From: an uncultured archaeon | GTDB lineage: Archaea; Iainarchaeota; Iainarchaeia; Iainarchaeales; 1-14-0-10-31-34 | DNA length: 64,000 nt | Assembly: GCA_964442255.1 (NCBI GenBank) | Contig: CAYTYC010000004.1 | Coordinates: 1,416 to 65,415, forward strand | Direction of reading: 5' to 3' | In this document: piece by piece, positions 1 to 64,000 of the stretch | Position numbering within the stretch: position 1 is the first letter of the stretch | How the letters are laid out: each line of letters opens with the position of its first letter | Notes under the pieces: model-generated | Told to the model about the DNA's origin: nothing | Database searches by the model: none | Seen by the model: the letters and a program-made list of their open reading frames with translations, nothing else | Program-made: the position numbers and the translations under genes

Positions 1-356
1 AGCCGTATTCCTGGTCGGTGTTGGTGATTGTCACGTAAAGGTAGTTTCCCCCGCAGGAGTTTTCTTCATCATGCCCCTCCAAAGTTACGGGCCCTGAAAC
101 ACTTAAATCGTATCCCCCGTTCCCGCAGGGACTGCTGCAGCAGTACTCTTCATCCAATGAGCTGAGCAGTGTTCCATTGCATTCGCCCTCTTCGCAGCCA
201 AAGCCTTCCTGTTCCTGGCAGGTTTTAAGCAGGCATTTTCCGTCAATGCATTTCTCGTTTTCCTTGCATTCCATTCCCTCGCAGGAGTGCACCATTTTTG
301 TCGTGCAGTTAAGCGGGCAGCACCTGTTGGATTTACGATTGCCGAGATTACCGAGA
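1..356 (-). pseudogene. Continuation (different frame) of the Cys-rich modular secreted protein; open to the window edge, and disrupted relative to 357..812 by a frameshift linked to a tandem duplication
   Basis: The minus-strand frame stays open from 356 to 1. It encodes the same Cys-rich module type (..NRCCPLNCTTKMVHSCEG..EEYCCSSPCGNGG..NSCGGNYLYV). A 37-bp perfect direct repeat (295-331 and 371-407) straddles the stop at 357-359. Confidence 0.45.
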
Positions 357-812
357 TTATGTAGACAAAATTTTTGTCGTGCAGTTAAGCGGGCAGCACC
401 TGTTGGAGTCCAGGGAATTAATGTATGCCCCGGTGCAGTATTCTTCCGCTGAACAGATTTCCCCTTCCCTTTCCCCGCATGTTTCAGGGTTTTTTACGCA
501 CGGCCCGGAACAGCATTGGTTGGTGTCAGAGGCGGAAATAAAGTTTTCCGGGCAGTAATTTGCCCCGGTGCAAATTATTCCCCCTTTCCCGGAGCACGTT
601 TTTTCCTTAAAGCATTCCCCGAGGCAGCAGCGAATTGAATCGCTTGTGGCGATTGTGCCTGACTTGCAGCCTGTTTGGCAGATCTTTCCCCCGATTTCAG
701 TGCAGCTCCGTGCGGGGCAGTCCCAGTCAATTGACGCGGTGCAGTTTTTCGGACAGTAATCATCTCCGTTCACGCATTTAGAAACCCCTTCCGGGAACCC
801 CGCCTGTTTCAA
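357..812 (-). CDS. Cys-rich modular repeat protein (probably secreted), likely with an alternative TTG start; apparently a fragment of a longer disrupted gene
   Basis: 151-aa ORF with ~35-aa repeats of the pattern C..YC...(R/Q)CC...C. The listed start translates from TTG. The downstream frame continues with the same modules. Confidence 0.5.
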   Translation of the reverse strand: MKQAGFPEGVSKCVNGDDYCPKNCTASIDWDCPARSCTEIGGKICQTGCKSGTIATSDSIRCCLGECFKEKTCSGKGGIICTGANYCPENFISASDTNQCCSGPCVKNPETCGEREGEICSAEEYCTGAYINSLDSNRCCPLNCTTKILST

Positions 813-880
813 TGGGCGGATGAGGGGTTTTTGCAGGCCGTTTACGGGAAAAAAACCCGGCGGGTTTTAATCCGCCGTAG
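781..880. repeat. Copy A of a ~100-nt repeat element (R1): terminator-like hairpin plus T-run on the minus strand, followed by a conserved 60-nt segment
   Basis: gaaacccCttccgggaaccccgccTGtttCaatgggc...gccgtttAcggg aaaaaaa cccggcgggttttaatccgccgTag is nearly identical to 16366-16470. Both stem-loops are conserved and their loops covary. Confidence 0.7.
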
Positions 881-1086
881 TTTAGTTGTAAGGGTGTTGG
901 AGCATTTTTTTGGGGTTCCACTGCACAAGTCTATTGTTGCCTTGTTTTGGTCGTTGCAGTCCGAATTTTTTTTGCATTCATCCAGGTCAGCCGGCTCTTG
1001 CCCCGGGTTCCCGTTTTCCTGTTCCGTGCACCCAAAAAAAGAAGCAATCCAATCAGGCAAAATGCCGCGGCAATTTTCCTTTCCAT
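842..1086 (-). pseudogene. Small secreted Cys-rich protein with a frameshift in a T7 homopolymer (signal peptide in one frame, Cys-rich body in the +1 frame)
   Basis: ATG at 1086 gives MERKIAAAFCLIGLLLFLG (a signal peptide) and then runs into a stop. The adjacent frame (listed ORF 842..1060) carries ..DLDECKKNSDCNDQNKATIDLCSGTPKKC.. The frames join at cttcttttttt(g). The ORF's 3' end reads through the R1 terminator hairpin. Confidence 0.45.
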
Positions 1087-1138
1087 TTCGGTTTAATAAA
1101 ACGTTTTTTTTTTTTGCTTAATAAGCCTTTTGCTTAAA

Positions 1139-1210
1139 GCCTCTGGCGAGATTTGAACTCGCGGCCTTCCGGTTACAAGCCGGATGCTCTGACCACTAAG
1201 CTACAGAGGC
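1139..1210 (-). tRNA. tRNA-Thr (anticodon UGU), 72 nt, no intron, CCA not encoded
   Basis: Folded by eye on the reverse complement: acceptor GCCUCUG/CAGAGGC, D-arm GCUU-AGUGGUCAG-AGC, anticodon arm UCCGG-CUUGUAA-CCGGA, T-arm GCGAG-UUCAAAU-CUCGC. Confidence 0.85.
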
Positions 1211-1302
1211 ATTAATATTTAACTTTCCGGGGAAAAGCCTTTAAATTTCTGCTTCAGAAAAAAAAAGCGTTAAAAGACCTTTCCTCCTTCAACCTTTTTA
1301 CC

Positions 1303-1932
1303 ATGCCTTTTGAATGCAGGAACTGCGCGGAATGCTGTAAACGGTATTACATAACCCTTTTGCCGGGGGAGGCAGCAAAGCAAAGCGAATTCCTTGGAAT
1401 CCCCTTAAAGGAGTTTGTTTCCCGGCACACGCAGCTTTACGTCCAGTTTTTTCCTTTTCCTTTCTCGAAAAAAAAGCTTTTAATCCACCGGAGAATGGTG
1501 CCAAAAAAGTTTATCTCCAAAATTGACGCCCAATTGGGGGAAATGCACGAGCATTTTTTGGTTTTGCCTTCCATTGCCCTCAAAAAAAACGGCGTCTGCG
1601 CTTTCCTTGAGGGAAAAAAGTGCCTGATCCATGAGGTCAAGCCCGCGCAATGCGGGCTTTTTCCCTTTATTTTCATGGAACCCGGAAAGGATTTGCTGGA
1701 ATTGTATCCCTTTTGCCTAGGGCTTAAGGAAGGCGGGAAAAGGGAGAACGCCTTGCAGGAGTCCCGCGCGCATTACCTGAAAATAAAGGATTACTTTGAT
1801 TCCGTGCGCGAAAAGGGCTTTACTTCACTGTGGAAAGAAATTCCTGATGACGGGATTGCCGCGCTGGACTCCAAGCTTCTTGGAGGAATTTCAAAAAAAG
1901 AGTTCTTTAAGCTGATTGCGCCCTATAAATGA
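1303..1932 (+). CDS. YkgJ/UPF0153-family putative Fe-S or zinc-chelating protein (CxxCxxCC motif)
   Basis: N-terminal CRNCAECC motif and a C-terminal Cys pair typical of PF03692-like proteins; 209 aa. Confidence 0.6.
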   Translation: MPFECRNCAECCKRYYITLLPGEAAKQSEFLGIPLKEFVSRHTQLYVQFFPFPFSKKKLLIHRRMVPKKFISKIDAQLGEMHEHFLVLPSIALKKNGVCAFLEGKKCLIHEVKPAQCGLFPFIFMEPGKDLLELYPFCLGLKEGGKRENALQESRAHYLKIKDYFDSVREKGFTSLWKEIPDDGIAALDSKLLGGISKKEFFKLIAPYK

Positions 1933-1933
1933 C

Positions 1934-2635
1934 TCAAACCTTAAGCAGCCCGTTTAAGTGCAGGAGCTGCAGGGCCTGCACGAATTTTTCCGTTCCTTCC
2001 GAGTTTTCAAATTTTTTTTTCCTGTATTCAATGAATTCTTCCATCAGCGCAGCCGCTTTTTCTTCCACCGCCTCTTTTTTTAGTCCGGCTTCCTCAACCG
2101 CAACCCGAAAGTTTTTGCTTTCGCCCAGACCTGAAGCCAAAACAGTTTCCTTTTTTTCTTCCGCGCTTTCAATCATTTCCTGCGCAATTTCATATGATTC
2201 CTCGCGCGCAAGCAATGCGTTCGCGTTTCCTTCCGTTGCATACTTTAAAAGCACAAAGTATGCGGCCTCCTTTTTTGCCAGTTCATCCAATTCTGTTTCT
2301 GAACCGCTTGCCCTGATTTTTTCCAGTGTAACCGTTTCCTTTCCTTTAATCCACTCCAAGTCCTGGATAAAGGATTCATAAACTTTTTTCAGCAGCTCCA
2401 TTCTTTCCTTTTGATTTCCTTTCAATCCGCTTGAATCCATCTCATTTAACGCCTGCTTTGCTTCATTTAAATTGTTTTCCAGCTCTTGATGCGTTTTTTC
2501 CGCAAAGCTTTTGTAGTGCTGAATTTTTGAGCCGTTTTCCGCTGTAAACGGGTTCAATAAAACTATTCCAATTCCGGCCGCCACTACAATAAAAACCCCC
2601 AAAAAAACCAGTTTTCCTTCTTTAGTCGGTTCCAT
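1934..2635 (-). CDS. Membrane-anchored coiled-coil hypothetical protein
   Basis: 233-aa ORF with an N-terminal TM helix (LVFLGVFIVVAAGIGIVLL) followed by a charged, E/K-rich helical region. Confidence 0.5.
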   Translation of the reverse strand: MEPTKEGKLVFLGVFIVVAAGIGIVLLNPFTAENGSKIQHYKSFAEKTHQELENNLNEAKQALNEMDSSGLKGNQKERMELLKKVYESFIQDLEWIKGKETVTLEKIRASGSETELDELAKKEAAYFVLLKYATEGNANALLAREESYEIAQEMIESAEEKKETVLASGLGESKNFRVAVEEAGLKKEAVEEKAAALMEEFIEYRKKKFENSEGTEKFVQALQLLHLNGLLKV

Positions 2636-3197
2636 TTAGCACCATTTTTTCCTTTACTTCTTCCAGGTTTGCTTCCGTGTCCTTGCATCCGTCCTTTAAC
2701 AGCATTACCCCCTGTGCGGGAACGCCGTATTCAGCCATCTTGCTGAAACCCAAATTCACTTCGTCCTTGCACGCCAGCCCCAAGACTGCTTTGGGTTTGT
2801 ATTTTTCAGCGAGCTTTGCGAGCATGCTTCCCCCGGGAACAATGAACACGTGCCCGTAGCCCAGCTTTTTTGCCTCGTTTCTCATTATTTCAACTGGGCA
2901 GTTTTTGCATGCCGCGGTTTTCCTGCATTCAATTCCTTCTTCTCCGGGTCTTGCCTTGCATCCCTTGGGCTTTTTAAGGCAGTGGGGAAGGAAGAGCATG
3001 CGGTCCTTGAAGGGAACGCGCTTGAATTTGGCTTCATTCAGTTTGTTTCTGAGTTCAATGTGCGTGTAGGAAACAAGCCTGTCGCTTAAGCCCAGTTCTT
3101 TGCCTATTCTTTGCGCGGCGTTTGCCGCGTTTATGTGCGCGCCGGAGTCAATTAGTGAACTGACCGAGTCCCGTATTTGGTCGTAAATGGAGCCCAT
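2622..3197 (-). CDS. DUF116-family Cys-rich protein (predicted metal-binding)
   Basis: FLPHCLKKPKGCKA...C..C..C pattern typical of archaeal DUF116 proteins; 191 aa. Confidence 0.55.
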   Translation of the reverse strand: MGSIYDQIRDSVSSLIDSGAHINAANAAQRIGKELGLSDRLVSYTHIELRNKLNEAKFKRVPFKDRMLFLPHCLKKPKGCKARPGEEGIECRKTAACKNCPVEIMRNEAKKLGYGHVFIVPGGSMLAKLAEKYKPKAVLGLACKDEVNLGFSKMAEYGVPAQGVMLLKDGCKDTEANLEEVKEKMVLNGTD

Positions 3198-3257
3198 ATT
3201 TAACCCTGTCCATGGAACACTTTTAAAAAGGTTTTCAGCCCCATTTTCTGCGAGAGC

Positions 3258-3599
3258 ATGATTTTCATTGGAAAGGTTTTGAAGGTTTTGAAGCCTGACT
3301 CAAAGGACGTGGAGTCCTTTGACAAAACCGTGCAGGTTTTTTGCCACATGTTTGACGGAAACAGCGTTTTTTTGGACGTGCAGCCCTCGCTTTCGGATAA
3401 GGTGAAGCCCGGGGACTTTGTTTTGGCGCGTTACCCTTACCAGAACGAGCCCTTCATAATAAAAATCTTAAAAGGCAAATCCGGCTCGGAGCTTTTCAAC
3501 AAAATGTCTGATTCCCTGAAAAAAAAGCGTGAACAGCAGCAGGCCCAGAAAAGGGCAGCCGCTCCTGTAATGGATTTCCAGAATCCGATGATTCGCTAG
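3258..3599 (+). CDS. Hypothetical protein
   Basis: 113-aa ORF with an ATG start, well separated from neighbouring genes; no recognisable motif. Confidence 0.4.
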   Translation: MIFIGKVLKVLKPDSKDVESFDKTVQVFCHMFDGNSVFLDVQPSLSDKVKPGDFVLARYPYQNEPFIIKILKGKSGSELFNKMSDSLKKKREQQQAQKRAAAPVMDFQNPMIR

Positions 3600-3601
3600 T
3601 T

Positions 3602-3748
3602 ACTGGCTTTTTTCTTTTCCTTTTTTTATTGCGTAATAGCCGAATATTGCAAGCAGTGCCGCGTAAAACGAATTCATTAACGCGAAAACAATAAAGATTG
3701 CGCCAGTAATAACCATCATTTTCTTTTTCGTTTCAGTTGAAACCATGC
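3602..3748 (-). CDS. Small (48-aa) single-TM membrane protein
   Basis: Translated by hand: MVSTETKKKMMVITGAIFIVFALMNSFYAALLAIFGYYAIKKGKEKSQ. Not in the ORF track because it is under 60 aa. Confidence 0.3.
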
Positions 3749-3924
3749 CAAAAAATAGTGTTTTCTGGTATTTAAGGCTTCCGAATCAGCTGGCTCTGTA
3801 GAAATAATTTATAAAGGCAGTTTTTCAGTCTCATAAACTGCAAGCATTTGGCAATTAAACGCGTTTCAAATCCCAAAAATTCACATTTCTACCCCGCCGA
3901 ATCAGCTCGAAAAAAAGAAAAAAT

Positions 3925-4180
3925 TGCCCCGGCCGGGATTTGAACCCGGGTCACGGCCTATCCCCCCACCTGCAAAACCCATATTTATAAGGGATTGAGC
4001 GTAAGCGAAATCCCTTGACGTATGCGCATGTAAACCGACAGTGGCGGTTTCCCTGAAAATTAAGGGAGGTACCGGAACCATAGGTTCTGATTCCCCCGAA
4101 GGGTATCGGAGGTATCGGAACCACGGAGTGGTTCTGATTTTGAGAGGGCCGTGTGCTTGACCGGACTACACTACCGGGGC
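3925..4180 (-). tRNA. tRNA (probably Glu, anticodon CUC) interrupted by a ~184-nt intron at or near the canonical 37/38 position
   Basis: The 5' exon at 4144-4180 reads GCCCCGG-UA-GUGU-AGUCCGGUCAA-GCAC-A-CGGCC-CUCUCA. The 3' exon at 3925-3959 reads A-GGCCG-UGAC-CCGGG-UUCAAAU-CCCGG-CCGGGGC-A. The acceptor and anticodon stems pair perfectly only when the intervening 184 nt are removed. Confidence 0.7.
3979..4052. repeat. Conserved two-hairpin element (copy 1), inside the long tRNA intron; shares a ~70-nt core with 15472..15543
   Basis: catatttataa-GGGATT(N12)AATCCC-ttGACGTATgcgcatGTAAACCGACAGTGGCGGTTTcc is near-identical to the second locus. Hairpin 2 is AAACCG/CGGTTT with a 7-nt loop. Confidence 0.7.
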
Positions 4181-4217
4181 CTCTAAGAAATGGTTCCGGG
4201 AACGCTTTAAATGGTTT

Positions 4218-4880
4218 TTGCTTGTGCTTTCTTTAATGAAGTTTAAGGCTGTTTTCTTTGACTTGGACGGAACATTGGTGGACAGCATTCCCTTGCATGC
4301 CTCTTCCTTTCACGAGCTTTTACGCGAATTGGGTTTGGAAATGCCTTTGGAGGAGCTTGTTCCAATGATTGGCCAGACCAGCCAGCAGATGTTTGAGGAA
4401 TTCAATAAAAGAAAGCCGTTGGGTGTGAGCCTGGAAAAATTTTTTGAAATGCGGAGAACTTACTTCAAGAAAGCGATTGGAGAAAAGGACATCACTTTTT
4501 CCCCCGTGTTCGGGGTTTTAAGCGAACTTAAGGGAAAAATTCCTTTGGCGCTTGTAACCAATTCCAGCCATAAAACCACTTTTAAAATAACCACGAATGA
4601 AAGGCTGAGAAGCTTTTTTGACGTGATTGTCACTGCGGGGGACGTGAAAAAACCCAAGCCAAACCCTGAACCCTTTGAGCTTGCCGCCAAAAAACTGGGT
4701 GTTCCGCTTAAGGAATGCGTTTTGGTTGGCGACGCAGTGCAGGACGCGGAGGGCGCAAAAAACGCGGGAATTCCTTTTATTGCCGTGACCACGGGAATCG
4801 CTTCCAAGGAAGAGCTGGAAAAATTCAGGCCTTTCGCTTTAATTGAGTCCCTGGAAGGGCTTATTCCACTTCTACTTTGA
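4218..4880 (+). CDS. HAD-superfamily hydrolase (subfamily IA; phosphatase or beta-phosphoglucomutase-like)
   Basis: FFDLDGTLVDS motif I, conserved T/S motif II, and a K...GDxxxD motif III (LVGDAVQD); 220 aa. Confidence 0.8.
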   Translation: MLVLSLMKFKAVFFDLDGTLVDSIPLHASSFHELLRELGLEMPLEELVPMIGQTSQQMFEEFNKRKPLGVSLEKFFEMRRTYFKKAIGEKDITFSPVFGVLSELKGKIPLALVTNSSHKTTFKITTNERLRSFFDVIVTAGDVKKPKPNPEPFELAAKKLGVPLKECVLVGDAVQDAEGAKNAGIPFIAVTTGIASKEELEKFRPFALIESLEGLIPLLL

Positions 4881-5169
4881 GTCCGCCCCTGATTTTTGCC
4901 GCCCCATTGTAGAACAGTGCCGCTATGCCTGCAAAGATATATGCTGCCGCGCACAGGCAAATAAGGTAAAAAAGCAAGGCAGCCAATGCGCCCGGCAGGT
5001 CAGCCGGAAATGTGAAAACCATTGGAAACTGAACATTTGCAGGTCTTTTGAAGGCCATCACTTGAATCAATGAAAGCACGCCTGTAATTAGCCCATAGAT
5101 TAGCGCCATATAGAAGCCCACCTTTGAGGCAACAAATGGAGGAACCCTTTTGATTTCCCTTTCAACCAT
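4861..5169 (-). CDS. Hypothetical membrane protein (3 TM helices)
   Basis: 102-aa hydrophobic ORF with an ATG start. Confidence 0.4.
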   Translation of the reverse strand: MVEREIKRVPPFVASKVGFYMALIYGLITGVLSLIQVMAFKRPANVQFPMVFTFPADLPGALAALLFYLICLCAAAYIFAGIAALFYNGAAKIRGGLKVEVE

Positions 5170-5295
5170 GCCAAAGAATACTTTTTTCTTGTTTAAAAAT
5201 CTTTTTCTGCACCCATTATTTGCCCCGAATGAAGAACAGGCTGAGCTTTGAGTTCCGCAAGGAACAATGAAATGGATTATGAGTTCCGAGGGGCT

Positions 5296-5577
5296 TTAAT
5301 TCTTTTTAAGGAACAAGGCGCCTGCGGCCACCACTATTACCCCAAAAACAGCCTTCAAAAAACCGTAAAAGGTGAAAATTCCCGCCAAAACCTGCAGCCC
5401 GGAGAAAACATCAAGTGCGCCTGTTTCCGCGATTGAGCCAAGCGCCTGTATTTCGCTTACCTGCTGCCCAATGAAGCTCCCGAAAAGCCCTCCCGCAAAA
5501 ACGGTCACAAGGCCTTCAACAACAAAAAGCGCCCCAATTAAAACCAATGCAATCCCCAAAAGTTTTTCTTTCTCCAT
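5296..5577 (-). CDS. Hypothetical small membrane protein (Gly/Ala-rich TM helices)
   Basis: 93-aa ORF with 3 predicted TM helices. Confidence 0.4.
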   Translation of the reverse strand: MEKEKLLGIALVLIGALFVVEGLVTVFAGGLFGSFIGQQVSEIQALGSIAETGALDVFSGLQVLAGIFTFYGFLKAVFGVIVVAAGALFLKKN

Positions 5578-5583
5578 TTTTTT

Positions 5584-5988
5584 TCAGCCCCAGTATTTCA
5601 TTCCCTCTTCAACACTTAACATCCGCCACTTTATTTCAGCGTCTTCCTGGAAAACGTACCTGTCGATTGCCTTGTCCGCAAAGTTTTCGTTCACAAACAG
5701 CGCCCAAAAATGCTTTGAATCGGCTTCCACTCCGTCAATTGATTTCATGAACGCGCCGTAAAGCGATTCACTGTAAATGACATCAAATTTTTCTTTCATT
5801 GCCTGCAGCCCGTTTGAGCCTTTTGGAACCTGCACTGTTTCCTCTTTTACTTCCCCGCCGGCTTCCACTGTCAGCTTTATGGTGACTGTTTCGCCTGAGG
5901 AAGGAACTTCAGTCCCCGGACTTGTACATCCTAACGTCAGTGCGCTTACCGCCATCAACACGAGTAATGCTGACCACTTTGAGTTCAT
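5584..5988 (-). CDS. DUF4430-domain lipoprotein
   Basis: Lipobox signal peptide MNSKWSALLVLMAVSALTLGC. The C-terminal W..FVNE....A.D.Y.F.EDAEI.W pattern matches DUF4430 (W..YVNG....Y.L.DGD.I.W). Confidence 0.6.
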   Translation of the reverse strand: MNSKWSALLVLMAVSALTLGCTSPGTEVPSSGETVTIKLTVEAGGEVKEETVQVPKGSNGLQAMKEKFDVIYSESLYGAFMKSIDGVEADSKHFWALFVNENFADKAIDRYVFQEDAEIKWRMLSVEEGMKYWG

Positions 5989-6604
5989 TTTCTTCCCTCC
6001 TGAGTTTTAACAGCGGAGCCGCCATTCTCGCGAAAACCGCGTTGCTTCCAATGTGGGCCGCGGAAAAAGGCAGTGAAGCCATAAAATAAAACGGGATTGC
6101 GAGCAGCCCGAACGCGAGCCCTGTTCCAAGCATGAAGCTTCCTGAAATGTTCATCACAATTTCAAAGAAAACCGTTCCCAGCACGCTTAACACAATTAAG
6201 TCCCGGGTTTTTGGTTTCCTTAGTTTTCCAAACACCCCGCCCGCCGCGCCGGGGAGTGCAGCCCCGAGCGCCTGAAAGATTGTCCACGGCCCCTGAAGCC
6301 CCCAGATAAAAAAGTTGGAGATAATGTAGGCCGCCCCGCCCAGCGCGAAGCCTTCTTTTGCGCCCCAAACCATTCCCGCTGCAATAGCCAAAGGAATGAT
6401 GGGCTCAACGGACGGAATCCATTGCGCGGCAACCCTTCCGCTTACAGCCAGTGAAAGCAATCCGAGAAAAACCGCTAAATTCTTTAATTCCCTTTTGCTT
6501 TTTCCTTTCGCGCGTTCTTTCGAGATTTCCTTAAGTATTTCTTCTTTTTCCAGCTGGAGGGCTTCGGTTTGAGCCGTTTTTTGCTTCAGCCTGCTTTCCT
6601 GCAT
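5909..6604 (-). CDS. Polytopic membrane protein, possibly an ECF-transporter S-component-like protein
   Basis: 231 aa with 5-6 TM helices after a charged coiled N-terminus. Adjacent to the DUF4430 gene and overlaps it by 80 nt in another frame. Confidence 0.35.
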   Translation of the reverse strand: MQESRLKQKTAQTEALQLEKEEILKEISKERAKGKSKRELKNLAVFLGLLSLAVSGRVAAQWIPSVEPIIPLAIAAGMVWGAKEGFALGGAAYIISNFFIWGLQGPWTIFQALGAALPGAAGGVFGKLRKPKTRDLIVLSVLGTVFFEIVMNISGSFMLGTGLAFGLLAIPFYFMASLPFSAAHIGSNAVFARMAAPLLKLRREENELKVVSITRVDGGKRTDVRMYKSGD

Positions 6605-6641
6605 TCTTAAAATATTATGAAAGTAGTTTTATTAAGGGTGA

Positions 6642-6733
6642 TGCCGGTGGAGGGAATTGAACCCTCGACCTCACGATTTCTCCGCTGGAAAGCGTATGAG
6701 TCGTGCACTCTAACCAGGCTGAGCTACACCGGC
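6642..6733 (-). tRNA. tRNA with anticodon CAU (elongator Met or Ile2) carrying a ~17-nt intron at 37/38
   Basis: Reverse complement reads GCCGGUG-UA-GCUC-AGCCUGGUUA-GAGU-G-CACGA-CUCAUA[CGCUUUCCAGCGGAGAA]A-UCGUG-AGGUC-GAGGG-UUCAAUU-CCCUC-CACCGGC-A. The G1-C72 pair argues against an initiator tRNA. Confidence 0.8.
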
Positions 6734-6751
6734 TTGCCAAAAAATTACTGG

Positions 6752-6772
6752 AATGGAACCTTTAAAAAAAGC
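6752..6772 (-). promoter_or_regulatory. Putative archaeal TATA box for the tRNA(CAU) gene
   Basis: On the minus strand, TTTTTAAAGG lies ~25-30 nt upstream of the tRNA 5' end. Confidence 0.4.
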
Positions 6773-6870
6773 TGTTCCACAGCCTTTTCAAAAAAGGCTG
6801 GCGAAAAATGGTTTTCGGTTTTTTCAAAAACCATGCAAAACCTTCGGTTTTGCGTGGCCACGTGACGTTG

Positions 6871-6925
6871 GAAACCTGCAGGTTTCCGACGCGTCGAAAA
6901 ACTGAAAGTTTTTCAACGAGCCTTG
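6871..6925. promoter_or_regulatory. Cluster of three perfect palindromes downstream of rpiA (terminator or protein-binding candidates)
   Basis: The palindromes are ggaaacctgcaggtttcc (18 bp), cgacgcgtcg (10 bp) and gaaaaactgaaagtttttc (8-bp arms), back to back. Confidence 0.4.
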
Positions 6926-6955
6926 CTTCACATGGAGGCTGGCGAAAACCCAAGT

Positions 6956-7618
6956 TCACACCAGCCTGCTTTTCACCAGGATTTTTTTGTTGTGCAATAC
7001 AACCTTGTCCGCGTAACCCAAAAAAAGCCCTGACTCCAGTACTCCGGGAATGTCCTTGGACTGGTACTCCAGGTCCTCCAAGGAATGGATTTCGTCCACC
7101 GCAACATCAACCAAATAGTTTCCTGACTCGGTTTTCATTATCCTGTCGCCTTCTTTCCGCAGGTGTGTTGAGCCAAGGTTTTCCAATTGAATAATGGTTC
7201 TCTTGTAGCCGAAAGGGGTTATCTCGAAGGGAATTACTCCCCCCAGCCTTTCCGCAAACGCCTTTTCGTCCGCCACAATGATTAAGGTTTCAGCGCTTTG
7301 CGCAACCATTTTGTCCCTCACAAGCGAGTGGGAATCCCTTTTAATGTAATTGAAGTCCCGGTCCACCAAATCCGCGAACTCCACAGCCAAATCGATTTCA
7401 TGCTCGTTCAGTGAAGTTAAAGGCAGTTTGAGTTGCGCCGCAATTGTTGTAATGTTTGCGGAGGTTGGGACGACCTTTAAGTCCAGCCCTTTTTCCTCCT
7501 TATGCAATGCGATTTTTTTCAAAAACTTTTCCCCTAACTCGCTTGACCCTATCCCCAAAACCTGCCCGCCTTTAATGAACCGGGACACGAAATCTTCCAT
7601 TCTTTCCTCGGAAAGCAT
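6956..7618 (-). CDS. rpiA: Ribose-5-phosphate isomerase A homologue (divergent)
   Basis: GIGSS near the N-terminus, VVPTS, IDLAVEFADLVD (aligns to the IDxAIDGADEVD motif) and IIVADEKAF; 220 aa. Several catalytic-motif residues differ from the canonical RpiA sequence. Confidence 0.6.
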   Translation of the reverse strand: MLSEERMEDFVSRFIKGGQVLGIGSSELGEKFLKKIALHKEEKGLDLKVVPTSANITTIAAQLKLPLTSLNEHEIDLAVEFADLVDRDFNYIKRDSHSLVRDKMVAQSAETLIIVADEKAFAERLGGVIPFEITPFGYKRTIIQLENLGSTHLRKEGDRIMKTESGNYLVDVAVDEIHSLEDLEYQSKDIPGVLESGLFLGYADKVVLHNKKILVKSRLV

Positions 7619-7662
7619 TTTTTTTTACCACTTAAATATAAAGCCTTTCCCTTAATAATTTT

Positions 7663-8541
7663 TTGCGGCTTAAAGCCGTTTTTCAGGTGATTTTAATGCC
7701 TTTTAAAGCAGAACTCCACTGCCATTCGTTTCACTCGCATGGCACAAAAATCTTTTACGACGGAATTCATTCCCCCAAGCAAATGGTGAAACAGGCAGGC
7801 AACTCGGGTTTGGAGGCAGTTGCATTAACAGACCACAATTCAATTGAAGGGTGGGGCGCGGCAAAAGCCACGGCAAAAAACCTGAACATGGTTTTCATTC
7901 CCGGGGAAGAGGTCAGCTCTTTGGACGGGCACATTCTTGTTTTGGGGTTGAATGAATTCATTTCCCCGCAGCTTTCCGCCGAAGAAACCCTTGACTTAAT
8001 CCGTGAACAGGACGCGGTTGCAATTGCCCCGCACCCTTTTGACATTAAAGGGGACGGAATAGGGAAAAAGTCCCTGCAATGTGGTTTGATTGAATCCTTT
8101 AACCCGTTGAATTTGGACAGGTTAAGCAACTGGAACGCAAAACGCTTTGCAAAAAAGCATTCTTTAATTGAATCGGTTGGCTCGGACGCGCATTCAATGG
8201 AAATGCTTGGCTACAATTTCACTGAATTCAACTGCGAAAAAAGCCTTGACTCCATTCTCTTGGCTTTAAAGAAAGGAGAATTCAAGGTAACAAAAAACTA
8301 CATTCCGTTTAATGTAACCCAAAAATGGGCAATTGAAAAACTCAAGCTTTCTTACCCGCAAACCAAGGAATACATTAACTCTTACTACAGTTTTCCAAAG
8401 AAAATCGTTTCACGCGTCATGCTGGAATTGGTGAGGAAAAGCCCGGGGGACGTGGATTATTTGCTGAAAACCCTTGCATACTTTGGATTGGTGAACGCGT
8501 TTGCCTACTCTTCGTTAAGGCAGTTCAAGCACTGGGTTTAA
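7663..8541 (+). CDS. PHP-domain metal-dependent phosphoesterase
   Basis: ELHCHSFHSHG and ALTDHNS histidine motifs plus HILVLGL. The true start may be the internal Met at 7696. Confidence 0.7.
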   Translation: MRLKAVFQVILMPFKAELHCHSFHSHGTKIFYDGIHSPKQMVKQAGNSGLEAVALTDHNSIEGWGAAKATAKNLNMVFIPGEEVSSLDGHILVLGLNEFISPQLSAEETLDLIREQDAVAIAPHPFDIKGDGIGKKSLQCGLIESFNPLNLDRLSNWNAKRFAKKHSLIESVGSDAHSMEMLGYNFTEFNCEKSLDSILLALKKGEFKVTKNYIPFNVTQKWAIEKLKLSYPQTKEYINSYYSFPKKIVSRVMLELVRKSPGDVDYLLKTLAYFGLVNAFAYSSLRQFKHWV

Positions 8542-9257
8542 TTCTTCCTGAACAAGTGCAGTGAAAACAAGTCACCGTTGCAGCGAGTGTCCATGCCCTT
8601 AACCAATTCCAATCCCTTAAACAATTCCGCGTACTCTTCTTTTTTCCGGAAAATGCTGTACTTTGAGCCGCTTCTCCCGTTTTCTTCCCAAACGTGTTCG
8701 CAGAGAAAAATGTGCCCTCCTTTTCTGCAGATTTCCTTCATTTTTTTTGCGGGTTTCTTCAGTTCCTTTGGATTCAGTATGTGCAGCAATACAAGGGACT
8801 CGAAAACCAAGTCATATTTTTCAGGGGTTTCAAATTCAGTGAGCTTTCCTTTATGCAGTTCAATGTTTGGGGTGTGAAGAAATCTTTGGCTGGATTTTTC
8901 AAACATTATTTCGCTTGGTTCAATTCCTTCAACGCTGTATGCTTTTTTCACGAGCTCCTGCGTCATTCTTCCAGTCCCAAAACCGAGTTCAAAGACTTCT
9001 TTGTCTTCGTAAAATCCTTTCAGGAAAGAAAAAATTGTTTTCTTTAGTTTCCCGGATTCCAGCACGTTCCGCGTCCGGGAATGCCTTAAGCCCATTACCG
9101 CCTGCAATCCGTTTCTCTTTGCCCTTTCCTCCCAGTGCTTCCTTATTTCCTTTTCGGTCAGGCTTTCCTTTTCTTTCCTGCCGGGCTCAGGGCAAGTGTC
9201 TTTTTCTTTTTCGCTTAAACCGTGCACAGGCATTTTTGGTTCCTTCAAAAAAAGCAA
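8538..9257 (-). CDS. Class I SAM-dependent methyltransferase
   Basis: The VFELGFGTGRMT glycine-rich SAM-binding loop, then LHIL... and a type-11-like fold pattern; 239 aa. Confidence 0.7.
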   Translation of the reverse strand: MLFLKEPKMPVHGLSEKEKDTCPEPGRKEKESLTEKEIRKHWEERAKRNGLQAVMGLRHSRTRNVLESGKLKKTIFSFLKGFYEDKEVFELGFGTGRMTQELVKKAYSVEGIEPSEIMFEKSSQRFLHTPNIELHKGKLTEFETPEKYDLVFESLVLLHILNPKELKKPAKKMKEICRKGGHIFLCEHVWEENGRSGSKYSIFRKKEEYAELFKGLELVKGMDTRCNGDLFSLHLFRKN

Positions 9258-9290
9258 GCCTCTGGCGGGAGTCGAACCCGCTTTTGGCTA
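9257..9290 (-). pseudogene. tRNA 3'-half fragment (T-arm plus acceptor 3' strand), no matching 5' half nearby
   Basis: Reverse complement reads ..UAGCCAAAAGCGGGUUCGACUCCCGCCAGAGGC-U. The acceptor matches tRNA-Thr(UGU) at 1139 and the T-arm resembles tRNA-Thr(GGU) at 11084. Confidence 0.5.
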
Positions 9291-9344
9291 AACCCGAACA
9301 AAAACGAAATATATATATATACGTTAAAATATATGAGGTCTAGC

Positions 9345-9950
9345 ATGAAATACTGTGCCTTGATTGGATTGCTTTTTGTTGCTGTTTTGGCTAGCGGATG
9401 CAGCCAGCTTGAGCCCGTAAATTATCCGGTAGCGCAAGGCGTAAAGGTTGACGTTCAAAGCCCTCATCCTTATTCAAACGGGAAAAGCGGCAAAAGCATT
9501 GAAACAATTGTTTGGTCGCATACTTTAAAGCACCCTGGCGCCTCCTCCTTAAAACTGCACTTCAACAGGCTGGATGTTGCAGGGGAGTTAAACGTACCTG
9601 TAGTTTATGAAACAATCAATATTCCTTGTCCGCCTGAAAGTTCCCCGGAGGCAACCGAAGGAGTGCCGAGCGCCGGGGAATTAGTGTACTGCGGAGAGAA
9701 AACAGTAACAAAAGAATTTACGTTGCAGGAAATATTCATTAAAAACTACATCAATGGAGATTTTTTAATGGTAAGAGACTCACAAAACAATATCTTGGAT
9801 ATACTATTTGAGCAGCCGCCTGGAGCTGGCTTTTCCAAAACTTACGATGGTGTAGATGTGGTAGTATTGGAGCTTTACGCAGATGCCTCTGAAAACGCTT
9901 ATGGCGTACATGTGGATGAGTATTTTTATGGATTTGAACATACTGGCTGA
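9345..9950 (+). CDS. Secreted lipoprotein, hypothetical
   Basis: MKYCALIGLLFVAVLASGC lipobox signal peptide. An alternative in-frame ATG lies at 9333. The gene is bracketed by 17-bp direct repeats. Confidence 0.6.
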   Translation: MKYCALIGLLFVAVLASGCSQLEPVNYPVAQGVKVDVQSPHPYSNGKSGKSIETIVWSHTLKHPGASSLKLHFNRLDVAGELNVPVVYETINIPCPPESSPEATEGVPSAGELVYCGEKTVTKEFTLQEIFIKNYINGDFLMVRDSQNNILDILFEQPPGAGFSKTYDGVDVVVLELYADASENAYGVHVDEYFYGFEHTG

Positions 9951-10026
9951 TTCACGGCCATTTAATCTTCTTTGACTGCTTTTTCAGAAAATTAAGGGCA
10001 GGGCAAAAAAATGCAAGCCTCTGGCG

Positions 10027-10044
10027 GGAATTCACAGGAAATCT
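10027..10044 (-). repeat. Second copy of the tRNA 3'-end fragment (gcaagcctctggcggga), a direct repeat of 9254..9270
   Basis: 17/17 nt identical to 9254-9270. The downstream sequence diverges (attcaca versus gtcgaacc). Confidence 0.6.
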
Positions 10045-10089
10045 GCCCCCTTTCCAGCTGATTATAAAGGCTAAAACCGGTATTTTTGC

Positions 10090-11121
10090 GTGAATGATGC
10101 GAGAGTTGAGTTTAGGGACAACGACATTAAGAGGCAGTTTTTTGCTGAATTAAAGGAAGCCGCCAAGGCAAAAAGCTGGAAAAAGCTGGCAAACTGTTTT
10201 GGGGTCAGCCTGAAGACTTTTCAGAGCTACTTGTATGGGGGCTTCACGGTTCCAGGAAATCTCTTCAGTCGATTTATTGAAAATTTCCCGGAAGAAAAAA
10301 AGCGTTTTTATTCAGATAATGTTAATTTAAAAGATAAAAATTGGGGGGCAGTTTTGGGCGGCAAAAGAAACTATCAGCTGCACCCGGAAATTTATGAAAA
10401 AGGCAGAAAAATTGCGGCACTTAGGCGCAAAGGAAAAGAAGAAACTTTTGACTTTGATGTTCCGCTTTCAGAGGATTTGTGTGAATTTATCGGCGCATTT
10501 ATCGGCGACGGGTTTACTAATAGATATGGCCGCCATTATTGGACAGAGTTAACAGGGGACATAAATCTTGATAAAGAATATCTGACAAATGTTCTTGCAA
10601 GAAACGTGTTTTCTTTGCTTGGGGTAAATTCAACTTCAAGGCCGAATAGCGGCAATAATGCTCTAAGGCTGATTTTTCACTCAAAATTTTTGTTTAAGCT
10701 TTTAACCGAGCGTTTCAAATTTCCCGCAGGAGTGAAATGTTATACCGTAAAAATTCCTGAAGAGATAATTAATGCAGGTGGTCCTCTATTGTATGCGACA
10801 ATTAGGGGAATATTTGATACTGATGGTTGCGTTTTTTTCAGCCAAAGAAAAGTCTACAGAAAACCTTATCCAAGGGTTACGTTTCAAACGGCAAGCGAGT
10901 CACTGCATTCACAAGTGAAAGAAATTCTAAGCAAAGAGTTCAGCCTGTATTCATACAAAAACAGGGAAAAGAAGAAATTTGCTGTAGATGTTTATGGCCA
11001 CAACCAGCTTAAAAAGTGGCTTCGTTTGATAGGGTTTTCTAATAAAAGGCATCTTGATAGGTTAAACAGGTTTCAAGATGCTAAGCCCTGGGCGGGGATC
11101 GAACCCGCGACCTCATGCTAG
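10090..11121 (+). CDS. Free-standing LAGLIDADG homing endonuclease (two-motif, single-chain type)
   Basis: Motif 1 is FIGAFIGDGF and motif 2 is IRGIFDTDGCV; 343 aa. The 3' end overlaps the tRNA-Thr(GGU) gene on the opposite strand by ~37 nt. Confidence 0.8.
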   Translation: MNDARVEFRDNDIKRQFFAELKEAAKAKSWKKLANCFGVSLKTFQSYLYGGFTVPGNLFSRFIENFPEEKKRFYSDNVNLKDKNWGAVLGGKRNYQLHPEIYEKGRKIAALRRKGKEETFDFDVPLSEDLCEFIGAFIGDGFTNRYGRHYWTELTGDINLDKEYLTNVLARNVFSLLGVNSTSRPNSGNNALRLIFHSKFLFKLLTERFKFPAGVKCYTVKIPEEIINAGGPLLYATIRGIFDTDGCVFFSQRKVYRKPYPRVTFQTASESLHSQVKEILSKEFSLYSYKNREKKKFAVDVYGHNQLKKWLRLIGFSNKRHLDRLNRFQDAKPWAGIEPATSC

Positions 11122-11172
11122 TTGTCCTCATTAGATACCAAGCATGTATTGCTACCACTAAACTACCAGGGC
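11084..11172 (-). tRNA. tRNA-Thr (anticodon GGU) with a 16-nt intron at 37/38
   Basis: Reverse complement reads GCCCUGG-UA-GUUU-..-CAUGC-UUGGUA[UCUAAUGAGGACAACU]A-GCAUG-AGGUC-GCGGG-UUCGAUC-CCCGC-CCAGGGC-U. Discriminator is U73. Confidence 0.75.
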
Positions 11173-11201
11173 ATACACTATTAATCCATCCAAAAAAAGG
11201 T

Positions 11202-11387
11202 TTAAAAGCAGTCGGCACAGAGTTTTTTTCCTAAATTTTTTGAGGCATTGAGAATTTCAATTCCAAGCAGCTCTTTTCTTTCGCTAAAGTCAACTATGCT
11301 GTCACCAAATTCTTTACTGGCATGGTATTTCCCTTTTTTTGCCTTAATATACATCGCGTCAGCCGATTTATCGTAAGTCACTTTCAT
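11202..11387 (-). CDS. DUF2283-family small protein
   Basis: MKVTYDKSADAMYIK...IVDFSERKELLGIEILNAS matches the DUF2283 pattern (YD.eaDalYi...D...G.l.GIEil.as); 61 aa. Confidence 0.6.
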   Translation of the reverse strand: MKVTYDKSADAMYIKAKKGKYHASKEFGDSIVDFSERKELLGIEILNASKNLGKKLCADCF

Positions 11388-12655
11388 TTGCCTGCGCCAA
11401 CGATTTCCTTCAATTTCTCCAGTTCACTGAATTTTACCTCGAATTCCTTTCTTTTTTCCATGTCCTTTACCGTGAGAACAGATTTTTCCAGTTCTTTTTC
11501 CCCAATGAAAGCAACAAAGGGAAAGCCTTGTTTTAAGGCAAATTCCAGGCTTTTTCCCACGCTTCCTGCCTTTAAATCCAGTTCAGCAGGAACCCCCGCC
11601 CTGCTGCGGATTCTTTGGAGCATTTCCAGGGCTTTTAAGGCAGTTTTCTCCCCAATAGGCACCAAATAAATGCCTTTTTTGGGCTTTAAAGCCAGTTTTT
11701 CCCCCATTAACCCGCAGATTCTTTCCACGCCATAGCTTATGCCCACAGCCTCTTCCGGCCTTCCCCCATACAATTCAATAAGCTTATCGTACCTGCCTCC
11801 TCCGCCCACGCTTTGGCCTTCCCCCACTTTGACCTCAAAAACCGTTCCAGTATAATATTCCAGCCCGCGTGCTATACTCAAATCAAACTCTGCTTGCTTC
11901 TCCAAGCCCGCGGCCTTCAAATATTCCAGCAACTCTTTCACTTCCTTTAATCCCTTTGAATTCACCTTTTTTTCCTTGAACTCTTTCTCGATTTCCCCCA
12001 AGGCTTTTCCGTTCATCCAGCCCAAAATGCTTGAATCAATTTTCTTTTTTTTCAGCTCTTCCCTGACTCCTTTCACCCCAATTTTTTCCAGCTTGTCCAG
12101 GCTCCGCAAACAATCTACAACCTGCGCTTTTTTCACCCCGTTGCAGAGCGCAAGCTCTTCCAAAAGCTTTCTGTTGTTCAGCCTGACTTTTGCTTTCAGC
12201 CCCAGGCGCCTGAAAACTTCAATTGTTGCGCTTATGCATTCCGTTTCCGCAAGCATTGAGCCTGTTCCCGTAATGTCAATGTCCGCCTGTGTAAACTCGC
12301 GGTACCTTCCCTTCCCGGGTCGGTCGTACCTGTAAACCGTTCCAATGCAGTATCTTTTAAACGGCCTTGGAAGCTGCGGGTTGGAAGCCATTACCCTCCC
12401 AAGCGGAACAGTGAAATCAAACCTTAACCCTAACTCTCTTCCGCTTTGGTCCTTAAAGCAGTAGATTTCTTTCCTTATTTCTTCTCCGCCTGCACTCTTT
12501 GCGCTCAACAGCTTAAAGTCTTCTACAACCGGAGTCTGCCAGGGAAGAAAGCCGTACAATTCAAACACCTGCCTGCACGTGTCTTCAATGAACTGCTTTT
12601 TCACCATTTCCTCCGGAAGGTAATCCCGCATTCCGCGAACAGTCTGGAACTTCAT
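11384..12655 (-). CDS. hisS: Histidine--tRNA ligase (class II aaRS)
   Basis: The GMRDYLPEE HisRS signature, class II motif 2 (TVYRYDRPGKGRYREFTQ) and a C-terminal anticodon-binding domain; 423 aa. The tRNA-His gene is immediately adjacent. Confidence 0.85.
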   Translation of the reverse strand: MKFQTVRGMRDYLPEEMVKKQFIEDTCRQVFELYGFLPWQTPVVEDFKLLSAKSAGGEEIRKEIYCFKDQSGRELGLRFDFTVPLGRVMASNPQLPRPFKRYCIGTVYRYDRPGKGRYREFTQADIDITGTGSMLAETECISATIEVFRRLGLKAKVRLNNRKLLEELALCNGVKKAQVVDCLRSLDKLEKIGVKGVREELKKKKIDSSILGWMNGKALGEIEKEFKEKKVNSKGLKEVKELLEYLKAAGLEKQAEFDLSIARGLEYYTGTVFEVKVGEGQSVGGGGRYDKLIELYGGRPEEAVGISYGVERICGLMGEKLALKPKKGIYLVPIGEKTALKALEMLQRIRSRAGVPAELDLKAGSVGKSLEFALKQGFPFVAFIGEKELEKSVLTVKDMEKRKEFEVKFSELEKLKEIVGAGK

Positions 12656-12675
12656 TTTCTCTCACCTGCTTTTAG

Positions 12676-12748
12676 GGCCGTGGGGGGGAGTCGAACCCCC
12701 GTCTTAGGATCCACAATCCCATATCCTGACCGCTGGACGACCACAGCC
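12676..12748 (-). tRNA. tRNA-His (anticodon GUG) with a genomically encoded G-1
   Basis: Reverse complement reads G(-1)-GCUGUGG-UC-GUCC-AGCGGUCA-GGAU-A-UGGGA-UUGUGGA-UCCUA-AGAC-GGGGG-UUCGACU-CCCCC-CCACGGC-C. G-1 pairs with C73, which is the tRNA-His hallmark. Confidence 0.85.
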
Positions 12749-12998
12749 ATTAACTTATTTTTGGATAGCTTTCCCCTCATTTTTTTGTTTGGTTCCCGAA
12801 ATTGAGCCAGCCATTACCTGCACTTACAGCTAAGAATGAAAAGGCTTTTATTATTGCATTCCGCCCGCTACCCAAATCAAAGAAAAAGTTGCCTGAAATG
12901 AACTAACTCACTTTTCATGGTGGACAGCATACTTTCTTTCCGGAAAGGTTTAAATAGGTTTTTAAACCTGAATAAGCCCAAGTATTTTGGTTGATTGA

Positions 12999-13304
12999 AT
13001 GCCTGAAAGAATTAAGAGACTGGTTGTGAAAGGGGGCAAGAAAGCCAAGGGAGGCTTAAAGAGACTCATGTCGGTTTTCTCGGGCGGAGCCGCACGGGTT
13101 GAACTGGAGCCAAAACCAATGGGCCCAGGCATGAAACGCCAGGCGAAAGAAATTAAGGGCGGCCACGGGCACAAAGGCATCAGTGTTTTAAGGAATCTGG
13201 CGGACAAGAAAGAAAAACCCATTAATCCGGAAAAAACCTTAAAACGCATTTTGGAAGGAAGCGGAAGGGTTTCACCTAAAAAAAAGCGTGAAGAAGAAGC
13301 TTAA
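12999..13304 (+). CDS. Hypothetical small basic protein (uncertain)
   Basis: 101-aa K/R/G-rich ORF, convergent with trkA. An overlapping minus-strand ORF (12962..13249) is an equally weak alternative. Confidence 0.25.
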   Translation: MPERIKRLVVKGGKKAKGGLKRLMSVFSGGAARVELEPKPMGPGMKRQAKEIKGGHGHKGISVLRNLADKKEKPINPEKTLKRILEGSGRVSPKKKREEEA

Positions 13305-13954
13305 ATCAAACTTTTTCTGACTTTGTCTGCGACTTCCCTTTTCGCTAAAACCAGTATTTTTGTGTTTGCCTTGATTTCGGCTTCCGGCCCGGGAATCACG
13401 AGCTGGCCGCCTTCGTATAAGGCGATTATTGCGGAACCCGGGGGATGCTGGATGTCCCTGATTTTTTTGCCCACAATTTTTGTGTTTTCCTTCACCAGTA
13501 TCTCCATTATTTCGGCTTCCCCCCGGGAAATGAATGCAAGGTCCAAAACCTCGGGTTTTGTGATTAACTCTTCAATGTAGCCTGCTGCGGCTGCCTCCGG
13601 GTGAATCACAATGTCAATCCCTAATTTGTTTAAAACCCGTTCATCGTATTCCACTCTTCCCAGCCTCACCGCAACAGTTTTTGCCCCAAGCTCTTTCGCC
13701 AAAAGCCCCATGACCATGTTGGTTTCATCCGAGCCGGTTAACGCAACAACCGCGTCGGCTTCCTTTACTCCTGCTGCCTGCAGTGCCTTTATGTCTGTGC
13801 CGTCCGCATGGGTTGCAACAACATCCAATTGCCTTGAAATCCTTTCACAGACCTTTTCGTCCTTGTCAATGACTATTGTGTCGTGGTCTTCTTCAAGCAA
13901 TAACTGCACCAAATAGTAGCCCAAGTCGCCTGCCCCAATCACCACAATATACAT
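13301..13954 (-). CDS. trkA: K+ transport system NAD-binding subunit TrkA (single N+C unit)
   Basis: Rossmann motif VVIGAGDLG, RCK_N and RCK_C architecture; 217 aa. Immediately downstream of trkH. Confidence 0.8.
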   Translation of the reverse strand: MYIVVIGAGDLGYYLVQLLLEEDHDTIVIDKDEKVCERISRQLDVVATHADGTDIKALQAAGVKEADAVVALTGSDETNMVMGLLAKELGAKTVAVRLGRVEYDERVLNKLGIDIVIHPEAAAAGYIEELITKPEVLDLAFISRGEAEIMEILVKENTKIVGKKIRDIQHPPGSAIIALYEGGQLVIPGPEAEIKANTKILVLAKREVADKVRKSLI

Positions 13955-15418
13955 TTACAGTTTCCTCCTTGAAAGCATGAAACCAACCAATGCAAGCACT
14001 GGAATGATTTCCAGCCTGCCAATCCACATGTTTAATATTAGAACTGTTTCGCTTAATAAAGGCATTCCCTGCTGGGAGATTCCCGAGGAAATTCCGACAT
14101 TTCCTTGCGCTGAAGCCACTTCAAACAGCGCGGTCCCCAAATTTGTTCCGTCCAGTGTGAGGAGCGCGGTTCCAATTAAAAGGAAAATGGCGTACAGTAA
14201 AATGAACTGCGTCACCTGTTTTATTTCCTTGTCTTCCACGTCCCTGCCCTCAAATTTTCTTGCAAAAAAGGAATCTTCAGGCAAAACGCTTGCCTTTATT
14301 CTCCAGTAAATTGATTTAATGAAGATAATGAACCTGCTCAGCTTTATTCCGCCTGCAGTGCTTCCGCTTGAGCCCCCAATAAACATCACCCCAATCAAAA
14401 GCAGTTTAATGAAGTCTTCCCATACCCTCACTTCAGTGGGCGACACCAATGAAACGCCTCCCGCGGTTAAAGCCGACACCACATGAAAGAACGCGTACTC
14501 CACTCCAATGTAATTTGAGCCGTAGAATAAAATCATTTTCGGGAGAATAATTAATGAAGTGAGTGCCCCAAGAAAAAGCAGTGCCCTGAATTCAATGTCC
14601 CCAAAAAAAGCCTTTACTTGCTTGCGCTTGAAGAACAGGTAATGCACGGAAAAGCTGGTTGCCCCCAAAATCATCACAACCATTAAACTCAGGTCCAGCC
14701 AGGGGTTATGCCTTCCCACAAGCCCTCCTTCAATGGAATCCATTCCTGTTGTGGAGATTGCGCTCATGGAATAGTTTATTGAATGGAACAAACTTAAATC
14801 CGAGGAAAGGAAAACCAATAGTGTCCCGAAAACTGTGAGAATAACGTAAATTGCCCAAAGGTCTTTCACCATGTTTTTAATGTTTGGGCGAAGCCTTTCC
14901 TGTTTTCCTTCCGCAAGCAAAAACCTTGCGCTTTTCGTGTAGGCTGCAAACACTCCAACCAAAGCCATCACCACTATCCCTAATCCTCCAATCCATGAAA
15001 GAAAGCTTCTCCAGAAAATAAGGCTTTTTGGCAGGTTGCCTATGTGCGGCACCACACTCAGCCCGGTGGTTGTGATTGCGCTCATTGCCTCAAAAAAAGA
15101 GTCAAGGAAATTCATTCCCTGAATTAAAACAAACGGAAAGCCCGCTATTGCGGGAAAAACCAGCCAGATTACGCTTATTGCAATCAGCGCGTGCTTTAAT
15201 TCCGTGTCCTGGTCTGAAGCAAAAATTTTTTTTATCACATAGCCTAAAGCAAAAGAGAAAACGCCCACAAGGGCGTATTTTGCCATTATGTGCACGGGTT
15301 CCAGGAACAGGAGCGCGGCCAGAACCGGAATCGCATAGGCCGCGCTGCTCCACTGCAAAACCGTCCCAAAATCCCTTAGCACAACTTTTAAGTCTTCCCC
15401 TGAAACCCGGATAAACAT
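13955..15418 (-). CDS. trkH: TrkH/KtrB-family potassium uptake membrane protein
   Basis: 487 aa, polytopic, with repeated pore-loop-like TTGL/TAGG/TTGM segments. Gene pair with trkA. Confidence 0.8.
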   Translation of the reverse strand: MFIRVSGEDLKVVLRDFGTVLQWSSAAYAIPVLAALLFLEPVHIMAKYALVGVFSFALGYVIKKIFASDQDTELKHALIAISVIWLVFPAIAGFPFVLIQGMNFLDSFFEAMSAITTTGLSVVPHIGNLPKSLIFWRSFLSWIGGLGIVVMALVGVFAAYTKSARFLLAEGKQERLRPNIKNMVKDLWAIYVILTVFGTLLVFLSSDLSLFHSINYSMSAISTTGMDSIEGGLVGRHNPWLDLSLMVVMILGATSFSVHYLFFKRKQVKAFFGDIEFRALLFLGALTSLIILPKMILFYGSNYIGVEYAFFHVVSALTAGGVSLVSPTEVRVWEDFIKLLLIGVMFIGGSSGSTAGGIKLSRFIIFIKSIYWRIKASVLPEDSFFARKFEGRDVEDKEIKQVTQFILLYAIFLLIGTALLTLDGTNLGTALFEVASAQGNVGISSGISQQGMPLLSETVLILNMWIGRLEIIPVLALVGFMLSRRKL

Positions 15419-15471
15419 TTGTAAATAAAGGGCTTTTTCATTTAAAAGCGTTGAGGGAACGCCCGGAACCG

Positions 15472-15543
15472 CATATTTATGGGGGATTCGACTGAAAGGA
15501 GAATCCCTCGACGTATCCTGGCGTAAACCGACAGTGGCGGTTT
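15472..15543. repeat. Conserved two-hairpin element (copy 2), immediately 3' of tRNA-Leu
   Basis: gcatatttatg-GGGGATTC(N11)GAATCCC-tcGACGTATcctggcGTAAACCGACAGTGGCGGTTTgc. Compare 3979-4052. Confidence 0.7.
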
Positions 15544-15658
15544 GCAGGGGGGAGGATTCGAACCCCCGAAGGCACTAAGCCACAGCGCCTAATCCCAATC
15601 AAACCCGTAGGTTACGATTGTCTGAACGCTGCTCGTTTGACCGCTTCGATACCCCTGC
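15543..15658 (-). tRNA. tRNA-Leu (anticodon CAG) with a ~32-nt intron and a long variable arm
   Basis: Reverse complement reads GCAGGGG-UA-UCG-AAGCGGUCAAA-CGA-G-CAGCG-UUCAGA[C..intron..]G-CGCUG-(UGGCUUAGUGCCUUCG variable arm)-GGGGG-UUCGAAU-CCUCC-CCCCUGC-A. A73 is the Leu discriminator. Confidence 0.75.
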
Positions 15659-15700
15659 TTAAGAAAGCGTTTAATCAAAAACAATAAAAAACAGGAACCT

Positions 15701-16132
15701 TTACCTTAACTCGGTTTTGATTGCTTTGGCTATTTTTTCCGGCAGTTCATCTGGCTTTGTGCTTACTGAGGCGAACCCTGACTCAATTTTTTCGCTTAAT
15801 CCTTTGGAGTCTTTTCGCATTCCTGCAAACCCTTGTTTCATTCCTGTGAAGCCTTCCTGCATTCCTGCAAAACCTTCCCGCATTTCTGTGAATCCTTCTT
15901 TCATTGCCTGATAGCCCAGGGTTTGGTAGCCGATGCCTTTGTCCAGCTGCTCTAAAATCAGGGATTGATTGTATTGTTCACTGTTCGCCAAACTTATGCG
16001 GTTGTCAAATTTTAGCCCTGAAACACTGACTTTCCTTTTTTCTCTTTCCCCGCCAAATTCTATTGCCGAGGGAAAATGCTTTTTCAGGTAGCCGTGAAAT
16101 TCCCTGATGTTTTCTTTTGTTCCCTCAACCAT
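15701..16132 (-). CDS. Hypothetical protein with a tandem heptad (E/Q)GF(A/T)GM(x) repeat
   Basis: ..KEGFTEMREGFAGMQEGFTGMKQGFAGMRKD.. The start is taken at the internal Met (MVEGTKEN) because the listed start at 16249 overlaps tRNA-Arg. Confidence 0.45.
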   Translation of the reverse strand: MVEGTKENIREFHGYLKKHFPSAIEFGGEREKRKVSVSGLKFDNRISLANSEQYNQSLILEQLDKGIGYQTLGYQAMKEGFTEMREGFAGMQEGFTGMKQGFAGMRKDSKGLSEKIESGFASVSTKPDELPEKIAKAIKTELR

Positions 16133-16208
16133 TTTTCTCTTATAGAAAGGGATTGGGATCGTATTTAAGGTTTCCTGTTCGTCAATTACCAACGGAAGGT
16201 TAGTTGAT

Positions 16209-16280
16209 CGGGCCCACGGGGAATCGAACCCCGGTCTGCAGCTCCGCAAGCAACCGTACTGTCCACTATACTATGGGCCC
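16209..16280 (-). tRNA. tRNA-Arg (anticodon GCG), 72 nt, no intron
   Basis: Reverse complement reads GGGCCCA-UA-GUAU-AGUGGACA-GUAC-G-GUUGC-UUGCGGA-GCUGC-AGAC-CGGGG-UUCGAUU-CCCCG-UGGGCCC-G. There is one U-U mismatch in the anticodon stem. Confidence 0.65.
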
Positions 16281-16365
16281 CGGCTTAAAATAATTCCCCT
16301 AAAAGCCTTTTTATTTTCTTGCTTCAGGCGTAAGCCGTTTTTGGTGAAATTTCTAAAAAGTTTTA

Positions 16366-16470
16366 GAAACCCTTTCCGGGAACCCCGCCCATTTTAATGG
16401 GCAAATGAATTGTTTCCATTAAGCCGTTTGCGGAAAAAAAAAAATTCGGCGGATTTTTAGCCCGCCGCAG
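16366..16470. repeat. Copy B of the ~100-nt R1 element (hairpin plus T11 terminator, then a conserved segment), directly after the stop of the membrane-protein gene
   Basis: gaaacccTttccgggaaccccgccCAtttTaatgggc...gccgtttGcgg aaaaaaaaaaa ttcggcggatttttagcccgccgCag. Compare 781-880. Confidence 0.7.
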
Positions 16471-16471
16471 T

Positions 16472-17455
16472 TTAAGCAATTAAAACCTTTTCCAGAATCA
16501 TTGCGTACGGAACCGCAAGAAAGCGGAAAACAAAGTTTCCAAGCAAAAGGAAAACAGAGGTTGCAAGAAAAGCCGACAGAATCCAGAAATAGTCGGTGAG
16601 AAACCCGTACCACGGCATTTGGGTTTTCACTTTTTCGAACACCATTGAAGCCATTTCCTTGTCTATTTTTCCTTCCTGCGCTTTCCTTATTTCCGCCACC
16701 ACTTTTTCCCTGAATTCGGGGGAATTCATTTCCGTTTCCAGTGCGTCCATTCCCAGCAAAAAAACATGAACCCTTTGGTCTTCCACGCCTCTTAAGGCGG
16801 CGTAGGCCGGCATTCTTGTTATGCGCTCAATGGTTTGCTTTTGGTTTTCAATCATTAAGTCCGCGGTGTATTCGTTCAATTGCCTGGTTCCCTGTTGCTG
16901 CAACGCGATGTCCAAAAGCTTTTCTTCCATTTGTTCCTTGAATGTTTCCTGCTGCGGGAAAACAAACAAAATTGTTCCAATAAAAAGCCCTATTGCGGTA
17001 AGGCTCGCCAGCCTTTGCGCCGCTCCGGTTGTAACCCTGAACTGCACCCATTTTTTTAGTTCAAGTTTTTTCAGGTAAACCGTTTCAATCATCAGCCACA
17101 TTCCAAGCAAATAAAAAAGCGCTGCAACCGCAAATTCGCTTAGCCTTGGAAAAAGCAAAAGCAGCACGGCAAACCCCATGAATGACCCCGCCAATGCGCT
17201 CATTTGCGCCTCTCTTTTTGTGAAAAAATTGCAGGATACAACAACTATTCCTATTGTGGACGGGAAAAGCAGGACAAAGAGAATGAATCCCGTTGATTTC
17301 ACGTTTTCAATTGTTTGCGCCAAATCAAAGTTGAAGACTTCGCTTAAAAACAGGTTTGAGGTGCTTAAAAAATAGCCCCAAACTATCACGCTTACCGCAA
17401 TCAACCCGACGAACAGAACCTGCATTTCGGTTTGCTGGCTTAATTTCATCCGCAT
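16472..17455 (-). CDS. Polytopic membrane protein, hypothetical
   Basis: 327-aa ORF with an ATG start and ~6 TM helices around a central soluble coiled segment. Confidence 0.5.
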   Translation of the reverse strand: MRMKLSQQTEMQVLFVGLIAVSVIVWGYFLSTSNLFLSEVFNFDLAQTIENVKSTGFILFVLLFPSTIGIVVVSCNFFTKREAQMSALAGSFMGFAVLLLLFPRLSEFAVAALFYLLGMWLMIETVYLKKLELKKWVQFRVTTGAAQRLASLTAIGLFIGTILFVFPQQETFKEQMEEKLLDIALQQQGTRQLNEYTADLMIENQKQTIERITRMPAYAALRGVEDQRVHVFLLGMDALETEMNSPEFREKVVAEIRKAQEGKIDKEMASMVFEKVKTQMPWYGFLTDYFWILSAFLATSVFLLLGNFVFRFLAVPYAMILEKVLIA

Positions 17456-17484
17456 TTTAATAGGCTTTCAGGGTATTTAAATTT

Positions 17485-18378
17485 TTACTTTAATAGCCGG
17501 ATTATTTTCCCGTTGTCCACAATTATTGTGTTTTCCGCCTGCGTTACGGTCACGCCTTTTTCTTCCCTTAGGATGGGGTGCATTTGGAAAACCTTTTTCT
17601 GCAAAAGCTCCCTTAAGGCGACCTTGAACTTGAATTCGCTTAAACCCTTTTGTATCCACCTTTCCGCGAAAGGCAAAGTCTTGTATTCTTCCGCAGCCTT
17701 TTCCACTATTTTTCTTGCGTCCAGATTCCTCACCGGCTTTAATTCATCCAGTTCGTAAATGTAGGTTTGCGGCGCCTCCCTCACAATTCCTTTTCCGTTG
17801 CATGCAAAGGGCTCAAAGGCGTAAACCCCTTCTTCCTCTATTTCCCGGTCGTCGCTGTTTTCAATGTTTGGAATGCTTGGCGCGATGTGGGTCCTCCACT
17901 TGTCCATTCCGTGCCCGCTCAGGTTTTGGATTGGCTGAAAGCCTTTTCCTTTAATTGCTTTCTCTATTTTTGCGCCCAAATCCTTTAAGGTCATTCCAAC
18001 TTTAACTGAACTCAGCGCGCTCTCTAAACCCAGTTCAGCGGCTTCAGCCATTTTTCCGTGTTCCCCGGAAAAATCCAGTGTAAACGCGGAATCCGCAATG
18101 CATCCTTCAACGTGAACCCCTGTATCAACTTTCAATACGTCCTTTTCCCCGAGCACAGACTCGTCGTTCAGGGGAGGGGTGTAGTGCGCTGCATTATTGT
18201 TTATGGACAAATTAACCGGAAAGGCGGGTTTTCCGCCCAATTCCACGGTTTTCTTTTCAATGCGCTCCGCTATTTCCAGGAGCTTTTGCCCCGGCTTTAT
18301 TTTGGCTTTCTCTATTTTGTGCAGCCGGGAGGCAATTTTTCCTGCCTTTAAATAGTTTTCCTTGTCTTTTTTGTCCAT
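17485..18378 (-). CDS. map: Methionine aminopeptidase, type 2 (archaeal/eukaryotic type)
   Basis: FPVNLSINNNAAHYTP, D..KVDTGVHVEGCIADSAFT and the GHGMDKWRTH metal-ligand motifs; 297 aa. Confidence 0.85.
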   Translation of the reverse strand: MDKKDKENYLKAGKIASRLHKIEKAKIKPGQKLLEIAERIEKKTVELGGKPAFPVNLSINNNAAHYTPPLNDESVLGEKDVLKVDTGVHVEGCIADSAFTLDFSGEHGKMAEAAELGLESALSSVKVGMTLKDLGAKIEKAIKGKGFQPIQNLSGHGMDKWRTHIAPSIPNIENSDDREIEEEGVYAFEPFACNGKGIVREAPQTYIYELDELKPVRNLDARKIVEKAAEEYKTLPFAERWIQKGLSEFKFKVALRELLQKKVFQMHPILREEKGVTVTQAENTIIVDNGKIIRLLK

Positions 18379-18506
18379 TTTTCCTTCACTTTAAGGATTC
18401 TAAAAAGAAAAAGAATTTAAAATCAAACGAATTTTTTTTAAGGGGGTTTTGGAATTCGTAAATGTCAAAAACAGTGATTTAATAAAATGGTTTTCGATAT
18501 CCCCTT

Positions 18507-18986
18507 TCACCGGGTTTTTTTCCTTAAAAGGTACAGCACCACCACAATCAGGCACGCCAAACTTATTGCCCCGATTTCGGGAACATTCACTCCCCTTTCT
18601 TCTTTCACTGAAAAGTGCAGGGTTCTTGAGTCTTCGGATGTAGTGGCTTTGAATGTGTGTTCAGTCCAAGGCTCTAAATTATGTGTTTCCGGGTCTCCAA
18701 TGCCTGAAAATTCGTAGTCTTTGGTTTCTCCGGGGACCAGGTTGCCAAAGGATGTTTGTGCGTCAATCTGGGTTGAATCTAACCACAAAAAAACCGTGGG
18801 AATGGGCTGGCTGCCGGTGCTAATGTTTTTTACGGTCACCCAAACTGTCATGTTTTCGTTTAGCCCCACAACGTTTGACGGTTCAATGCTCATGTCAATT
18901 ATTGCAACGTCTTGCGCAAAAGCAATGGATGCAAGCAGGGGAATGAAGCCGAAAGCCAAAAGCATTTTTCCGTGCACTGGAACCAC
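18507..18986 (-). CDS. Small secreted CARDB/Ig-like surface protein with a C-terminal PEI-x-AI plus TM plus RKK sorting-like tail
   Basis: Signal peptide MLLAFGFIPLLASIAFAQD, a beta-rich ..MTVWVTVKNISTGS.. domain, and C-terminus ..VPEIGAISLACLIVVVLYLLRKKTR. Confidence 0.6.
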   Translation of the reverse strand: MVPVHGKMLLAFGFIPLLASIAFAQDVAIIDMSIEPSNVVGLNENMTVWVTVKNISTGSQPIPTVFLWLDSTQIDAQTSFGNLVPGETKDYEFSGIGDPETHNLEPWTEHTFKATTSEDSRTLHFSVKEERGVNVPEIGAISLACLIVVVLYLLRKKTR

Positions 18987-19026
18987 TTATCTAAAACGTT
19001 TTCCCCCTTTTTAATCTTTTTCTTTT

Positions 19027-21471
19027 TCACCCGAATGCCCCCAGCGTTTGTTGCTTGCCGCCCTGCACCAAATCCTCTTCACTTACGCCCAGTTCACGGA
19101 TAATTTTAATGACGGCGGGAAAAACCTGGTGCTCGATGTAATAGTCCGCGTCATAGTTTCCTTCCTGCACGAACTCCGCCAGTTCAGCGCGGTCGGAAAT
19201 GCTTTTCCCTGAACGCGTCACAATGTATTCAATTATCGTGCCAACCCCTATTCTTTTTCCGCGCTTAATCGCCTTTTTTGCCGCGGCAATGTGCGGGCCG
19301 ATTGACTCATACGATTTAATGGATTTTTTTACCGTTGAAATAATCACCAAATCCTTTTTCTGCACTTTCCCTTCCTTTAAGTCTTTCACCGCTTTTCTCA
19401 CGACCTGAACTGCCTTTTCCGGCTTTCCTTCCTCCAAAACAGCCTGCAAAACCCTGCGCTGCGTGTCTTTTGCAATCCTTGCCCAGTCCCTCCGCACGTA
19501 CTCAAAGCCCACTATGCTTAAATTTCCCCTGAAGTCAATCAACGCGTACCTTTTTTTTGCCGCCCCTCCCTCTCGCCTGGTTACAAACAGCCCTCTTTTG
19601 TATATTCCCTCAAACTCGAGTTCCATTACTCCGGGAAGCCCGGAATTCACTTTTTCCGCAAACTCCAGAACGTCCGCCTTGGTTTTTCCTTTTGGTAACC
19701 CCAGGAATGCGCTGTCCGTGTCGTTGTATAAAAGCCTGAATCCCGCTTTCTCTGCTTTGTGCCCGATGTCCTTCACATAGTGCCGGCTCCACGCCGTCAC
19801 AGACCTCGCGGACTCCAGACTGTACCACCTGCTCCGAGGGTATCCCAGATAACCGTAAAAGGAGTTCAAAAGTATTTTGAGCGCCTGCTGGCGGGCGGAA
19901 AGCGCCTCAAATTCTTCTGAATCTTTTCCGAATTTTTTCATTTCTTTTTTGATTTTTTTCCTGTTTTCCAAAAGCTGTTCAAGGATTGCCGGAATAAAGC
20001 CTTTTTTTTTGGTGCAGAAGTAATCCCCGTCTGGCGCAAGGTTTTTTTTGTTTCCCCTGCAGCAATCGCAGTTCAGTGTTTCCGGGGAAACGTTGTGGGA
20101 AATCATTATGCTTGGGTGAAGGGAACGAAAATCCAATACGGCGATGTTTTCATGCAGCCCGGGCTCCGGGCTTTTCACAAACCCGCCTTTAAAGGACTGC
20201 ATCATTCTTTTTTTCACTTCCCCTTCATGCGGCCTGTTGGGGAGAAGGGTTTTTGTCTGGAAGCATTTGTCCATTAAAAGGAATTCCACCAGAAATCCCG
20301 CGGAGCCGCGGGAAACGTCAAACAGCGTTTGCTTCACCAGCTTGCTTAATTCCACGGCAACAGGCAAAAACCGGTTTCCCAGCCTGTAGGTTTGTTCCGC
20401 GTCCTCCAAATTGTATTCCGCCACTTTTTCCAGCCCTTTTCCTGAATCCCATGATTCCGTGATTTGTGCAGCGGTTATTTTCTCTTTTTTTTCCCCGTAA
20501 ATTTGTTCAACCACCGACTCCAAATCAAATTTAACCAGACTCACTATTCCAAAGCGCACAAAAAGCCTGAGCAATTGGTAGACGTCCAGGTGCTGCATTC
20601 CCACAACCATTACCGCTGAAGCAAATCCGTGCTTTTTTGCCTTTAATCCCGACCCTTCCACGCCAAAATCGATTTCCGCTTTCAGCACGCTTGCCCTTTC
20701 CCTTAAGTAAGGCAGGTCAAACAAGTCGCCGTTGTATGTCATCATGATGTCGGTTTTTTTTTCCCTTATTTCTTCCACAAGCCTTTCAATCAGTTTTGAT
20801 TCGCTTTCCACCAATTCAACGTGTTTTGTTTCCGCTTTTTTGTTTGCGGTGAAAACCTTTTTTTCTTTTCCTGAAACAAACGCCGCCATCAGGATTGCGT
20901 CTTTTTTCGGGTTGCTGAAGCTTTCCCCCGAATAGGTTTCCAAATCAAACGCCGAACTAACCGGCGCAATTCCCGTTTTTTTTTCAATTCGCTTTATTTC
21001 CTGAACCTCTTTTTCTTTTCCTTCCCTGAACTCCACTTCCACTTCCCCCAACGGCTCCAGTCCCTTGTCTATTAGGTATCTGCGGGTGAACACGATGTCG
21101 TGTTCCCTTTTTTCCATTACCCCTGAAATTTTGGTTATTTCTTCCCTTGCTTTCACCAAATCCGAGGTGTTTTTGAAGTAAATTCGCGCGGCGTTTTCCC
21201 GGTATTCTTCCGCTTTTTCCGCTTTTATTGCCTTGCTTTTTTCTTCCCCGAACTCTTTTTCGAGGATTTTTTTTTTCAGTTCCCCGAAACTTCCCTCAAA
21301 TACGGCGTAAAAGTAGGGGTGAAAGTTTTTTTCAATAAAGGACTCCATCCCGGAACGCGTTTTAATGAAAAGCCGGATGCAGGAATTCTTTTCTTTCCCT
21401 GTTTCCGTGGCCAAATCGACGAGTATTCCCTGAATCCGTTTCCCGGGCATAGATATATTTTTAATAGTCAA
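19027..21471 (-). CDS. polB: Family B DNA polymerase with a 3'-5' exonuclease domain
   Basis: Exo I FDLETY, motif A DFRSLHPSIM, motif B KILLNSFYGYLGY, motif C YNDTDS; 814 aa. Confidence 0.85.
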   Translation of the reverse strand: MTIKNISMPGKRIQGILVDLATETGKEKNSCIRLFIKTRSGMESFIEKNFHPYFYAVFEGSFGELKKKILEKEFGEEKSKAIKAEKAEEYRENAARIYFKNTSDLVKAREEITKISGVMEKREHDIVFTRRYLIDKGLEPLGEVEVEFREGKEKEVQEIKRIEKKTGIAPVSSAFDLETYSGESFSNPKKDAILMAAFVSGKEKKVFTANKKAETKHVELVESESKLIERLVEEIREKKTDIMMTYNGDLFDLPYLRERASVLKAEIDFGVEGSGLKAKKHGFASAVMVVGMQHLDVYQLLRLFVRFGIVSLVKFDLESVVEQIYGEKKEKITAAQITESWDSGKGLEKVAEYNLEDAEQTYRLGNRFLPVAVELSKLVKQTLFDVSRGSAGFLVEFLLMDKCFQTKTLLPNRPHEGEVKKRMMQSFKGGFVKSPEPGLHENIAVLDFRSLHPSIMISHNVSPETLNCDCCRGNKKNLAPDGDYFCTKKKGFIPAILEQLLENRKKIKKEMKKFGKDSEEFEALSARQQALKILLNSFYGYLGYPRSRWYSLESARSVTAWSRHYVKDIGHKAEKAGFRLLYNDTDSAFLGLPKGKTKADVLEFAEKVNSGLPGVMELEFEGIYKRGLFVTRREGGAAKKRYALIDFRGNLSIVGFEYVRRDWARIAKDTQRRVLQAVLEEGKPEKAVQVVRKAVKDLKEGKVQKKDLVIISTVKKSIKSYESIGPHIAAAKKAIKRGKRIGVGTIIEYIVTRSGKSISDRAELAEFVQEGNYDADYYIEHQVFPAVIKIIRELGVSEEDLVQGGKQQTLGAFG

Positions 21472-21536
21472 CTCCTATTTTAATTAAGTGGTTTTTTTTG
21501 GCGAGAAGGCATGAGCACGGCGGAAAAAAGTCTTCA

Positions 21537-21959
21537 ATGGTTTTTTCCGACGTAATCCGTGACATCAAGGCGTTGAACAGCAGCGTGCAGATCATCGCCC
21601 AGAAAATGAAGTATTTGGTGAGGAACGAAAAAATTTTGGGCAGAAACCTTATTGTCTTGAACAAAAAGCTCAAGGCGCTGGAGAAGCGCCCTTCTTCCCC
21701 TTCAGCAGGTACAGGAATTTCCGCCCCGGAAATGAATGAAGTGAAGGACGAGCTTGCCGCTGTTTCGGAAAAGCTTTCTTCTTTGGGGCACGAAATTTCG
21801 GAGACAAAAAAAAGGCTCAACCGGTTTGAGGAGTCTTACGCGAAAAAGGAAACCCTGGATGAATTGAAGTACGTTATTGACGCAATCAATCCACTGGAGT
21901 TTGTCACCTTAAGCCAGCTGGAAGACGCGCTTGGAAAAAAGCCGGCAAAAAAGAAATAG
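21537..21959 (+). CDS. Hypothetical coiled-coil protein
   Basis: Charged, heptad-rich ORF. The listed start at 21498 precedes a more plausible Met at 21537. Confidence 0.4.
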   Translation: MVFSDVIRDIKALNSSVQIIAQKMKYLVRNEKILGRNLIVLNKKLKALEKRPSSPSAGTGISAPEMNEVKDELAAVSEKLSSLGHEISETKKRLNRFEESYAKKETLDELKYVIDAINPLEFVTLSQLEDALGKKPAKKK

Positions 21960-22466
21960 CTATTTTTTCCTTAAAACAATTAAAATCCCTGCAACCACTA
22001 AAACCAGGGCAATTGCGCTTATTTCCGGAACGGGCTGCCCCTGCTTCCCGACCGTAAAGCGGGTTTTCATTTTGTTGTTTTCTTTTTCTGTTTCAGCAGG
22101 AACAACAAGGGCTGTTGCTTCCGCGTATGCCGTGTAGTCCTTCCAGTCCTCAAGCCCTGCGCCTGAAAGGTCGAATGCTGTTGTGAATGTGAATTTGTTT
22201 CCCGGGCTTATAATCCTTGATGTGCTGTATACTGCAGTTCCCGGGTCTTTTTCCAGCCAAAACCCCACCGTCACATCAGTGGAGGTTATGCGCAGGTTTT
22301 TCACGGTTGCCTTGAATGTCATTGATCCTTCTTTGTCCACCACAATTGGAACAGCCTCAAATTTAACCATTTCAACGTATTCCTTCGGCGCAGATGCGGA
22401 ACCCGCCGCTGCCGCAAAAAACAGAAGGAAAATAAAACACAAGGCATATGCGGTTTTCATTCGCAT
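21960..22466 (-). CDS. Second small secreted CARDB/Ig-like surface protein with the same C-terminal PEI-x-AI plus TM plus RKK tail
   Basis: Signal peptide MKTAYALCFIFLLFFAAAAGSASA, a ..MTFKATVKNLRITS.. domain, and C-terminus ..PVPEISAIALVLVVAGILIVLRKK. Confidence 0.6.
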   Translation of the reverse strand: MRMKTAYALCFIFLLFFAAAAGSASAPKEYVEMVKFEAVPIVVDKEGSMTFKATVKNLRITSTDVTVGFWLEKDPGTAVYSTSRIISPGNKFTFTTAFDLSGAGLEDWKDYTAYAEATALVVPAETEKENNKMKTRFTVGKQGQPVPEISAIALVLVVAGILIVLRKK

Positions 22467-22495
22467 TATTTGGCCCCTTTCCTGTTTATAAGCCT

Positions 22496-23995
22496 TTATT
22501 TTGTCCCGAGGTGGCTGAGGGTCGGGCGGAGGCTTACCCTGTACTGCTTTCTTTCCGCCAGCTTCACTCCCACGTCGCTCACAGACAAAATGAATATTTC
22601 CGCTTCCACGAGGTCCCGGGCTTCCTTTTTTAGTTCCACAACCCTTTCCGCCCCCAGCGCAAAACCCACTCCAAGCGAATAAAACTGGGAAAGGATTTGA
22701 ATCATTTCATCAACCAAAATTGCGTTGGCGGATTTCCCGAAAAACTGCACCGCGTTTGGGATGAAAACAAACGAGTTAATGCCTTTCACTGCCTTTCTTT
22801 CATAGTGTTTCCTTATTCCCGCAAGCACTGAATGCATCACCATTAAGGCGCTTCTTTCGTCCGTGCCCTGCATTTTTATTATTCCCGCCCTTCCAATGTT
22901 TTTTTCCCAGTTTTTGGACAATTCCTGCACCTCGTTTCCGGAAGCAAACAGGCCTTCATACCTTTTTTCAATCAGCTTCAGCATGCGCACCATTCTCAGC
23001 ATCTGGTTCTGCTTTAATTCCGCCTGCCTGCAGTGGTTCTTGACTGCGCCAATAAGTTGCCCAAAGGAATCAATTTTCTCCATTTTTTCCATAACCTCCG
23101 AGATTGTGCGGGAGGCGGTGTTTTTTCCTGCCCCAAACAGTTCCAGCAATCCCTTTGGGCTGATTAAATTCAGGTCCACTTTGGCGTCCTGTGCTGCAAG
23201 AAATTCTTTCACTGGAAAGCCCATTGGCTCAAGCTCTGCCTGAAACCGGCTTAACTCTTTTTCCTGTTCGGAGGGCTTGTTCATTGAATTAAAGCTTTCA
23301 TTCCAGTCAAACACTACGGCGGGAGAATTGCTTAGCATCACGCCTTCCGCGACCAGCTGCATTGCGTGTTTCCTGTCCTCCGGGTTTTCCCCGAAAATTC
23401 CTGTTTTAAGGAAAAGCTTTAACGGCTCTTTTGCCGGCTTTCCTTCCTTTGTCAGCCCCAGGAAAACTTCTCCCCGTGTTTCAGGCTGCATTTCCCTTTG
23501 CCCCGGGAGAACGCTTTTTCCGCTTACAAGGGGAAGGGAAAGGGGGTCGGTGAAAAAGGCGTTTTTTGTTTCCTCGTCCGCCTTGCTTAATTCGGTTAAC
23601 TCCAAATCATAGGCCCCTGAAATCTGTTTCACAAACTCAACCGAGGCCTCAAGGTTTTTGAGCTGCGAGTTAACGGTTTTCCTGAATTCCTCTTCTTCGT
23701 ACACGCTGTAGGAGGGCCTGGAAGCCAAAACAAAAAATTTGAGGGTCTTGTTTTCTTCGTGTTTAATGAATACGCTTGCTTCCTTGGGAAAGGTTTCCGC
23801 AAACCCTTCTGTTTCGCCTTTCGCGTGGAAAACCTTGTACGCCTCCACAACAACCCCTGAGATTTTGCCTTTTTCCTTCACTTCAATTACAACCAGTACC
23901 ACGCTTTCGGGGTTGGAGTAAATGCTTACCTCGTGGTCGTAAAACATTCCTTCAAACAGCACGTGCCAGGGCCCGTGCGACAGGCTGAAACGCAT
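22496..23995 (-). CDS. Hypothetical 499-aa protein (possible degenerate P-loop, uncertain)
   Basis: Long ORF with an ATG start. FGAGKNTASR is only a weak Walker-A-like segment; no firm family assignment. Confidence 0.45.
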   Translation of the reverse strand: MRFSLSHGPWHVLFEGMFYDHEVSIYSNPESVVLVVIEVKEKGKISGVVVEAYKVFHAKGETEGFAETFPKEASVFIKHEENKTLKFFVLASRPSYSVYEEEEFRKTVNSQLKNLEASVEFVKQISGAYDLELTELSKADEETKNAFFTDPLSLPLVSGKSVLPGQREMQPETRGEVFLGLTKEGKPAKEPLKLFLKTGIFGENPEDRKHAMQLVAEGVMLSNSPAVVFDWNESFNSMNKPSEQEKELSRFQAELEPMGFPVKEFLAAQDAKVDLNLISPKGLLELFGAGKNTASRTISEVMEKMEKIDSFGQLIGAVKNHCRQAELKQNQMLRMVRMLKLIEKRYEGLFASGNEVQELSKNWEKNIGRAGIIKMQGTDERSALMVMHSVLAGIRKHYERKAVKGINSFVFIPNAVQFFGKSANAILVDEMIQILSQFYSLGVGFALGAERVVELKKEARDLVEAEIFILSVSDVGVKLAERKQYRVSLRPTLSHLGTK

Positions 23996-24074
23996 CCCTT
24001 TTTTTCACCGCAACCTTTTAAGCGAAAGTAACATATATAAATGAAGTATTATATAAATAGTTGTGGTTTTTTGA

Positions 24075-24791
24075 GTGGCTGACAGGAAAACGGTTTTGGA
24101 GTCAATCCGCAAAATGCTTGACTCCGGCATAGAGGAAGACGTAATTGAGTCAACCCTTTTGGACATCGGCTTAAGCAAAACCGAAATAGGCGAACTGATT
24201 TCCGAGGTTAAAACCGGGAAAACCGCGGAACAGCCTTCCCCCCAAAAACAGGAAACCCGGGTTTTCCGCGCGGCCCCGTCTTCCGGGCAAAGGCCTTTGC
24301 CTGAAGGGAAAAGCCGGGAGGAAGTGCAGGCGGAAAGCCAGCCGGTTCAGCCCGAAAAAGAGAAAGCAGAGGAAATTCAGAAGGCGCGGGGTGAAGAGGA
24401 AGATGAAGAGGAGGAAAGCCCTCCCGCTGAAGAAGAAGGGAAAACAAAATCCCGGGCTCCTGAAAGCGCAGGTGAAGGCGGGGAAGAGGAAGAGGAAACC
24501 GAAAGCGATGAATTGAGGGAGACCTCGGACAAGGTGGAGTTGGCCGAGCACGCGGAAGAGCTTGAAAAAATGAATGATTCCCTGGAAAACATCCAGAGAA
24601 AAATCGCGCTTTTGTCGCAAAAACAGTTCACTGCCTCGGAGTTCAGGAAAAGCCTTGATTCCCTGGAGGAAAGGGTTGAGGAAACGCGGAAGGATTTGTC
24701 GGATTTAAAGGCGTCCTCCAGCGCTTTGCAGTCGCTTTTAAAGAAACTGATTGAAACAGACAGAAAGCTTTTGGTTCCGGGAAAAAAATAG
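24075..24791 (+). CDS. Acidic low-complexity / coiled-coil protein, hypothetical
   Basis: 238 aa with an E/S/P-rich acidic tract (EEDEEEESPPAEEEG..GEEEEETESDE) followed by a C-terminal coiled coil. Confidence 0.5.
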   Translation: MADRKTVLESIRKMLDSGIEEDVIESTLLDIGLSKTEIGELISEVKTGKTAEQPSPQKQETRVFRAAPSSGQRPLPEGKSREEVQAESQPVQPEKEKAEEIQKARGEEEDEEEESPPAEEEGKTKSRAPESAGEGGEEEEETESDELRETSDKVELAEHAEELEKMNDSLENIQRKIALLSQKQFTASEFRKSLDSLEERVEETRKDLSDLKASSSALQSLLKKLIETDRKLLVPGKK

Positions 24792-24835
24792 CTTTTCCGC
24801 CAGAAATTTGTTCCCGGAAAATTCTTTTTTTTTCT

Positions 24836-25213
24836 TTAATCCCGGAAAATTTTTTTCAATGCATCCAGTAAATTGCCTGAGCCTTTTGCGGCCCTTGGGG
24901 CAAGGTTTTTGGTTTTCCATGTGTGGCTTTCCGGCGCAAAAAAGCCTTCCCCAATTTTTGACCCCAGGTCTTCGGCTATTTTCGTGAACACCTCTCCTTT
25001 TGGCCCTTTTGGCGAGGCTTTTTCAACTTCTTCCCCTATTCCCGCCGAAAAGCCTTTTGCAGTTTCTTTTCCGACTTTTCCGGCTCCGCTGAAAAAGCCT
25101 GCCGAAATTATTAGCGCCCCCAAAATCAGGCTCAAGGCGGCAAGCCACACTATTCCGGTGTACAGGGAAAAAAGCAGGATAAACAGCAGCAAAAGCCAGC
25201 CGAAGGAGTTCAT
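24836..25213 (-). CDS. Small membrane protein, last gene of the giant-protein island's co-directional array
   Basis: 125 aa with two N-terminal TM helices and a Gly/Lys-rich soluble tail. Confidence 0.45.
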   Translation of the reverse strand: MNSFGWLLLLFILLFSLYTGIVWLAALSLILGALIISAGFFSGAGKVGKETAKGFSAGIGEEVEKASPKGPKGEVFTKIAEDLGSKIGEGFFAPESHTWKTKNLAPRAAKGSGNLLDALKKIFRD

Positions 25214-25534
25214 TTAATACCCTCCCAGCAGTCCGCCGTATCCTCCGCCTCCGCCCAGCCCTCCGTACATGTCGGGTTCAGAGGATTTTGTCTTGAATCC
25301 GAAGACAAGCGAAATTGCAATCAACGCTATAACTGCGTACATCATGTAGTCGTCCAGGCCCGCGGACTTTATCCAGTACATTGCGCCAGCCGAAATTATG
25401 AGGAGGATTGTGGTGGAAATTGAGCGCATTGAAAGAATCATTATCGCCACTATCCCGAACACAATCCAGGTTTGGCCGTATTGGATTGCCAAAAACATTA
25501 AAAGCACTGAAACCATGAAGGTAAAGGTGTCCAT
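25214..25534 (-). CDS. Small membrane protein with a Gly-rich C-terminus
   Basis: The start is taken at MDTFTFMV so that it abuts, without overlapping, the gene upstream. It has 3 TM helices and a ..GGLGGGGGYGGLLGGY tail. Confidence 0.4.
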   Translation of the reverse strand: MDTFTFMVSVLLMFLAIQYGQTWIVFGIVAIMILSMRSISTTILLIISAGAMYWIKSAGLDDYMMYAVIALIAISLVFGFKTKSSEPDMYGGLGGGGGYGGLLGGY

Positions 25535-25538
25535 TTTG

Positions 25539-25790
25539 TCAGTCCGCCATATGCATTTTTGAAATGATTTCTTTTCCGAATGTAGCGAAAATGAATACGA
25601 ATACAACAATCCATATGAGCTCCGGGTGCTGGTAGAAGGTGAGGTAAACCACGATTATTGCAAACAGTATTGCGAGTTTGGCGCTTCCCAGCACGCCTTT
25701 CGCCCAGCCGTAAATCAGCACAATGAAGAACAAAACCAGCGCGGCCCAAATGTGTGTTTCGAATTCCGTCATCAGCAAAAGCATTTCCAT
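25539..25790 (-). CDS. Small membrane protein (2-3 TM)
   Basis: 83-aa hydrophobic ORF packed tightly in the array. Confidence 0.4.
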   Translation of the reverse strand: MEMLLLMTEFETHIWAALVLFFIVLIYGWAKGVLGSAKLAILFAIIVVYLTFYQHPELIWIVVFVFIFATFGKEIISKMHMAD

Positions 25791-25794
25791 TTTT

Positions 25795-26115
25795 TTATCC
25801 CTGCCTCATTCTTGTCCCAAAACCCCAGATTATCACTGAAAGGAAGCCTATTCCCAGGAGGGTGTATAAAACGTATAGGGAGGAAAAAATATAACCGTAT
25901 TTGAATACCATGAACCATATCAGGATTCCTGAAATTATTAAGGTCAGCGTTCCTGTCCCCAGAAAGCTTCTCACGGTCATGAAAATCGTGAAAATCAGGA
26001 TTAACTTGAACACTATGTCTGCGGGCTTGTATAAGTACATCACCAAAGGAACGAGCAGGGCTATCGCAAGGATTCCCGCGATAATGAACAGAACCACGCT
26101 TGCCTTTTGGTTCAA
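25795..26115 (-). CDS. Small membrane protein (4 TM)
   Basis: 106-aa hydrophobic ORF that overlaps the next gene's start by 4 nt. Confidence 0.45.
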   Translation of the reverse strand: MNQKASVVLFIIAGILAIALLVPLVMYLYKPADIVFKLILIFTIFMTVRSFLGTGTLTLIISGILIWFMVFKYGYIFSSLYVLYTLLGIGFLSVIIWGFGTRMRQG

Positions 26116-26483
26116 CCCGGGGGCCTCCTTCTCATTTGCTGAACCATTCTCGTCCTTGCGGCCAAGTCAACTCCGCTGCTTACCGGCGACTCCATTCCTT
26201 TTCCTCCTTTGCTTCCTCCGGCTGTCACGAAGAAGAAGTCAATCATGAGGGTGGAGATTCCGAACATCAATAGCATGTACAGCACGTACACCGAACCGAA
26301 AAACATCCATGCGTCAAACAGCACAAACCACCCTATAAAAAGGATTAAGACAACCTGTGCCGGCTTGTTTTCCACGTGGTTCCGGATGAAGCTGATTATT
26401 GTAAGCAAAACAAATATCTTGATTATGAGCTGCAAATCGTTCCAGAACTCGAACAGCCAGAAAAACCCTTCCATAGTAAGCAC
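26112..26483 (-). CDS. Small membrane protein (3 TM) with a basic C-terminus
   Basis: 123-aa ORF immediately downstream of giant protein 1. Confidence 0.45.
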   Translation of the reverse strand: MLTMEGFFWLFEFWNDLQLIIKIFVLLTIISFIRNHVENKPAQVVLILFIGWFVLFDAWMFFGSVYVLYMLLMFGISTLMIDFFFVTAGGSKGGKGMESPVSSGVDLAARTRMVQQMRRRPPG

Positions 26484-26595
26484 TTTCTTTTAACCCCTAT
26501 AAATACTTAACCCGCGGGCTTTGTTTTCCGGGCCTGTTTCCTTTTGGTTCATGCGGGGGATTAACCCGCGGGAGTTTTCTTTTCCGGTTGCCGGC

Positions 26596-29500
26596 TTAAT
26601 TGCCGGTGGTAATGCAGCTTCCTTCCCCGAGCCCGAGCTCGAACTGGTTCAGGCTTTTTTTGCCTGCAGGCGCATAATTCAGGAGCGCGGTTTCATTCCA
26701 GTAAAATCCCGCCTCTGTTGCCGTGTCCTCCATGCAAACTTTTCCTTCTTCCACCAATTCAAACAGCTGTTCCAGTGCCTCTATTCCATGGTTTTGCTGG
26801 TTTAACTCCATTCCCTGCAATCCGTTTAAAACCATGAAATCATTTATTGCCGTATCCGGGGAAAAGAATTTAAGTGAAGCAGGCTTCTGCGCCTTTAACT
26901 CCATATTGGTTTCAGTGGGCGTGTAGAGGATTGTTCCAAGGTATTCGGTTCCGGGAAGGCTTACGGGTTCCCAAACCGTTTTGTACGCGTACTGGAAATT
27001 CAGCGTGTCTTTGGATGTTGCCCGTGAATCCGCCTTGTAAACTATTGCCCTTTGCGCAGGAAGCCCCCCAAAATCATAGCACTGCCCAAGCCCTTTCCAG
27101 TAGGTTAAATTGTCCCCGGCACTTTTTCCTTTCCCTGTTTCTTCCACATGGTAGGCCGCGGTCAAGGGCTTTTCGCTTTTTGTTCCCTGCACTTTCATTA
27201 TCACAGGGGTTGCAAGCGACGGGCTGAAAACCATTCTTTTTTTGTTTCCCGCGCCGCTTATTGCAAGCAGTTTTCCCCTTGTATCTGTTTCCGAGTTCAG
27301 GTAAGCCAAATCCTTTTCTGTGGCTGTTTCCAGTTCAACTGAAGCCATTTCGGCCGGCTGCCTGGTTAAGGGCTCTGTTGAAACAATGTCCCTTGTTTTG
27401 CTTAACTGCACTTCTTCACCTGTGTAAGCGGTTCCATAGCCTATCCTGTCCTCATCTAAATACCCTAACCTGCCGTTGAAGGGGAGGTAGTAGAATATGC
27501 TGTTCGGGGAGGGCTTTTGCAGGCGCTGGAATTCCACTGAAACCGTTGCTTTTGGGTTTCCATCGGCAGTGAAAAGCGCCCAGTCGTCCGCGTAATCTAT
27601 TCCGATGTCCACGGCGTACAGCCCTGCGTCAGGCAGTTCGTATTCATCAAAGTACCTGTTCCTGAAGCTGAACCTTGTCCTGTCATTATAGTATGCACCT
27701 ATTTCCTGCATTGCCTCTGTTCCGACAGCGTCATCAAGTTCAAGTGAAGGAACCTGGAAAAAAGTGCTTGTGGAATAGTATTTCACGAAATCCTTCTGGA
27801 AGTCGGCGGAATACCCGTCCCTGATCAAATATGCCTTGAAGTGCATCAGGTCGTGCATTTCTTGGAGTACCTGTTTTATTTTCTCGGAATCCGTTGAAAC
27901 GCTTTGCCCGCCAAATTTCACGCTTTCCTGGTTAACCAATTCTCCCAAGGTTGGATCAAGGGCGTTCAGGTAAACGTTTAAGGGCTCAAGGTCGTTGAAA
28001 AAAACTGTGCTGGGCTCTATCCAGCAGTTTAGGCTGGCGCTTGAGGAGTTGTTCATTAAACTGAATTCAAAGTACTTGTCGTCCTGTTTGTCCCCTTCCG
28101 CAGTGAGGTGCTCCAGCTGTATCGAGCCGGTGTAAGGGGTTTCGCTTTCCGGAAGTTCTTCAAACCTGCAGCTTGCGGATGCCGTTGCCCCGTTTTTTCC
28201 TATTCCTGTTAATTTCTTTTCGCATTCCGTTTCCCCGTTGTATAGGTATTCAGCTTCTTCCGGAACATTTAGCCTGAACAAAACATTCACGTCCTGAGCC
28301 TCCCCTGTGTTGTTTTTTACCGTTGCGCTCAAAAGCGCGTCACCGCTTTCGCCCAGGGAATTCCCTATCTCGCTTATTCCGATTTTTTCTTCCGGAACGG
28401 AATGGCTTTTGGCTTCCGCGTTTTGTTTTGCGGCTTCACTTTCCCCCGGCAGGTCTGGGCAGGCAAAATCGTATCCGTTTTCTTTCATGAAATCATTTAA
28501 TTTCGCGATTCTTTTCCACATCATTATGCTGAACTGTGTTGCGTCGCAGTAAATTGCTTCCTCATTCCCGGAATCGCATTCATTCCATGCAATTGCCTTG
28601 TCTTCAAACCCCCAGTCCAGCTTTATTTTTGGCGTTATGCCTTCCCCTGTCCTGCCTTTGATTGTTCCGTCACCGGAAGCGCAGGCAAACTGGTTTTGCT
28701 CCAGTTCCGGCAGCTTTTGTTCTTCTACCCGGGTTATAAACCTTAAATGGAATTTTTGCGTTACCTGAAGCAGGCCAAGGTCTTTCACGTCAAACATTGA
28801 GAACTTTGCGTCCGGGTTTTTTCCGTAGCTTGTCGGGTCCGCGTGAATGTGCCTTCTTGCCTTAACAGTTAAAACGTCATAGGCCGGCTCCTTTTGGCCG
28901 AGGGAAATGTTCCTGAAAATCAGCCCAACCGTTTCTTCGCCTGGCGTCTCGGAAATTTCAGGAAGGGTTTCATCCCAGTTCGGCTCCACGTCAAGCACGT
29001 TTTTTCCGTGTTCGCTTAGGCTTAGCCCGTTCCAGTCCCTGGGAATGCCGTCTCCTCCAATGCCCCGCCCGCTGAGGTTTATTGTGTAATCCCCTAATTC
29101 GTTTGTTTCCGTTTCTTTGCAGGGGTCGCTGAGCCAGGCGATTATTTCAGGGATAAAAGAGGCGCCAATGCAGGCAATTCCCCACGGGCCGACACAGAAA
29201 CCCAGCCCAATTGCGCCAAATGCCTTTGCGGCAAAGCCGGCGACAGCCACCGAATATGCCGCTGCCACGTTTCCCGCAGCCACAACCCCCGCGTGTGCGG
29301 CGGTCCATTTTGCGAGTTTTCCCGTGTTTTTCTTTCTTGCCTCATCCCATGCGCACACGCTTGCCTTCACATTAACGGTTGTGAACACGTCACTGTTCAC
29401 AAGCGTTACCGCGTCCTTTGACTCGCCTTTAAGAAGCACATATTCGTAGTTGTTTGGGTTCACCAGCGAAAACGGCTCCTTGTCTTCCGGGTCAACCAGC

Positions 29501-32500
29501 ACGTCAAGCGTTCCCAATTCAACCCAAAACGGGTTTTTTTCCGTGCGGGCCTCCACTTTTACCCCATAGATTCCGGGCACTGTGCCTCTGCTTACGGTTA
29601 CTTCAGCCGAACCGTCCTTGCTTAAGGTTATTTGTGGTGCCCCGAACCTCCCTATTTGGGGGCTTAGGCTTATCCCCCCTTCCGTTGTCCCGCCCCTGCA
29701 GCCGGGGTCATTGTGGCAGAAAATTACGTCAACCCTGGTTTTGCATTCATTGACCACGGAAAAGCTGTCGTAATGTTCGCCTGAATCCACCTTTACCGGG
29801 TTGTTGAACCCTTCCCCGATTTTCAGGCATTCCCTCAAATTTATTGCCCCAAGGTTTGCTGTAAGGGCGTTGCTGTAAACTGTGGAAAGCCCTGAATCCG
29901 TTAAAGCCTCGGCCTGCACTGTTACCTCAAAGTGCGCCTCTTTGGTGTCCTGTTCGGGGGTGAAAATCAGTGTTCCCACGTACTCCGCATCTGCCTCCAC
30001 CGAATTAAAAAAGTAAGCCGGGCGCATTTCCTGCAGTTCGTTTGTAAGGGATTTCCCGTTTTCAATCTTCAATTGTATTGTTCCGTTCGGCGTTCCTGAA
30101 GTCCAGCGTATTCTTGCGCTTAGGTTGCGGAGCGCAAGGGGCGTGTGCGTGTTTTTTTCCAGACACCCGTTGGTTATGTAGAAGTTATGTGTTATTGTTT
30201 CACTTTCTTCAATCAACTCCTCCCAGCTTGCCCCGTCAATCCCCAAACAATCATTGTTTTCCAGTTCCGCGCCTGTTCCAATGTTTGCGTTAAACCCGAC
30301 ATCAAAGCTCCAGTCAAATGTTCCGTCAGTAACCACAATATTGTACACTCCGTTCACTGACCCTGTTTCCTCTTCAGGAAGGCCTTGGTTAATTGCCGCA
30401 TAAAACTGTATCGGCGGGTCCGCAAGGCTTTTTTTGGGAATAAGCTTTCCGATGAAGCCGCTTGCCTCAATGAACCTGTTCATGCCCTGCAAGTCCAAAT
30501 AATACCCGAGATAGCTCCTTGGAAACTTTTTTCCGATGAATTCAATTTCCTTTATCGTTAGGTTGCGGTTGATTTGGTTGAATAATTCAATGTTTTCCCT
30601 GTGGCTTTTTTTCCCGAACTTTTCCAATGAAAAGCTGAGGGTTTTCGGGCTTACATCCAGAATGTTTGCGTCAACCCTTATTAGGGTTTCCGCGGGCTCA
30701 AACCCGAATTTTCGTGTCGTAAAGTAAAGCCTTGCCCCGGGGCGCATCTCCTGCGTTAACGTGAAAACGGCCTTTCCGTAATTGTCTGTCTCCAGCTCCC
30801 CGCGCTGGCCCATCAGCGCGCTCCTGTATCCGTCGATTTCCTTGTCCACGTAAACATTCGCGAACCTTACAGGAAACCCGTCTTCATCCAGCACAGTCAC
30901 CCTTATTCCCGGCCTTGTGAAGGAAAAAATCTGCGCAGGCTCAACCTGCACTTCCATTTCCTGCATTGAATCAACATCTATTTCCGCGTAATGCCCAAAC
31001 CTTTCCTCCGCTCCCATGTCTGTGAGCTCAAAAATCTTTAATGCAATCGGAACATTTCCCGAGGGAAGGAGGGCCTTGAATTTGAGCGTACCGGTTATTT
31101 TTTTTCCCTTTGAAAAATTCCCTAACTCAATTCTAGGCAGCTTATTGGTTTCATTTATTGGATTCAGTGAGCTTTTTATTGTTCTCCCGCTTGCGTTTGT
31201 CAGGGTGTACTCCAAAAACTCCAGCGCATTCAGTTCTTTCCCTGTTTTGCTTGAATTGGAAACATAAATTTTTGCGTTTTCGTAAACTTTTTCGCCGTCA
31301 TTCAGCACCTCAAACCTGTACTCATATTCCCCGTTCACTGTTGCATTAAAATTGTCTTCCGTGAAAATGTACGGCTCTTCATTCAGGTCCTTTAACCCTT
31401 CAAATGTTACGCACACGCCTTCCTGCCTGTCCGGGCTGCAGACTGGCTCTGCAGCCGGGCCGTCCACGGGAATCTCCGGCTCATCCCCTCCGCCTTCCCC
31501 GCCTTGCGGAGCGCGGACCTCAAACTCCTCGTCAAATGTTAAGGCATACAAAGGCTGTTTTCCCGCAATCCCTTCATCTTCCGGTTCCCTGTCAAGGGCC
31601 TTGTTTTCTTTTTCCCCCCACGCACGGTAATGGAAGCTTATTTTGTCCCCTGCCTCCAAACCCTCTTTTATCCTGAATTCCACCGCAATTTCGTATTCCC
31701 CTGCCTCGGCCGGAATCCAGGTAATGTTAACCCATTTTGCGTTTGAATTCGTTAAATTGTCCAATGCCAGGTCCAGGGCTTCCCCGTCAGGCGGATGATA
31801 GGAGGAACCCATAACCGAAAAGTTTCTTCCCCCCGCACTGTATCCTGTGATAAGGAGATTGTCGTTTTCAACCCTCTCCGAATCGCCTGTCCGGAAATGC
31901 ACTCCAGCCTTCCTGTAACCCGAATTTTCGGGAATGCGGAGCTTCAATACCGCCCTATACTTTTCCCCTGCGCGCAGGGAATTCACCCTGTTTTCCCCGG
32001 AATAAAACTTTATTCCTTTCTCCAGCCCGAGCTTTTGCCCCGGAACTTTCTTCAATTCCAGTTTTATGTTGATGTTGTGTGTGTAGTTGGGCTTCAGGTA
32101 GTATTCTTTGCTTATTCCTGTCTCGTAATCCTTGTGCGTTGCCTTGACGTAAATGCTTTTTCCGGCCGGAAGGCTTAACGCAATCTTCCCTTCAGGGAGC
32201 GTATGGGTTTCCTTTTCCCCTGACTTGAATACAGCCTCTATTTTTGCTCCTTTAATTGTTTCCCCGAATTCGTTTTCCACGCGAATGTTCACGTTTGCGT
32301 TGTCCATTTCCATTTTCACAAGATAGGCGACAATTGAATCCTCCTGCACACTCTTCACCGCACTTTCCCCCCTGTAAAAGCCTTTTTCCGCGTACGCGTA
32401 ATAATTCCCGGATTCAACCGCCTCAAAGACCGCAACCCCGTCCGCGTTTGTGTCTTCAGGATGGTTTCCGGAAATTCTTCCGCTTTCAACTGTCCTTCCG

Positions 32501-33957
32501 TCCTCGTACTTCAGCCAAATTTTTGTCCCCTGCACCCCTTCACCTGACTCTTTTTCCCTTGCCTCAACAACAATTACCCCTTTTTTGTGCCTCACAGGAA
32601 CAAACGGTTCATCTGGTGCAGGAGGGCAATCGGGAATCCTCTCTAATTCAACCACCCGGTTTCCGTCCGAAAAGAAAATGTTTTCCATGAAAGGGTAAAA
32701 GCATTCCGCGGAAACACTTAACTCGAGTTCTTCTTCCGGAACAACGAATTCCACGTCTCTTCCCGTGTTGCGCGTGTTTTTTGTCCCAAGGTTTTTTCCG
32801 CTTTCCGCGCCCTTCAGCAAAACCAAGGCATTTATGACCCTTTCCCCTGAATCAATGTCAAGGACAGTTATTTTCAGTATTCCCGCAACGCTTTCATGCC
32901 CTTCCGGTGGGCCGTCTGCAGGCTCTCCTCCCGTGCCGTCCCCGCCTTCGGGCGGAACAAAAGCCTTTTCCAGAACAATTCTTTTTGACTTTTCGTCCCT
33001 TGCCCCGAGGTAGATTCCTTTAACCTCTTTCTGCACGTACTCTAAGTCAGGATCGCTTACCACTACATCGTATTCCCCGGGGTCGAGCCCAAAAACAGCT
33101 GTGCCAATTGAATCAGTCCAGCCTTCCCCAATTTTTGTCCCGTACTTGAATACTTCCACAAGCATTCCCTGGAGTGCAGCGCCCTCAAAATCTTCTGCCT
33201 CAATGTAAAGCTTTCCACTTAAATCCGGATCGTTTCCATTCAACGGCTTCAGCAGAATGTCTTTCGGGTTTCCGTTTACCACAGTGCGGGAATTGAATGA
33301 CTCATATCCCGCAATTTCCGCTTTTTCCACAACCAGTGTTCCGCAGCCTTCCGGAACCTCCGCCAAAATTTTTCCGTCGTAATCCGTGTCCCTTAATACT
33401 GGTTCATCCAGTTCTTTCCCTGAACTGCATGAAACGTAAACGGTTATGCTTTTTCCTTTTATGAGCCGCGAGTCCCCCGAGTCCTTGAACTGCAATAAAA
33501 CCTGCGTTGACTGCGGTTTAATCAGCCGCAGCCTTACCTCAAATTCATGGTCCTCCAGAACAGCGTATTCTTTTTTGAAGCCCTCAAAATTTTCTGTTCC
33601 CCTTATTTCCAGGGAAATTTTTGTTCCCGGCTTGGCGTAAACGGTTGCGGTGCCGTTTTTCCCTGTCTCTTTAACTGTTTCCTGCCCGTCAATTTCCAGC
33701 CTTAATTCTATTCCCCTTAACGGGCTGTCAGCCTGGTCAACCACCTTAAAGGTCGCAATTGCCTCCAATGGCTGGATTTCCGAAGGAAAAAGGAATAAGA
33801 TTCCAAGCCCCGCAAGGGCAATAATCGCTGCAATAAATAGAACAAGCGACGGAATTACCCTGTCTATGGGGTCTATTACCTTGTATACCGGCACTTTGGC
33901 GTTTATTTTGTCCAGTAACGCGTACCATTTGTCCTCTAAGGAGGAATAAAAGCCCAT
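26596..33957 (-). CDS. Giant surface protein 1 (2453 aa): conserved cytoplasmic N-module, one TM helix, many CarboxypepD_reg/Ig-like repeats, and a C-terminal head homologous to that of giant 2
   Basis: N-terminus MGFYSSLEDKWYALLDKINAKVPVYKVIDPIDRVIPSLVLF plus TM. Repeated V.V.D..G.PL.G..V.L...G beta-sandwich modules. A Gly/Ala-rich hydrophobic segment sits at ~29140-29300. The C-terminal block carries YCDATQFS, YLIRDGYSADFQKDF and YYLPFNGRLGYLDEDRIGYG. Confidence 0.85.
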   Translation of the reverse strand: MGFYSSLEDKWYALLDKINAKVPVYKVIDPIDRVIPSLVLFIAAIIALAGLGILFLFPSEIQPLEAIATFKVVDQADSPLRGIELRLEIDGQETVKETGKNGTATVYAKPGTKISLEIRGTENFEGFKKEYAVLEDHEFEVRLRLIKPQSTQVLLQFKDSGDSRLIKGKSITVYVSCSSGKELDEPVLRDTDYDGKILAEVPEGCGTLVVEKAEIAGYESFNSRTVVNGNPKDILLKPLNGNDPDLSGKLYIEAEDFEGAALQGMLVEVFKYGTKIGEGWTDSIGTAVFGLDPGEYDVVVSDPDLEYVQKEVKGIYLGARDEKSKRIVLEKAFVPPEGGDGTGGEPADGPPEGHESVAGILKITVLDIDSGERVINALVLLKGAESGKNLGTKNTRNTGRDVEFVVPEEELELSVSAECFYPFMENIFFSDGNRVVELERIPDCPPAPDEPFVPVRHKKGVIVVEAREKESGEGVQGTKIWLKYEDGRTVESGRISGNHPEDTNADGVAVFEAVESGNYYAYAEKGFYRGESAVKSVQEDSIVAYLVKMEMDNANVNIRVENEFGETIKGAKIEAVFKSGEKETHTLPEGKIALSLPAGKSIYVKATHKDYETGISKEYYLKPNYTHNINIKLELKKVPGQKLGLEKGIKFYSGENRVNSLRAGEKYRAVLKLRIPENSGYRKAGVHFRTGDSERVENDNLLITGYSAGGRNFSVMGSSYHPPDGEALDLALDNLTNSNAKWVNITWIPAEAGEYEIAVEFRIKEGLEAGDKISFHYRAWGEKENKALDREPEDEGIAGKQPLYALTFDEEFEVRAPQGGEGGGDEPEIPVDGPAAEPVCSPDRQEGVCVTFEGLKDLNEEPYIFTEDNFNATVNGEYEYRFEVLNDGEKVYENAKIYVSNSSKTGKELNALEFLEYTLTNASGRTIKSSLNPINETNKLPRIELGNFSKGKKITGTLKFKALLPSGNVPIALKIFELTDMGAEERFGHYAEIDVDSMQEMEVQVEPAQIFSFTRPGIRVTVLDEDGFPVRFANVYVDKEIDGYRSALMGQRGELETDNYGKAVFTLTQEMRPGARLYFTTRKFGFEPAETLIRVDANILDVSPKTLSFSLEKFGKKSHRENIELFNQINRNLTIKEIEFIGKKFPRSYLGYYLDLQGMNRFIEASGFIGKLIPKKSLADPPIQFYAAINQGLPEEETGSVNGVYNIVVTDGTFDWSFDVGFNANIGTGAELENNDCLGIDGASWEELIEESETITHNFYITNGCLEKNTHTPLALRNLSARIRWTSGTPNGTIQLKIENGKSLTNELQEMRPAYFFNSVEADAEYVGTLIFTPEQDTKEAHFEVTVQAEALTDSGLSTVYSNALTANLGAINLRECLKIGEGFNNPVKVDSGEHYDSFSVVNECKTRVDVIFCHNDPGCRGGTTEGGISLSPQIGRFGAPQITLSKDGSAEVTVSRGTVPGIYGVKVEARTEKNPFWVELGTLDVLVDPEDKEPFSLVNPNNYEYVLLKGESKDAVTLVNSDVFTTVNVKASVCAWDEARKKNTGKLAKWTAAHAGVVAAGNVAAAYSVAVAGFAAKAFGAIGLGFCVGPWGIACIGASFIPEIIAWLSDPCKETETNELGDYTINLSGRGIGGDGIPRDWNGLSLSEHGKNVLDVEPNWDETLPEISETPGEETVGLIFRNISLGQKEPAYDVLTVKARRHIHADPTSYGKNPDAKFSMFDVKDLGLLQVTQKFHLRFITRVEEQKLPELEQNQFACASGDGTIKGRTGEGITPKIKLDWGFEDKAIAWNECDSGNEEAIYCDATQFSIMMWKRIAKLNDFMKENGYDFACPDLPGESEAAKQNAEAKSHSVPEEKIGISEIGNSLGESGDALLSATVKNNTGEAQDVNVLFRLNVPEEAEYLYNGETECEKKLTGIGKNGATASASCRFEELPESETPYTGSIQLEHLTAEGDKQDDKYFEFSLMNNSSSASLNCWIEPSTVFFNDLEPLNVYLNALDPTLGELVNQESVKFGGQSVSTDSEKIKQVLQEMHDLMHFKAYLIRDGYSADFQKDFVKYYSTSTFFQVPSLELDDAVGTEAMQEIGAYYNDRTRFSFRNRYFDEYELPDAGLYAVDIGIDYADDWALFTADGNPKATVSVEFQRLQKPSPNSIFYYLPFNGRLGYLDEDRIGYGTAYTGEEVQLSKTRDIVSTEPLTRQPAEMASVELETATEKDLAYLNSETDTRGKLLAISGAGNKKRMVFSPSLATPVIMKVQGTKSEKPLTAAYHVEETGKGKSAGDNLTYWKGLGQCYDFGGLPAQRAIVYKADSRATSKDTLNFQYAYKTVWEPVSLPGTEYLGTILYTPTETNMELKAQKPASLKFFSPDTAINDFMVLNGLQGMELNQQNHGIEALEQLFELVEEGKVCMEDTATEAGFYWNETALLNYAPAGKKSLNQFELGLGEGSCITTGN

Positions 33958-33985
33958 CAGTTTTCAACCCTTTTTTCCGGCTTAA

Positions 33986-36900
33986 TTATTGAATACAGGT
34001 TTCTTCTATATTAAGCTTTTGTATCACCGGTTCAAGGGGTTCCGCAACCGTTTCAGGATTCCACCAGAATTCCGCCAGCACTTCACTTTTCGTGTCAGTC
34101 AGGCACACCTTTTCCTGTTCCATTAAGTCAAACAGGTCTTCAACTGTCTTGACTTCATCTGACCTGAAGCCTGAAAGCGTTGTCGCGCCTGTAATATTTT
34201 CCTCCACGGCTGTGTGGAATTTCAGGGTTCCGCTTTTTCTTGCAACACTTAATTTTGAAACCGCTTCCTGCGGGGTGAAGAAAATGGTTTGCATGAACAC
34301 TTTCCCGTACTTCACCGGGTCATTCCAATGGAAACCGTATTCGTACAAGTCGCGTGAAAGAGGGGTGGAGCTTCCATGGGTGTCGGGAACCTCAAACAAG
34401 TCGTTTGGCGCATCGCCGAAATCCCTGCACGCGTTTTCCCCTTCCGGAAGGCCAACCCATTTTGTTAAGCCGTTGTCTCCCAGGTTTTGCGCTTCCCCGT
34501 CAACTGTTGCGGTGTAGAAAGCGTAAACTGACTCTGTTCCCGTGTCCTCTATTTCCATTACAACCGAGGTTGCCTTGGACGGCGAAAAGTCCATTGAAGT
34601 CAGTTCATCGTTGTTTCTTTTTACTTCCAGTATTACTCCCCTTTTATCCATGTTTAAAGCCTTAAGCGAGTCCTCCACCTTTGTTTCCAGCGTGTGCACT
34701 TGGGCCTGCCCCTGCGCGCTTGATGTATGCACAACATCCCCTGTGTTGTTTATGTTTATTTCTTCTCCGCTGAAATTCACTCCATAACCTATCCTGTCGT
34801 TGTCCATTCCAATCCTTCCGTTGAATGGAAGGTAATAGAACGGGGAGGGAGGCCATGCGTCCGCCTTCTGGTTCAGGTGAACCGTTATTTTCGCGTTCGG
34901 CTGCCCGCCAACAAACAGGGTGTAGCTTTCGTCGTTGAAGCTGATTTCAATTTCCACTTCATACAGGCCGGGCTTCCTTATTGGGGCGTTTACGCTCAGC
35001 ATTTTTGCCGCGTAATCGAATTCAAACAGGCTTGGGTTGTTGAAGTATGCCCCCAATCCTTCGTTTCCCATGTAGAATTCCGGCGCCTCAAAGAATGCGG
35101 AGGTTGTCGCGTATGAATGGAAGTCTTTCTGGAAGTCTGCGGAATAGCCGTCCCTTATAAGGTATGCGTTGAATTTGTACAACTGCCTTGCCTTTTCCTT
35201 TTGAATCGGGTCCAAAACTTCCCCTGATTTTTCCATTTCCTCAAAGAATTTCGGCAAAGTCAGCGTGGAATAAGCGCCGCATATTGCCCCGCTTGGGCAG
35301 TACGCCCCCATTGTTTCCAGCACCCCGTTTTCTCCAACGAGTTTATTGATTTTTTTCAGTATTTCCGTGCTTAACTGTGTTGCGTCGCAGTAAATGTAGT
35401 CCTCGTTTCCTTCATCGCACCGGTAGTCGCCGGTTTCCGCGTTATGCAAATCCCAGCGCCAGTCAAACTTTACCCTTGGAACAGCGTTTGCCCCTGTGCT
35501 TCCTGTCTTGTTTCCGAGCCTGCATTCCCCGTAGCCCTGGCCGTGGACCGGAATGTCGCTTTCATCATATGAAAGGAACTCCAGATTAAAGTATTTGTCA
35601 ACTTTTTCTGTCCTGTCCACAAGCCTGTTTGCAAATTCATCCAGCCTGTTTTCTGCAGACATTTCCTCAAAGTCTTCCAGGTCGTCTTCATCCAGTTTTG
35701 CGTTGTCCTTGTGCTTGTAGAAGAACTGGGTTCCCGTGACTTCCAGAACCCTGAACAAAGGCCTTAACGGGTCTTCTTGCTTAAGGTTTCCTGTGTTAAT
35801 GAATTTTAACTCTATTTCTTCAAATGTTTCCCCGCCTTCCACCGTGTTTTCCCCCACAAAAGAGGCTTTTGTGTCCCCGCGTTCTACTGTGATCCCGTCT
35901 TCCACTATTTTTTCCGGCAAAACCTGCTTGAATAACTCCCATTCATCCTGTATTTCCACATCCGCCTGCAGTGAATTAATTATCACCGGTTCCTGGTTAA
36001 TGTAATTAATTACTGTATTGGTTGCAAACCCGATTATCCCTGTCCATATTGGCCCCAAACCGGTGCTAAACCCTGGAAGCGCCCCAAGAATGTTTCCAAC
36101 CAACGGAATCCCTGAAAGCAGTTCAGTGACAAACATTCCGGTCGGCTGAACCGTGGCGGAAACCAGTCCTGTTGGTTGTGGGGATTCTTTTGGTGCAACA
36201 CCGCTTTCCGGAGGGCTTTCACCCGATTCAGTTTCTTCGCTGCCACTGTCTCCGCCACTTATGGCGGCTCCTTCTTCCGTGCTTTTGGTGTCAGGCGACC
36301 CTGTTGAAGTTTCCCCTGTTGTCGTGCTTGTAGTTGAACTTGTTCCACCTGGAGGCCCGTGCTTGTCTGGATCTGTTTCACCCACGGTTAGACCTAAGTT
36401 TGGGTTGGTTAGGGATGGATTGCTTTCTGGAATTTCCGGAAGGTCTAGGTTAATCGGCGTTCTACCACGTGAGTCTGGCTCCACAACTTTTTCCTTGCCA
36501 TTCTTGCCTAAGTCTGCTTCCCTGGGTTTTTTTGTTCCATTCAATTTGTTTTGAATGAAGTCCGTGGCAATGTGCACCCCGACTCCAATCAGTGTCGGGA
36601 TTATTGCGTCTTTCATTGCTTTCCAGATGCTTTTAACGTCAAACTCCAGTTCAACTTCTTTTGAATGGCAGTAATTCTGGACTGTAAGCGTGTCATAACC
36701 GTCGTACATTACATCCGGGTCGTCGTAAATGTCCAAAAAGTATTTGCTTAGCCTGATGCAGCCAATTCCCTCCAGCTCCGCGTCAATTCTCTGGATTTCC
36801 CTTCCGCTCACCTCCCCCGCGCCTGTAACTTTCACGTAAATCGGGTAAAGCCCCGGAAACTTGCCTGAATCATGGAAAACCGTTACCTCCTGTTCGCCTG

Positions 36901-39900
36901 TCGCGGGCAGTTTCACTTCCTGCCGGCTTAAATGCAGCGGGCTTTCAAACTCAAACCTTGTTTCTCCCCCGCATTCCTTTGTTTTCACAAGGAAAGAGTC
37001 TGTTCCTTCCACCGGAATCTTCAAATAATTCTTTGAAACGGACACGCAGTCAAGGATGTTGTTTACGGTAATGCTGGTTGAAAGGAAGTCTTCAACCCAT
37101 TCATCTTCCCCTTCCACTTCATTTCTTGCCCTGAAGTCAACCCTTGCCTTTGCCGTGCCCTGCATTCCGCCAAGGGGAGTGAACTCCAAAAAGCCCACGA
37201 TTTTTGCTTCCGGTTCAATCCTTCCCACAAGCTTCCTGTAATAATTGTTCCTTAACTCCATTGGCGTATCTGCGGCCGTGAAACTGAAAACGCCTATCTG
37301 GTTGCTTTCCCATTCAACTTTTGCCTCCAAATCCTGAATCATCACAGGCCTTCCGTCAACCGTGCAGTTGTTTTGAACCTCAAGGCTTAAGGTTATCGGG
37401 TCTCCCTCTGTCCTGCCGCTCCATGCGTTCTGCGTAACATTCAGGCAGCCCGGCTCATCCACTTCCCCGCCTATTCCCACTGAAACAATTAACGGAATTT
37501 CAAACACCCATTCCGATTCATTCGAGCCAAGCCTTACTTCAACCTGCCCTTTCATCTGGAACCTGTTGGAGAGGGTTCTGCCCTCGTTTGAAAGCATTAC
37601 CCCGACTTCAAATTCCTTGCTGTCCCCGCTCCTTAAAATTCCGCCCGCGTAATTTCTTTCCAGCGAATTATTCATTGTCTCCGTGTCCAGGATTCCGCGG
37701 AAGTTTCCCGTCACCCCAATGCTTCTTACTTCCAAGTCAAACTGCACCAAGCTCTCCAATTCAAGCAATTCAATTGACGAAGGCTTTTTCGCCGTGTTCA
37801 GGGAGGAACTCATTTTTTTCGGCGAAAAGGACACGATGTTTCCGTCCACCCACACGCTGTGCTCTACCGGATTAAAGCCCTGTTTTTCTGCCTTTATTTT
37901 CAGCCTTGCGCCCGGTTCCTGTGGGGGAATAACCAAATCAATGTTTCCCCTGTCCGGGAGTTGGCTGGAAGTAAAGCCTTCATCCAGAATGGTGCCGAAT
38001 TTGTCCATTGCCTTTACGAACACGTCTCCTTCTTCCAGGCCTGTTTCAAGGTCTTTCACTTCCACGGTGATTGTTTCCTTTATTCCTGAGGCAATTGTTT
38101 CCGGCTCAACATTTATCCCCAAATTTTTTGCCGCGTCAATCTCAATCCAGTTTTCATTGAAGTAAACGACTTTTCCTCCTTCCCCGCGCTGTTCAACCAA
38201 CCTTATCCTTAACCCTGTTTCAACCGGATTTAGTGTGGTAAAGGTTAATGAGCCGCTGATGCTTTTGTTTGGGCTGAAGTCAGGCAATTCAATCAACGGT
38301 AGCCGGGATTTTTTTTCCGCGTTTCCCCTTACCGGCTGGTTGTTGGGTTTGGTGATTGAGTATTCCCCGAAGCCCAAATCTTCCCCGGGGTTGTCTATGC
38401 GGAGCGTGGCGTTTGTGTAAATTCTTTCCCTTTCATTGTTCACCAAACTGAAAACAAATTTGTATTCTTTCAGCAGTTCCGCGTTGTAGGGCTCTTCCCC
38501 CACGTCTTCCGTCAAACGCTCGCCCAAATCAATTATTGTCGCGTTAAAGCAAAACCTGTCATCGCAGAGAGTGTCGCCTTCCCCGATTGAATAGATTTTT
38601 TCTTTTGCCTGCGCGTACAGTTCCTCTTCCACAACCCCCGGCGCGGGGTCCCTTACAGTCTTTCCGCCTGTTTTTCCCCATGCCCTGTAATACAGGTTCA
38701 CCGTGTCTGAGAGTGAGGCAAAGTCTTTTACCTGGATTTTTATTTTCGCGAAGTAAGTCCCCTCTGTCACTCCCCTGCCGGCGTTTGTCCAAACAATGTT
38801 CGCCCACTTCGCATCCTCGCTTGTCACGCTCCTTAAATCTTCTTCAACGTTGTTTCCCGTGTACTTAGTGAAAAGCATTACCTTGTCCGCGGTGGAGTTA
38901 ACTGTCTTGATTTTCACCACATCGTTTTCCATGTACGCCTCTTTTCCTGCGCGGAAATGCAGCCCGATTTCATCGAATGACTGGTTTTCCGGAACCTTTA
39001 ACTTGAATTCCGCGTAATAGCTTTCGCCCGGCGCAAGCACGTCTTCCACAACCCTGTCGTCTATTGTAAGCCCCAAAAACTCCATTACAATTTTGTCTTC
39101 TGTTGCAACAACAAGCCTGTCCAGTATTATTTCCCTTCCTTCCAGGCTGTTTGGAATTACCCCGATTTTTTCTCCCCGGTAGGTCGCGTATCCGTCCATT
39201 GTCACCTTGAAGTAAACCGTTTTTCCCGCCTTTGTTGTGTACAGGGAAACGCCTTCCGCGTTTGTCGGCACGGTTTCCAGCTCCGAATCATCAGCTGAAT
39301 CATAGAAAGTCACAAAAGCGTTCGCGATTGCCTCGCCTTCCTTGTCTTTTACCTTAACCCTTATTGCGCCTTCAGGCAAAACCATTGCCACAACCAGTTC
39401 AAAGTCTTCCGCAATCCTTCCCGTAAAGTATCCTTTGTCGCTCCACCCGTGCAGGTTTCCGTATGAGGCGTATGCCATGTAGGTGCCGTCCTGTATTCCC
39501 TTGAATGTCACGTAGCCGTTTGAATCGGCGTCAACCCTTTGCCTTTTTGCGGTCACCGGCTTTTGTTCCTCGTCAAACAAACTCACCAATGCGCCTATGA
39601 CAGGCTTTCCTGTGCCTTCATCTATTACCCTTACCTTTAAATCCGCGCCGTTCACGCGCGGAATGTACCTTGTCAGCTTGAGCACGTAAATTCCGTCGGA
39701 AACCTTGAACGGCCAGTCATCGTAAATCAGGTAATCCTCGTGTTCAACCTTTACCCCGTATTCCCTGCCGGTGTCTTCAACCAAAAACTTTACTTTTGCA
39801 AGCTTGTCTTTTTCTGTTGTGCGCTGGTCTATCAGCGCTCCCGCATCATTGTACAGGCTGACTAATGCGCCGTCAATCGGCTTGTTTATGCCGGTTTCCT

Positions 39901-41290
39901 GCACCTGCATTGTAATGTATCCTGAGCCTGGCCCGATAATGCAGTCCGGGTCATCCCCATCAACATAACCGTCCAAATCATCATCAACGCCGTTGTCGCA
40001 GATTTCTGTTCCCCCAACACAATCCGGGTCATCCAGGTCAATGTAGCCGTCGCCGTCATCGTCTTCGCCGTTGTCGCATATTTCTGTTTCATCTTCCGGG
40101 CAGTCCTCCCAGTCGTCAAAGTCCGTGTAGCCGTCTCCGTCGTCGTCCAAGCCGTTTCCGCATATTTCTATGCCCCGGCAGTCCTCGTCATCCAAATCCG
40201 TGTACCCGTCTTCGTCGTCGTCTATTCCGTTGTCGCAGATTGTCTCCTTGTCGGGCGTGTTTCCCGGGTCTTTGGCAGTGCGCATGTAAATTGTTTCAGT
40301 GGCTGTCTGCTCCGCCCTCACAACAACCTGCACAAGCTCCGGCAAATAGGCTGGAGTGTCCTCCGGGTCTGTGACGCTCACGTAATAGCTTCCCGCCGGA
40401 ATGCCGTCAAACACGTATTCCCCGTACATCGTGTAGCCGAACCTTCCTGTTGAAAGGTAAACGCTTTCCATGAGTTCAACTTTCAGCCCGTCAATTTCTT
40501 CCCCTTCGTAAACAGCCCTTACCACCAGTTTTCCTGATGATTCTTCCGGGGCGTCTGCCTGCAGTTCAATTATTTCCGGGTCTCCCCTTGCGGAATGTGA
40601 AAGCACGGGGTTAAATCCTGCTCCTTCCACGCTTACGAGAAGCGTTCCGCAGTCTTTTGGCTCCGATACAATGGTTTTTCCGGTGTAAACTGTCGTCCTT
40701 TCGGGGGCAGGGCTTGCCCCTGCTTTGGTGCACTGGAACCTTAAAATAAGTTCTTCGCCTGAAAGCAGTTTTCCTGTTTCCTTGTCAACCAATTGGATTG
40801 TTCTTCTTATTGGCGCGTCTTTGCCTTCTTCTGTTTTAAGCGTTATTTCCACAGGCAGTTCCATGTCCGGGGAAATGAAAATCGTTCGGGCGAGTTTTTC
40901 GTATCCTTTGTGCTCTATGCTCAAGTCAATTAATGCGCCTTCGTTTGCTTCCAGTTCCGGGCTTAATCCTAAGGCATTTGTTTTTCCCGCTTCAAGCGTT
41001 GTTCCGTCCGCGCTTAAATTGAGTTCAACTCCTGAAAGCGGGGTGTTCGTGCTTTTGTCCAGCACCTTGAGCTGGAATGAAACCTTTTGCGGGGAAATTA
41101 TTTCCGGGAACGCCAGAAAAGTTATTCCAAGGAATAGCAGCAAAACAATTATTATGAGGAAAAGCAGGAAAGAGGGAATTACTTTGTCTATTTTGTCCAC
41201 GAGCCGGTATACTGGTATTTTTTCGTTTATTTTGTCGAGAAAATTGTACCATTTTTCTTCCAAGCCGTAGTAGGCTTCCTTTAGGCCCAT
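33986..41290 (-). CDS. Giant surface protein 2 (2434 aa): the same N-module plus TM, CarboxypepD_reg-like repeats, four tandem Asp-rich Ca-binding repeats, a Ser/Thr linker, and a C-terminal head paralogous to giant 1
   Basis: N-terminus MGLKEAYYGLEEKWYNFLDKINEKIPVYRLVDKIDKVIPSFLLF. Four tandem (E)ICDNGxDDDxDGYxDxDDxDC repeats. A TSSTTSTTTGETSTGSPDTKSTEE linker is followed by a hydrophobic Gly-rich segment. The C-terminal head carries YIYCDATQLS and YLIRDGYSADFQKDF. Confidence 0.85.
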   Translation of the reverse strand: MGLKEAYYGLEEKWYNFLDKINEKIPVYRLVDKIDKVIPSFLLFLIIIVLLLFLGITFLAFPEIISPQKVSFQLKVLDKSTNTPLSGVELNLSADGTTLEAGKTNALGLSPELEANEGALIDLSIEHKGYEKLARTIFISPDMELPVEITLKTEEGKDAPIRRTIQLVDKETGKLLSGEELILRFQCTKAGASPAPERTTVYTGKTIVSEPKDCGTLLVSVEGAGFNPVLSHSARGDPEIIELQADAPEESSGKLVVRAVYEGEEIDGLKVELMESVYLSTGRFGYTMYGEYVFDGIPAGSYYVSVTDPEDTPAYLPELVQVVVRAEQTATETIYMRTAKDPGNTPDKETICDNGIDDDEDGYTDLDDEDCRGIEICGNGLDDDGDGYTDFDDWEDCPEDETEICDNGEDDDGDGYIDLDDPDCVGGTEICDNGVDDDLDGYVDGDDPDCIIGPGSGYITMQVQETGINKPIDGALVSLYNDAGALIDQRTTEKDKLAKVKFLVEDTGREYGVKVEHEDYLIYDDWPFKVSDGIYVLKLTRYIPRVNGADLKVRVIDEGTGKPVIGALVSLFDEEQKPVTAKRQRVDADSNGYVTFKGIQDGTYMAYASYGNLHGWSDKGYFTGRIAEDFELVVAMVLPEGAIRVKVKDKEGEAIANAFVTFYDSADDSELETVPTNAEGVSLYTTKAGKTVYFKVTMDGYATYRGEKIGVIPNSLEGREIILDRLVVATEDKIVMEFLGLTIDDRVVEDVLAPGESYYAEFKLKVPENQSFDEIGLHFRAGKEAYMENDVVKIKTVNSTADKVMLFTKYTGNNVEEDLRSVTSEDAKWANIVWTNAGRGVTEGTYFAKIKIQVKDFASLSDTVNLYYRAWGKTGGKTVRDPAPGVVEEELYAQAKEKIYSIGEGDTLCDDRFCFNATIIDLGERLTEDVGEEPYNAELLKEYKFVFSLVNNERERIYTNATLRIDNPGEDLGFGEYSITKPNNQPVRGNAEKKSRLPLIELPDFSPNKSISGSLTFTTLNPVETGLRIRLVEQRGEGGKVVYFNENWIEIDAAKNLGINVEPETIASGIKETITVEVKDLETGLEEGDVFVKAMDKFGTILDEGFTSSQLPDRGNIDLVIPPQEPGARLKIKAEKQGFNPVEHSVWVDGNIVSFSPKKMSSSLNTAKKPSSIELLELESLVQFDLEVRSIGVTGNFRGILDTETMNNSLERNYAGGILRSGDSKEFEVGVMLSNEGRTLSNRFQMKGQVEVRLGSNESEWVFEIPLIVSVGIGGEVDEPGCLNVTQNAWSGRTEGDPITLSLEVQNNCTVDGRPVMIQDLEAKVEWESNQIGVFSFTAADTPMELRNNYYRKLVGRIEPEAKIVGFLEFTPLGGMQGTAKARVDFRARNEVEGEDEWVEDFLSTSITVNNILDCVSVSKNYLKIPVEGTDSFLVKTKECGGETRFEFESPLHLSRQEVKLPATGEQEVTVFHDSGKFPGLYPIYVKVTGAGEVSGREIQRIDAELEGIGCIRLSKYFLDIYDDPDVMYDGYDTLTVQNYCHSKEVELEFDVKSIWKAMKDAIIPTLIGVGVHIATDFIQNKLNGTKKPREADLGKNGKEKVVEPDSRGRTPINLDLPEIPESNPSLTNPNLGLTVGETDPDKHGPPGGTSSTTSTTTGETSTGSPDTKSTEEGAAISGGDSGSEETESGESPPESGVAPKESPQPTGLVSATVQPTGMFVTELLSGIPLVGNILGALPGFSTGLGPIWTGIIGFATNTVINYINQEPVIINSLQADVEIQDEWELFKQVLPEKIVEDGITVERGDTKASFVGENTVEGGETFEEIELKFINTGNLKQEDPLRPLFRVLEVTGTQFFYKHKDNAKLDEDDLEDFEEMSAENRLDEFANRLVDRTEKVDKYFNLEFLSYDESDIPVHGQGYGECRLGNKTGSTGANAVPRVKFDWRWDLHNAETGDYRCDEGNEDYIYCDATQLSTEILKKINKLVGENGVLETMGAYCPSGAICGAYSTLTLPKFFEEMEKSGEVLDPIQKEKARQLYKFNAYLIRDGYSADFQKDFHSYATTSAFFEAPEFYMGNEGLGAYFNNPSLFEFDYAAKMLSVNAPIRKPGLYEVEIEISFNDESYTLFVGGQPNAKITVHLNQKADAWPPSPFYYLPFNGRIGMDNDRIGYGVNFSGEEININNTGDVVHTSSAQGQAQVHTLETKVEDSLKALNMDKRGVILEVKRNNDELTSMDFSPSKATSVVMEIEDTGTESVYAFYTATVDGEAQNLGDNGLTKWVGLPEGENACRDFGDAPNDLFEVPDTHGSSTPLSRDLYEYGFHWNDPVKYGKVFMQTIFFTPQEAVSKLSVARKSGTLKFHTAVEENITGATTLSGFRSDEVKTVEDLFDLMEQEKVCLTDTKSEVLAEFWWNPETVAEPLEPVIQKLNIEETCIQ

Positions 41291-41473
41291 TGGTTTTACC
41301 TCGCAGAGTGAAGACCGTATATATTGTTCTTTGGACTCTTTTTATTACTTTCTTTCATTATGCCGCAGACTTTAGTGAACCTTTTTTTTAACAAAAAGGG
41401 CCTGAGGACTGAATTGTTATAAATAGAGTTTTGCCATTTAAAAGCCTTTGCCTTTCTTTTTGGGTGTTGGCGG

Positions 41474-44400
41474 CTATTTGCTGGCTTCCAGCTTTGCCAG
41501 CAAAGCCTTAAGCTCTGTGCTCACTTTTTCCTTGTTCCAGCTCAGCTCAAGGCCTGTGGCGTATCCGTCCCTTACGTCCAGCGGCTCAAAGCAAACCAGC
41601 TCGTTTTTAATCCTGTCAATCATTGCCTTGATTGTTTCCCCTGAAAGGTTTGCATTGCTTAAAACGGCTTCTTTTGGCTGGGTTCCGCCCGGGTGCGTGA
41701 TTTCGCGCGGGTTTTTGTTGAAGAAGTCGACAATGCTTGCTTCTGCCCTGCCCTGCGAGCACAGCACGGAAAACTTAAGCTGCCCTTTCATTGGCACAAA
41801 GGCAAGCGCCAAAAGCCCGGTTGTGCCTGTGCTTTTCTCCGTGCTTATTACAACACTGTGCCTTTCCTCTGTTGCGCCTGCGCAGAGCTCCGCCATGTTC
41901 CTTATCCTGTCCTCGAACTGGCCTTCCGCGCTCAGCCATTCAACCATTGGCTCCAGTTCCTCGCCCACTTTGTGGCCGGAGATGTCCGTTATCTCGTAGT
42001 AGAATCCTTTTCCTTTTTCCCCTCCTTCCAGTTCAGCCTTAATGTTCACGGGATTTGAGGGCGTGTACTTAATTAGCCCGCTTCCGCCTGTTCCGCCGTA
42101 TTTTTCAATCCTTAAAAGCGTTCCTGTTTTTGTTTCTTCAAGGCTTTGCGGGAACTCAACCCTGAAGTGCATCACTCCGCCCACACCGGTCTTTAATGGG
42201 GCTCCGTCCATAAGCTCCACTTCCGGGGCTCCGCTGTCAGCGTTGTCTGTGAAGACGCCGTAATCGTATATTGTGACAGGCAAGATGGAGCTTGCGGGCG
42301 TTGAGCTGAATCTTCCGTCAACCTTTCCGTCGAACGGCATTTCAAACAGGAAGTTTTTCACATATTCCTCCATTCCTTCAATGTCTTTCAGCAAGTTCAG
42401 CCTCTCGAAGGTAATCTCAAACTTTCTTTTGTCTTCTTCCGCCTTTCCCCAAAGGTAGTTTACGTTCACCTTGTATTCGCCTGCGTTGATTTCTTTTGGG
42501 GGAAGTTTTTCAACGTTTTTTCCGTTAAGCGTTGTATCTGGCGCACCAAGCCCGCCGATGTTCTTGTATGTTGACGCAAAGTCCCCGAACAATGATTTTG
42601 TGTAAGCTTCGTGCATTAAGTAGGAGTTAACCGTAATGTTTTCGTTGTAGAGCCTGTCTATTTCGTCTGTTGTTATCCCTGAAACCTTTTTCCCTTTCTT
42701 GATTATCTCGTTTTTCATTTCCTCCTCTTTTTCCCCGAAATCCTTGTTCCTTGTGCCGAGCTTGAATGAGGTTCCCTTGTAAAGCTTTTGCAGGAACTGG
42801 GCGGCAATTGGCGTGTCAATGGCTTTGGCTATCTTGCCGTCGTCTTCCACAATTATTGCAATCCTGCATACGGTTGCGTTTTCTTTAAGCGCGTCGCAGC
42901 ACCCGCTTGGCGGATAGGTCGTGGTCGGGGTGCTGCGCCAGTCCGCGCATGCCGCCCTGTCATCTTCCATTGCATTTTCAAGCCTGTCATGCATTGCCTT
43001 GAATTCGTTGAATGTGAGCACGTAATATTTTCCGGTTATCTGCTCTGCCCCAAGGTCTTTCAATGTTTTAATTTCATCTCCGGTGAAGCCTTTGGTGTTC
43101 ACTTCAGCCACTATGTCCAGATGGTCAACTGCCGGCGCGCTTTTCATTTCGCTTAAAAGCCTTGAAGCCCTTTCAACAGTGGCGTCTGCCTCTTCCGGCA
43201 TGTCCCCTGCGGTTGCAAGCACTGCTTCCGCGAATTCTGTGTCCAGCACGCCCTCAAGTTCAGACGGCCTCAGGGGTTTTGGCTGCCTTAGGATACGCCC
43301 TGTTTCACCGTCCAAAAAGAACGCCAACTGTGTCCTTCCGCCTTCAGGGTCGTCGTCGGTTATTGCCTTCTGTGCCGCCGCAAACCTGTACAAATTGTTT
43401 GAGTTTTTTTCGCAGACCTTTGTTTCGCTCCACTCATCCTCAATGCAGTCGTTGTTTTCAACCTTTTCCGTGAATTCCTTTATGGTTTTGGCTTTCTGGT
43501 CAAGCGAAACCGCGTACTGCGCCCCGTCGCAGAACATTGCGTTTTCGTTTACCGAACTGTCGCAGATATTTTTGCCCAGCGTCTCCAAGTCCCCGTAATC
43601 CCATTCAAACAACAGCCTGTCAAAGCCGTATTTTGTTATTACCCCGCTTCCTGTTTCAGCGCCCTCCTTTTCACAGCCTGCAATTTTTTCCCTGAGCTCC
43701 TGCTTCAGCAGCTCTATTTTTGCTTGGCGTTCTTCCGGTGTAAGCCCTCCAAGCTCTTCTTCAACTGTTTCCCTCACTTTTTCTTTCTCTTCTTCGGGAA
43801 GCTCGCATTCCTTCAGTTTTTTCATTATTTCATCAGCTTTTCCTTCAATTTCGTCCAAACGTTTATTTGCTTCGTCAAGCACTCTCTCATAACAGTCCTG
43901 TGTTTTGTCTTCCCATTCGCCTGGCCCTTCCCCGTCGCCTTTCACGTTTACCTTGAACGGCATAATCACGTCCGCAACCCTTGCCGGGTTTGGCCTTATG
44001 ACTTTCACGTGCAGGCTGCCCTCAAACCCCACCATGTCTCCCTTCGTTTTCCCGAGCTTTTTCACCATGAGCTCAATGTTTTTTCCGCCGTCCACTTCCT
44101 CAAATGAAACCCTTATGTTGTCTTTTTCAAACGCCTTTTGCCCCCAAATCCGCAGCCTGTCCTGTTGCCCGCATTTTTCTGCGTCCCTTTCGGTTATCAG
44201 CACCGGTGGAGAGGGCTTCCACTTGAATGTGCCCCCGTCAAAGTAGTACTCGTCTATTGTGAATCCGAGCTCGAATTCAAACCGGTTCCTGATGCATTCT
44301 TCCGGGGAAACATCCGGGTTTCCGTAGTAAACCCTTCCGCTCAGCCCTGAAGCCAGTTCCCATAAGTCTTCCACCGTAATCCTGAACGGCACGTAATCCT

Positions 44401-47400
44401 CAAACCCGTAGCGGTTTGTGAAGTAAACCTTGAGCATTGACGGAGTCCACGCCCTGTAATAAAGGTCGGATAACTCCCACCTGAACCTTAAAAGCTTTCC
44501 AATTGGGTCCACGTTGTCTTTAATGGATTTTTCCACGCTTTTCTGGTACTGCGTGGGGTCCTGAACTTTTATCAGGCTGAAAACCATTTCTTCGGTTGCC
44601 TGCCCGTTTGGCCCGATTTTTGTTCTCGGGGGCTCGTCTATTATCACGTTGTCCGCAATCAAGTACTCCTGAATTGTGGTCGGCGTTCTCCCTGCTGCAG
44701 AGACCCCTGCGCCTTCCCTGTAGCCGCGGTCGCTTAAATTGGATTCAAAGAAGCTCAAGCCTTCCACTTTAATTGGCCTGTCCCTCTTTAAAATAACCCC
44801 CTGGTTGAAGCACGTGTTTGTGATTATTCCCTGCTGCGGTTTCGGGAAAAGGCTGTTGAACTGAAAGGTTCTCCTGTTCAAGGTGATGCAGTCCGAGTAA
44901 TCCCGTATGTATTCTGACTGCACAAGGTAAAGCAGTGTGTCAATGTCTTTCTTGGTTTCCTCCGATGCAGCAAGCCCTGCCCTTATGTGCACAGGGTATT
45001 CCCCGAAAAAGTAAGCGGGCTGGACAGTGAATTCCGTTTCCTCTTTTGGCTCAAGCGTCCCTGAATCCGGGCTGACCATTAAATTTTCTGAATCCACTTC
45101 AATATCCACTGTTGCCCCGCAGTTGTTTATTGCCTTGAATTTTCCCTGGTTTGCCATTCCGTATCCGTGTAATCCGCTGTAAGCCGGATCCATGTATCCG
45201 CCGCCGTAAAAGGGCTGCTGGTATCCCCCGTAAGGGAAGCTTAACTGGTTCCAGTTGTTGTACAAAATGTCGCTGCTTCTTCCCGCGCTTCCAATTGAGG
45301 TGTTAGCGTAATAGGAGCTGGAATACCAGTCCGGGTTGTCCATGTTGCTTAACCTGTAAAAGTTGTTGTAAGAGTTTGGGTTCTGGTAGTATGCGCCTGT
45401 TGAAAGCGGATTGTATCCAAAATAGTTTTGGTGCATTCCGTAACCCAAATTGTATGGGCCGAATTCCAGCCTCTGCGAACCGATGGCGCGGATTTCCATG
45501 CATTCAAGTATGTCGTTTATTGAAACCTCTGCCTCAATCTCAGCCTTTATTTCCTGCAATCCCTGTTCTGTGGGGTTTGTTGCCTGCACAATAAGCCTTG
45601 CGGTTCCCTTTGCGCTCTTCAATACATCCGGGTCAAATGTGAAAGCAAGGCTTGTTTCACTGTTCGTGGGCAGTGACTCCGAGAGCCCCCTGAACTTTGA
45701 GGTTAAGTCAACGCGCCGGCTTCCCTGAATGTCCGCGTCCACGCTGAACTCTCCCACAGGGTTTTCGTTCCATAAAACTTTTGCCTGCAGGTTTTTGAGT
45801 GCAATGCTTTTTCCGTCAACAGAGCAGTTGTTTATGAGCACAATGCTTTGCCCCACTGTTTCTTTTCCGGTTAAAATATTCCATTTTTCTTTTGTCAGCA
45901 CCAAACACTCCAAATCATCCACTTCTCCCCCAAGGCCGATGAACACTTCAATTGGAACCTCTATGCTGAACGATTTTTCTGTTTCCTGGTTTGCAAGGTA
46001 TGCGAGGATTTTTCCTTTAACAGTCCTAACCTCATTTAACGCCTTTCCTTTCGGGCTTAAGCTCAACCCGAAAGCAATGCTGTAATCCAGGCCTTTCACT
46101 ATTTCAGCCCCAACGTATTGCTCCAACAGCCTGAACCTCAAATAGTCGGTGAAGTCCCCGGAAAACTCGATGGCTTCAATTGTCAGCGGCAAGTCCGTGA
46201 GGCTTCTCACCACAACATCCCTTTGCACTTCAAAGTCTTCAACCACGCTCAGGCTTTCCGTTATCTCTTCCGGAGTGAAGCTTAAAACATTCGGCTCCAG
46301 CTTAACAGTTTGCTCCACTGTTTTGTATCCGTTTTTTTCCGCTTTTATTGTAAGTTCCGCGCCGGGCTCAAGCCTTTCCAGCGTTAAAGTGTAAACGCCT
46401 TCACTGTCGCTTACTCCGCTGTAAGCCATTTCCCCGTTCACCTTGATGTCCACCCTCACCCCGGGAATCCCTTTTCCGCCGCTGTCCGTGAAGCGCAGGA
46501 TTACGTTGTTTTTAATGAACGGGACAACCATTAAGGGCAGCATTTCCAGTTCCATTTCCTTTACCGCTTCAACCTTTACCCTGAAGTTTTTGGAGAAAAC
46601 CCTGTTTTCCCCTCCCGCCCCGCTCGCAACAATCTGGAAGTTCAGGTTGTTTGTCCCTTCCTTCATGGTTTTAAAGTTTACCCATCCCTGCACGGTGTCG
46701 CCTTTGCTTATGTTCCCCATTGGAGCTGTTAGCTCAAACCTGTCCGCGTTTCCCGCGCTTTTCGCTGAGGTGACGTCTATGACCTCGTATTCCCCGAACT
46801 TCAGCCCCTCGTTTTCGGATTTTATTTCCAGTTTTGCGTCCGGGCTGTATTCTTCCCCCACGCTTGTCAGGCTGAATTTTAGCCGGTAGTTTCCGCTTAT
46901 TTCCGCGGGATAGCTTTCCACAACCGTTGTTTCGCTTCCTGTTTCAATGTTTGCCATGGTGAAGCTTGAGCAAAAGCTTTTTCCGCACAAATTGCTTGGG
47001 CCTAAAGTGTAAACCTCTGTTTTAACCCTTGCATAAAGCGCCTGTTTTTCGGAGTTTTCCTTTGAGGCGCCCAAAACAGAGTCCGACGGAAAGCGGAGAA
47101 CGCTTTCCCTTTCTCCCCACGCGCGGTAATGGATTTCAAGCTTTTCCCCGCTTCTTGCCGCGTCCCTTACCTGTATTTCCGCTTCAATCTCCATTATTCC
47201 TTCATCCACGTCCATCCACTTGATGTTAGCCCATTTCGCGCTTCCGCTTGTCGTGTGCTGGCTGTCAACCGCATGCCCTTTTGGGGGATTGTATGAAGTG
47301 CCTTTCAGGATTACTGCGTCCGATGCCGTGGCGCTTTTAATGTGCAGGGAATCCTTTTCGATTATGTTGTTTGTGTTGTCCGCGCTTTTTCCTGTGCGGA

Positions 47401-49336
47401 GGTGCACGCCCGCTTCATTGAACCCCGAGCCCTTTGGAACCCTTAACTCGAGTTTTGCGGTGTATTTTCCCCCGGCATCCAGGAAATCCTCAGCCTGCAG
47501 GTTGCCTAACCACAATCCTTTCCACACGGCCTCAAACCTTTCAACCGCGCCGCTTAAAATTATTTCCTTTTCCATTACCGCGTCGTCCACCGCCTTGAAG
47601 GGCAGTGTCCTGTATGTTACGTATTCGTCTCCGCCAACCAAAAGGTAAACCGTTTTGTCCGCCCTTATGGAAGTGATTTCCTTTTTTCCGGTGGAGTCTG
47701 TCACTCCCCTCAAATTTGACAGTTCTTCGTCCGTGGAAGCGTCAAACACTTTTACTGTGACTCCCTGCAGCGCTGTTCCGGACTCGTTTTTCACGTTCAC
47801 TCTCACTGTTCCGCGGCCGATGCTTAACTGCAGAGTAACCTGTTTTACTTCCCTTTCCCTGAGGCTTACTTCTTTGTTGTTTCCCTGAAAGCCGGGTTTT
47901 TCCGCGTACACGATGTATGCGCCCGGCTGCACGCCCTCAAACCTGGCTGTTCCGTCAAAGCCTGTTGTAAGGACTTCCCCGACCAACGCGAATTCGTCCG
48001 CGGTTTTAAGCATTACCTTCACGTTTTCAACGGCTTCACCCTCTTCGTCCACCACCTTGGCCTCGATTGCCTGCTTAACCCCTTCCGGAACCGGCGTCAG
48101 TTCAACTGTAACTTCATCGTATACTTTTAGCCCGGCCAGGGTTTCCTTGTAGTAGCCGATTGCGTCAATGCTTGCATTGAATTCCTTGTCGTCCGCAACC
48201 GGAAATTCAACGGATCCCAAGGAATTAGTGTAGCGTTCGGTGAATATTCCGTCCCCGCTTTCAAATATTACTTCCGCCCTTTCAATTGCTTTCCCTGTTT
48301 CGGCGTCCAGAACCCTTACAGTTATTTCGCCGTTTACTCCTGCCCCAAGCATTATTTTCGGGAAGTGCTGGTAAAGGTTTCCGACAACTATTTCAACGTA
48401 TTCCTGTCCTTCTTTTTCGGAGTTAAAGCTTGCGTAATCCTTTGCGTTGTACGCGAAAACCCAGTAGGTTCCCTGGGAAATGCCTTCAATGAAGCAGCCT
48501 CCGCTGTAGTCTGTTTCGCAGAACCCCACGGAAATGCTTCCCCCCCTTTTCCTCAGGTTAACCGTTATTCCTTCCAATGGGCTGTCGTTTTCGTCCACAA
48601 CGTAAAAGTCAATGCTTCCTTTTTCTTCCCGGATTTCTTCTTTCAGGTAAATTGCCGGATTTGAGTCCTCCAATCCATAAGAGCAGGTGCCTTCGCATTC
48701 AAAGCCCGCCGGCTTTGCTGTAATCTTTCCGCAGTCTTCGGGCACGTCTTCCAAAGTCATCTGCCCGTTTGTCGTGGAAAGCCTTTCAAAAAACCCTTCG
48801 TTTTGCGAGCACGAGAATTCCGCGGCAATATAGCCTGTGTAAAGGGTCTGCGTGTTTCCCTTGTAGACCCTGAAAACAATTGTTTTCAGGCCCACTGCCT
48901 TCAATTCCACCAGTGTTTCCGTTTCGCTTAACGTGACTGTTTTTTCGGAGTAGCCTGTTGCGCTTACCGTGGCTTTTGCCTGTTTTCCTGCTTCGGCTTC
49001 AAATTTGATTGTTCCTTCCGCGTTTGTTGCGCCGGATTCCTTCATTTTGCCTTCAACGTATAGCGTGACCTTTGCGCCGGAAACAGGGTCAGCGCTTTCG
49101 TCCACAACTTTTATGAGATAGCTTGCGTTGAATCCCGGCAAACCGAATCCGAAGAAAAGGAAATATATTCCCATTGCAATGAGAACCCACATTAAAATGA
49201 ATAAAGGAAAGCTTGGAATGTTGCGGGACTCAAAAACGTCTATGAGCTTGAATACAGGGATTCCTTTCTTGTCCAATGCATCCATTAATCCGTAGTATTT
49301 GTCTTCCAGCCCGCGGTAAAAGTCCTTCAAGCCCAT
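41474..49336 (-). CDS. Giant surface protein 3 (2620 aa): the same N-module plus TM, CarboxypepD_reg-like repeats, a Tyr/Gly/Asn-rich prion-like tract, and coiled segments
   Basis: N-terminus MGLKDFYRGLEDKYYGLMDALDKKGIPVFKLIDVFESRNIPSFPLF. ~100-aa tract GYGMHQNYFGYNPLSTGAYYQNPNSYNNFY..YGGYQQPFYGGGYMDPAYSGLHGYG. The C-terminal part is partly alignable with giants 1 and 2 (FCDGAQYAVS). Confidence 0.85.
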   Translation of the reverse strand: MGLKDFYRGLEDKYYGLMDALDKKGIPVFKLIDVFESRNIPSFPLFILMWVLIAMGIYFLFFGFGLPGFNASYLIKVVDESADPVSGAKVTLYVEGKMKESGATNAEGTIKFEAEAGKQAKATVSATGYSEKTVTLSETETLVELKAVGLKTIVFRVYKGNTQTLYTGYIAAEFSCSQNEGFFERLSTTNGQMTLEDVPEDCGKITAKPAGFECEGTCSYGLEDSNPAIYLKEEIREEKGSIDFYVVDENDSPLEGITVNLRKRGGSISVGFCETDYSGGCFIEGISQGTYWVFAYNAKDYASFNSEKEGQEYVEIVVGNLYQHFPKIMLGAGVNGEITVRVLDAETGKAIERAEVIFESGDGIFTERYTNSLGSVEFPVADDKEFNASIDAIGYYKETLAGLKVYDEVTVELTPVPEGVKQAIEAKVVDEEGEAVENVKVMLKTADEFALVGEVLTTGFDGTARFEGVQPGAYIVYAEKPGFQGNNKEVSLREREVKQVTLQLSIGRGTVRVNVKNESGTALQGVTVKVFDASTDEELSNLRGVTDSTGKKEITSIRADKTVYLLVGGDEYVTYRTLPFKAVDDAVMEKEIILSGAVERFEAVWKGLWLGNLQAEDFLDAGGKYTAKLELRVPKGSGFNEAGVHLRTGKSADNTNNIIEKDSLHIKSATASDAVILKGTSYNPPKGHAVDSQHTTSGSAKWANIKWMDVDEGIMEIEAEIQVRDAARSGEKLEIHYRAWGERESVLRFPSDSVLGASKENSEKQALYARVKTEVYTLGPSNLCGKSFCSSFTMANIETGSETTVVESYPAEISGNYRLKFSLTSVGEEYSPDAKLEIKSENEGLKFGEYEVIDVTSAKSAGNADRFELTAPMGNISKGDTVQGWVNFKTMKEGTNNLNFQIVASGAGGENRVFSKNFRVKVEAVKEMELEMLPLMVVPFIKNNVILRFTDSGGKGIPGVRVDIKVNGEMAYSGVSDSEGVYTLTLERLEPGAELTIKAEKNGYKTVEQTVKLEPNVLSFTPEEITESLSVVEDFEVQRDVVVRSLTDLPLTIEAIEFSGDFTDYLRFRLLEQYVGAEIVKGLDYSIAFGLSLSPKGKALNEVRTVKGKILAYLANQETEKSFSIEVPIEVFIGLGGEVDDLECLVLTKEKWNILTGKETVGQSIVLINNCSVDGKSIALKNLQAKVLWNENPVGEFSVDADIQGSRRVDLTSKFRGLSESLPTNSETSLAFTFDPDVLKSAKGTARLIVQATNPTEQGLQEIKAEIEAEVSINDILECMEIRAIGSQRLEFGPYNLGYGMHQNYFGYNPLSTGAYYQNPNSYNNFYRLSNMDNPDWYSSSYYANTSIGSAGRSSDILYNNWNQLSFPYGGYQQPFYGGGYMDPAYSGLHGYGMANQGKFKAINNCGATVDIEVDSENLMVSPDSGTLEPKEETEFTVQPAYFFGEYPVHIRAGLAASEETKKDIDTLLYLVQSEYIRDYSDCITLNRRTFQFNSLFPKPQQGIITNTCFNQGVILKRDRPIKVEGLSFFESNLSDRGYREGAGVSAAGRTPTTIQEYLIADNVIIDEPPRTKIGPNGQATEEMVFSLIKVQDPTQYQKSVEKSIKDNVDPIGKLLRFRWELSDLYYRAWTPSMLKVYFTNRYGFEDYVPFRITVEDLWELASGLSGRVYYGNPDVSPEECIRNRFEFELGFTIDEYYFDGGTFKWKPSPPVLITERDAEKCGQQDRLRIWGQKAFEKDNIRVSFEEVDGGKNIELMVKKLGKTKGDMVGFEGSLHVKVIRPNPARVADVIMPFKVNVKGDGEGPGEWEDKTQDCYERVLDEANKRLDEIEGKADEIMKKLKECELPEEEKEKVRETVEEELGGLTPEERQAKIELLKQELREKIAGCEKEGAETGSGVITKYGFDRLLFEWDYGDLETLGKNICDSSVNENAMFCDGAQYAVSLDQKAKTIKEFTEKVENNDCIEDEWSETKVCEKNSNNLYRFAAAQKAITDDDPEGGRTQLAFFLDGETGRILRQPKPLRPSELEGVLDTEFAEAVLATAGDMPEEADATVERASRLLSEMKSAPAVDHLDIVAEVNTKGFTGDEIKTLKDLGAEQITGKYYVLTFNEFKAMHDRLENAMEDDRAACADWRSTPTTTYPPSGCCDALKENATVCRIAIIVEDDGKIAKAIDTPIAAQFLQKLYKGTSFKLGTRNKDFGEKEEEMKNEIIKKGKKVSGITTDEIDRLYNENITVNSYLMHEAYTKSLFGDFASTYKNIGGLGAPDTTLNGKNVEKLPPKEINAGEYKVNVNYLWGKAEEDKRKFEITFERLNLLKDIEGMEEYVKNFLFEMPFDGKVDGRFSSTPASSILPVTIYDYGVFTDNADSGAPEVELMDGAPLKTGVGGVMHFRVEFPQSLEETKTGTLLRIEKYGGTGGSGLIKYTPSNPVNIKAELEGGEKGKGFYYEITDISGHKVGEELEPMVEWLSAEGQFEDRIRNMAELCAGATEERHSVVISTEKSTGTTGLLALAFVPMKGQLKFSVLCSQGRAEASIVDFFNKNPREITHPGGTQPKEAVLSNANLSGETIKAMIDRIKNELVCFEPLDVRDGYATGLELSWNKEKVSTELKALLAKLEASK

Positions 49337-49443
49337 GCAATTCCTTCTGCAGAGTGAACCAATTAATTATTATGTAATGGTTTCTTTATTTATATATCTT
49401 TTTGTTGCCTTCCATTAATATTTCTTTTCTTTTTAAATGGGGT

Positions 49444-51318
49444 TTAATTTGGGTTTTCGTTGGGTGAACAGCCTCCCGGGCCCATATCTCCTATGTTTGC
49501 AGTTTCAAATAGGGAATAACAGGTCCACCCTTGGTTCGCATTGCATGCGGCTGTCGGGTTGTCTTTTGCGTCTTTGTCTAATGCGCAGGTGCCTGTATCC
49601 ACCCTTGCATAATAGTTTGGGTTGAATGGCTCAAATGTGTCCTTAAGCCTTATGTTGTATGCTACCCCTGTTTCGGCTTTATTTTTGTTGACAATATATT
49701 TTGGGTTTTTTTCCACAAACCTGAGGTTAACGGTTATCCTGTCCAGCTCTTCGCAGAATGCCTTCGGCTGATTTGTGAACCCTGTGCACTTAAATTCCGT
49801 TATATTTGGGTGGGTTATTTTGTCGTCTTCAGTGAGGAAAACCCCGACATCCTTATTGTAGGGGGTCATCGGACAGCCTGCATTTGTTTTGCCGTAGGGG
49901 TAATTTATGTTAAGGTAGTTTCCTTGCGTGGAGGGGGCCTGGGCTAAACTTATTTCAGAAGTGCTGACACTGTTTCCAGCCTGCTTAATTACTTTTGAGG
50001 GGGTTTGGTCAGTGGAAATGCTTATGCCGTAAAGAGGGCAGTTTTCCAGATATTCGTTCACGCCTGCTGCAAGTATGTCCCCCCCATTTATTTCCGTTCC
50101 GTTTCTTCCAATTAAAATATATCCGTCATCCTTGTCCGCGTTAAGGTATTCTCCCGTGTTATAATTTTCCACCGCAAGGTTGCAAAGCCTTCGCACAACC
50201 ATTTGTTTGATTGCATCCTCGGTAAGCATTGTGTCTGGCTCAAGGTTTCCTTGCACTTGGCTGAAAGACGCCTTGTCGCCTGGAAAGTAATAAAGGAAAA
50301 AATTCCCCACAATATCGCACATTCCAAGCGCTTTTAGTTCCTGGGTGCATGTTATGCCTGCTTGCATTATCTCTTCTGAGGGCGTGGTGGCAAACCTTTG
50401 GTCTCCCGGGCAGTATGCTCCGCTGCCTATTTCCTTTTCACTTGAGCTCAGGTAAGGGTGTTCGCGCCACCTGCAGCTGTCTATATCGCACAAGCCTAAA
50501 CGCATTTCCTCAAGTTCATTGTGAATGCGCGGGGAAAAAATTCCGTAGTTTTGTTTCCAAAGCGTGCCGGTTTCCCTGTTGTGCTCTATTGCCAGCGCCC
50601 TTGCCTCCGCAAACGCCTTGAATATTCTTACAGGCACGTAGATGCGCAGGTTTGTTCTCGGCATTATCGGCTCTTCTATCACCCGGTTTGTGCGAGTGTT
50701 TGTTACCTTTATTTTTGGGAACGCGTAATAGTCTTCAGCGCTCAGGTTTCTGGGATTCAGGTTAATGTAAAAGGTCCCAATGCATTTTTTGGGGTCGCCG
50801 TCTTCGCATCCCACGACCTCAATGAAGCTTTCTTTTGATTTGAGCATTTTATTCAATACTTCTTGAACTTTTCCCCTTTCCGCCTGGGTTGTTCCGGTAA
50901 GCTCTATCTGGAAAACCCCCACCTGCCTTTTGTACTGGTATCCTTTCACCAGCTCTTGGCTGAGAAAATATGTTAACGCCTGGGTGCTTTCATCTTTTTC
51001 GTTTTTCAGGCCAAAAAAAAAGGTTCTCGTGAACTGTTCCACCAATTCATCCCATGTGAGTTCCTGGAACGCAAAGCTTGCCCCGTTTGTGCTGAGCCAG
51101 TCCTCTATTTCAAACCTGACCTGGTAGTTGAAGAGCTGGATTGCGTCCGCCCTTGTCAAGTCCACGATTGCCTGCATTTCGCTTTGCTCTTCAATGTCTG
51201 AAATCAGCGCAAGCTTGTCTGCCTCCGCTTTCACCATGCTTTGCACAACGACAACACTCAAAACAATCAGCACAAAAGCCACCAATGCGGTGAACAAGGT
51301 GAAGGCTTTTTCTTTCAT
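49444..51318 (-). CDS. Large (624 aa) pilin-like protein with an archaeal class III (prepilin) signal peptide; Cys-rich globular body
   Basis: N-terminus MKEKA|FTLFTALVAFVLIVLSVVVV: a K-A at -2/-1 followed by a ~20-aa hydrophobic stretch, as in PibD/FlaK substrates. At least 8 Cys pairs. Embedded between giants 3 and 4. Confidence 0.6.
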   Translation of the reverse strand: MKEKAFTLFTALVAFVLIVLSVVVVQSMVKAEADKLALISDIEEQSEMQAIVDLTRADAIQLFNYQVRFEIEDWLSTNGASFAFQELTWDELVEQFTRTFFFGLKNEKDESTQALTYFLSQELVKGYQYKRQVGVFQIELTGTTQAERGKVQEVLNKMLKSKESFIEVVGCEDGDPKKCIGTFYINLNPRNLSAEDYYAFPKIKVTNTRTNRVIEEPIMPRTNLRIYVPVRIFKAFAEARALAIEHNRETGTLWKQNYGIFSPRIHNELEEMRLGLCDIDSCRWREHPYLSSSEKEIGSGAYCPGDQRFATTPSEEIMQAGITCTQELKALGMCDIVGNFFLYYFPGDKASFSQVQGNLEPDTMLTEDAIKQMVVRRLCNLAVENYNTGEYLNADKDDGYILIGRNGTEINGGDILAAGVNEYLENCPLYGISISTDQTPSKVIKQAGNSVSTSEISLAQAPSTQGNYLNINYPYGKTNAGCPMTPYNKDVGVFLTEDDKITHPNITEFKCTGFTNQPKAFCEELDRITVNLRFVEKNPKYIVNKNKAETGVAYNIRLKDTFEPFNPNYYARVDTGTCALDKDAKDNPTAACNANQGWTCYSLFETANIGDMGPGGCSPNENPN

Positions 51319-51333
51319 CAGCTAAAACCTTTC

Positions 51334-54300
51334 CTAAGAGACTGCGCCTTCAATTGATTTGCCCTCGTTTTTGGCAATGCTGCCCATTTTGCTTAACACT
51401 GTTGTGGAGTATTCTATTGCGGCGTTTTTGATGATTTTGCATTTTTCTATTGCCCCTGTGCCCCCGTGGTATGCCCCTATCGCCAATGCAAGGGGGTCGT
51501 CGCAGCCCTTTATGTCATCTTGCTGCAGCAGGTGCTTCACAATATCTGTTCCGACTTCAATGTTTACGGTCTCATCAAACCACAATTCTTTTGGAATTGC
51601 CTTGCCTTTTCCTTTGTAGTTTACCCTTGCAGGAAATGTCTTAACTCCCGGAACTTCAATTATCATTGTGCCTGTGTCACGGTAGCCGTAAGTGTCTTCC
51701 CCGTCTTTTGCGTACTTTTTGACTGAAGGCAGGCTTGTGTCGTTGAACCAGTAAGGCATTATCTGCATTAACCCCGTTGCCCCTGTTTCCGTGTTTACCG
51801 CAAACCTGTTTCCGCTGCTTTCGGTTTCAATAATGCTTTTAATCAAGTCCTCGCTTACTCCCGCGGCCTTTGACGCGCTTTTGGTTTTCGCATCCTGGCT
51901 TGAGGTTGTCCTGTTTATTTCCATTTCCTTTGCTTCAAATTCGTTCCCGCACTTGTCCAGCCTGTTGCTTGTGCTTTGGATTTCGTCACTGCTTGTCACC
52001 AGCCAGAACTGCAGGCACTTGTCTTTTCCTTCCAGATGCCTTACCCCGTAAGTGAAGTTTTTCTGGAACTCGAATTCTTTGGCTGTAAGCTCAACCGGCA
52101 CTCCGTTTATGGTTTGCAGCCCGGTTGGTTCGCAGTATCCTCCCGGGCTTTGCACTCCTTCCGCGCCCCAATACCATTTGAATGCCTCGTATCCCGCGGC
52201 TTCTCCCGCCGCCAGGCACCCGAATCCGCGGATGAATCTTGAAAGGTTTGGGTGGTTTGCCCAGAGCCTTCTCCACCTGCTCACTTCCGCGGCTTCTCCC
52301 CGCACAATCCATTTCTTGCTTTTTCCGACCTTTTTTGCTACGTCTTCAAGCCCGTCTGCCGCTGTTGTGTAGTTCCTGTTTCCAACCTGGTCCGTGACTG
52401 TTTTCATGGACTTCCTGATGCTTTTTTCCCCGTCCATGTTTGTGTGGTCCAAAATTTCCTTGAGCTCGCTTGCCTCCCTGTTCAGGTTGCTTATCACCGC
52501 GTTCCTTGCGTCATCCACTGCAACCGTTCCAACCAAGTCCCCTTCCTTCAGCAAGCCTTTTTTTACCAGGTCGTCTACAACCCCTTGGTGGGCTCTTGAA
52601 GCGTTTTTAAGCCTTCCCGCTTCGTCCACCAGGTTGTCGTACTGGGTTTGCATTTGGGGGCTGATTGCCTGCCTCCCCCTCCCTTGGGTTAAGTTATCCA
52701 TCTGTGTTTTTAGGGCTGCTTCCTGTTTTTCAAGGGATTCAAGGCCTATTCCTGTGTTGTCAATCAGGGTGAATTTTCCCCCCGCATCCGCTGTTATATT
52801 CATGTACTGTCTTCCGGTTACCGGGTCGGTGAAACCGCCAAGCTTGGCGTTAATCCCTGACGCCACTTTTGCCCCGCCCTGCAGGCTTTCAAGCCTGCCT
52901 TTGATTGCGTCTTTGGCAAACTCTGACGGCGCCAGAACCTGGTCAACGCCAGGGCGAATTGTTTTCCATGCCTGCCTTGTGCCCCCTGTGGCCAGGCTGG
53001 TTGAAACCATGTCTTCAATGATTTCTTTTCCCGTGTCATCCAAATTTCCCACCAAAAAGTCAGGCAGCCAGGAGTTCCCTCCCTCGGCTTTAACCGCTTC
53101 ATCAAGTATGAGCTTTTCCTCCCCTTTAACGAAGTTAACCAAATCCTTTATCTTGCCCCACGTGAAGTCCACGATTTTGTCAAAGCTCAAGTCAACGTTC
53201 AAGTATTCTTTAATCAGGCCTACCGCTACAGGCGGCCCGCAGGTGAGCAGCAGGCAGTCCACAACCGCGCCCGGAATAAACCCCAGCTTTGTAATTACGG
53301 CGCACCCTCCGCAGCCCACAAAGCATCCTGCACCCCATGCGGCTATGGACGTCACCCTTTTGCTGCTCTCCGCCTTAATGAGTTCGCTTTTCGGGTCAGT
53401 TAATTTGTTTTTCCTTAACTGCGAGTACACGTCAGCCAAGTTTACCTTGTCGTCCCCGCCGTCCCACACAAGTGTCGCGTAATAAGGCTCTTCTCCCACA
53501 GGAGTCTTGTATGCTTCCTCCAAAAACTCTAATGGAGTCAAACCGCACAGCATTAAGTCTATTTCCCTGAATTCTTCCATTGAATAAGGTCCATGCAGGT
53601 CCTCTGCCTTCAATTTAATGCTTTTTTCGGTTGCCTCCTGGAAGTCCGCCCCTCCCCTGATGCACAACTGGAAGTGATAATAGTAGCGCTTGCTTGCCTT
53701 GTCAAACTTTGCCAAATTAACCGTAAAATCGCGGTCTGTTTCAGTCAGCCTGAATGCAGGCTTTTCGCCTTTCCTTTCATATTCCCAGACAATTTTTTCC
53801 CCTGTTTTGGCTTCCTCGCCTTCCTTCGGCGCCTCTGTTTTTTCCGCAGTTTTTGCAGTTGTCTTAACCTGTTTTGCGCTTGCATCCCACACTTCAATGT
53901 ACTCCAGCCCAGGAATTTTCGCGCTGTCTTCATCAAACACCAAGTCAAATTCCCCTGAGGAAAGGTTTGACAGCACTCCATTAACGCAGGTTTCCTGCAT
54001 TGAAACCTGCATGCTTCCCGGAACCTCCAAACGCGGAACAAATTCTTCAACCCTTTCTGCGCTGCTTACAACAAAAAAGCTTTCATCCCTTGAAATGCAC
54101 GCATCACCCAGCTTTGAATTCCATAGGTTTCCCAGAATTCTTGCGGTTTCCTCTATCAGCTTGTCTTCCCCGCCTTCAACGCTTTCCGAGGCTTCAACTG
54201 ATTTCCTGCTTACCGTGACATACACTTTTTTCGGGTTTTCAGCCGAAAAACCCGGCTTCACTTCAATCTTCATCAGCCCGTTGAAGGGCACTTCCCCCAA

Positions 54301-57300
54301 CTCCAGTTCAACCGTGTTTCTGCTTCCCCCCCCGCCGAGCCGGCCCTCGCTTTTTCCGAAAAGCTTTTCCGCAAACTTTTCCTCAAATTTTTTGGTTGAA
54401 GAATCTTTTCCGTCAACCATTGTCAGCCAGCTTTCGTATGCGGACTCTGAATTGTATTTTTTGTCCAAAGGCAAAAAGTTCGGGGCATTCTGCGCAACGC
54501 TCTTGCATTCAGGGGTTTCATCGGCGTCAACCAGCCTGAACACGACAACAATTGATTCGGTGTCCAGCCTGTCTCCTTCAACCCCCACCGCGCCTGTTGT
54601 CGTCAGCTTGTATCTTCCGCATCCCGCCAAATCCCCGGGAATGTAAATCCTGCTCAAAAGCCCGATTCCTGCAACCCCAAAATCGCCTTCCCCGTACCTT
54701 ACATCAAAGTTTTCAAACTCGCTTGACTTTAAATCGTCGATTTCTTTTTTCAGCATTTCCCTGCTCAAATTGTCGTGCGAAAGGAAAACCTCCAGGCTGT
54801 CTGCCTGAATGTTCATTGACTCAAACGTGCAGTAGCCCTGCCTTGGGTCGCAGCCCTGAACATTTAATGTGGTGTTTGCGAGTTCGGTTACCCTTCTCTT
54901 TGCCTGCACTATCTTGTCTTTTGCCTTCTTTGCGATGTAACCCGCCATTCCCTGCGCGTCACAGTATCCTTCATGGCAGTCTGTTGAAAGCTTGGGGAAG
55001 CTTATTTTTTTTGTTTCAGAGTCCCGGTCCTCGCATATTGGCACCTCTATTTCAGGCATTGCCCTGCATTTTCCGCCGGAACAGCTTGTCGCGCTTTCCC
55101 CCACCTTCAATGAAATGTTCACGGGCTCTGATTTAATGAGTTCGCGTGTCACCTGCCCTACTCCCAGAACGGAAACAGGCCTGCTTACGTCAATGCTTTC
55201 TGAAGGGTAAACAGTTAATTCGAAATCGTCCCTGCCTGTCTGGGGCGGCAGCACTTCCCCGTCCGGGTAAATTTCAATGTAATTGTTTCCAATGTACTTG
55301 GGCTCCATTTCCCCTATCACAACGGGTTCCTGGCAAAAGTTTTTGATGCTAACAAAGCGGGTGATTGCCTCAAACGACTTTTTTGTGTCTGTCTCAAAAT
55401 TCAATGGCTCCCCGGGAAGGGTTTGAAGGGAGAGGCAGTGCCAGTCCGACACATGGAAGTAAACCGGAACGCTCCAAAGGTTTGTGTAGTGCCTGCCCTC
55501 AATGTTTCCGTTTATAACAAGGTTTCCGAGATGGGTTGAGCTTTTTTCAGTGTTTGCTGTTGCCACAACGTATGCGGGGGGAATGGATTGCCCTTTTTTC
55601 AGCAAAGGAAACTCGTTCCTTGGCTCTATTTTGACGTCCACTCCCGGAATGTGCTGCTCCAATGCCATTGTAATCTCTGAAACATCCGCGTTTCCGCGGT
55701 TTGAAATGAACAGCATTGCCCTGCCTATCCCTGTTTTTTGCCTTTGGCTTTGAGTAATCCATATGTGCAGGTTGTCGGGCACAAACAACGCAATCTTTGG
55801 GTTCCATAAAATGATTTTCAGGGGAATGCTTTTACTTATCTGCGGGCTTTTAAAGAACACATCATAGTTGTACTGCTGCTGGAGGTCAAACATCGTGGGG
55901 AAAGTGCTCACCAGCTCCAAACTGTACTGGTGGGGTTTTCCGTCCGCCTCCAAACGGAAGGTTCCAGCGTAAACCTCAACCCCCGGCGCCTCTTTTCCTT
56001 TTGGAAGGGCTTCCGGGGAAAAATTCAATGGAACCCCGCAATTGTTTTTCATCAGGATGTCCAAAGTTTTCCGGTTTCCCTCCGCCCCGACCAGGTAAGC
56101 CTGGAGTTCGCTTGAGTCAAACTCCAAACAGCTTTCCTTGAGCCTTTGATTGTAGTTAACCTTTACCCTTGTTTTTGCGGCTACAACGTATTCCCCGTTC
56201 ACGAGCCCCGTGAATTCAACGTCTGCCTCGCCGTGCACTATTTTTTCCTCGTTTCCCGTGTATTCCGCGGTGAACCCAATTTTTCCTGTTTCCCTTGGGC
56301 CTAATTCCGCCGGGGGAAGCGCGCTTAAAATGAGTTCATCCGGCCAGTTTTTCGCGGGAACCACTTCAGCCGCAATCCCGCTCACCGGAAGGGTTAAGGT
56401 GTTCCTTATTGTTTCCTCAATTCTCACAACCTTTTCCCCGAAAGGCATGTTCAACAAAATTTTTTCCTCAATCTTTAATCCTTCTTTTGCCCCGACCATG
56501 AACCCTTTTTCCACGGGCCTGAATCCCGGTGCCTCAATTCTTGCGGCGTATTTTCCGGGTTCCAGTGAATTCTTGAACCTGTACACCCCGTCCCTTCCGT
56601 TTCCGGTTGAGCCGTCCCCAAGCATTTCCGCAGCGGTTTCCCCGTCAGCCGAAATTATCCGGATTTTCGCGTTTTCCACCGGCCTTCCAAGGGAATCCTT
56701 AAGCGTTATTTTGATTTCTTCTCCCGCATTCACGAAATCCTCCAGCTCAATGTCCAGTTCCGCTTCCCTGAACACAGCGAAAAACAATTCATCTTCAATG
56801 CCTTCGTTTCCTAATTTGGCTTCGCTTCTGATGAAGGCCTCCCCTTCCTTTATTCCCTTGAAATAGAATCTCGCGGTTTTAGGGGTTCCCCGTGAAAGCG
56901 AAATGTTGTTTGCGGTGAGCGCCTGCAAAGGGTTTTCGTTGTCCGCAAAATTGGATGCGCCTGAAAGGCTGTAGGAAGTGAAAACAACTTTTGGCACGGA
57001 GTCAGATGTTGAAACCCTCAAATTGACTGAAAGGTTTTCCGCTGCCACCATTTCCGCTTCAAGCGCGTACACTTCGCCCAAGCCCGCGGAAAACTCTTTT
57101 TCCCCGAACCTTCCGCCTTCTTTTGTCAAAAACATGTGGGTTATGCACAGTTTTTCCTTGCACAACGGCTCGGACTCAAACACGCTTACTTTTTCTGAAA
57201 TTGTTTCCGCATACAACGCGGATTTTTCCCTGCTTACTTTTTCGCTTCCCAGCACCTGGTCTTCGGGAGTCCGGGCAGTTAGGCCGTTGAATTCCGCCCA

Positions 57301-59529
57301 CGTGCGGTAGTTTACTTCAAAGCTCTCTTCCCCAAAGCCTTCCCTTGCCTTCACCCTTGCCCTCACAATTTTTGTTCCGCCCGGGTTTTCAAAGTAAAGC
57401 TCCAGAAACTTGCTGAATTCCCCTGCTTCTCCCTCGTTTCTCCTGTCAATGGACTCGTTTCCGGGCGAAGGAAAGGGCTGGTATGTCTGGCCGAAGAAAA
57501 AGTTGTCCGCAACCGCGTCAAATCCCGTCACTCCAACCGTGTCGGATTCAATGTAAGGGACCGTGTCGTTTCCCACGCGCACATGCATTCCGCCTTTGTA
57601 TTCGCCTTCAATCCACTGCGTTTCAAATTCAAGGTAATAGTCTTTTCCTTTCACTATTCCTTTCACTTCGTTTCCGTCCTCGTCCAGTATCCTTGCAAGC
57701 CTTATCTTCGGCTTTAATTCAAGGTGCTGTTCTTTGTTCAATTCCATTTCCAGTTCCCTGTTTTTCCCTATCTGCCTTAATTCCGAGTGCGTTGTCCCGT
57801 CGGGCAGCGAAACCTCCACCACCGCCTCATTGTAGCCTATTGAGTCAAACACAACTGACCCCTCTTCGATTGGGCCGTCAAACAATACTGTGCCGTCTTT
57901 TGCGCTGACCAAAACGTTTCCGTCTTCAATCACATTCCCGTTTTCGTCCTTCAACACCAGCGTTTTCACGGTGTCAGGCACCTTTAACTGGATTATCAGC
58001 TCATTCAGTTCCGGTTCAATTGTTTTCTGCGCCTCCCCTTTTTCCAGTTTCCAGAACCCTTTTACCCTGATGTTTTTTCCTGCTTCCATGGTGGTTTCAT
58101 GGCTTCCGTCCAGCCCTGTGCTCGCAATTCCCAGGCCCAAGGGAAACTCTTCCTGTTCTTCCCCTTTTAGTTCATAGAACTGCAGGGTTGCATTCACCGC
58201 GGGCTTTTGCCCGGAGGTTATGGCGTGCACAATCAGTTCAGCCGAATTTTCAATTGTCGCCTTTTTCAATTCAATGTCCGCGCTTTCCTGCGCCAACGGA
58301 ATCACTTCAATCACTTTTGGAAGGTAGCCTTCCTTCACGGCGCCGATGAAGTATTTTTCGTTGACGTTCAGTCCCCCGAATTCCACGAAGCCCCCGAAGC
58401 CGGTTTCCTTTGTTTCCAGCACCTTGTTTTCCAAGCCGTAAAGAGTCACTTCCGCGGAGTGCAAAAGGGTTTTTGTGTCTTCGTCCATTACTGCGACAGT
58501 AAATTGTTCTCCGCCTTTTTCCAGGAAAATTTCTTTCACTGTTTCCTCTCCGCGCAATGTAACAAACTCTTCCTCTGAATCCTCGTATCTCACATACCCG
58601 TCCTTTTCAACACTTACCATTACCACTGTGCCTTTTTTCAGGTAACTTGAATAGATTCCGTCGTCGTCTTCCTCCGATTCATCCAGTTTCTTGAAGCTTT
58701 CCCCGTCAAAAATTCTGATGTTTGCGCCTTCCACCAGGCTTTTTGTTTCCGAGTCAAACACTTTTACTATCAAATTGGTTTCGCCCTGGAGTTCCGCGGG
58801 TTTCGGCGCAAGGGAAATTGTCCTTAACTCCGTTGACTCAAAGCGGATTTTCTGGCTTAAATCCTCATACGAATCGGCGGTGACCTCAACCAGTATTTCC
58901 TCTTTTTTAGGCAGGTTCACCAGTTCCGCGATTCCGTCTCCTCCGCTTACCGCGTTCCTTACCTCGGCCTTCCAGCTTGCCGTCACCAAAACGCCTTCAA
59001 TTGCCGTGTCTTTTTCCGAGTCAATGAACCGCAGCTTTCCGTTGATGTAGCCGGTTTCCATTCTTTCAAGGAAAAGGTTTGCGGTTACGTTCACCGAATC
59101 CAGGTCAAGCAGTTCCGAGTCTTTTTTAAATCCCTCTTTTTCCGCTTCCACGGTTACAGTGCTTCCGATTGGAATTCCTTCAAGCAGTATCGCTCCGCCG
59201 TTTGACCCGGGTTCAGGGCCGTAAATGGTTTTCCCGGTTTCGTTTTTCACGGAAACCATCGCCCCGCTAAGCCCTTTTCCTTCGTCGTCCACGATGTTCA
59301 TCGCGATTGAAACGTTTGCCGCCGCAAAATTAAAGTAAAAAAACCCAAGCAAAATGAACAGGATTATCGCAATCAATGCGATGAACACAGGGAAAAAGGG
59401 AATTCCGCGGTTCTCGAACAGGTCAACGATTTTGTATACCGGCAATCCCTTGTCGTCCAGGAAATCCATTCCCGCATAGAATTTGTCCTCTATTTTTGCG
59501 TACACTTCCGCAAGCTTGCCTGAAATCAA
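51334..59529 (-). CDS. Giant surface protein 4 (2731 aa): the same N-module plus TM, CarboxypepD_reg-like repeats, coiled region, and a C-terminal family-1 lytic transglycosylase (SLT/GH23) domain; TTG start
   Basis: N-terminus (TTG)ISGKLAEVYAKIEDKFYAGMDFLDDKGLPVYKIVDLFENRGIPFFPVF plus TM. C-terminus ..ETESSGNRFAVNTETGATGLMQIMPYW...AIGAYHGGTG matches the SLT catalytic motif (ES..N..A.S..GA.GLMQIMP...AYNAG). Confidence 0.85.
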   Translation of the reverse strand: MISGKLAEVYAKIEDKFYAGMDFLDDKGLPVYKIVDLFENRGIPFFPVFIALIAIILFILLGFFYFNFAAANVSIAMNIVDDEGKGLSGAMVSVKNETGKTIYGPEPGSNGGAILLEGIPIGSTVTVEAEKEGFKKDSELLDLDSVNVTANLFLERMETGYINGKLRFIDSEKDTAIEGVLVTASWKAEVRNAVSGGDGIAELVNLPKKEEILVEVTADSYEDLSQKIRFESTELRTISLAPKPAELQGETNLIVKVFDSETKSLVEGANIRIFDGESFKKLDESEEDDDGIYSSYLKKGTVVMVSVEKDGYVRYEDSEEEFVTLRGEETVKEIFLEKGGEQFTVAVMDEDTKTLLHSAEVTLYGLENKVLETKETGFGGFVEFGGLNVNEKYFIGAVKEGYLPKVIEVIPLAQESADIELKKATIENSAELIVHAITSGQKPAVNATLQFYELKGEEQEEFPLGLGIASTGLDGSHETTMEAGKNIRVKGFWKLEKGEAQKTIEPELNELIIQLKVPDTVKTLVLKDENGNVIEDGNVLVSAKDGTVLFDGPIEEGSVVFDSIGYNEAVVEVSLPDGTTHSELRQIGKNRELEMELNKEQHLELKPKIRLARILDEDGNEVKGIVKGKDYYLEFETQWIEGEYKGGMHVRVGNDTVPYIESDTVGVTGFDAVADNFFFGQTYQPFPSPGNESIDRRNEGEAGEFSKFLELYFENPGGTKIVRARVKAREGFGEESFEVNYRTWAEFNGLTARTPEDQVLGSEKVSREKSALYAETISEKVSVFESEPLCKEKLCITHMFLTKEGGRFGEKEFSAGLGEVYALEAEMVAAENLSVNLRVSTSDSVPKVVFTSYSLSGASNFADNENPLQALTANNISLSRGTPKTARFYFKGIKEGEAFIRSEAKLGNEGIEDELFFAVFREAELDIELEDFVNAGEEIKITLKDSLGRPVENAKIRIISADGETAAEMLGDGSTGNGRDGVYRFKNSLEPGKYAARIEAPGFRPVEKGFMVGAKEGLKIEEKILLNMPFGEKVVRIEETIRNTLTLPVSGIAAEVVPAKNWPDELILSALPPAELGPRETGKIGFTAEYTGNEEKIVHGEADVEFTGLVNGEYVVAAKTRVKVNYNQRLKESCLEFDSSELQAYLVGAEGNRKTLDILMKNNCGVPLNFSPEALPKGKEAPGVEVYAGTFRLEADGKPHQYSLELVSTFPTMFDLQQQYNYDVFFKSPQISKSIPLKIILWNPKIALFVPDNLHIWITQSQRQKTGIGRAMLFISNRGNADVSEITMALEQHIPGVDVKIEPRNEFPLLKKGQSIPPAYVVATANTEKSSTHLGNLVINGNIEGRHYTNLWSVPVYFHVSDWHCLSLQTLPGEPLNFETDTKKSFEAITRFVSIKNFCQEPVVIGEMEPKYIGNNYIEIYPDGEVLPPQTGRDDFELTVYPSESIDVSRPVSVLGVGQVTRELIKSEPVNISLKVGESATSCSGGKCRAMPEIEVPICEDRDSETKKISFPKLSTDCHEGYCDAQGMAGYIAKKAKDKIVQAKRRVTELANTTLNVQGCDPRQGYCTFESMNIQADSLEVFLSHDNLSREMLKKEIDDLKSSEFENFDVRYGEGDFGVAGIGLLSRIYIPGDLAGCGRYKLTTTGAVGVEGDRLDTESIVVVFRLVDADETPECKSVAQNAPNFLPLDKKYNSESAYESWLTMVDGKDSSTKKFEEKFAEKLFGKSEGRLGGGGSRNTVELELGEVPFNGLMKIEVKPGFSAENPKKVYVTVSRKSVEASESVEGGEDKLIEETARILGNLWNSKLGDACISRDESFFVVSSAERVEEFVPRLEVPGSMQVSMQETCVNGVLSNLSSGEFDLVFDEDSAKIPGLEYIEVWDASAKQVKTTAKTAEKTEAPKEGEEAKTGEKIVWEYERKGEKPAFRLTETDRDFTVNLAKFDKASKRYYYHFQLCIRGGADFQEATEKSIKLKAEDLHGPYSMEEFREIDLMLCGLTPLEFLEEAYKTPVGEEPYYATLVWDGGDDKVNLADVYSQLRKNKLTDPKSELIKAESSKRVTSIAAWGAGCFVGCGGCAVITKLGFIPGAVVDCLLLTCGPPVAVGLIKEYLNVDLSFDKIVDFTWGKIKDLVNFVKGEEKLILDEAVKAEGGNSWLPDFLVGNLDDTGKEIIEDMVSTSLATGGTRQAWKTIRPGVDQVLAPSEFAKDAIKGRLESLQGGAKVASGINAKLGGFTDPVTGRQYMNITADAGGKFTLIDNTGIGLESLEKQEAALKTQMDNLTQGRGRQAISPQMQTQYDNLVDEAGRLKNASRAHQGVVDDLVKKGLLKEGDLVGTVAVDDARNAVISNLNREASELKEILDHTNMDGEKSIRKSMKTVTDQVGNRNYTTAADGLEDVAKKVGKSKKWIVRGEAAEVSRWRRLWANHPNLSRFIRGFGCLAAGEAAGYEAFKWYWGAEGVQSPGGYCEPTGLQTINGVPVELTAKEFEFQKNFTYGVRHLEGKDKCLQFWLVTSSDEIQSTSNRLDKCGNEFEAKEMEINRTTSSQDAKTKSASKAAGVSEDLIKSIIETESSGNRFAVNTETGATGLMQIMPYWFNDTSLPSVKKYAKDGEDTYGYRDTGTMIIEVPGVKTFPARVNYKGKGKAIPKELWFDETVNIEVGTDIVKHLLQQDDIKGCDDPLALAIGAYHGGTGAIEKCKIIKNAAIEYSTTVLSKMGSIAKNEGKSIEGAVS
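51337..51870 (-). other. SLT (soluble lytic transglycosylase, GH23) catalytic domain at the C-terminus of giant protein 4
   Basis: E-S catalytic dyad context ..IIETESSGNRF.., the GLMQIMP motif, and the downstream AYHGG motif. Confidence 0.75.
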
Positions 59530-59574
59530 CCTTTCACCCGTTCATCTGCACAGCCAAATCATAAGAATTACTTC

Positions 59575-59595
59575 ACGCAAATATATAATTATTCT
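59575..59595 (-). promoter_or_regulatory. Putative TATA box upstream of giant protein 4 (candidate island promoter)
   Basis: On the minus strand, AATTATATATTTG lies ~50-60 nt upstream of the TTG start at 59529. Confidence 0.35.
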
Positions 59596-59647
59596 TCTTT
59601 TAGAAATAGTGTTCCATGCTATTTAAGCCTTTTGGCTTGCGCCCGGC

Positions 59648-59962
59648 TTAAATTGTAATGCCGCTTTTCAGGGCTTCGCTTACAATGGAAACCTGCCTGC
59701 TCAATTTTTTGAATTCTTCCGGGGTGTAGCAGAGGAAGTCAACCGGATAATCTAAACGCCAGTGCCTGTGCAGGCCTTCTGCTCTTCCGAATTTTTTTCT
59801 CTTAAAATAAGGGGAAACAATTATTAGGTCTACATCGCTGTCTTTGCGGTGCCTTTTCCCTGCCCTTGAACCAAATAAAATGACCCTTTCCACTTTCCTT
59901 TTTTCAGATACCTCTTTTTTGAATTTTTCTATCCCTTTGATTAAAGCTTCTCTTTCGCCCAT
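59648..59962 (-). CDS. Nucleotidyltransferase (MNT) antitoxin-like protein
   Basis: ILFGSRAGKRHRKDSDVDLIIV matches the minimal nucleotidyltransferase motif G[SG]..x9-13 D.D; 104 aa. Confidence 0.7.
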   Translation of the reverse strand: MGEREALIKGIEKFKKEVSEKRKVERVILFGSRAGKRHRKDSDVDLIIVSPYFKRKKFGRAEGLHRHWRLDYPVDFLCYTPEEFKKLSRQVSIVSEALKSGITI

Positions 59963-60294
59963 TTCAACACCTTTTCGGATTTTCTTATGGCTTCCTGCAC
60001 GCTTGTTTTTTCAAATTTGGCGTAAGTGTCCGGGTACCTTGTTTCAATGTAGAACGAGCTGATTTCATCGCAGATGTCCAGCAAATGTTTGGGGACTTCA
60101 ACTTTTTTCCCAAGGAAATAGAGGTCATGGGTTTTGAACAGTTTCCTGAATCTTTTGATGTACAAAGCCTTTAACGCTTTTTCAACTGCCTGCTGGCAGA
60201 AAAAAGCCGCGGCATCGAAAACATTTTCCCTGAAATTAATCTTTGCGGTATTCAAATCGTGCTCTGCTTTTTCCATCCATTCCTTTGGCTCCAT
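59941..60294 (-). CDS. HEPN-domain protein (toxin-like partner of the MNT gene)
   Basis: 117 aa, all-helical, with the ETRYPDTY motif in the HEPN R-x(4-6)-H position. Overlaps the MNT gene by 22 nt. Confidence 0.65.
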   Translation of the reverse strand: MEPKEWMEKAEHDLNTAKINFRENVFDAAAFFCQQAVEKALKALYIKRFRKLFKTHDLYFLGKKVEVPKHLLDICDEISSFYIETRYPDTYAKFEKTSVQEAIRKSEKVLKWAKEKL

Positions 60295-60339
60295 TTTTTT
60301 CCCCTTCAGCGCCTGCTATTAAAAGGGCAAAAGCGGTTT

Positions 60340-60915
60340 TTAAGCCTTTTGGCTTCCATTAATTCCGCGCCTGCGCTTGCGCGGCTTTTTAACCTTTTTC
60401 ACTCCGGCGGCAAGCCAGTACCATGCCCCATAAAACCCCGCAATAACAACAATCAGTGAAACCCTGAACAAAACATCGTGCGTGAAAACCGCTGTCTCAA
60501 CACTTGAATTAATTAAAATATTTATGCTCACAACAATCCTGGCCAAATTAAAAATGTTGACTCCAACAAACGCCGCAACAGCCCCGTACAGTTTTTTTCT
60601 CCATGAAATAAATGGAGTCGCAGCAATTGCGGAAACCAAAACAACCAACTCCAAAATTCCTGTGCACAATTCCCCTATTTCCACCTTAAAATCCCGGAAA
60701 TCAATCAGCACAGGCTCTGCCGCAGAGGCAATTGTGCCGTGCGCCCCAAACAAATTCATCAAAAAAATCACGGCTTGTGCAACCGCAAGCTCGCTCCACT
60801 CCAGCGGAACAACAAAATAGAAAATTCCGTACAGTACGGCAAAAACCGCCATGAGAAAAACCAAAAACTTTGCCCCGCGGAGCACTTCTTCTTTGCTGAA
60901 ATCCATTTTCACCAC
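60340..60915 (-). CDS. Small archaeosortase/exosortase-family membrane protein
   Basis: 191 aa with ~5 TM helices. Cys in a TM helix within EIGELCTGILEL (the C-[ST]-G motif), conserved Arg (NLARIV), and a basic C-terminal tail. Confidence 0.5.
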   Translation of the reverse strand: MVKMDFSKEEVLRGAKFLVFLMAVFAVLYGIFYFVVPLEWSELAVAQAVIFLMNLFGAHGTIASAAEPVLIDFRDFKVEIGELCTGILELVVLVSAIAATPFISWRKKLYGAVAAFVGVNIFNLARIVVSINILINSSVETAVFTHDVLFRVSLIVVIAGFYGAWYWLAAGVKKVKKPRKRRRGINGSQKA

Positions 60916-60934
60916 ATAATAACGCCTTAAGTGC

Positions 60935-61168
60935 TTATTTTTCTTTTTGCTTTTCCCTGAATTCCCTTAAAACCGGCAAAAATTTTTCGGCTCCTTTCCT
61001 TGTGAGCTCGTAATTCATTCCGTGCGCTGTGGGGTGCTTGTACAGGAGGCCTTCCCTTATGAAATCCTTCAAAACAAAGAAAGCATTTTTGCGCTTGTCT
61101 TTCGCGATTCCGGAAAGAAGGGGTTCCTTTTTTGAATGCCTTTTGCTGTAGTGTTCCGCGCAAGCCAA
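60935..61168 (-). CDS. PadR-like winged-helix transcriptional regulator (possibly frameshifted relative to the overlapping ORF 60927..61250)
   Basis: GLLYKHPTAHGMNYELTRKGAEKFL resembles the PadR recognition helix and wing. The overlapping alternative frame encodes a PadR-like N-terminus (EEFRKVVALAIVKKIG). Confidence 0.35.
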   Translation of the reverse strand: MACAEHYSKRHSKKEPLLSGIAKDKRKNAFFVLKDFIREGLLYKHPTAHGMNYELTRKGAEKFLPVLREFREKQKEK

Positions 61169-61328
61169 TTTTTTTGACTATGGCTAATGCCACAACTTTC
61201 CTGAACTCTTCCGAATCTTCCTTTTTCACAATTAACCTGCGAAAAGGCAAAGAAATAAGAAGGCTTCAATACTGCAATCAACGAAAAAACAATACAGTAT
61301 ATGCTCTAAAGTTATATTTTTAGGGTTT

Positions 61329-61667
61329 TTGGCTTTTGTCCTTTTCATGTATGCAACCCAAACCCTTAGCGCAGTCCAGGTGCTGCGCTTTAACGGGGAA
61401 AAAGCCGAGCTTGAGCTGCTTAAGGTTATTCACTCTTTTCCGGGCTTGAGCGTTTACTCCCTTTCCCAGAAAGCCTCCTGGACCTGCGGAAAAACCCAGC
61501 AGGCTGTGGAAAGGCTGCACAAAAAAGGTTTGGTGGAATTTGGGGAAACAGTTGAAAGTTCCCGTGTTCAGAAAAAGGTGTTTGAAACCCCTGCAACAAA
61601 GCTCATCAGCTTCCGGAAAAAAGAGCTTGAGCTCATGGAAAAATTCCTGAAAAGGAAAGCGGAATAA
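61329..61667 (+). CDS. Winged-helix DNA-binding protein (MarR/TrmB-like), hypothetical
   Basis: LELLKVIHSFPGLSVYSLSQKASWTCGKTQQAVERLHKKGLVEF fits a helix-turn-helix plus wing; 112 aa. Confidence 0.45.
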   Translation: MAFVLFMYATQTLSAVQVLRFNGEKAELELLKVIHSFPGLSVYSLSQKASWTCGKTQQAVERLHKKGLVEFGETVESSRVQKKVFETPATKLISFRKKELELMEKFLKRKAE

Positions 61668-61693
61668 TCTTTTATCGCACTTTCTGCCCGGCC

Positions 61694-62335
61694 TCACTCC
61701 GCCAGCTTATTTTTCAGCGCTTTTGTGGCACCAATGTATTTTTGGTATTCTATTGGGCCCATCAATCGGTGCATCTGAACCTCAAGCAAATCTGCATAGA
61801 ATTCTAATGTGCCGCTTACGGAACCGCCTTTTGACAGGCTTAAACTTTCTTTTTGTGTGTCCTCCAACTCCCTTATTGCCGTGTCCAAGCTTTTAATCTC
61901 TTTTTTTGTGTTTTCCACTCTGCCTCTTTGCGGAAGGCTTTTTTGGATTTGCCTCACTTCTTTGAGCAGCTTTGCCAAAGAAGAAACACTTACAGGCTGC
62001 CCCCTAGCAGTATCCAGCCTTATTTTGCCCGCTATCAGCCAAAGGTTCACCAGCTTCCCAAGCTTTCCTTTTGTTGAATTTGGAATCTTCAACCTACTAA
62101 TAATTTCATTAGAGAGAACTGCTTCATAATAAGCCAACTGGCTTGTTTTTTCTCCTTCACTCAAGGGCCTTTTTGTTGACACAATTTTTTTGGCTTCTTC
62201 CATGAGGCTTTGCATATCAATAGAGTCAACAATCCTTTTTGTTTCTCTTTTTATTTCCTCTTGAATTGCATTCCTTGTCTTGCTTGATATTTCTTTTCGC
62301 CTTGCTTTGGAAGGGCTTCTGCCTCTTGCTTTCAT
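61694..62335 (-). CDS. Hypothetical basic/coiled protein
   Basis: 213-aa ORF with an ATG start, divergent from the ATPase gene. Confidence 0.4.
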   Translation of the reverse strand: MKARGRSPSKARRKEISSKTRNAIQEEIKRETKRIVDSIDMQSLMEEAKKIVSTKRPLSEGEKTSQLAYYEAVLSNEIISRLKIPNSTKGKLGKLVNLWLIAGKIRLDTARGQPVSVSSLAKLLKEVRQIQKSLPQRGRVENTKKEIKSLDTAIRELEDTQKESLSLSKGGSVSGTLEFYADLLEVQMHRLMGPIEYQKYIGATKALKNKLAE

Positions 62336-62449
62336 GCAAACACATGTCCTTCAAGCCGCATAAAAGGCTTTCGCCCTGTTTTTGTTTCACGGTTTTTCCT
62401 TTACAGTAATGAATTAATATAACTTTCACCTATTTTTAATGGATTTTTC

Positions 62450-64000
62450 ATGAAGATTGGCGGATTCAGGGTAGGCGACTATGCAGTCAAGGAAGAAGGC
62501 GGAAAACGCCACCTGATTTTTGACTGCAGGGACTGCGTGTACGGGACTTCAATTGCCGATGATAAGGCGTGCAGGTTTCATGCAATAAAGGTTTTGGGCC
62601 GGGTTGAAGCAGACCTCCTCGTGCTTGCGGACGTCTATGAAAGGGTTTACGGCAAGGAGCAGACCTCTGAATTGATTGAACTGGGAAACCTTGCCGCAAA
62701 GTTTGAGCTTGAAACCCCTTGGAGTTATTCCCATTTGGGCTACGATATTGGGGACACGCAAAAGCATTTTCCGCAAAGGCATGACACAATTGTTTCCATT
62801 ACACAGGAGCTTGTCGGCTTTGACCCTGTGCTGGGGTACCTTTCCTGCCTCCGGGAAATCAAGAAAGAGAAACTGCTGTTTGAGCAGTCTTCAGGGGATT
62901 ACGCGGAAGCCACAAAAGCATACCTCACCACCCTGCTTGGAATAAAGAAGTCTTTTGAGGAAACTTCGCTGATTAAAAAAGTGAAAAACTGGCTGATTAA
63001 GTTAAAGGAAATCCCGGAAACAACCCAGCTTTACCACACCTTGTTTGAGGCGGAAATAAAGCCTTCCTTTATCGGCTCAAGGCTGATGTTTGAGAAAACC
63101 GAGTCGCTTGAGCTTTTGGACGAATACACCGTTAAAAAGGCAACCGTGCAGGTTTACGCGCACCCCAACAAAACGGAAAAGCTTTACTTCATTAATCCCC
63201 CTGAATATTCCCTTCCGCCCGAAAAATACTTTGTTTTAAGCAAAACCAAGGAGGTTGTCGCGGGCTACAAGCCGGGAAAAACTTCTTTAAGCCAGATAGC
63301 GAAAAGCAGGAAATACTTTGAAAGGGTTTATGAGGCAACAATCTCTGACATCGCGCAGGAAAACAGCATTTCCTTAAGCAAGGCGGAAGTAAGGGAGCTT
63401 GCCGGAATTGTCGCCCGCTACACGGTGGGATACGGAATCCTTGAAATCCTTTTAAGCGACAGAAAGCTGACAGACATTTACATGGATTCCCCGATCGGGC
63501 AAAAGCCATTGTATGTGGTTCACGCTGACTTCGGGCAATGCCAAAGCAACGTGCTTTACACTGAAACAGAAGCCGACGCCCTGGTTTCAAAGCTCAGGGC
63601 AATGAGCGGAAGGCCTTTTGACGAGGCCCACCCTGTTCTGGATTTTGACCTCCCAAACCTTGAAACAAGGGTTGCTGTCATTGGCGAACCCCTTTCCCCT
63701 GACGGGGTTGCATTCGCTTTCCGTTTGCATAAGGTAACCCCGTGGACTTTGCCGCAGTTCATTGACGTCAAATACCTTTCCCCGCTGGCTGCAGGCTTAA
63801 TGTCTTTTTTTGTGGACAACCAGGCAACCATGCTTGTGACAGGCTCCAGGGGTTCGGGAAAAACCTCCATGCTCGCTTCACTCATCCTTGAAATTCCCCA
63901 GAATTCCCGCATTCTGGTGCAGGAAGACACACTTGAGCTTCCCGTGAATTACATGAAGGAAATTGGCTTCAACATCCAGCGCCTTAAAACCAGGTCCCCT
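62450..64000 (+). CDS. FlaI/GspE/VirB11-family secretion ATPase (archaeal type IV filament assembly ATPase), 5' portion; it continues past the window end
   Basis: Translated by hand with no stop for 517 codons. Walker A is LVTGSRGSGKTSML and the Asp box is ILVQEDTLEL. The ORF is absent from the track only because it lacks a stop within the window. Confidence 0.75.
   Translation, partial: MKIGGFRVGDYAVKEEGGKRHLIFDCRDCVYGTSIADDKACRFHAIKVLGRVEADLLVLADVYERVYGKEQTSELIELGNLAAKFELETPWSYSHLGYDIGDTQKHFPQRHDTIVSITQELVGFDPVLGYLSCLREIKKEKLLFEQSSGDYAEATKAYLTTLLGIKKSFEETSLIKKVKNWLIKLKEIPETTQLYHTLFEAEIKPSFIGSRLMFEKTESLELLDEYTVKKATVQVYAHPNKTEKLYFINPPEYSLPPEKYFVLSKTKEVVAGYKPGKTSLSQIAKSRKYFERVYEATISDIAQENSISLSKAEVRELAGIVARYTVGYGILEILLSDRKLTDIYMDSPIGQKPLYVVHADFGQCQSNVLYTETEADALVSKLRAMSGRPFDEAHPVLDFDLPNLETRVAVIGEPLSPDGVAFAFRLHKVTPWTLPQFIDVKYLSPLAAGLMSFFVDNQATMLVTGSRGSGKTSMLASLILEIPQNSRILVQEDTLELPVNYMKEIGFNIQRLKTRSP

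Follow-up and report, generated by a model that had tools for sequence, protein, structure and literature searches.

The 624-aa protein described here is very likely a class III, pilin-like protein, and it serves as the founding example of an unannotated Iainarchaeota family whose gene lies between those of two giant proteins. Our best reading, towards which we lean somewhat, is that it is a minor pilin-like adaptor which is cut by a prepilin peptidase and works with the giants and a type IV filament machine. The window is the whole 64,000-nt stretch of DNA that was analyzed, and all coordinates refer to it.

Predicted Class III Leader of the Pilin-Like Protein

The features of the gene and its product are as follows:

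49444..51318, reverse strand: pilin-like protein gene, ATG start, 624 aa
51304..51318, reverse strand: predicted class III leader MKEKA; the family-wide motif is [KR][GA]↓F after a leader of variable length
51244..51303, reverse strand: hydrophobic N-terminal segment of the predicted mature protein, F6-V25 (FTLFTALVAFVLIVLSVVVV), where conservation within the family is highest
51085..51312, reverse strand: predicted continuous alpha-1 helix, residues 3-78 (DSSP on the AlphaFold2 model, pLDDT 85-94)

The N-terminus encoded by the open reading frame is MKEKAFTLFTALVAFVLIVLSVVVVQSM, which starts with MKEKA and continues with FTLFTALVAFVLIVLSVVVV. Cleavage is predicted between Ala5 (ending at nt 51304) and Phe6 (starting at nt 51303), which places K at −2 and A at −1 of the proposed site, followed by 20 residues that are uncharged and mostly hydrophobic. 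The protein carries 16 Cys (2.6%), every one beyond residue 171, at a density about 2.3 times that of the flanking giants, and has three N-glycosylation sequons. The original prediction had pointed to the K-A pair at −2/−1, a long hydrophobic N-terminal helix and a Cys-rich product of 624 aa; the open reading frame and its Cys count agree with this, as do the family-wide motif and the modelled helix described below.

Since a relaxed motif scan of the window flagged multi-TM proteins as well, a K-A pair followed by a hydrophobic run in one sequence is weak evidence. We examined the family as a whole. A word-indexed search returned 44 homologs, all 44 from DPANN archaea (Diapherotrites/Iainarchaeota, with a few labelled Micrarchaeota), none of which had an informative name or any Pfam domain. 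When 1.84 billion representatives were searched with a profile, 252 clusters matched, 228 of them below 1e-10, and the family is small with a sharp boundary. Relatives were found in 122 genomes in a scan of GTDB species genomes, nearly all titled Candidatus Iainarchaeum, Diapherotrites or "archaeon". Mis-binning probably accounts for four family-bearing bins that have Falkowbacteria, Chloroflexi, Chloroflexota or Thaumarchaeota in their titles. Family members are annotated "hypothetical protein" everywhere.

An intact N-terminal motif is present in 145 of 172 family sequences, the other 27 being N-terminally truncated or mis-started calls (e.g., "MFTALV...") or having the close variant KGFNLFS. 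Among the 145, position −2 is K in 78 and R in 56 (K/R 134/145), and position −1 is G in 96 and A in 47 (G/A 143/145). The residues that follow are just as constrained, with F at +1 in 141, T (76) or N (64) at +2, L at +3 in 134, F at +4 in 140, and T (135) or S (9) at +5 (T/S 144/145); Asp or Glu is found at +5 in 0/145. The commonest leader length is 5 aa, and the extremes are 3 and more than 20 residues. In the family alignment A1, entropy is near zero over F6-L20, the best conserved part of the protein, with F6, F9, T10, A11, L12, L17, I18 and L20 close to 0. Judged from these aligned sequences, the motif at the family level is far beyond chance.

For archaeal class III signal peptidases, positions −2, −1 and +1 are decisive; a positively charged residue at −2 is typical of archaea, whose class III sequences often lack Glu at +5 (PMC3387779; PMC4371748). 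The family has what is expected of an archaeal class III leader, namely a charged −2, G/A at −1 and a hydrophobic stretch directly after (criteria in PMC3387779). Searches with known families were negative: the pilin-like protein matched 0 Pfam families at E ≤ 0.1, no model of a known archaeal pilin or archaellin family matched in Pfam or NCBIfam, and neither database gave a match to the bacterial N_methyl domain (G↓FTL[IL]E), the Glu of which at +5 is lacking here. The sole HMM signal for the protein is a sub-threshold NCBIfam match to the ComGF minor pilin over aa 3-44 (E = 0.0075, 16.5 bits against a cutoff of 80).

An ordinary Sec substrate could resemble a pilin superficially, being either cut by SPase I near residue 31 (VKA↓E) or left as an uncleaved signal anchor. 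Read as a Sec signal, MKEK would be the n-region and the hydrophobic stretch the h-region, residues −3 and −1 of the possible SPase I site are V and A, and no pilin HMM scored above threshold. It also fits this explanation that a search for prepilin peptidase candidates (GxGD(xK) motif with at least 3-4 TM helices) found none in the window or within 10 kb on either side in 91 loci. Prepilin peptidase genes are often unlinked to pilin loci. However, neither a Sec signal peptide nor a plain signal anchor needs an invariant G/A at the n/h boundary, and 20 of 44 sequences have Thr at −1 of the possible SPase I site. We consider a Sec origin improbable, and a class III leader is the reading we carry forward.

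Predicted Structure

AlphaFold2 run with the family alignment gave confident models of the 624-aa window protein (pLDDT 86.3, pTM 0.84) and of a 355-aa homolog, P0027 (pLDDT 91.0, pTM 0.82). The continuous N-terminal helix of the window protein is matched by one spanning residues 3-76 in P0027, and in both models an alpha/beta head comes after this helix of ~75 residues. The models have the predicted architecture of a pilin, with ~20 hydrophobic residues opening a long alpha-1 helix and then a globular alpha/beta head. The two predictions agree with each other; this structural evidence is not strong alone, and the signal-peptide evidence adds weight to it.

Homologs range from 350 to 670 aa and contain a highly variable insertion. 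Compared with the short homologs, the long ones have an extra variable Cys-rich region of 200-270 residues without a recognizable fold. The last beta strands (consensus F.E....Y.VN......Y.I.L.D) are present in all homologs, including those of 355 aa, so the variable Cys-rich part seems to be inserted in the core fold. Foldseek found no significant match for the full model in the PDB, and querying the PDB sequences with the family profile gave 0 matches; the best structural matches of the protein are minor pilins.

Giant Proteins and Gene Order

The pilin-like gene lies within a same-strand run of genes for giant proteins, with an archaeosortase-family gene and a divergent ATPase gene beyond them:

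26596..33957, reverse strand: giant protein 4, 2453 aa, paralog of giant 3
33986..41290, reverse strand: giant protein 3, 2434 aa, paralog of giants 2 and 4
41474..49336, reverse strand: giant protein 2, 2620 aa, starting 107 nt downstream of the pilin-like stop
51334..59529, reverse strand: giant protein 1, 2731 aa, with an N-terminal TM anchor, Ig-like and CarboxypepD_reg repeats and a C-terminal SLT lytic transglycosylase domain
60340..60915, reverse strand: exosortase/archaeosortase-family membrane protein upstream of giant 1 (TIGR04178, 38.4 bits, cutoff 23)
62450..64000, forward strand: type IV filament assembly ATPase (FlaI/GspE/TadA superfamily), N-terminal 516 aa only, running off the window end

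Repeats in the giants are of the CarboxypepD_reg, Big_1 and SpaA-type Ig-like kinds. In counts drawn from 80 GTDB loci, a giant ORF on the same strand is immediately upstream of the pilin-like gene in 61 of the 63 loci with enough flank, and one is immediately downstream in 51 of 52. The flanking giants are 2300-3300 aa long; the upstream one measures 2400-3300 aa in most loci with a full flank, shorter values coming from ORFs cut by contig ends. The median gaps to them are 59 nt upstream and 139 nt downstream. The AR10 genome (CP010424) and three other contigs likewise have the pilin-like homolog between giant ORFs. We consider it likely that the pilin-like protein is a functional partner of the giants that flank it. 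In the window, 15 nt separate the giant 1 stop codon from the pilin-like ATG, and this gap contains an RBS-like GAAAGG. AT-rich TATA-like boxes precede giant 1 and giant 2. The arrangement suggests co-transcription of giant 1 with the pilin-like gene.

The N-termini of the giants led to the idea that they are class III substrates themselves. In giant 1, [KR]G immediately precedes the TM helix in every sequence (40/40), and a bolder, low-probability proposal is that giant 1 is itself cut by the prepilin peptidase and acts as a "giant pilin". We rejected the giants as class III substrates because position −1 before the TM helix is Asn in 37 of 54 giant 2 sequences and V/I in giants 3 and 4, and because the 43 residues preceding the helix make up a conserved domain in which a KG[IL]P motif occurs twice. 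The [KR]G of giant 1 is probably a structural motif and not a cleavage site.

Several other components of the island were set aside. Four small multi-TM proteins (24836..26483) and a weak DUF87/HerA-like ATPase (22496..23995) had no counterparts by tblastn within 10 kb on either side in 87 related loci, and the SLT domain was found in 2 of the 11 giant-1 C-termini tested; given these results, none of the three is conserved core. A T4SS/Ced-like (conjugation-like) system within the island was rejected since its candidate parts fall outside that core. The archaeosortase-family gene upstream of giant 1 occurs in 18 of 80 GTDB loci, plus loci L003-L007, L090 and L091. Neither the pilin-like protein nor the giants appear to be substrates of this archaeosortase, as none of these proteins has the C-terminal motif-TM-basic signal.

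Association with a Filament Operon

The FlaI/GspE-type ATPase that the original prediction placed 11 kb away is indeed there, starting 11.1 kb from the pilin-like start, with a Walker A motif (GSRGSGKT) at 63842 and a Pfam T2SSE match (E = 1.3e-7). Its best NCBIfam models are FlaI and TadA, and the bindosome BasE model also scores (3.6e-15). Diapherotrites orthologs are ~760 aa long with 62-72% identity, and for one of them (P0046) the best PDB matches are A. fulgidus GspE2, CpaF and FlaI. The ATPase gene is divergent from the archaeosortase-family gene and back to back with the giant-pilin-giant module in at least 10 genomes, the window included; this adjacency was seen directly in L005/L006, L004/L007, L011, L026, L027, L028, L061, L090, L091 (Ca. 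Iainarchaeum andersonii) and the window. Several further pairs probably share it, judging from contigs of equal length.

In all four genomes where the sequence reaches beyond the ATPase, the next gene encodes a 780-791-aa protein with weak T2SSF (FlaJ/TadC/PilC) matches, so that the FlaJ/TadC-like platform which the original prediction had proposed looking for is seen beside the ATPase in these relatives. The platform gene in these four genomes is followed by 5-7 small proteins that begin with G/A↓Q-type class III signals of the classical archaeal kind, for example MNSKGQEFSVFKLLISAVIA, RGQEEAPFELLIAVIV and KKGQAAITDALYFL. By synteny, the window genome would have its platform gene past the window end. 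The genomic association thus consists of the ATPase in the window and nine related genomes, with platform and small pilins in four. In AR10, the giant-pilin-giant module is not adjacent to an ATPase. From this exception, the giants appear to be obligatory partners, while linkage to the motor is frequent and not universal. The suggestion that the island works with a type-IV-filament-like machine is supported by this frequent adjacency, and we slightly favour assembly of the pilin-like protein by the adjacent machine.

The exception also fits a bindosome-like arrangement, the chief rival reading, in which the class III signal is cut by a prepilin peptidase and the protein is retained in the membrane, not built into an extended pilus. 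What stays linked to the gene throughout is the pair of giants (61/63 and 51/52), whereas the ATPase is not always adjacent, and the ATPase scores on the BasE model. The family and the adjacent G↓Q pilins have different hydrophobic N-termini, and large non-pilin class III proteins are described as widespread in archaea (10.64898/2026.04.22.720090; PMC4371748). The modelled head is a pilin-like fold, however, and not a binding-protein fold, and the filament operon adjoins the module in at least 10 genomes. In addition, the first 20 mature residues are almost wholly conserved, which suggests a specific helix-helix packing like that in filament cores. We regard the bindosome-like arrangement as rather unlikely, with a modest chance of being right.

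Within the 91 loci we found no second protein family with an FTLFTAL N-terminus that might be a cognate major pilin. It is conceivable that the pilin-like protein is itself the major, filament-forming subunit of a distinct thick fibre, given that its N-terminal helix is strongly conserved and that no nearby small protein has the same N-terminus. We consider this highly improbable: its relatives vary from 350 to 670 aa around a highly variable insertion, the neighbouring operon already supplies several small pilins, and its best structural matches are minor pilins. A minor, pilin-like adaptor is the reading we retain. The original prediction had favoured a tip adhesin or minor pilin over a major pilin, and of these the minor pilin-like adaptor is supported; a location at the tip is tentative.

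Comparison with Known Systems

Among the closest known systems are the minor pseudopilins GspI/GspK (EpsI, XcpV) at the tip of the bacterial T2SS, and the closest functional analogies are GspK in the T2SS tip complex and the PilY1/minor-pilin complex of type IVa pili. As with the GspK alpha domain, the variable region here is apparently inserted into the core fold. Sequence homology to GspI/GspK was not detected, nor was homology to T2SSK found at the sequence level. The family differs from GspI/GspK in its archaeal lineage, its alpha-1 helix of ~75 residues and its far larger Cys-rich insertion, and giants flank the gene in place of GspH/I/J genes.

Bacteria have modular type IV pilins, such as PilB/PilC of Streptococcus sanguinis (PMC8179133). 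These share with our family a pilin module joined to a large extra functional module in a minor subunit thought to functionalize the filament; unlike PilB/PilC, the extra region here has no recognizable fold, is apparently inserted within the pilin fold, and goes with an archaeal-type leader with K/R at −2. The likeness to class III solute-binding proteins and the bindosome (PMC4371748) lies in large (500-700 aa), non-canonical proteins with a dedicated ATPase/platform pair, whereas the head here is not a solute-binding fold and the genomic partners are two giant adhesin-like proteins. The PilY1 and minor-pilin priming complex (cited in PMC4858521) resembles our module in that a very large non-pilin adhesin is displayed via minor pilins with the genes side by side. 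The giants of our module lack a PilY1 domain and carry a TM anchor of their own at the N-terminus, and the likeness is one of concept.

The layout also fits the description of archaeal "System 2" loci (Makarova 2016; Sivabalasarma & Albers 2026, bioRxiv 10.64898/2026.04.22.720090) at the level of descriptive features. Those compared are a long ~760-aa ATPase (System 2 ATPases have an extended N-terminus), a single ~785-aa platform gene, several small pilins and large adhesin-like proteins. The System 2 survey describes such loci mainly in Euryarchaeota, and in the sections consulted it contains no description of the giant-pilin-giant module or the pilin-like family (10.64898/2026.04.22.720090). 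In Omnitrophota, giant surface proteins, some with SLT, are preceded by GspE/GspF homologs and small class III genes (West-Roberts et al. 2023, bioRxiv 10.1101/2023.11.21.568195). These are bacterial, however, their proteins are 10-30 times larger, and no pilin-like gene is reported between the giants; the Omnitrophota and Iainarchaeota arrangements are probably convergent.

Others have already recorded large class III proteins at archaeal type IV pilus loci, labelling them "minor pilin or adhesin" (PMC4858521), as well as class III solute-binding proteins (10.64898/2026.04.22.720090). The 2016 archaeal census does not mention DPANN, Diapherotrites or AR10, and in the literature searched we found no description of the pilin-like family or the giant-pilin-giant module. 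What we describe is a new family and a new locus arrangement, not a new principle.

Proposed Role

In the mechanism we propose, the preprotein would insert into the membrane by its N-terminal hydrophobic segment, and a PibD/FlaK-type class III signal peptidase would cut off the 5-residue leader (MKEKA↓F), so that the mature protein would begin with Phe. The mature protein would keep its very long alpha-1 helix, with the first ~20 residues in the membrane or the filament core, and the remainder would form a pilin-fold head outside the cell, carrying a large and variable insertion rich in disulfides. It may then act as a low-copy pilin-like subunit (minor, probably tip or priming) or as a short pseudopilus element, extracted and handled by the neighbouring FlaI-like ATPase and FlaJ/TadC-like platform. 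Through contact with both flanking giants, the protein would physically couple them to the filament machine and so contribute to a host or surface attachment apparatus.

A more far-reaching version, which we regard as speculative and unlikely, is that the giant-pilin-giant module and the divergent ATPase/platform/pilin operon together form an undescribed archaeal apparatus that displays or deploys giant adhesins or cell-wall-degrading proteins by means of a type IV filament machine, is used on bacterial hosts and has the pilin-like protein as its obligatory adaptor. If true, the pilin-like protein would correspond in archaea to the PilY1/minor-pilin tip complex, and Iainarchaeota would attach to and breach bacterial hosts, in keeping with the SLT murein lytic transglycosylase end of giant 1.

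Significance

DPANN archaea are thought to depend on cell-cell contact, and the molecules of contact are largely unknown; Iainarchaeota are often regarded as possibly free-living, and their lifestyle is unsettled. The family provides a concrete, lineage-wide handle on these questions, a three-gene module in 122 species-level genomes that is commonly linked to a filament operon. The family could join the detection models for pilins and type IV filaments, and the invariant motif K[GA]↓F[TN]LFTALV is a simple marker for such loci. If giant adhesins are indeed coupled to a filament motor, this would explain how such large proteins are positioned or deployed, and would parallel proposals for the giants next to T2SS-like loci in predatory Omnitrophota. 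The finding may bear on how Iainarchaeota contact other cells, and it is directly testable.

N-terminal regions of the giants and class III signals

59401..59529 (-), conserved N-terminal region of giant 1
49208..49336 (-), conserved N-terminal region of giant 2
41162..41290 (-), conserved N-terminal region of giant 3
33829..33957 (-), conserved N-terminal region of giant 4

All four giants in the window share an N-terminal region of ~43 aa, LEDKYY..D.LD.KG[IL]PVY..VD..E, followed by a single TM helix. Orthologs of giant 1 carry E-x-[KR]-G-[ILV]-P-x-F-P directly ahead of this helix, the G being present in 40 of 40, and at the position matching this invariant residue an Asn is found in orthologs of giant 2 (37/54). 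Set against the class III core, the region shows a formal likeness, with a very long leader.

In four related loci, the ATPase and platform genes of the filament operon are followed by a conserved series of 5–7 small proteins.

L006, 14800..18761, small-protein series
L007, 14780..18375, small-protein series
L090, 14658..18636, small-protein series
L091, 14637..19648, small-protein series

The majority bear class III signals of G/A|Q type, and one conserved member carries KGF[LI]GPIGDDLPSLIPL. Since the EppA-type peptidase of methanogens needs Gln at +1 (PMC4371748), two class III signal types may, judging from these sequences, coexist in the genomes of these relatives.

Genes surrounding the conserved module

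60340..60915 (-), exosortase/archaeosortase-family protein adjoining giant 1
59648..60294 (-), HEPN/minimal nucleotidyltransferase pair of toxin-antitoxin type
18507..18986 (-) and 21960..22466 (-), small CARDB/YtkA-like secreted proteins
22496..23995 (-), protein of 499 aa, weakly matching DUF87/HerA
24836..26483 (-), four small multi-TM proteins

The two CARDB/YtkA-like proteins, encoded away from giant 1, both end in VPEI[GS]AI, a TM helix and RKK, an arrangement resembling a C-terminal sorting signal of the kind an exosortase/archaeosortase-type enzyme would recognise; no C-terminal signal of this type is present in the giants or the pilin-like protein. The HEPN/nucleotidyltransferase pair is an insertion separating giant 1 from the archaeosortase gene, and a similar pair occupies the same place in L004/L007 in reversed orientation. 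Giant 4 is followed directly downstream by the 499-aa protein and the four multi-TM proteins. Across 87 related loci, the 10 kb on either side of the pilin gene yielded no homologs of these proteins, which probably have no connection with the conserved module.

Four contigs with this Iainarchaeota-type locus (L018, L024, L029 and L031) belong to deposited MAGs whose titles read Falkowbacteria, Chloroflexi/Chloroflexota and Thaumarchaeota; their placement there most likely reflects binning errors.

Elsewhere in the window, three further features were seen.

357..812 (-), Cys-rich ORF, 151 aa, 22 Cys (14.6%), with repeated C-x-C-containing modules
10090..11121 (+), 343-aa ORF with a LAGLIDADG_3 homing-endonuclease domain
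11084..11172 (-), tRNA-Ser gene

The first is possibly a secreted Cys-repeat protein or a portion of a longer gene. The LAGLIDADG_3 ORF terminates within the tRNA-Ser region, overlapping it on the opposite strand.

C-terminal domain of giant 1

51334..59529 (-), residues about 2551–2601 of giant 1, SLT (murein lytic transglycosylase) domain (PF01464, E=5.9e-12)

Because an SLT domain was found in only one of ten giant-1 C-termini of related genomes (L056), the C-terminal module of giant 1 is, on the sequences compared, variable. An SLT domain on a giant surface protein from an archaeon is a hint of activity against bacterial peptidoglycan.

Follow-up and report, generated by a model that had tools for sequence, protein, structure and literature searches.

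The 64,000-nt stretch of DNA analysed here (the window) contains a cluster of genes in the order type IV pilus ATPase, archaeosortase-like gene, giant 4 (G4), gene for a pilin-like protein of 624 aa, three further giants, HerA-like ATPase, and PolB (Table 1). The PolB of the window is 50–58% identical to those of Iainarchaeota/Diapherotrites MAGs, and one orthologue of G4 (P0138) is annotated as Candidatus Iainarchaeum. Judging from these sequences, the source organism is a DPANN archaeon belonging to the Iainarchaeota. A preliminary description of the DNA had taken the host to be an archaeon and saw no other sign of a methanogen, in agreement with this assignment; its alternative proposal of pseudomurein remodelling in a methanogen is rejected by the lineage.

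The giant cluster is syntenic across Iainarchaeota. The T2SSE ATPase of the window is 74–82% identical to the ATPase adjoining the G4 orthologues, and in the orthologous loci this gene is followed by those for a platform-sized protein and for pilins with [KR]GQxF class III signals. The archaeosortase-like gene holds the equivalent position in three of the loci (L064, L066, and L067), and an archaeosortase-type C-terminal sorting signal is absent from all the giants. At the other end of the cluster, the DUF87-like gene stands beside PolB in 27 related loci, with G1–G3-like giants upstream. The 624-aa protein displays a weak match to the ComGF pilin and a clear class III motif (KA/FTLFTAL), and its orthologues (475–624 aa) follow every G4-type giant, whatever the tip of that giant. 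For the 624-aa protein, the C-terminal thirds of G1–G3, and the DUF87-like protein, Pfam, NCBIfam, and the PDB yielded at most Ig-like domains, and the same was true for the body and the Cys-rich region of G4.

Table 1. Features of the giant-protein cluster, with positions in the window and residue numbers of G4
Feature	Position	Strand	Basis
PolB (19027-21471), 168-aa ORF, and HerA/DUF87-like 499-aa protein (22496-23995); far boundary of the block	19027-23995	-	Pfam
Paralogous giants G1 (26596-33957), G2 (33986-41290), and G3 (41474-49336)	26596-49336	-	BLASTP among giants
624-aa protein, pilin-like class III N-terminus MKEKA/FTLFTALVAF, 15-nt gap after G4	49444-51318	-	Sequence
Giant 4 (G4), 2731 aa, TTG start	51334-59529	-	ORF listing and translation
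GH23/SLT lytic transglycosylase domain, aa 2518-2727	51349-51978	-	Pfam, MltC alignment, HMM envelope, AlphaFold, Foldseek
Motif III AYHGGTG, aa 2686-2692, His for usual Asn	51454-51474	-	52-sequence alignment
Insertion of ~57 aa, aa 2593-2649, from motif II to 'DxxxNI' helix	51583-51753	-	Alignment
Motif II GLMQIMP, aa 2586-2592	51754-51774	-	Invariant columns G, L, M, Q, M, P
Predicted catalytic Glu E2570 codon, motif I T-E-S	51820-51822	-	MltC alignment
Amphipathic Gly-rich helix, aa 2431-2456; presumed small beta domain and 'RLDKC' junction, aa 2457-2529	51943-52239	-	By eye
Variable linker, aa 2107-2430, apparently helical/coiled-coil by sequence	52240-53211	-	Alignable only with fragment P0002
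Gly/Cys/Ala-rich, moderately hydrophobic segment, aa 2062-2106, conserved 'DCxxP' motif	53212-53346	-	Hydropathy and BLAST
G4 body, aa 67-2061: CarboxypepD_reg and other Ig-like beta-sandwich domains	53347-59331	-	Pfam
N-terminal leader of ~42 aa with two KG[IL]P repeats, then TM helix, aa 43-66	59332-59529	-	Kyte-Doolittle
Exosortase/archaeosortase-family membrane protein, upstream of G4	60340-60915	-	NCBIfam TIGR04178, 38.4 bits (cut-off 23)
Type II/IV secretion (PilB/FlaI-like) ATPase, divergent from G4 operon, gene cut by window end	62450-64000	+	Pfam T2SSE, 31 bits (cut-off 24.9)

An exhaustive protein search found that P0001, a 2731-aa protein deposited in an NCBI-derived collection and encoded on an NCBI contig of 69.5 kb, is identical to G4 apart from a literal Leu at the TTG start, and the ORF call thus agrees with the deposited annotation. 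The helix at residues 43–66 (Kyte-Doolittle maximum 3.05) is the sole strongly hydrophobic TM helix in G4, bearing out the earlier claim that the N-terminus is anchored in the membrane. The leader preceding the helix is kept in G1–G4 and in all orthologues. In G4, this unusually long leader of 42 aa is followed by RG/IPFFPVF (the slash marks the predicted cleavage site), which resembles a class III signal. The body gives a CarboxypepD_reg match of 76.6 bits and weaker matches to Big_1, bMG3, and SdrD_B in Pfam, and contains a conserved Cys-rich region at approximately residues 1480–2060. The Cys residues of G4 number 30 and mostly lie close together, and its 21 N-glycosylation sequons exceed the approximately 15 expected; both features speak for a surface location.

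In the last quarter of G4, the Gly/Cys/Ala-rich segment following the body has a hydropathy of 1.65–1.94, which is borderline for a TM helix, and the topology of the last 650 residues is therefore uncertain. The helical linker and the beta domain that follow were assigned by eye from the sequence; the pattern of helix, beta domain, and 'RLDKC' was also seen by inspection in P0002, P0135–P0138, and the giant of locus L069. The preliminary description had placed the SLT domain at the distal tip of a stalk. The domain is indeed C-terminal, but this part of G4 is no plain stalk, and the distal position is presumptive because a hydrophobic segment, a linker, an amphipathic helix, and a presumed beta domain precede the SLT domain.

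The C-terminus of G4 is an intact GH23/SLT domain. The two peptides originally quoted for it exist in the translation, IETESSGNRFAVNTETGATGLMQIMPYW at residues 2567–2594 and AIGAYHGGTG at residues 2683–2692. The span first proposed (51337–51870) overlaps the domain, but the domain starts approximately 70–110 nt past the upper coordinate. Profile scoring and alignment of the catalytic Glu had been set beforehand as the tests that could refute the assignment, and both spoke in favour of it. The Pfam SLT model (PF01464) matched residues 2551–2601 with an E-value of 5.9e-12 and 45.6 bits (gathering cut-off 21.3); the match is limited to the first half of the model because the insertion of ~57 aa splits the domain. 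The NCBIfam MltC and EmtA models also match this stretch, far under their equivalog cut-offs. The best PDB match in a phmmer search was E. coli MltC (4c5f, E = 6.8e-7), aligned in two segments. In one segment, E2570 lies opposite the catalytic Glu of MltC, which is mutated to Gln in the inactive 4cfo, and in the other, AYHGGTG lies opposite AYNGGAG. The column of E2570, which is followed by S2571, is invariant in alignments A1 and A4, and the Glu is thus positionally conserved.

An HMM built from G4 and 51 bacterial SLT proteins gave an envelope of residues 2518–2727, where the score of G4 is not independent evidence, since G4 is within the alignment underlying the HMM. G4 matches 19 of the 19 invariant columns of the 52-sequence SLT alignment. 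In motif III, the Ala, Tyr, and Gly are invariant, whereas G4 has His in a column where 90% or more of the 52 sequences have Asn; P0002 keeps the Asn (YNGG). The C-terminal Tyr of motif IV, Y2707 (IEYSTTVL), is an invariant column in A4. The AlphaFold model of the domain had a pLDDT of 78.6 and a pTM of 0.79, and the insertion was predicted as a beta hairpin with low pLDDT. The insertion, with the signature MP[YP][HW]F[CN]xxxxP[ST]V, is common to P0002 and shorter in the archaeal protein P0009. The fold matches agree with the Pfam result: each of the best 36 Foldseek matches in the PDB was a lytic transglycosylase or a g-type lysozyme (best E = 1.5e-5, TM ~0.56–0.59), with MltC, Slt, MltE, Slt70, MltF, and g-type lysozyme among the top structures. 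No peptidoglycan-binding domain (LysM, SPOR, or PG_binding) was detected in G4 with Pfam. The retention of all the invariant residues, also in P0002, argues for retained catalysis, and the SLT domain of G4 is apparently catalytically competent.

Five relatives of the G4 body were found, at least one of which is annotated as Iainarchaeum; the others that can be placed sit in the same type of locus as G4. G4 is 26–31% identical to P0135–P0138 over approximately 2100 aa, and the BLAST alignments end at residues 2102–2139, just past the Gly/Cys segment. None of the full-length G4-type orthologues recovered (P0135–P0138 and the L069 giant) possesses the SLT tip; the L070 giant, inspected over its last 800 residues, is apparently P0137. 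The core function of the giant thus does not need the SLT domain, which is an accessory tip on a G4-type giant. The domain was also absent from G1, G2, and G3 in searches with Pfam and the SLT HMM. Among the G4-type giants, it occurs only in G4 and in the metagenomic fragment P0002 (locus L073), at the equivalent position in the locus. P0002 is 31% identical to G4 over the C-terminal module, differs from it in GC content (40% and 47%, respectively), and shares the downstream gene, an orthologue of the 624-aa protein with 42% identity. The recurrence of the tip in this divergent locus indicates that it has been retained and is no recent accident.

No other giants were found among the 14 significant matches to the C-terminal 688 aa of G4 in 1.84 billion representatives, and the C-terminal module has one relative, P0002. 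At E ≤ 1e-3, with E-values scaled to 5.8 billion sequences, the C-terminal 288 aa had no match in a word-indexed search, and no relative emerged when metagenomes and viral sequences were scanned with the alignment of the C-terminal module (A2). A metagenome scan with an alignment of the Cys-rich region (A5) found four loci, none of the four with an SLT domain. Elsewhere, SLT sequences were found in a stand-alone archaeal protein of 617 aa in a housekeeping context (P0009, L072) and in a separate SLT-like ORF end in another Iainarchaeum MAG (L007).

Past the conserved junction, the G4-type giants display four tip states, namely none, type A, type B, and SLT, where types A and B are unrecognised tips of approximately 150–165 aa in other G4-type giants. 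Because the bodies are just 26–31% identical, near-identical sequence does not give way sharply to unrelated sequence at the tips, in the manner of CdiA- or Rhs-like polymorphic toxins. A tip-specific immunity gene is absent downstream of the G4-type giants, where the pilin-like protein is encoded instead; an archaeon free of murein would need no immunity against an SLT domain. The tips of P0136/L069 and P0137 were considered as degenerate lysozyme-like domains ('NYGVPESLV...' and 'ALKAYNKSPN') but found no support for this from the SLT HMM or hhalign (probability 1–2%), and the idea was dropped. The single-sequence AlphaFold model of the P0136 tip had a pLDDT of 33.8, too low for use.

To our knowledge, Archaea make no murein, and the most likely substrate of the G4 SLT domain is therefore the peptidoglycan of a neighbouring bacterium. 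We infer an extracellular location of the tip, an enzymatic activity, a bacterial substrate, and a dependence on contact; G4 is probably a giant anchored at the cell surface, and its C-terminal module probably cuts the peptidoglycan of bacteria that the cell touches. In this mechanism, G4 would be held in the membrane by its N-terminus and be largely extracellular, and its C-terminal module would have gained a family-1 GH23/SLT lytic transglycosylase in its lineage. Upon contact with a bacterium, the tip would cut MurNAc–GlcNAc bonds locally, which may help the archaeon to hold, breach, or feed on the bacterial wall. Several points weigh against this mechanism. No bacterial host is known for Iainarchaeota, which have been argued to be free-living; motif III of G4 departs from AYNxG; Pfam detects no peptidoglycan-binding domain and matches the SLT model over its first half only; the full-length orthologues recovered lack the tip; and the topology of the last 650 residues is uncertain.

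The domain might instead serve as a non-specific weapon against bacterial competitors or as a scavenger that frees amino sugars and peptides from bacterial walls or necromass, tethered so that the products stay near and directed at no specific host. Archaeal peptidoglycan hydrolases do kill bacteria without symbiosis (PMC12352652), Iainarchaeota have been argued to be free-living with larger genomes (discussed in PMC6642349), and the SLT-like ORF end of L007 and the stand-alone SLT protein suggest a general tool rather than a dedicated adhesin. We nevertheless regard this explanation as unlikely: an enzyme of 200 aa at the end of an anchored protein of 2500 aa near pilus genes fits action on contact better, and no genes for muropeptide uptake or recycling were seen within the 64-kb window. 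The position of the cluster between a T2SSE ATPase with pilins and a HerA/DUF87-like ATPase is also consistent with penetration or translocation, in which the C-terminal ~650 aa would play the part of the tape-measure or ejection protein of a phage, or that of VirB1 of a T4SS together with a channel. The SLT domain would open the wall, the hydrophobic segments would enter the target membrane, and the type IV pilus machinery would deploy the giant. The DCxxP hydrophobic segment is present in all the G4-type orthologues, the tip differs among them, and tape-measure, internal-core, and PRD1 P7 transglycosylases are among the proteins matched in the PDB and BFVD. However, the hydropathy of the segments (1.3–1.9) is borderline for TM helices, phage proteins match the fold no better than housekeeping enzymes of bacteria do, the DUF87 match of the 499-aa protein is below the Pfam cut-off, and the 'variable tip' may reflect old divergence at 26–31% identity; we consider penetration quite improbable. 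It is rather doubtful, too, that the cluster as a whole is a pilus-associated contact apparatus used against bacteria, with a shaft of ~2100 aa, a membrane-inserting Gly/Cys segment, and an exchangeable effector tip. Such an apparatus, if real, would be an archaeal counterpart of the CdiA/Rhs-type polymorphic effectors or of phage tape-measure proteins.

The G4 domain could also act on, or only bind, a glycan other than murein (a chitin-like polymer, a surface glycan of the archaeon itself, or pseudomurein if the host is archaeal), or it could be a catalytically dead lectin. In favour of such a role, GH23 takes in at least one chitinase besides the g-type lysozymes, a crystal structure of MltE contains chitopentaose (4hjy, among the Foldseek matches), and motif III carries the Asn-to-His change. 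Against this stands the retention, in both G4 and P0002, of all the residues invariant in the 52 SLT sequences, including the Glu-Ser pair and GLMQ, and we hold such a role to be very unlikely. Lysozyme-type enzymes do not cut the beta-1,3 bonds to N-acetyltalosaminuronic acid of pseudomurein, and the organism is not a methanogen. SLT domains are usually bacterial and the best profile matches of the G4 domain are Bacillales-type SLT proteins of ~200 aa, as would be expected if a bacterial gene or a chimeric assembly had been misjoined to the archaeal contig. This origin is practically negligible: the domain is in frame with a body that has orthologues in Iainarchaeota-type loci of identical gene order and nowhere else, and this synteny makes bacterial mis-assembly unlikely; an independent metagenome contig has the same fusion and the same downstream gene; and the SLT part (GC 0.46, GC3 0.52) resembles the rest of G4 (GC 0.49, GC3 0.56) in base composition.

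The cleavage of bacterial peptidoglycan on contact, which we favour, can be compared with known systems. The bacterial family-1 lytic transglycosylases (MltC, MltE, Slt70, P. aeruginosa Slt, and the small Bacillales SLT proteins) share the fold and the motifs E-S, GLMQ, AY(N)xG, and the C-terminal Tyr with G4. They are, however, periplasmic proteins or lipoproteins of 180–650 aa that remodel the wall of their own producer, whereas the producer of G4 is free of murein, and G4 differs from them in the 57-aa insertion, the Asn-to-His change, and the fusion to an archaeal protein of 2500 aa. PRD1 P7, the tape-measure and internal core proteins of phages, tail lysins, and VirB1 of the T4SS resemble G4, as proposed here, in that a long structure delivers an SLT domain at its end and a foreign cell wall is opened locally. 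The top BFVD fold matches of the G4 domain are virion-associated or tail transglycosylases, and a tape-measure protein is among the PDB sequence matches. Unlike these systems, the G4 locus is chromosomal, with phylum-wide synteny, and has no phage or T4SS genes around it.

The closest precedent in concept is already published. Large extracellular murein-LT proteins of Woese-/Pacearchaeota constitute fam00969 (Castelle 2021, PMC8204110), Woesearchaeota have a GH23 'large LT' (Vigneron et al. 2022, PMC9723730; also PMC10936187), and, as far as the citations in PMC8204110 indicate, reports of DPANN giants of this kind go back to 2013 (Rinke 2013; Castelle 2015). Like fam00969, G4 is a DPANN protein of approximately 2000–3000 aa that is predicted to be extracellular and has a GH23/SLT domain, and the role proposed for both is the binding or degradation of the bacterial cell wall. 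G4 is therefore a further example and not a new phenomenon; the general hypothesis was first published more than 10 years ago, and the finding opens no new question. fam00969 was described as specific to Woese-/Pacearchaeota, and G4 of Iainarchaeota falls outside that range. Compared with fam00969 by description only, G4 differs in that its SLT domain is an accessory C-terminal tip and in its type IV pilus-linked giant cluster. G4 may not be homologous to fam00969, which would mean an independent fusion.

Murein-cutting giant surface proteins now extend from Woese-/Pacearchaeota to Iainarchaeota, often treated as free-living, and the SLT domain of G4 hints that at least some Iainarchaeota physically engage bacteria. 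The enzyme is also placed in a defined setting, a phylum-wide cluster of four giants beside a type IV pilus locus in which the SLT domain is optional, and the locus provides a testable handle on the contact of DPANN cells with their partners. The SPEARE proteins of Nanohaloarchaeota (Hamm et al. 2019, PMC6642349) are, like G4, giant (3000–8500 aa), mostly extracytoplasmic, and membrane-anchored. In them, adhesion domains occur together with modules that are enzymatic or toxin-like; they were proposed to act in attachment to and invasion of the partner, and the genomes that encode them carry type IV pilus-like genes (PMC6642349). Their domains differ from those of G4 (serine protease, laminin-G, BC-toxin-like, and restriction endonuclease), their host is archaeal, and no sequence relationship between G4 and the SPEARE proteins was detected. 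Archaea also secrete modular peptidoglycan hydrolases, whose lethal effect on bacteria has been established by experiment (Strock et al. 2025, PMC12352652). These enzymes are, like G4, archaeal and aimed at a polymer found only in bacteria; they are small and secreted, with a recognised PG-binding domain and an amidase, glucosaminidase, or similar domain, whereas G4 is anchored to the cell. The criteria of that survey would miss G4, which is cell-anchored and has no recognised PG-binding domain.

Two minor observations concern the annotation of the window. Plus-strand ORFs of 86 aa across the SLT stretch of G4 are assumed to be shadow ORFs. One tRNA in the window, which adds to the evidence for an archaeal origin, was found by Rfam alone, probably because of an intron that it carries.

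The translated ORF of G4, one of four giant proteins encoded in the window, is identical over all 2731 residues to P0001 (an NCBI-source entry in the public protein collection), save for a literal L at the TTG start; P0001 lies on a 69.5-kb contig. Both peptides quoted in the preliminary description were located in it (aa 2567–2594 and 2683–2692). Comparison of G4 with the Pfam SLT profile (PF01464), the check proposed there, gave 45.6 bits (E = 5.9e-12; gathering cut-off 21.3). The match covers just the first half of the model because a 57-aa insertion, located between motif II (the GLMQ stretch) and the following helix, splits the G4 domain. The top PDB sequence match was E. coli MltC (E = 6.8e-7), aligned in two segments: the first places E2570 on the catalytic Glu of MltC (Gln in the variant 4cfo), and the second places AYHGGTG of G4 opposite AYNGGAG. 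In an alignment of G4 with 51 bacterial SLT proteins obtained by profile search, G4 keeps the common residue in all 19 invariant columns (E2570, S2571, GAxGLMQxMP, N2656, G2660, LA, AY, G2690, and Y2707), and His replaces Asn in motif III (AYNxG). The AlphaFold model of the domain built from this alignment (pLDDT 78.6, pTM 0.79) had only GH23 proteins among its best 36 PDB fold matches (MltC, Slt, MltE, Slt70, MltF, g-type lysozymes, and phiKZ gp144); the best viral matches were virion or tail transglycosylases. The profile, alignment, and fold analyses led us to conclude that G4 carries a real SLT/GH23 lytic transglycosylase domain that retains its conserved active-site residues, including the positionally conserved catalytic Glu, as originally read. 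The domain does lie at the end of G4, in the last ~180 codons, but its extent is slightly larger than first marked.

Features of the giant-protein cluster (window positions)
Feature	Position (nt)	Strand	Remarks
G1	26596-33957	-	paralogue of G2, G3, and G4
G2	33986-41290	-	paralogue of G1, G3, and G4
G3	41474-49336	-	paralogue of G1, G2, and G4
G4	51334-59529	-	ORF of 2731 codons, TTG start
SLT domain of G4	51349-51978	-	~aa 2518-2727; profile, alignment, fold
Gly/Cys/Ala-rich segment of G4	53212-53346	-	aa 2062-2106 (45 aa); hydropathy 1.65-1.94, moderately to borderline hydrophobic
Leader and TM helix of G4	59332-59529	-	~40-42-aa leader with two KG[IL]P repeats, then helix aa 43-66
T2SSE ATPase	62450-64000	+	same gene order as in orthologue loci; cut by the 3' end of the window

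The window is part of an archaeal chromosome and encodes a family B DNA polymerase (PolB), HisRS, TrkAH, RpiA, MetAP, and tRNAs. Its PolB shares 50–58% identity with those of Iainarchaeota/Diapherotrites MAGs, among them the complete AR10 genome and Ca. Iainarchaeum andersonii. One orthologue of G4 is annotated as Candidatus Iainarchaeum. The host is therefore a DPANN archaeon and not a methanogen, in line with the initial impression that nothing in the window pointed to methanogens. Among the tRNA genes, a 92-nt one at 6642–6733 (-) was found by Rfam (60.6 bits) and missed by ARAGORN, and is probably an intron-containing archaeal tRNA. An ORF of 343 aa (10090–11121, +), which has a LAGLIDADG_3 domain, overlaps a tRNA-Ser (11084–11172, -) at its 3' end; it may encode a free-standing endonuclease or be what is left of a homing endonuclease.

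The helix that follows the leader is the sole strongly hydrophobic helix of G4. The leader is common to the four giants and their orthologues, with the consensus Y..LEDK(F/W)Y..LD.L(D/E).KG(I/L)PVY...D..E.(K/R)GIP directly ahead of the helix. With its [KR]G adjoining the hydrophobic stretch, this region resembles a class III site for prepilin peptidase, albeit with an unusually long leader. Alternatively, since a C-terminal sorting signal was found in none of the giants, the adjacent archaeosortase-like protein might act on the leader. Up to ~aa 2060, the body of G4 shows Pfam matches to CarboxypepD_reg and other Ig-like domains and a Cys-rich region. The Gly/Cys/Ala-rich segment comes next, with a conserved DCxxP motif exactly at the end of orthologue homology, and is followed by a linker of ~320 aa, apparently helical, then by an amphipathic Gly-rich helix, a presumed small beta domain, and the RLDKC junction that leads into the SLT. 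The picture of an enzyme-tipped stalk thus holds as a fair first approximation, with an N-terminal anchor and a C-terminal SLT, but the last quarter is more complex. A similar borderline-hydrophobic Gly/Cys/Ala-rich segment occurs in G1 (aa 1558–1610); such segments, deep in otherwise extracellular giants, could be membrane-inserting hairpins or buried cores.

The giants belong to a syntenic block (26596–64000) also present in three Iainarchaeota loci (L064, L066, and L067). The block runs from the T2SSE ATPase gene through an archaeosortase-like gene, the G4-type giant, a 475–624-aa protein with a pilin-like N-terminus, two or three more giants, a coiled-coil protein of 238 aa, a HerA/DUF87-like ATPase, and a 168-aa ORF to PolB. 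On the ATPase side, the orthologue loci carry a divergently oriented T2SSE ATPase gene, the gene of a platform-sized protein, and those of several pilins whose class III signals have the canonical form [KR]GQxF. In many Iainarchaeota MAGs, PolB has G1-like giants and the HerA/DUF87-like gene as neighbours. Between the archaeosortase-like gene and the G4 start, the window holds an MNT nucleotidyltransferase (104 aa) and HEPN (117 aa) toxin-antitoxin pair (59648–60294, -), which is missing from the corresponding position in all three orthologous loci.

The first 2042 residues of G4 have four full-length orthologues (2446–3391 aa), and homology ends at aa ~2102–2139. SLT is absent from every full-length G4-type orthologue recovered here (the proteins P0135–P0138 and the giants of loci L069 and L070). 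P0135 and P0138 end at once after the junction, with no tip. Two other tip types of ~150–165 aa occur on G4-type giants, one in P0136 (aa ~2670–2832) and the L069 giant, the other in P0137, of which the L070 giant is apparently the same protein, judging from the last 800 residues. Neither type matched any family, and a single-sequence AlphaFold model of an unrecognised tip gave no usable fold. The first helix of the P0136/L069 and P0137 tips resembles the KYGVD..LI start of SLT, but an SLT assignment was rejected as unsupported by profile methods.

An exhaustive HMMER search of 1.84 billion representatives found a sole true relative of the C-terminal 688 residues, P0002 (E = 8.8e-47), a fragment truncated by its contig (L073) but with the same C-terminal module and SLT; the next gene is an orthologue of the 624-aa pilin-like protein (42% identity). 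P0009 (L072, 8001–9854), an SLT protein of 617 aa, has an N-terminal TM helix as membrane anchor and a Cys-rich middle. Its context is archaeal housekeeping (GatD/GatE, ATP-dependent DNA ligase, and ProRS), and its contig has genes syntenic with an Iainarchaeota-like MAG. G4, P0002, and P0009 have in common an insertion signature, MP[YP][HW]F[CN]xxxxP[ST]V, after motif II (GLMQxMP), which points to a shared SLT lineage in archaea; the tip of the giant may have come from it. In another Iainarchaeum MAG (L007), a different ORF, in the last ~560 nt on the minus strand and ~10 kb downstream of PolB, has an SLT-like end reading 'ILTESNGNWQAVSKTGALGITQIMP ... GYYRGGPN' and runs into the locus edge. 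With G4, P0002, and P0009, this ORF makes SLT domains recurrent in Iainarchaeota. Judged from these sequences, the SLT of G4 is an accessory tip kept across substantial divergence.

G4, an archaeal giant with an N-terminal anchor, thus bears an SLT at its C-terminus and belongs to a pilus-linked surface-protein cluster. To our knowledge, its producer, an archaeon, is without murein, and we know of no lysozyme-type enzyme that cuts pseudomurein bonds; the substrate would therefore be the murein of a neighbouring bacterium. If the tip lies outside the cell and is enzymatically active, it would cut the bacterial wall on contact, for attachment, breaching, or feeding, and we lean towards this reading. 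A non-specific antibacterial or scavenging use of the SLT seems unlikely to us. The different tips of G4-type giants also raise the rather speculative idea that these archaeal proteins are polymorphic contact effectors, deployed by pili and fitted with exchangeable tips. We are still more doubtful of a penetration device that works by inserting its hydrophobic segments into the membrane of the target, and a non-murein substrate or lectin role for the SLT appears quite improbable. An assembly artefact has a negligible chance, given the synteny across Iainarchaeota loci, the independent L073 contig, and the base composition.

Large proteins predicted to act on murein are already known in DPANN, from Woese- and Pacearchaeota (PMC8204110, PMC9723730). 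Castelle et al., crediting earlier sightings to Rinke 2013 and Castelle 2015, proposed attachment to bacterial walls (PMC8204110). Vigneron et al. 2022 argued for predation by Woesearchaeota and found peptidoglycan-degradation genes only in Woesearchaeota MAGs, though their set held three Diapherotrites MAGs (PMC9723730); the same point is repeated in other surveys (PMC10936187, PMC11537232). In the experiments of Strock et al. 2025, peptidoglycan hydrolases from archaea killed bacteria (PMC12352652). G4 adds a new lineage (Iainarchaeota), a new scaffold, a syntenic cluster linked to pilus genes, and an SLT tip that is optional. No published description of this cluster was found in the literature searched. 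In the searches with the first 2042 and the C-terminal 688 residues of G4, no relation of the scaffold to other SLT-bearing giants was detected, and homology to fam00969, the published DPANN family of large murein-LT proteins (PMC8204110), may be absent. Large adhesin-like proteins are known in archaeal type IV pilus loci (PMC4858521), and the SPEARE proteins of Nanohaloarchaeota are analogous giants, but aimed at an archaeal host (PMC6642349).

Follow-up and report, generated by a model that had tools for sequence, protein, structure and literature searches.

A minimal exosortase/archaeosortase-family protein of Iainarchaeota, its giant-protein and pilus-like gene neighbourhood, and two candidate substrates with a VPEI tail

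Gene content of the locus

The window, meaning the whole stretch of 64,000 nucleotides analysed here, harbours the gene of a small membrane protein of the exosortase/archaeosortase superfamily (hereafter "the sortase"), genes of giant surface proteins, of a pilin-like protein and of a secretion ATPase, and two genes of small secreted proteins that end in a short tail (Table 1). An initial annotation had singled out the sortase and the two tail-bearing proteins as a possible enzyme-substrate system, and the three open reading frames were recovered as it described them, with the same coordinates and sequences and all on the minus strand. The sortase ORF starts with GTG, while the public gene calls (P0001) use the ATG three codons downstream.

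Table 1. Features of the window, in order of position
Feature	Position	Strand	Remarks
Small secreted beta-rich protein, 159 aa	18507..18986	(-)	Sec-type signal peptide; tail VPEIGAI + TM helix + RKKTR at 18507..18584; candidate sortase substrate
Paralogue of the 159-aa protein, 168 aa	21960..22466	(-)	Signal peptide; tail VPEISAI + TM helix + RKK at 21960..22031; candidate sortase substrate
Giant paralogue, 2,453 aa	26596..33957	(-)	
Giant paralogue, 2,434 aa	33986..41290	(-)	
Giant paralogue, 2,620 aa	41474..49336	(-)	N-terminal anchor, Ig-like repeats
Pilin-like protein, 624 aa	49444..51318	(-)	Class III (type IV pilin-like) signal peptide MKEKAFTLFTALVAFVLIVL; no Pfam match
Giant surface protein, 2,731 aa	51334..59529	(-)	Conserved cytoplasmic N-terminal segment, one TM helix, Ig-like and prealbumin-like repeats, C-terminal SLT lytic-transglycosylase domain
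Minimal nucleotidyltransferase, HEPN partner	59648..59962	(-)	Pfam NTP_transf_2, 49.6 bits
HEPN-domain protein	59941..60294	(-)	Pfam HEPN, 105 bits
Minimal 5-TM exosortase/archaeosortase-family protein	60340..60915	(-)	191 aa from GTG start, or 188 aa from ATG at 60906
Type II/IV secretion ATPase, N-terminal part (T2SSE; PilB/ArlI class)	62423..64000	(+)	Divergent, runs off the window; Pfam T2SSE, 31 bits vs 24.9

A HEPN/nucleotidyltransferase insertion of toxin-antitoxin type separates the sortase gene from the first giant gene. The giants possess a single N-terminal TM helix and, as the initial annotation had remarked, no C-terminal tail. Pfam recognises CarboxypepD_reg (76.6 bits) and SLT (45.6 bits) in the 2,731-aa giant. 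The SLT domain was considered as a conserved feature of the cluster and rejected, being specific to this one giant of the window.

A minimal member of the superfamily

Exosortases and archaeosortases are membrane-embedded cysteine transpeptidases that decide on the anchoring or release of surface proteins. The 191-aa protein belongs to this superfamily, a solid but unsurprising assignment. It matches the TIGR04178 signature over profile positions 1-94 of 97 with 38.4 bits against a cutoff of 23 (E 1.1e-9), the same signature is passed by 52 of 52 aligned relatives, and a precomputed PF09721 match is on record for P0001. The conserved Cys, the Arg and the second Arg/His that characterise the superfamily are all present, as Cys84 (in an ELCTG context), Arg126, His146 and Arg151. 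The first three of these residues are invariant in the 52 sequences aligned and Arg151 is conserved at 90% or more, and they constitute the putative catalytic set of Cys84, Arg126 and His146, with Arg151. The earlier view of a minimal archaeosortase/exosortase, drawn from a Cys in a CTG context and a conserved Arg, is thus borne out. ArtA of Haloferax volcanii requires Cys173, Arg214 and Arg253 (PMC9263693). The Cys-to-Arg spacing is 42 residues in the 191-aa protein and 41 in ArtA.

The AlphaFold2 model of the sortase (pLDDT 92.8) displays five TM-length helices, with a three-stranded sheet preceding the Cys-bearing helix, and neither sequence nor fold searches of the PDB returned a meaningful match. 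Basic clusters occur at residues 105-108 (WRKK) and at the C-terminus (KKVKKPRKRRR). Judged from these clusters by the positive-inside rule alone, Cys84, Arg126 and His146 would face the outside of the membrane. The active site would then lie on the outer membrane face, formed by Cys84 at the outer end of helix 3, Arg126 in the outer part of helix 4, and His146 and Arg151 at the outer end of helix 5. The small membrane protein is probably an active family member.

Homology searches yield 349 cluster representatives of the sortase family at E <= 1e-3. This clade of about 350 representatives occurs chiefly in Candidatus Iainarchaeum (DPANN) MAGs, and the genome loci retrieved come nearly all from such MAGs; the contigs that carry the closest relatives of the sortase are all at most 4.3 kb long. 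None of the named subfamily cutoffs is reached by the 191-aa protein (ArtA-F, XrtA/F/G/H/M/S/W/X/Y, pacearchaeosortase, heimdallarchaeosortase and the cyanoexosortases), so that, of the profile checks suggested initially, TIGR04178 is passed and the ArtA-F subfamilies are not. The best scores are 29 bits for XrtH (cutoff 86), 24.1 for XrtX (170) and 23.9 for XrtG (102.75), followed by ArtD (23.6 vs 125), heimdallarchaeosortase (19.3 vs 130) and pacearchaeosortase (16.9 vs 80). Every score being far below its cutoff, the 191-aa protein is therefore not a member of these subfamilies. Across the clade, XrtX is weakly matched by 46 of the 52 members and gives the best E-value, 2.9e-14, which we estimate at about 50 bits, well under the 170-bit cutoff. 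The clade, mainly from Iainarchaeota, stands without a curated subfamily model, and literature searches found neither the clade nor its gene context described. It defines a compact group of sortases, with intact catalytic residues and about 350 sequence clusters, for which such a model is lacking.

The giant-protein operon and its pilus-like surroundings

In 16 of 21 loci, the sortase gene has downstream of it a co-oriented gene of a homologue of the ~2,700-aa giant; no more than 75 nt separate the two in 9 of these loci. The window shows the same layout with four giants. Homologues of the 624-aa pilin-like protein come after the giant gene in 7 other loci. The gene order comprises type IV pilin-like genes, the sortase gene, the ~2,700-aa giant and a ~600-aa pilin-like protein, adjoined by genes of a secretion ATPase and a platform protein. 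A relative with 43% identity (locus L031) repeats the window layout of sortase, toxin-antitoxin pair and giant, while in L028, which at 48% identity is the closest relative, the next gene encodes a large secreted protein of another kind and is cut by the contig end. The five loci devoid of a giant homologue are L005, L008, L015, L017 and L020; L017 and L020 have no downstream sequence to judge and L005 only 2.6 kb, whereas L008 and L015 have room, and L015 is flanked by a large 2,524-aa ORF without a BLAST link to the giants. As read from gene order, the sortase gene is a conserved, though not universal, operon member, and the giant genes, which the initial annotation had set aside, are its conserved operon partners in other genomes.

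The surroundings of this operon resemble a type IV pilus locus. The ATPase of the window is orthologous to a ~770-aa ATPase in 9 related loci, which reaches 67.1 bits against T2SSE in L019 (cutoff 24.9). The T2SSF-like platform protein stays below threshold (20.5 vs 25.2 bits). Inspection of 28 small and 8 large pilin-like ORFs revealed N-termini of class III type (KGQAFSTFKLLIAA, RKGFTLFTALV). ATPase, platform protein and class III signal peptides, the combination that marks an archaeal type IV pilus-like locus, are found together in the context of the sortase gene.

The tail-bearing proteins

The two small proteins end in VPEIGAISLACLIVVVLYLLRKKTR and VPEISAIALVLVVAGILIVLRKK, respectively. 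As the initial annotation described, both tails are tripartite, and their P-to-RKK spacing is identical. Their sequences show that both proteins have this layout at the very end of the chain, and a signal peptide at the N-terminus. In the window, the back-translated tail pattern matches at these two sites alone, where 100 shuffles gave an expectation of 0, and a generic detector of motif, TM helix and basic tail found no further such tail on a real gene within the window. The two PEI-tail proteins are the only proteins of the window with a canonical signal for an exosortase-type enzyme.

The two proteins align from end to end as paralogues (31% identity, E 5e-10), so their tails are not independent occurrences. 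Conservation is, however, uneven: with regions picked after the alignment was seen, 6 of the 7 motif positions and all 3 of RKK are kept, as against 3 of 13 in the TM core and 27 of 107 in the domain. A sorting function of the VPEI tail is plausible on this ground, the motif and RKK being far better conserved than the TM core. The curated CTERM models give no CTERM match with the full-length proteins and none above cutoff with the tails alone, and the PEF- and PGF-CTERM cutoffs, which the initial annotation had proposed to consult, are thus not reached. The tail of the 168-aa protein scores 14.6 bits with PEP-CTERM (cutoff 16) and 13.5 with PEF-CTERM (cutoff 23); that of the 159-aa protein matches neither and scores 11 bits with Loki-CTERM (cutoff 19.9). 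The label of CARDB-like proteins given to the pair fares poorly, since Pfam CARDB (PF07705) yields 16.9 bits against a gathering threshold of 22.7 for the 159-aa protein and no match for the other. The structure model (pLDDT 51) is unusable and contains a low-confidence C-terminal helix at residues 136-158.

Outside the window, generic and loose scans detected no PEI-type tail in ~270 kb around 20 homologous sortase genes. The scans of these 20 related loci brought up only three unrelated C-terminal anchors, and the anchors in L012 and L014 bear unrelated motifs. The tail protein adjacent to the sortase gene in L014 was considered as a relative of those of the window and rejected, as it is not homologous. 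In a metagenome collection, the back-translated tail pattern found 5 matches, all by chance, not C-terminal and with no TM helix; this pattern demanded exact spacing, which makes it weak negative evidence. Word-index homologue searches of 5.8 billion proteins, with the 168-aa protein and with a two-paralogue profile, returned only the two proteins themselves.

Proposed function and alternatives

Our account as a whole, which we hold with a probability of roughly 0.6, is that the protein is a competent five-helix sortase that would serve mainly a surface attachment apparatus, with the PEI-tail proteins as plausible substrates. The enzyme would cleave surface proteins whose membrane anchor is a helix beside a short motif, and the cleaved proteins may be released, or transferred to a lipid or another acceptor. 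Because its gene is conserved in the pilin/giant operon, the primary role of the sortase would most likely be in building the cell-surface attachment apparatus of this operon, although a recognisable sortase signal is missing from all members of the cluster, with no internal or C-terminal combination of motif, TM helix and basic residues in the giants or the pilin-like proteins. The PEI-tail proteins would be additional or even principal substrates, cut near VPEI at the outer end of the C-terminal helix. We propose this substrate assignment as a hypothesis.

Of the sortase-substrate system suggested by the initial annotation, the enzyme stands, while its pairing with the PEI tails is not established: the tails reach no CTERM cutoff, they occur on two paralogues, the genes of these lie 38-42 kb away from the enzyme gene, and the tail is absent elsewhere in the sequences searched. 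That annotation had named failure of the 191-aa protein against the family profiles, together with a tail limited to the two paralogues, as what would speak against it. The protein passes TIGR04178, and the tail is limited to the two paralogues within the searches made.

The system could still be taken in its strict form, in which the enzyme and the PEI-x-AI...RKK tail, a variant motif, make up a dedicated sortase/signal pair, the enzyme exists to serve the tail proteins, and the adjacency of the giants is incidental. We regard this as rather doubtful. The tails do have the canonical tripartite architecture, on proteins with Sec signal peptides; their VPE start and sub-threshold scores recall PEP-CTERM and PEF-CTERM, and the motif and basic cluster are conserved where the TM core has diverged. 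The same contig also codes for an intact family enzyme, and in known systems the genes of substrates are often distant from that of the enzyme. PGF-CTERM proteins number from 1 to 52 per ArtA genome (PMC6098224). However, the tail has just two known carriers, and these are paralogues, so that common descent could suffice to explain it; neither the neighbourhoods of the homologous sortase genes nor the metagenome and protein collections searched contain a further one. Sortase and giant, moreover, are adjacent in 16 of the 21 loci and co-oriented in every one of these, which means that their adjacency is not incidental.

It is likewise possible, though we would not favour it, that the tails are plain uncleaved C-terminal anchors. 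The small proteins would then remain type I membrane proteins and the sortase would act solely on other targets. The scores of the tails under all CTERM model cutoffs and their confinement to one paralogous pair agree with such a role, as do the unrelated motifs of the anchors in L012 and L014, which imply that there is no clade-wide signal. A plain anchor has, however, no need of the selective retention of VPEIxAI and RKK relative to the TM core, even if the regions compared were chosen post hoc, nor would it account for the identical spacing in both tails or for a motif that starts like those of PEP-CTERM and PEF-CTERM.

The giants themselves could be processed via a non-canonical signal, with a cut just outside the N-terminal anchor helix leading to release or to hand-over to the pilus machinery. 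The tight and conserved operon linkage invites this idea, and all giants share a conserved N-terminal segment of ~45 residues followed by one TM helix. The giant family bears the N-terminal signature KGIPVY...RGIPSFP. ArtA is able to process a tripartite signal located elsewhere than at the C-terminus (Abdul Halim et al. 2017, as cited in PMC9263693). Furthermore, the helix is followed by FPEIIS in one giant of the window and by SPEIAL in the giant of L004. Processing of this kind is nevertheless improbable, as the residues after the helix vary across the giants, with no conserved motif in an N-terminal alignment, the helix is oriented opposite to every known exosortase/archaeosortase signal, chance alone would yield about 5 PEI tripeptides in the ~20,000 residues of the window (an estimate from amino-acid frequencies), and the family offers no precedent. 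A bolder version, and just as long a shot, would make the minimal archaeosortase of Iainarchaeota a built-in component of a type IV filament machine, where it processes or covalently couples giants or pilus components via a signal that differs from all known C-terminal sorting domains, in a hybrid sortase-and-pilus pathway for the apparatus by which these small archaea attach to other cells.

Relation to known systems

One system close to that described here is ArtA with its PGF-CTERM substrates in Haloferax volcanii. The experimental work drawn upon for comparison is on haloarchaeal ArtA and a few bacterial exosortases. The 191-aa protein belongs with ArtA to the same superfamily of polytopic membrane cysteine transpeptidases, with the Cys and Arg conserved at similar spacing, and the candidate substrates resemble those of ArtA in carrying a Sec signal peptide and a C-terminal arrangement of motif, TM helix and basic residues. 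In contrast, the protein described here, with 191 residues and five helices, is far smaller, the ArtA model (TIGR04125) is matched by only 3 of the 52 clade members, weakly (E 2e-4), and the candidate motif is VPEI instead of PGF. The context differs as well, being a pilus-like/giant operon predicted from sequence rather than S-layer glycoprotein biogenesis.

Closer in size are XrtX, XrtH, XrtG, XrtM, ArtD and pacearchaeosortase, whose profiles span ~150-190 positions and among which the best partial HMM matches are found. The 191-aa protein is nonetheless far under the curated cutoff of each of XrtX, XrtH, XrtG, ArtD and pacearchaeosortase. Pacearchaeosortase, by its model name, also stems from a DPANN lineage. 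We know of no description that links any of these six subfamilies to pilus or giant-protein operons. The present finding would widen the known contexts of the family beyond EPS loci and S-layer anchoring.

The candidate signal is nearest to PEP-CTERM (bacterial exosortases) and PEF-CTERM (archaeosortase C), with which it shares the tripartite layout, the V-P-E start, a similar length and a terminal Arg/Lys cluster. Unlike these, it has Ile as the third motif residue, in place of Pro or Phe. Moreover, within strict searches, it occurs on two paralogues only and not on a panel of unrelated proteins co-occurring with the enzyme. If confirmed, the VPEI tail would add a C-terminal sorting signal to those known and could become an annotation model.

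To our knowledge, DPANN archaea rely on cell-surface contact, and the biogenesis of their surface is almost unknown. The linkage of the sortase gene to a pilus/giant-adhesin operon offers a testable handle on how they build their attachment apparatus. Sortases and DPANN are both absent from a survey of archaeal type IV pilus systems published in 2016 (PMC4858521). The cluster shares with archaeal type IV pilus loci a PilB/ArlI-class ATPase (T2SSE), a TadC/PilC-like platform protein and small class III signal-peptide proteins of the K-G-Q-A-F type; it differs from them in having, as conserved members, an exosortase-family gene and an N-terminally anchored Ig-repeat protein of ~2,700 residues.

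Identity and structure of the sortase

The three ORFs of the initial annotation are present at the positions given, with the sequences quoted, and are encoded on the minus strand (Table). The putative sortase is 191 residues long from its GTG start, and 188 in public gene calls (P0001), which start three codons later. Its assignment to the exosortase/archaeosortase family, proposed from sequence inspection, holds: the TIGR04178 signature is passed with 38.4 bits for a cutoff of 23. ArtA and the exosortases belong to the same superfamily, with a similar putative mode of working, but the sortase falls outside every curated subfamily. In a subfamily HMM scan all its scores remain far short of the cutoffs (score/cutoff in bits): XrtH 29/86, XrtX 24/170, XrtG 24/103, ArtD 24/125, heimdallarchaeosortase 19/130, and pacearchaeosortase 17/80. 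By its sequence, it is thus a true family member in a clade devoid of a curated subfamily model.

A word-index search with the sortase returned one relative only; when 1.84 billion cluster representatives were searched exhaustively with HMMER, 349 matched at E ≤ 1e-3 and 40 at E ≤ 1e-30, almost all of them 160-220 residues long. In 52 aligned relatives, Cys84, Arg126, and His146 are invariant, as are Leu83, Gly86, Glu89, Gly111, Asn123, Phe150, and Tyr162, and Arg151 is conserved at ≥ 90%. All 52 pass TIGR04178 and none approaches a subfamily cutoff. Haloferax ArtA requires Cys173, Arg214, and Arg253 (PMC9263693), with a Cys-to-Arg spacing of 41 residues versus 42 in the sortase.

The AlphaFold2 model, obtained with the alignment of relatives as input, is confident (pLDDT 92.8, pTM 0.83). 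It displays helices at residues 8-35, 38-55, 87-98, 105-136, and 139-169, and a three-stranded sheet at residues 60-80, with Cys84 directly ahead of the third helix. PDB sequence and fold searches yielded no comparable solved structure. Basic clusters occur at residues 105-108 (WRKK) and at the C-terminus (KKVKKPRKRRR). Following the positive-inside rule, both should be cytoplasmic, which would orient Cys84, Arg126, and His146 toward the outer face, the site expected for the motif of a tripartite signal.

A conserved pilus and giant-gene cluster

Scanning one genome per species provided 20 loci with sortase homologues 33-42% identical to the sortase. Twelve are labelled as Candidatus Iainarchaeum MAGs and eight only as "archaeon" or "uncultured archaeon". 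Candidatus Iainarchaeum belongs to the DPANN phylum Iainarchaeota, formerly named Diapherotrites. LFW-281_4, one of the eight loosely labelled genomes, is assigned to Diapherotrites in its source paper.

All-against-all BLAST of the ORFs from the sortase-homologue loci defines a conserved cluster. Its usual order is two ~770-residue proteins, a T2SSE type II/IV secretion ATPase (67 bits) and a T2SSF-like platform protein (20.5 bits, sub-threshold); one to three ~200-residue proteins with class III pilin-type signal peptides, such as MDSKGQAFSTFQLLIAAIVAV; the sortase homologue; a ~2,700-residue ORF homologous to the giants of the window; and a ~570-residue protein with a pilin-type N-terminus (RKGFTLFTALV), homologous to the 624-residue ORF of the window. 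In 16 of 21 loci, the sortase has a giant homologue downstream of it, invariably on its own strand; in nine of them, the gap is ≤ 75 nt. Among the other five, L017 and L020 are too short downstream to judge, and L005 extends by only 2.6 kb. This conserved operon context is new and testable, and the giant genes are the conserved partner of the sortase gene, overlooked in the initial annotation.

Most of the ~200-residue pilin-like proteins upstream of the sortase (L004-L022) end with CC, about five hydrophobic residues, and R/K, as in CCLVALRFVK and CCLIALKYSS. A second pilin-like family ends with P-x-I-C-A-Y-[RK]-[RK]. Both C-terminal stretches are too short for transmembrane (TM) anchors.

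In the literature searched, an archaeosortase has not been described in DPANN pilus or giant-protein loci. Neither sortases nor DPANN appear in a 2016 survey of type IV pilus systems of archaea (PMC4858521), and a 2019 paper that reports divergent type IV pilus loci from DPANN makes no mention of such an enzyme (PMC6393860).

The window harbors a divergent version of this layout. On its minus strand, the sortase is followed by a HEPN/nucleotidyltransferase pair (105 and 49.6 bits), then by a giant, the 624-residue pilin-like protein, and three further giants. A T2SSE ATPase (31 bits, cutoff 24.9) leaves the window on the opposite strand. The same arrangement of sortase, toxin-antitoxin pair, and giant is found in L031, a closer relative (43% identity). 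In the closest one, L028 (48%), the sortase is followed by a different large Sec-signal protein, truncated by the contig end. The pair of L031 is of ParE type, and toxin-antitoxin modules seem to have settled repeatedly between the sortase and giant genes.

Coordinates of the features discussed
Location	Feature	Position	Strand
Window	Rfam tRNA	6642..6733	-
Window	ARAGORN tRNA-Ala(GGC)	15543..15610	-
Window	Tail protein 1	18507..18986	-
Window	Tail protein 2	21960..22466	-
Window	Four tandem giant genes and pilin-like gene	26596..59529	-
Window	624-residue pilin-like ORF	49444..51318	-
Window	Sortase-proximal giant	51334..59529	-
Window	Twin-motif N-terminal segment (one example)	59380..59529	-
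Window	HEPN/nucleotidyltransferase pair	59648..60294	-
Window	Sortase	60340..60915	-
Window	T2SSE ATPase	leaves at 64000	+
L014	205-residue secreted protein	9274..9891	+
L019	Pilin-like protein with CC ending	8092..8727	
L021	Pilin-like protein with CC ending	2358..2990	
L031	ParE-type toxin-antitoxin pair	1636..2103	

The giant proteins

The four giants possess a single N-terminal TM helix each. As first reported, they lack a C-terminal tail. They are arrays of Ig-like and prealbumin-like domains (CarboxypepD_reg, Big_1, SpaA). In all giants, the helix is preceded by a conserved ~45-residue segment (…EDKWY…KGIPVY…RGIPSFP…) without Pfam match, which is cytoplasmic and in which KGIPVY and RGIPSFP form a pair of twin motifs. 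In most loci, the "RG-IPSFP-hydrophobic" part looks like a class III signal peptide whose leader is very long, but three of the window's four giants have Val or Asn in place of the Gly. Residues immediately outside the helix are not conserved.

The window giants are tandem paralogs (2,434-2,731 residues), and most related loci contain a single giant within the sequence available; the four look like a lineage-specific expansion of an adhesin-like family. In the sortase-proximal giant, an SLT lytic-transglycosylase domain (45.6 bits) lies C-terminally, at residues about 2551-2601; this is a peptidoglycan-cleaving activity encoded here in an archaeon. As BLAST located the region in no other giant, it may hint at an interaction with bacteria.

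The tail proteins and a candidate sorting signal

Both small tail proteins exhibit a Sec-type signal peptide and a β-rich middle. Their description as "CARDB-like" comes down to one sub-threshold Pfam match (16.9 bits, cutoff 22.7), and the structure model is unusable (pLDDT 51). The tails, VPEIGAISLACLIVVVLYLLRKKTR and VPEISAIALVLVVAGILIVLRKK, are as reported, with identical Pro-to-RKK spacing. The back-translated pattern (V-P-E-I-x-A-I, 13 residues, R-K-K) matches exactly the two tail genes in the window, with 0 matches expected from 100 shuffles, and generic and lenient detectors found no further such tail on a real gene in its ~20,000 codons.

The initial annotation had paired enzyme and tails as a sortase-substrate system. 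The enzyme half stands, and the assignment is ordinary; the proposed sorting signal is a candidate. The tails have exactly the layout seen in known exosortase and archaeosortase signals, and they start with V-P-E, as do PEP-CTERM and PEF-CTERM, which they resemble without belonging to either. One of the two tails misses the PEP-CTERM cutoff by just 1.4 bits (14.6 for a cutoff of 16). The two proteins are homologous over their full length (31% identity, E 5e-10), and the shared tail therefore counts as one evolutionary observation, not two. With regions picked after the alignment was seen, identity reaches 6/7 in the motif and 3/3 in RKK, and 3/13 in the TM core, no better than the β domain (27/107). 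A plain anchor would explain this pattern less well than a recognition element.

Against this reading, no curated CTERM model, PEP- and PGF-CTERM types included, is passed by the full proteins or the tails alone. The two paralogs are the only known carriers, and their genes lie 38-42 kb away from that of the sortase. No PEI-type tail occurs in ~270 kb around the 20 homologous sortase genes, where only three C-terminal anchors were found, with motifs unrelated to PEI. A metagenome scan with a strict pattern demanding exact spacing gave five chance matches and no true tail, and a search of 5.8 billion proteins with one paralog and a profile of both, relying on shared 5-mers, gave self-matches only. 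All scenarios counted, cleavage of PEI tails by the sortase is a reasonable hypothesis, with a probability of about 0.4.

The conserved cluster members bear no signal made up of motif, TM helix, and basic residues, either C-terminal or internal. Tight operon linkage argues for a functional tie of the sortase to the pilus and giant-adhesin apparatus, for which the sequences suggest no mechanism. The favored account makes the sortase the cell's surface-protein transpeptidase, co-expressed with the attachment apparatus and acting on tail-bearing proteins such as those of the window. It is improbable that the sortase acts on the giants directly, in a non-canonical way.

One of the three C-terminal anchors, in the MAG of L014, belongs to a 205-residue secreted protein that ends in a TM helix and a basic tail (…NPSILPILLIATLIVAILFRRELK…); its gene overlaps the beginning of the sortase homologue. 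This protein, not homologous to the tail proteins of the window, could be the substrate used in that lineage, where the motif would differ.

Other features of the window

A 68-nt tRNA-Ala(GGC) predicted by ARAGORN lacks Rfam support. Conversely, a 92-nt Rfam tRNA was missed by ARAGORN, probably owing to an intron.
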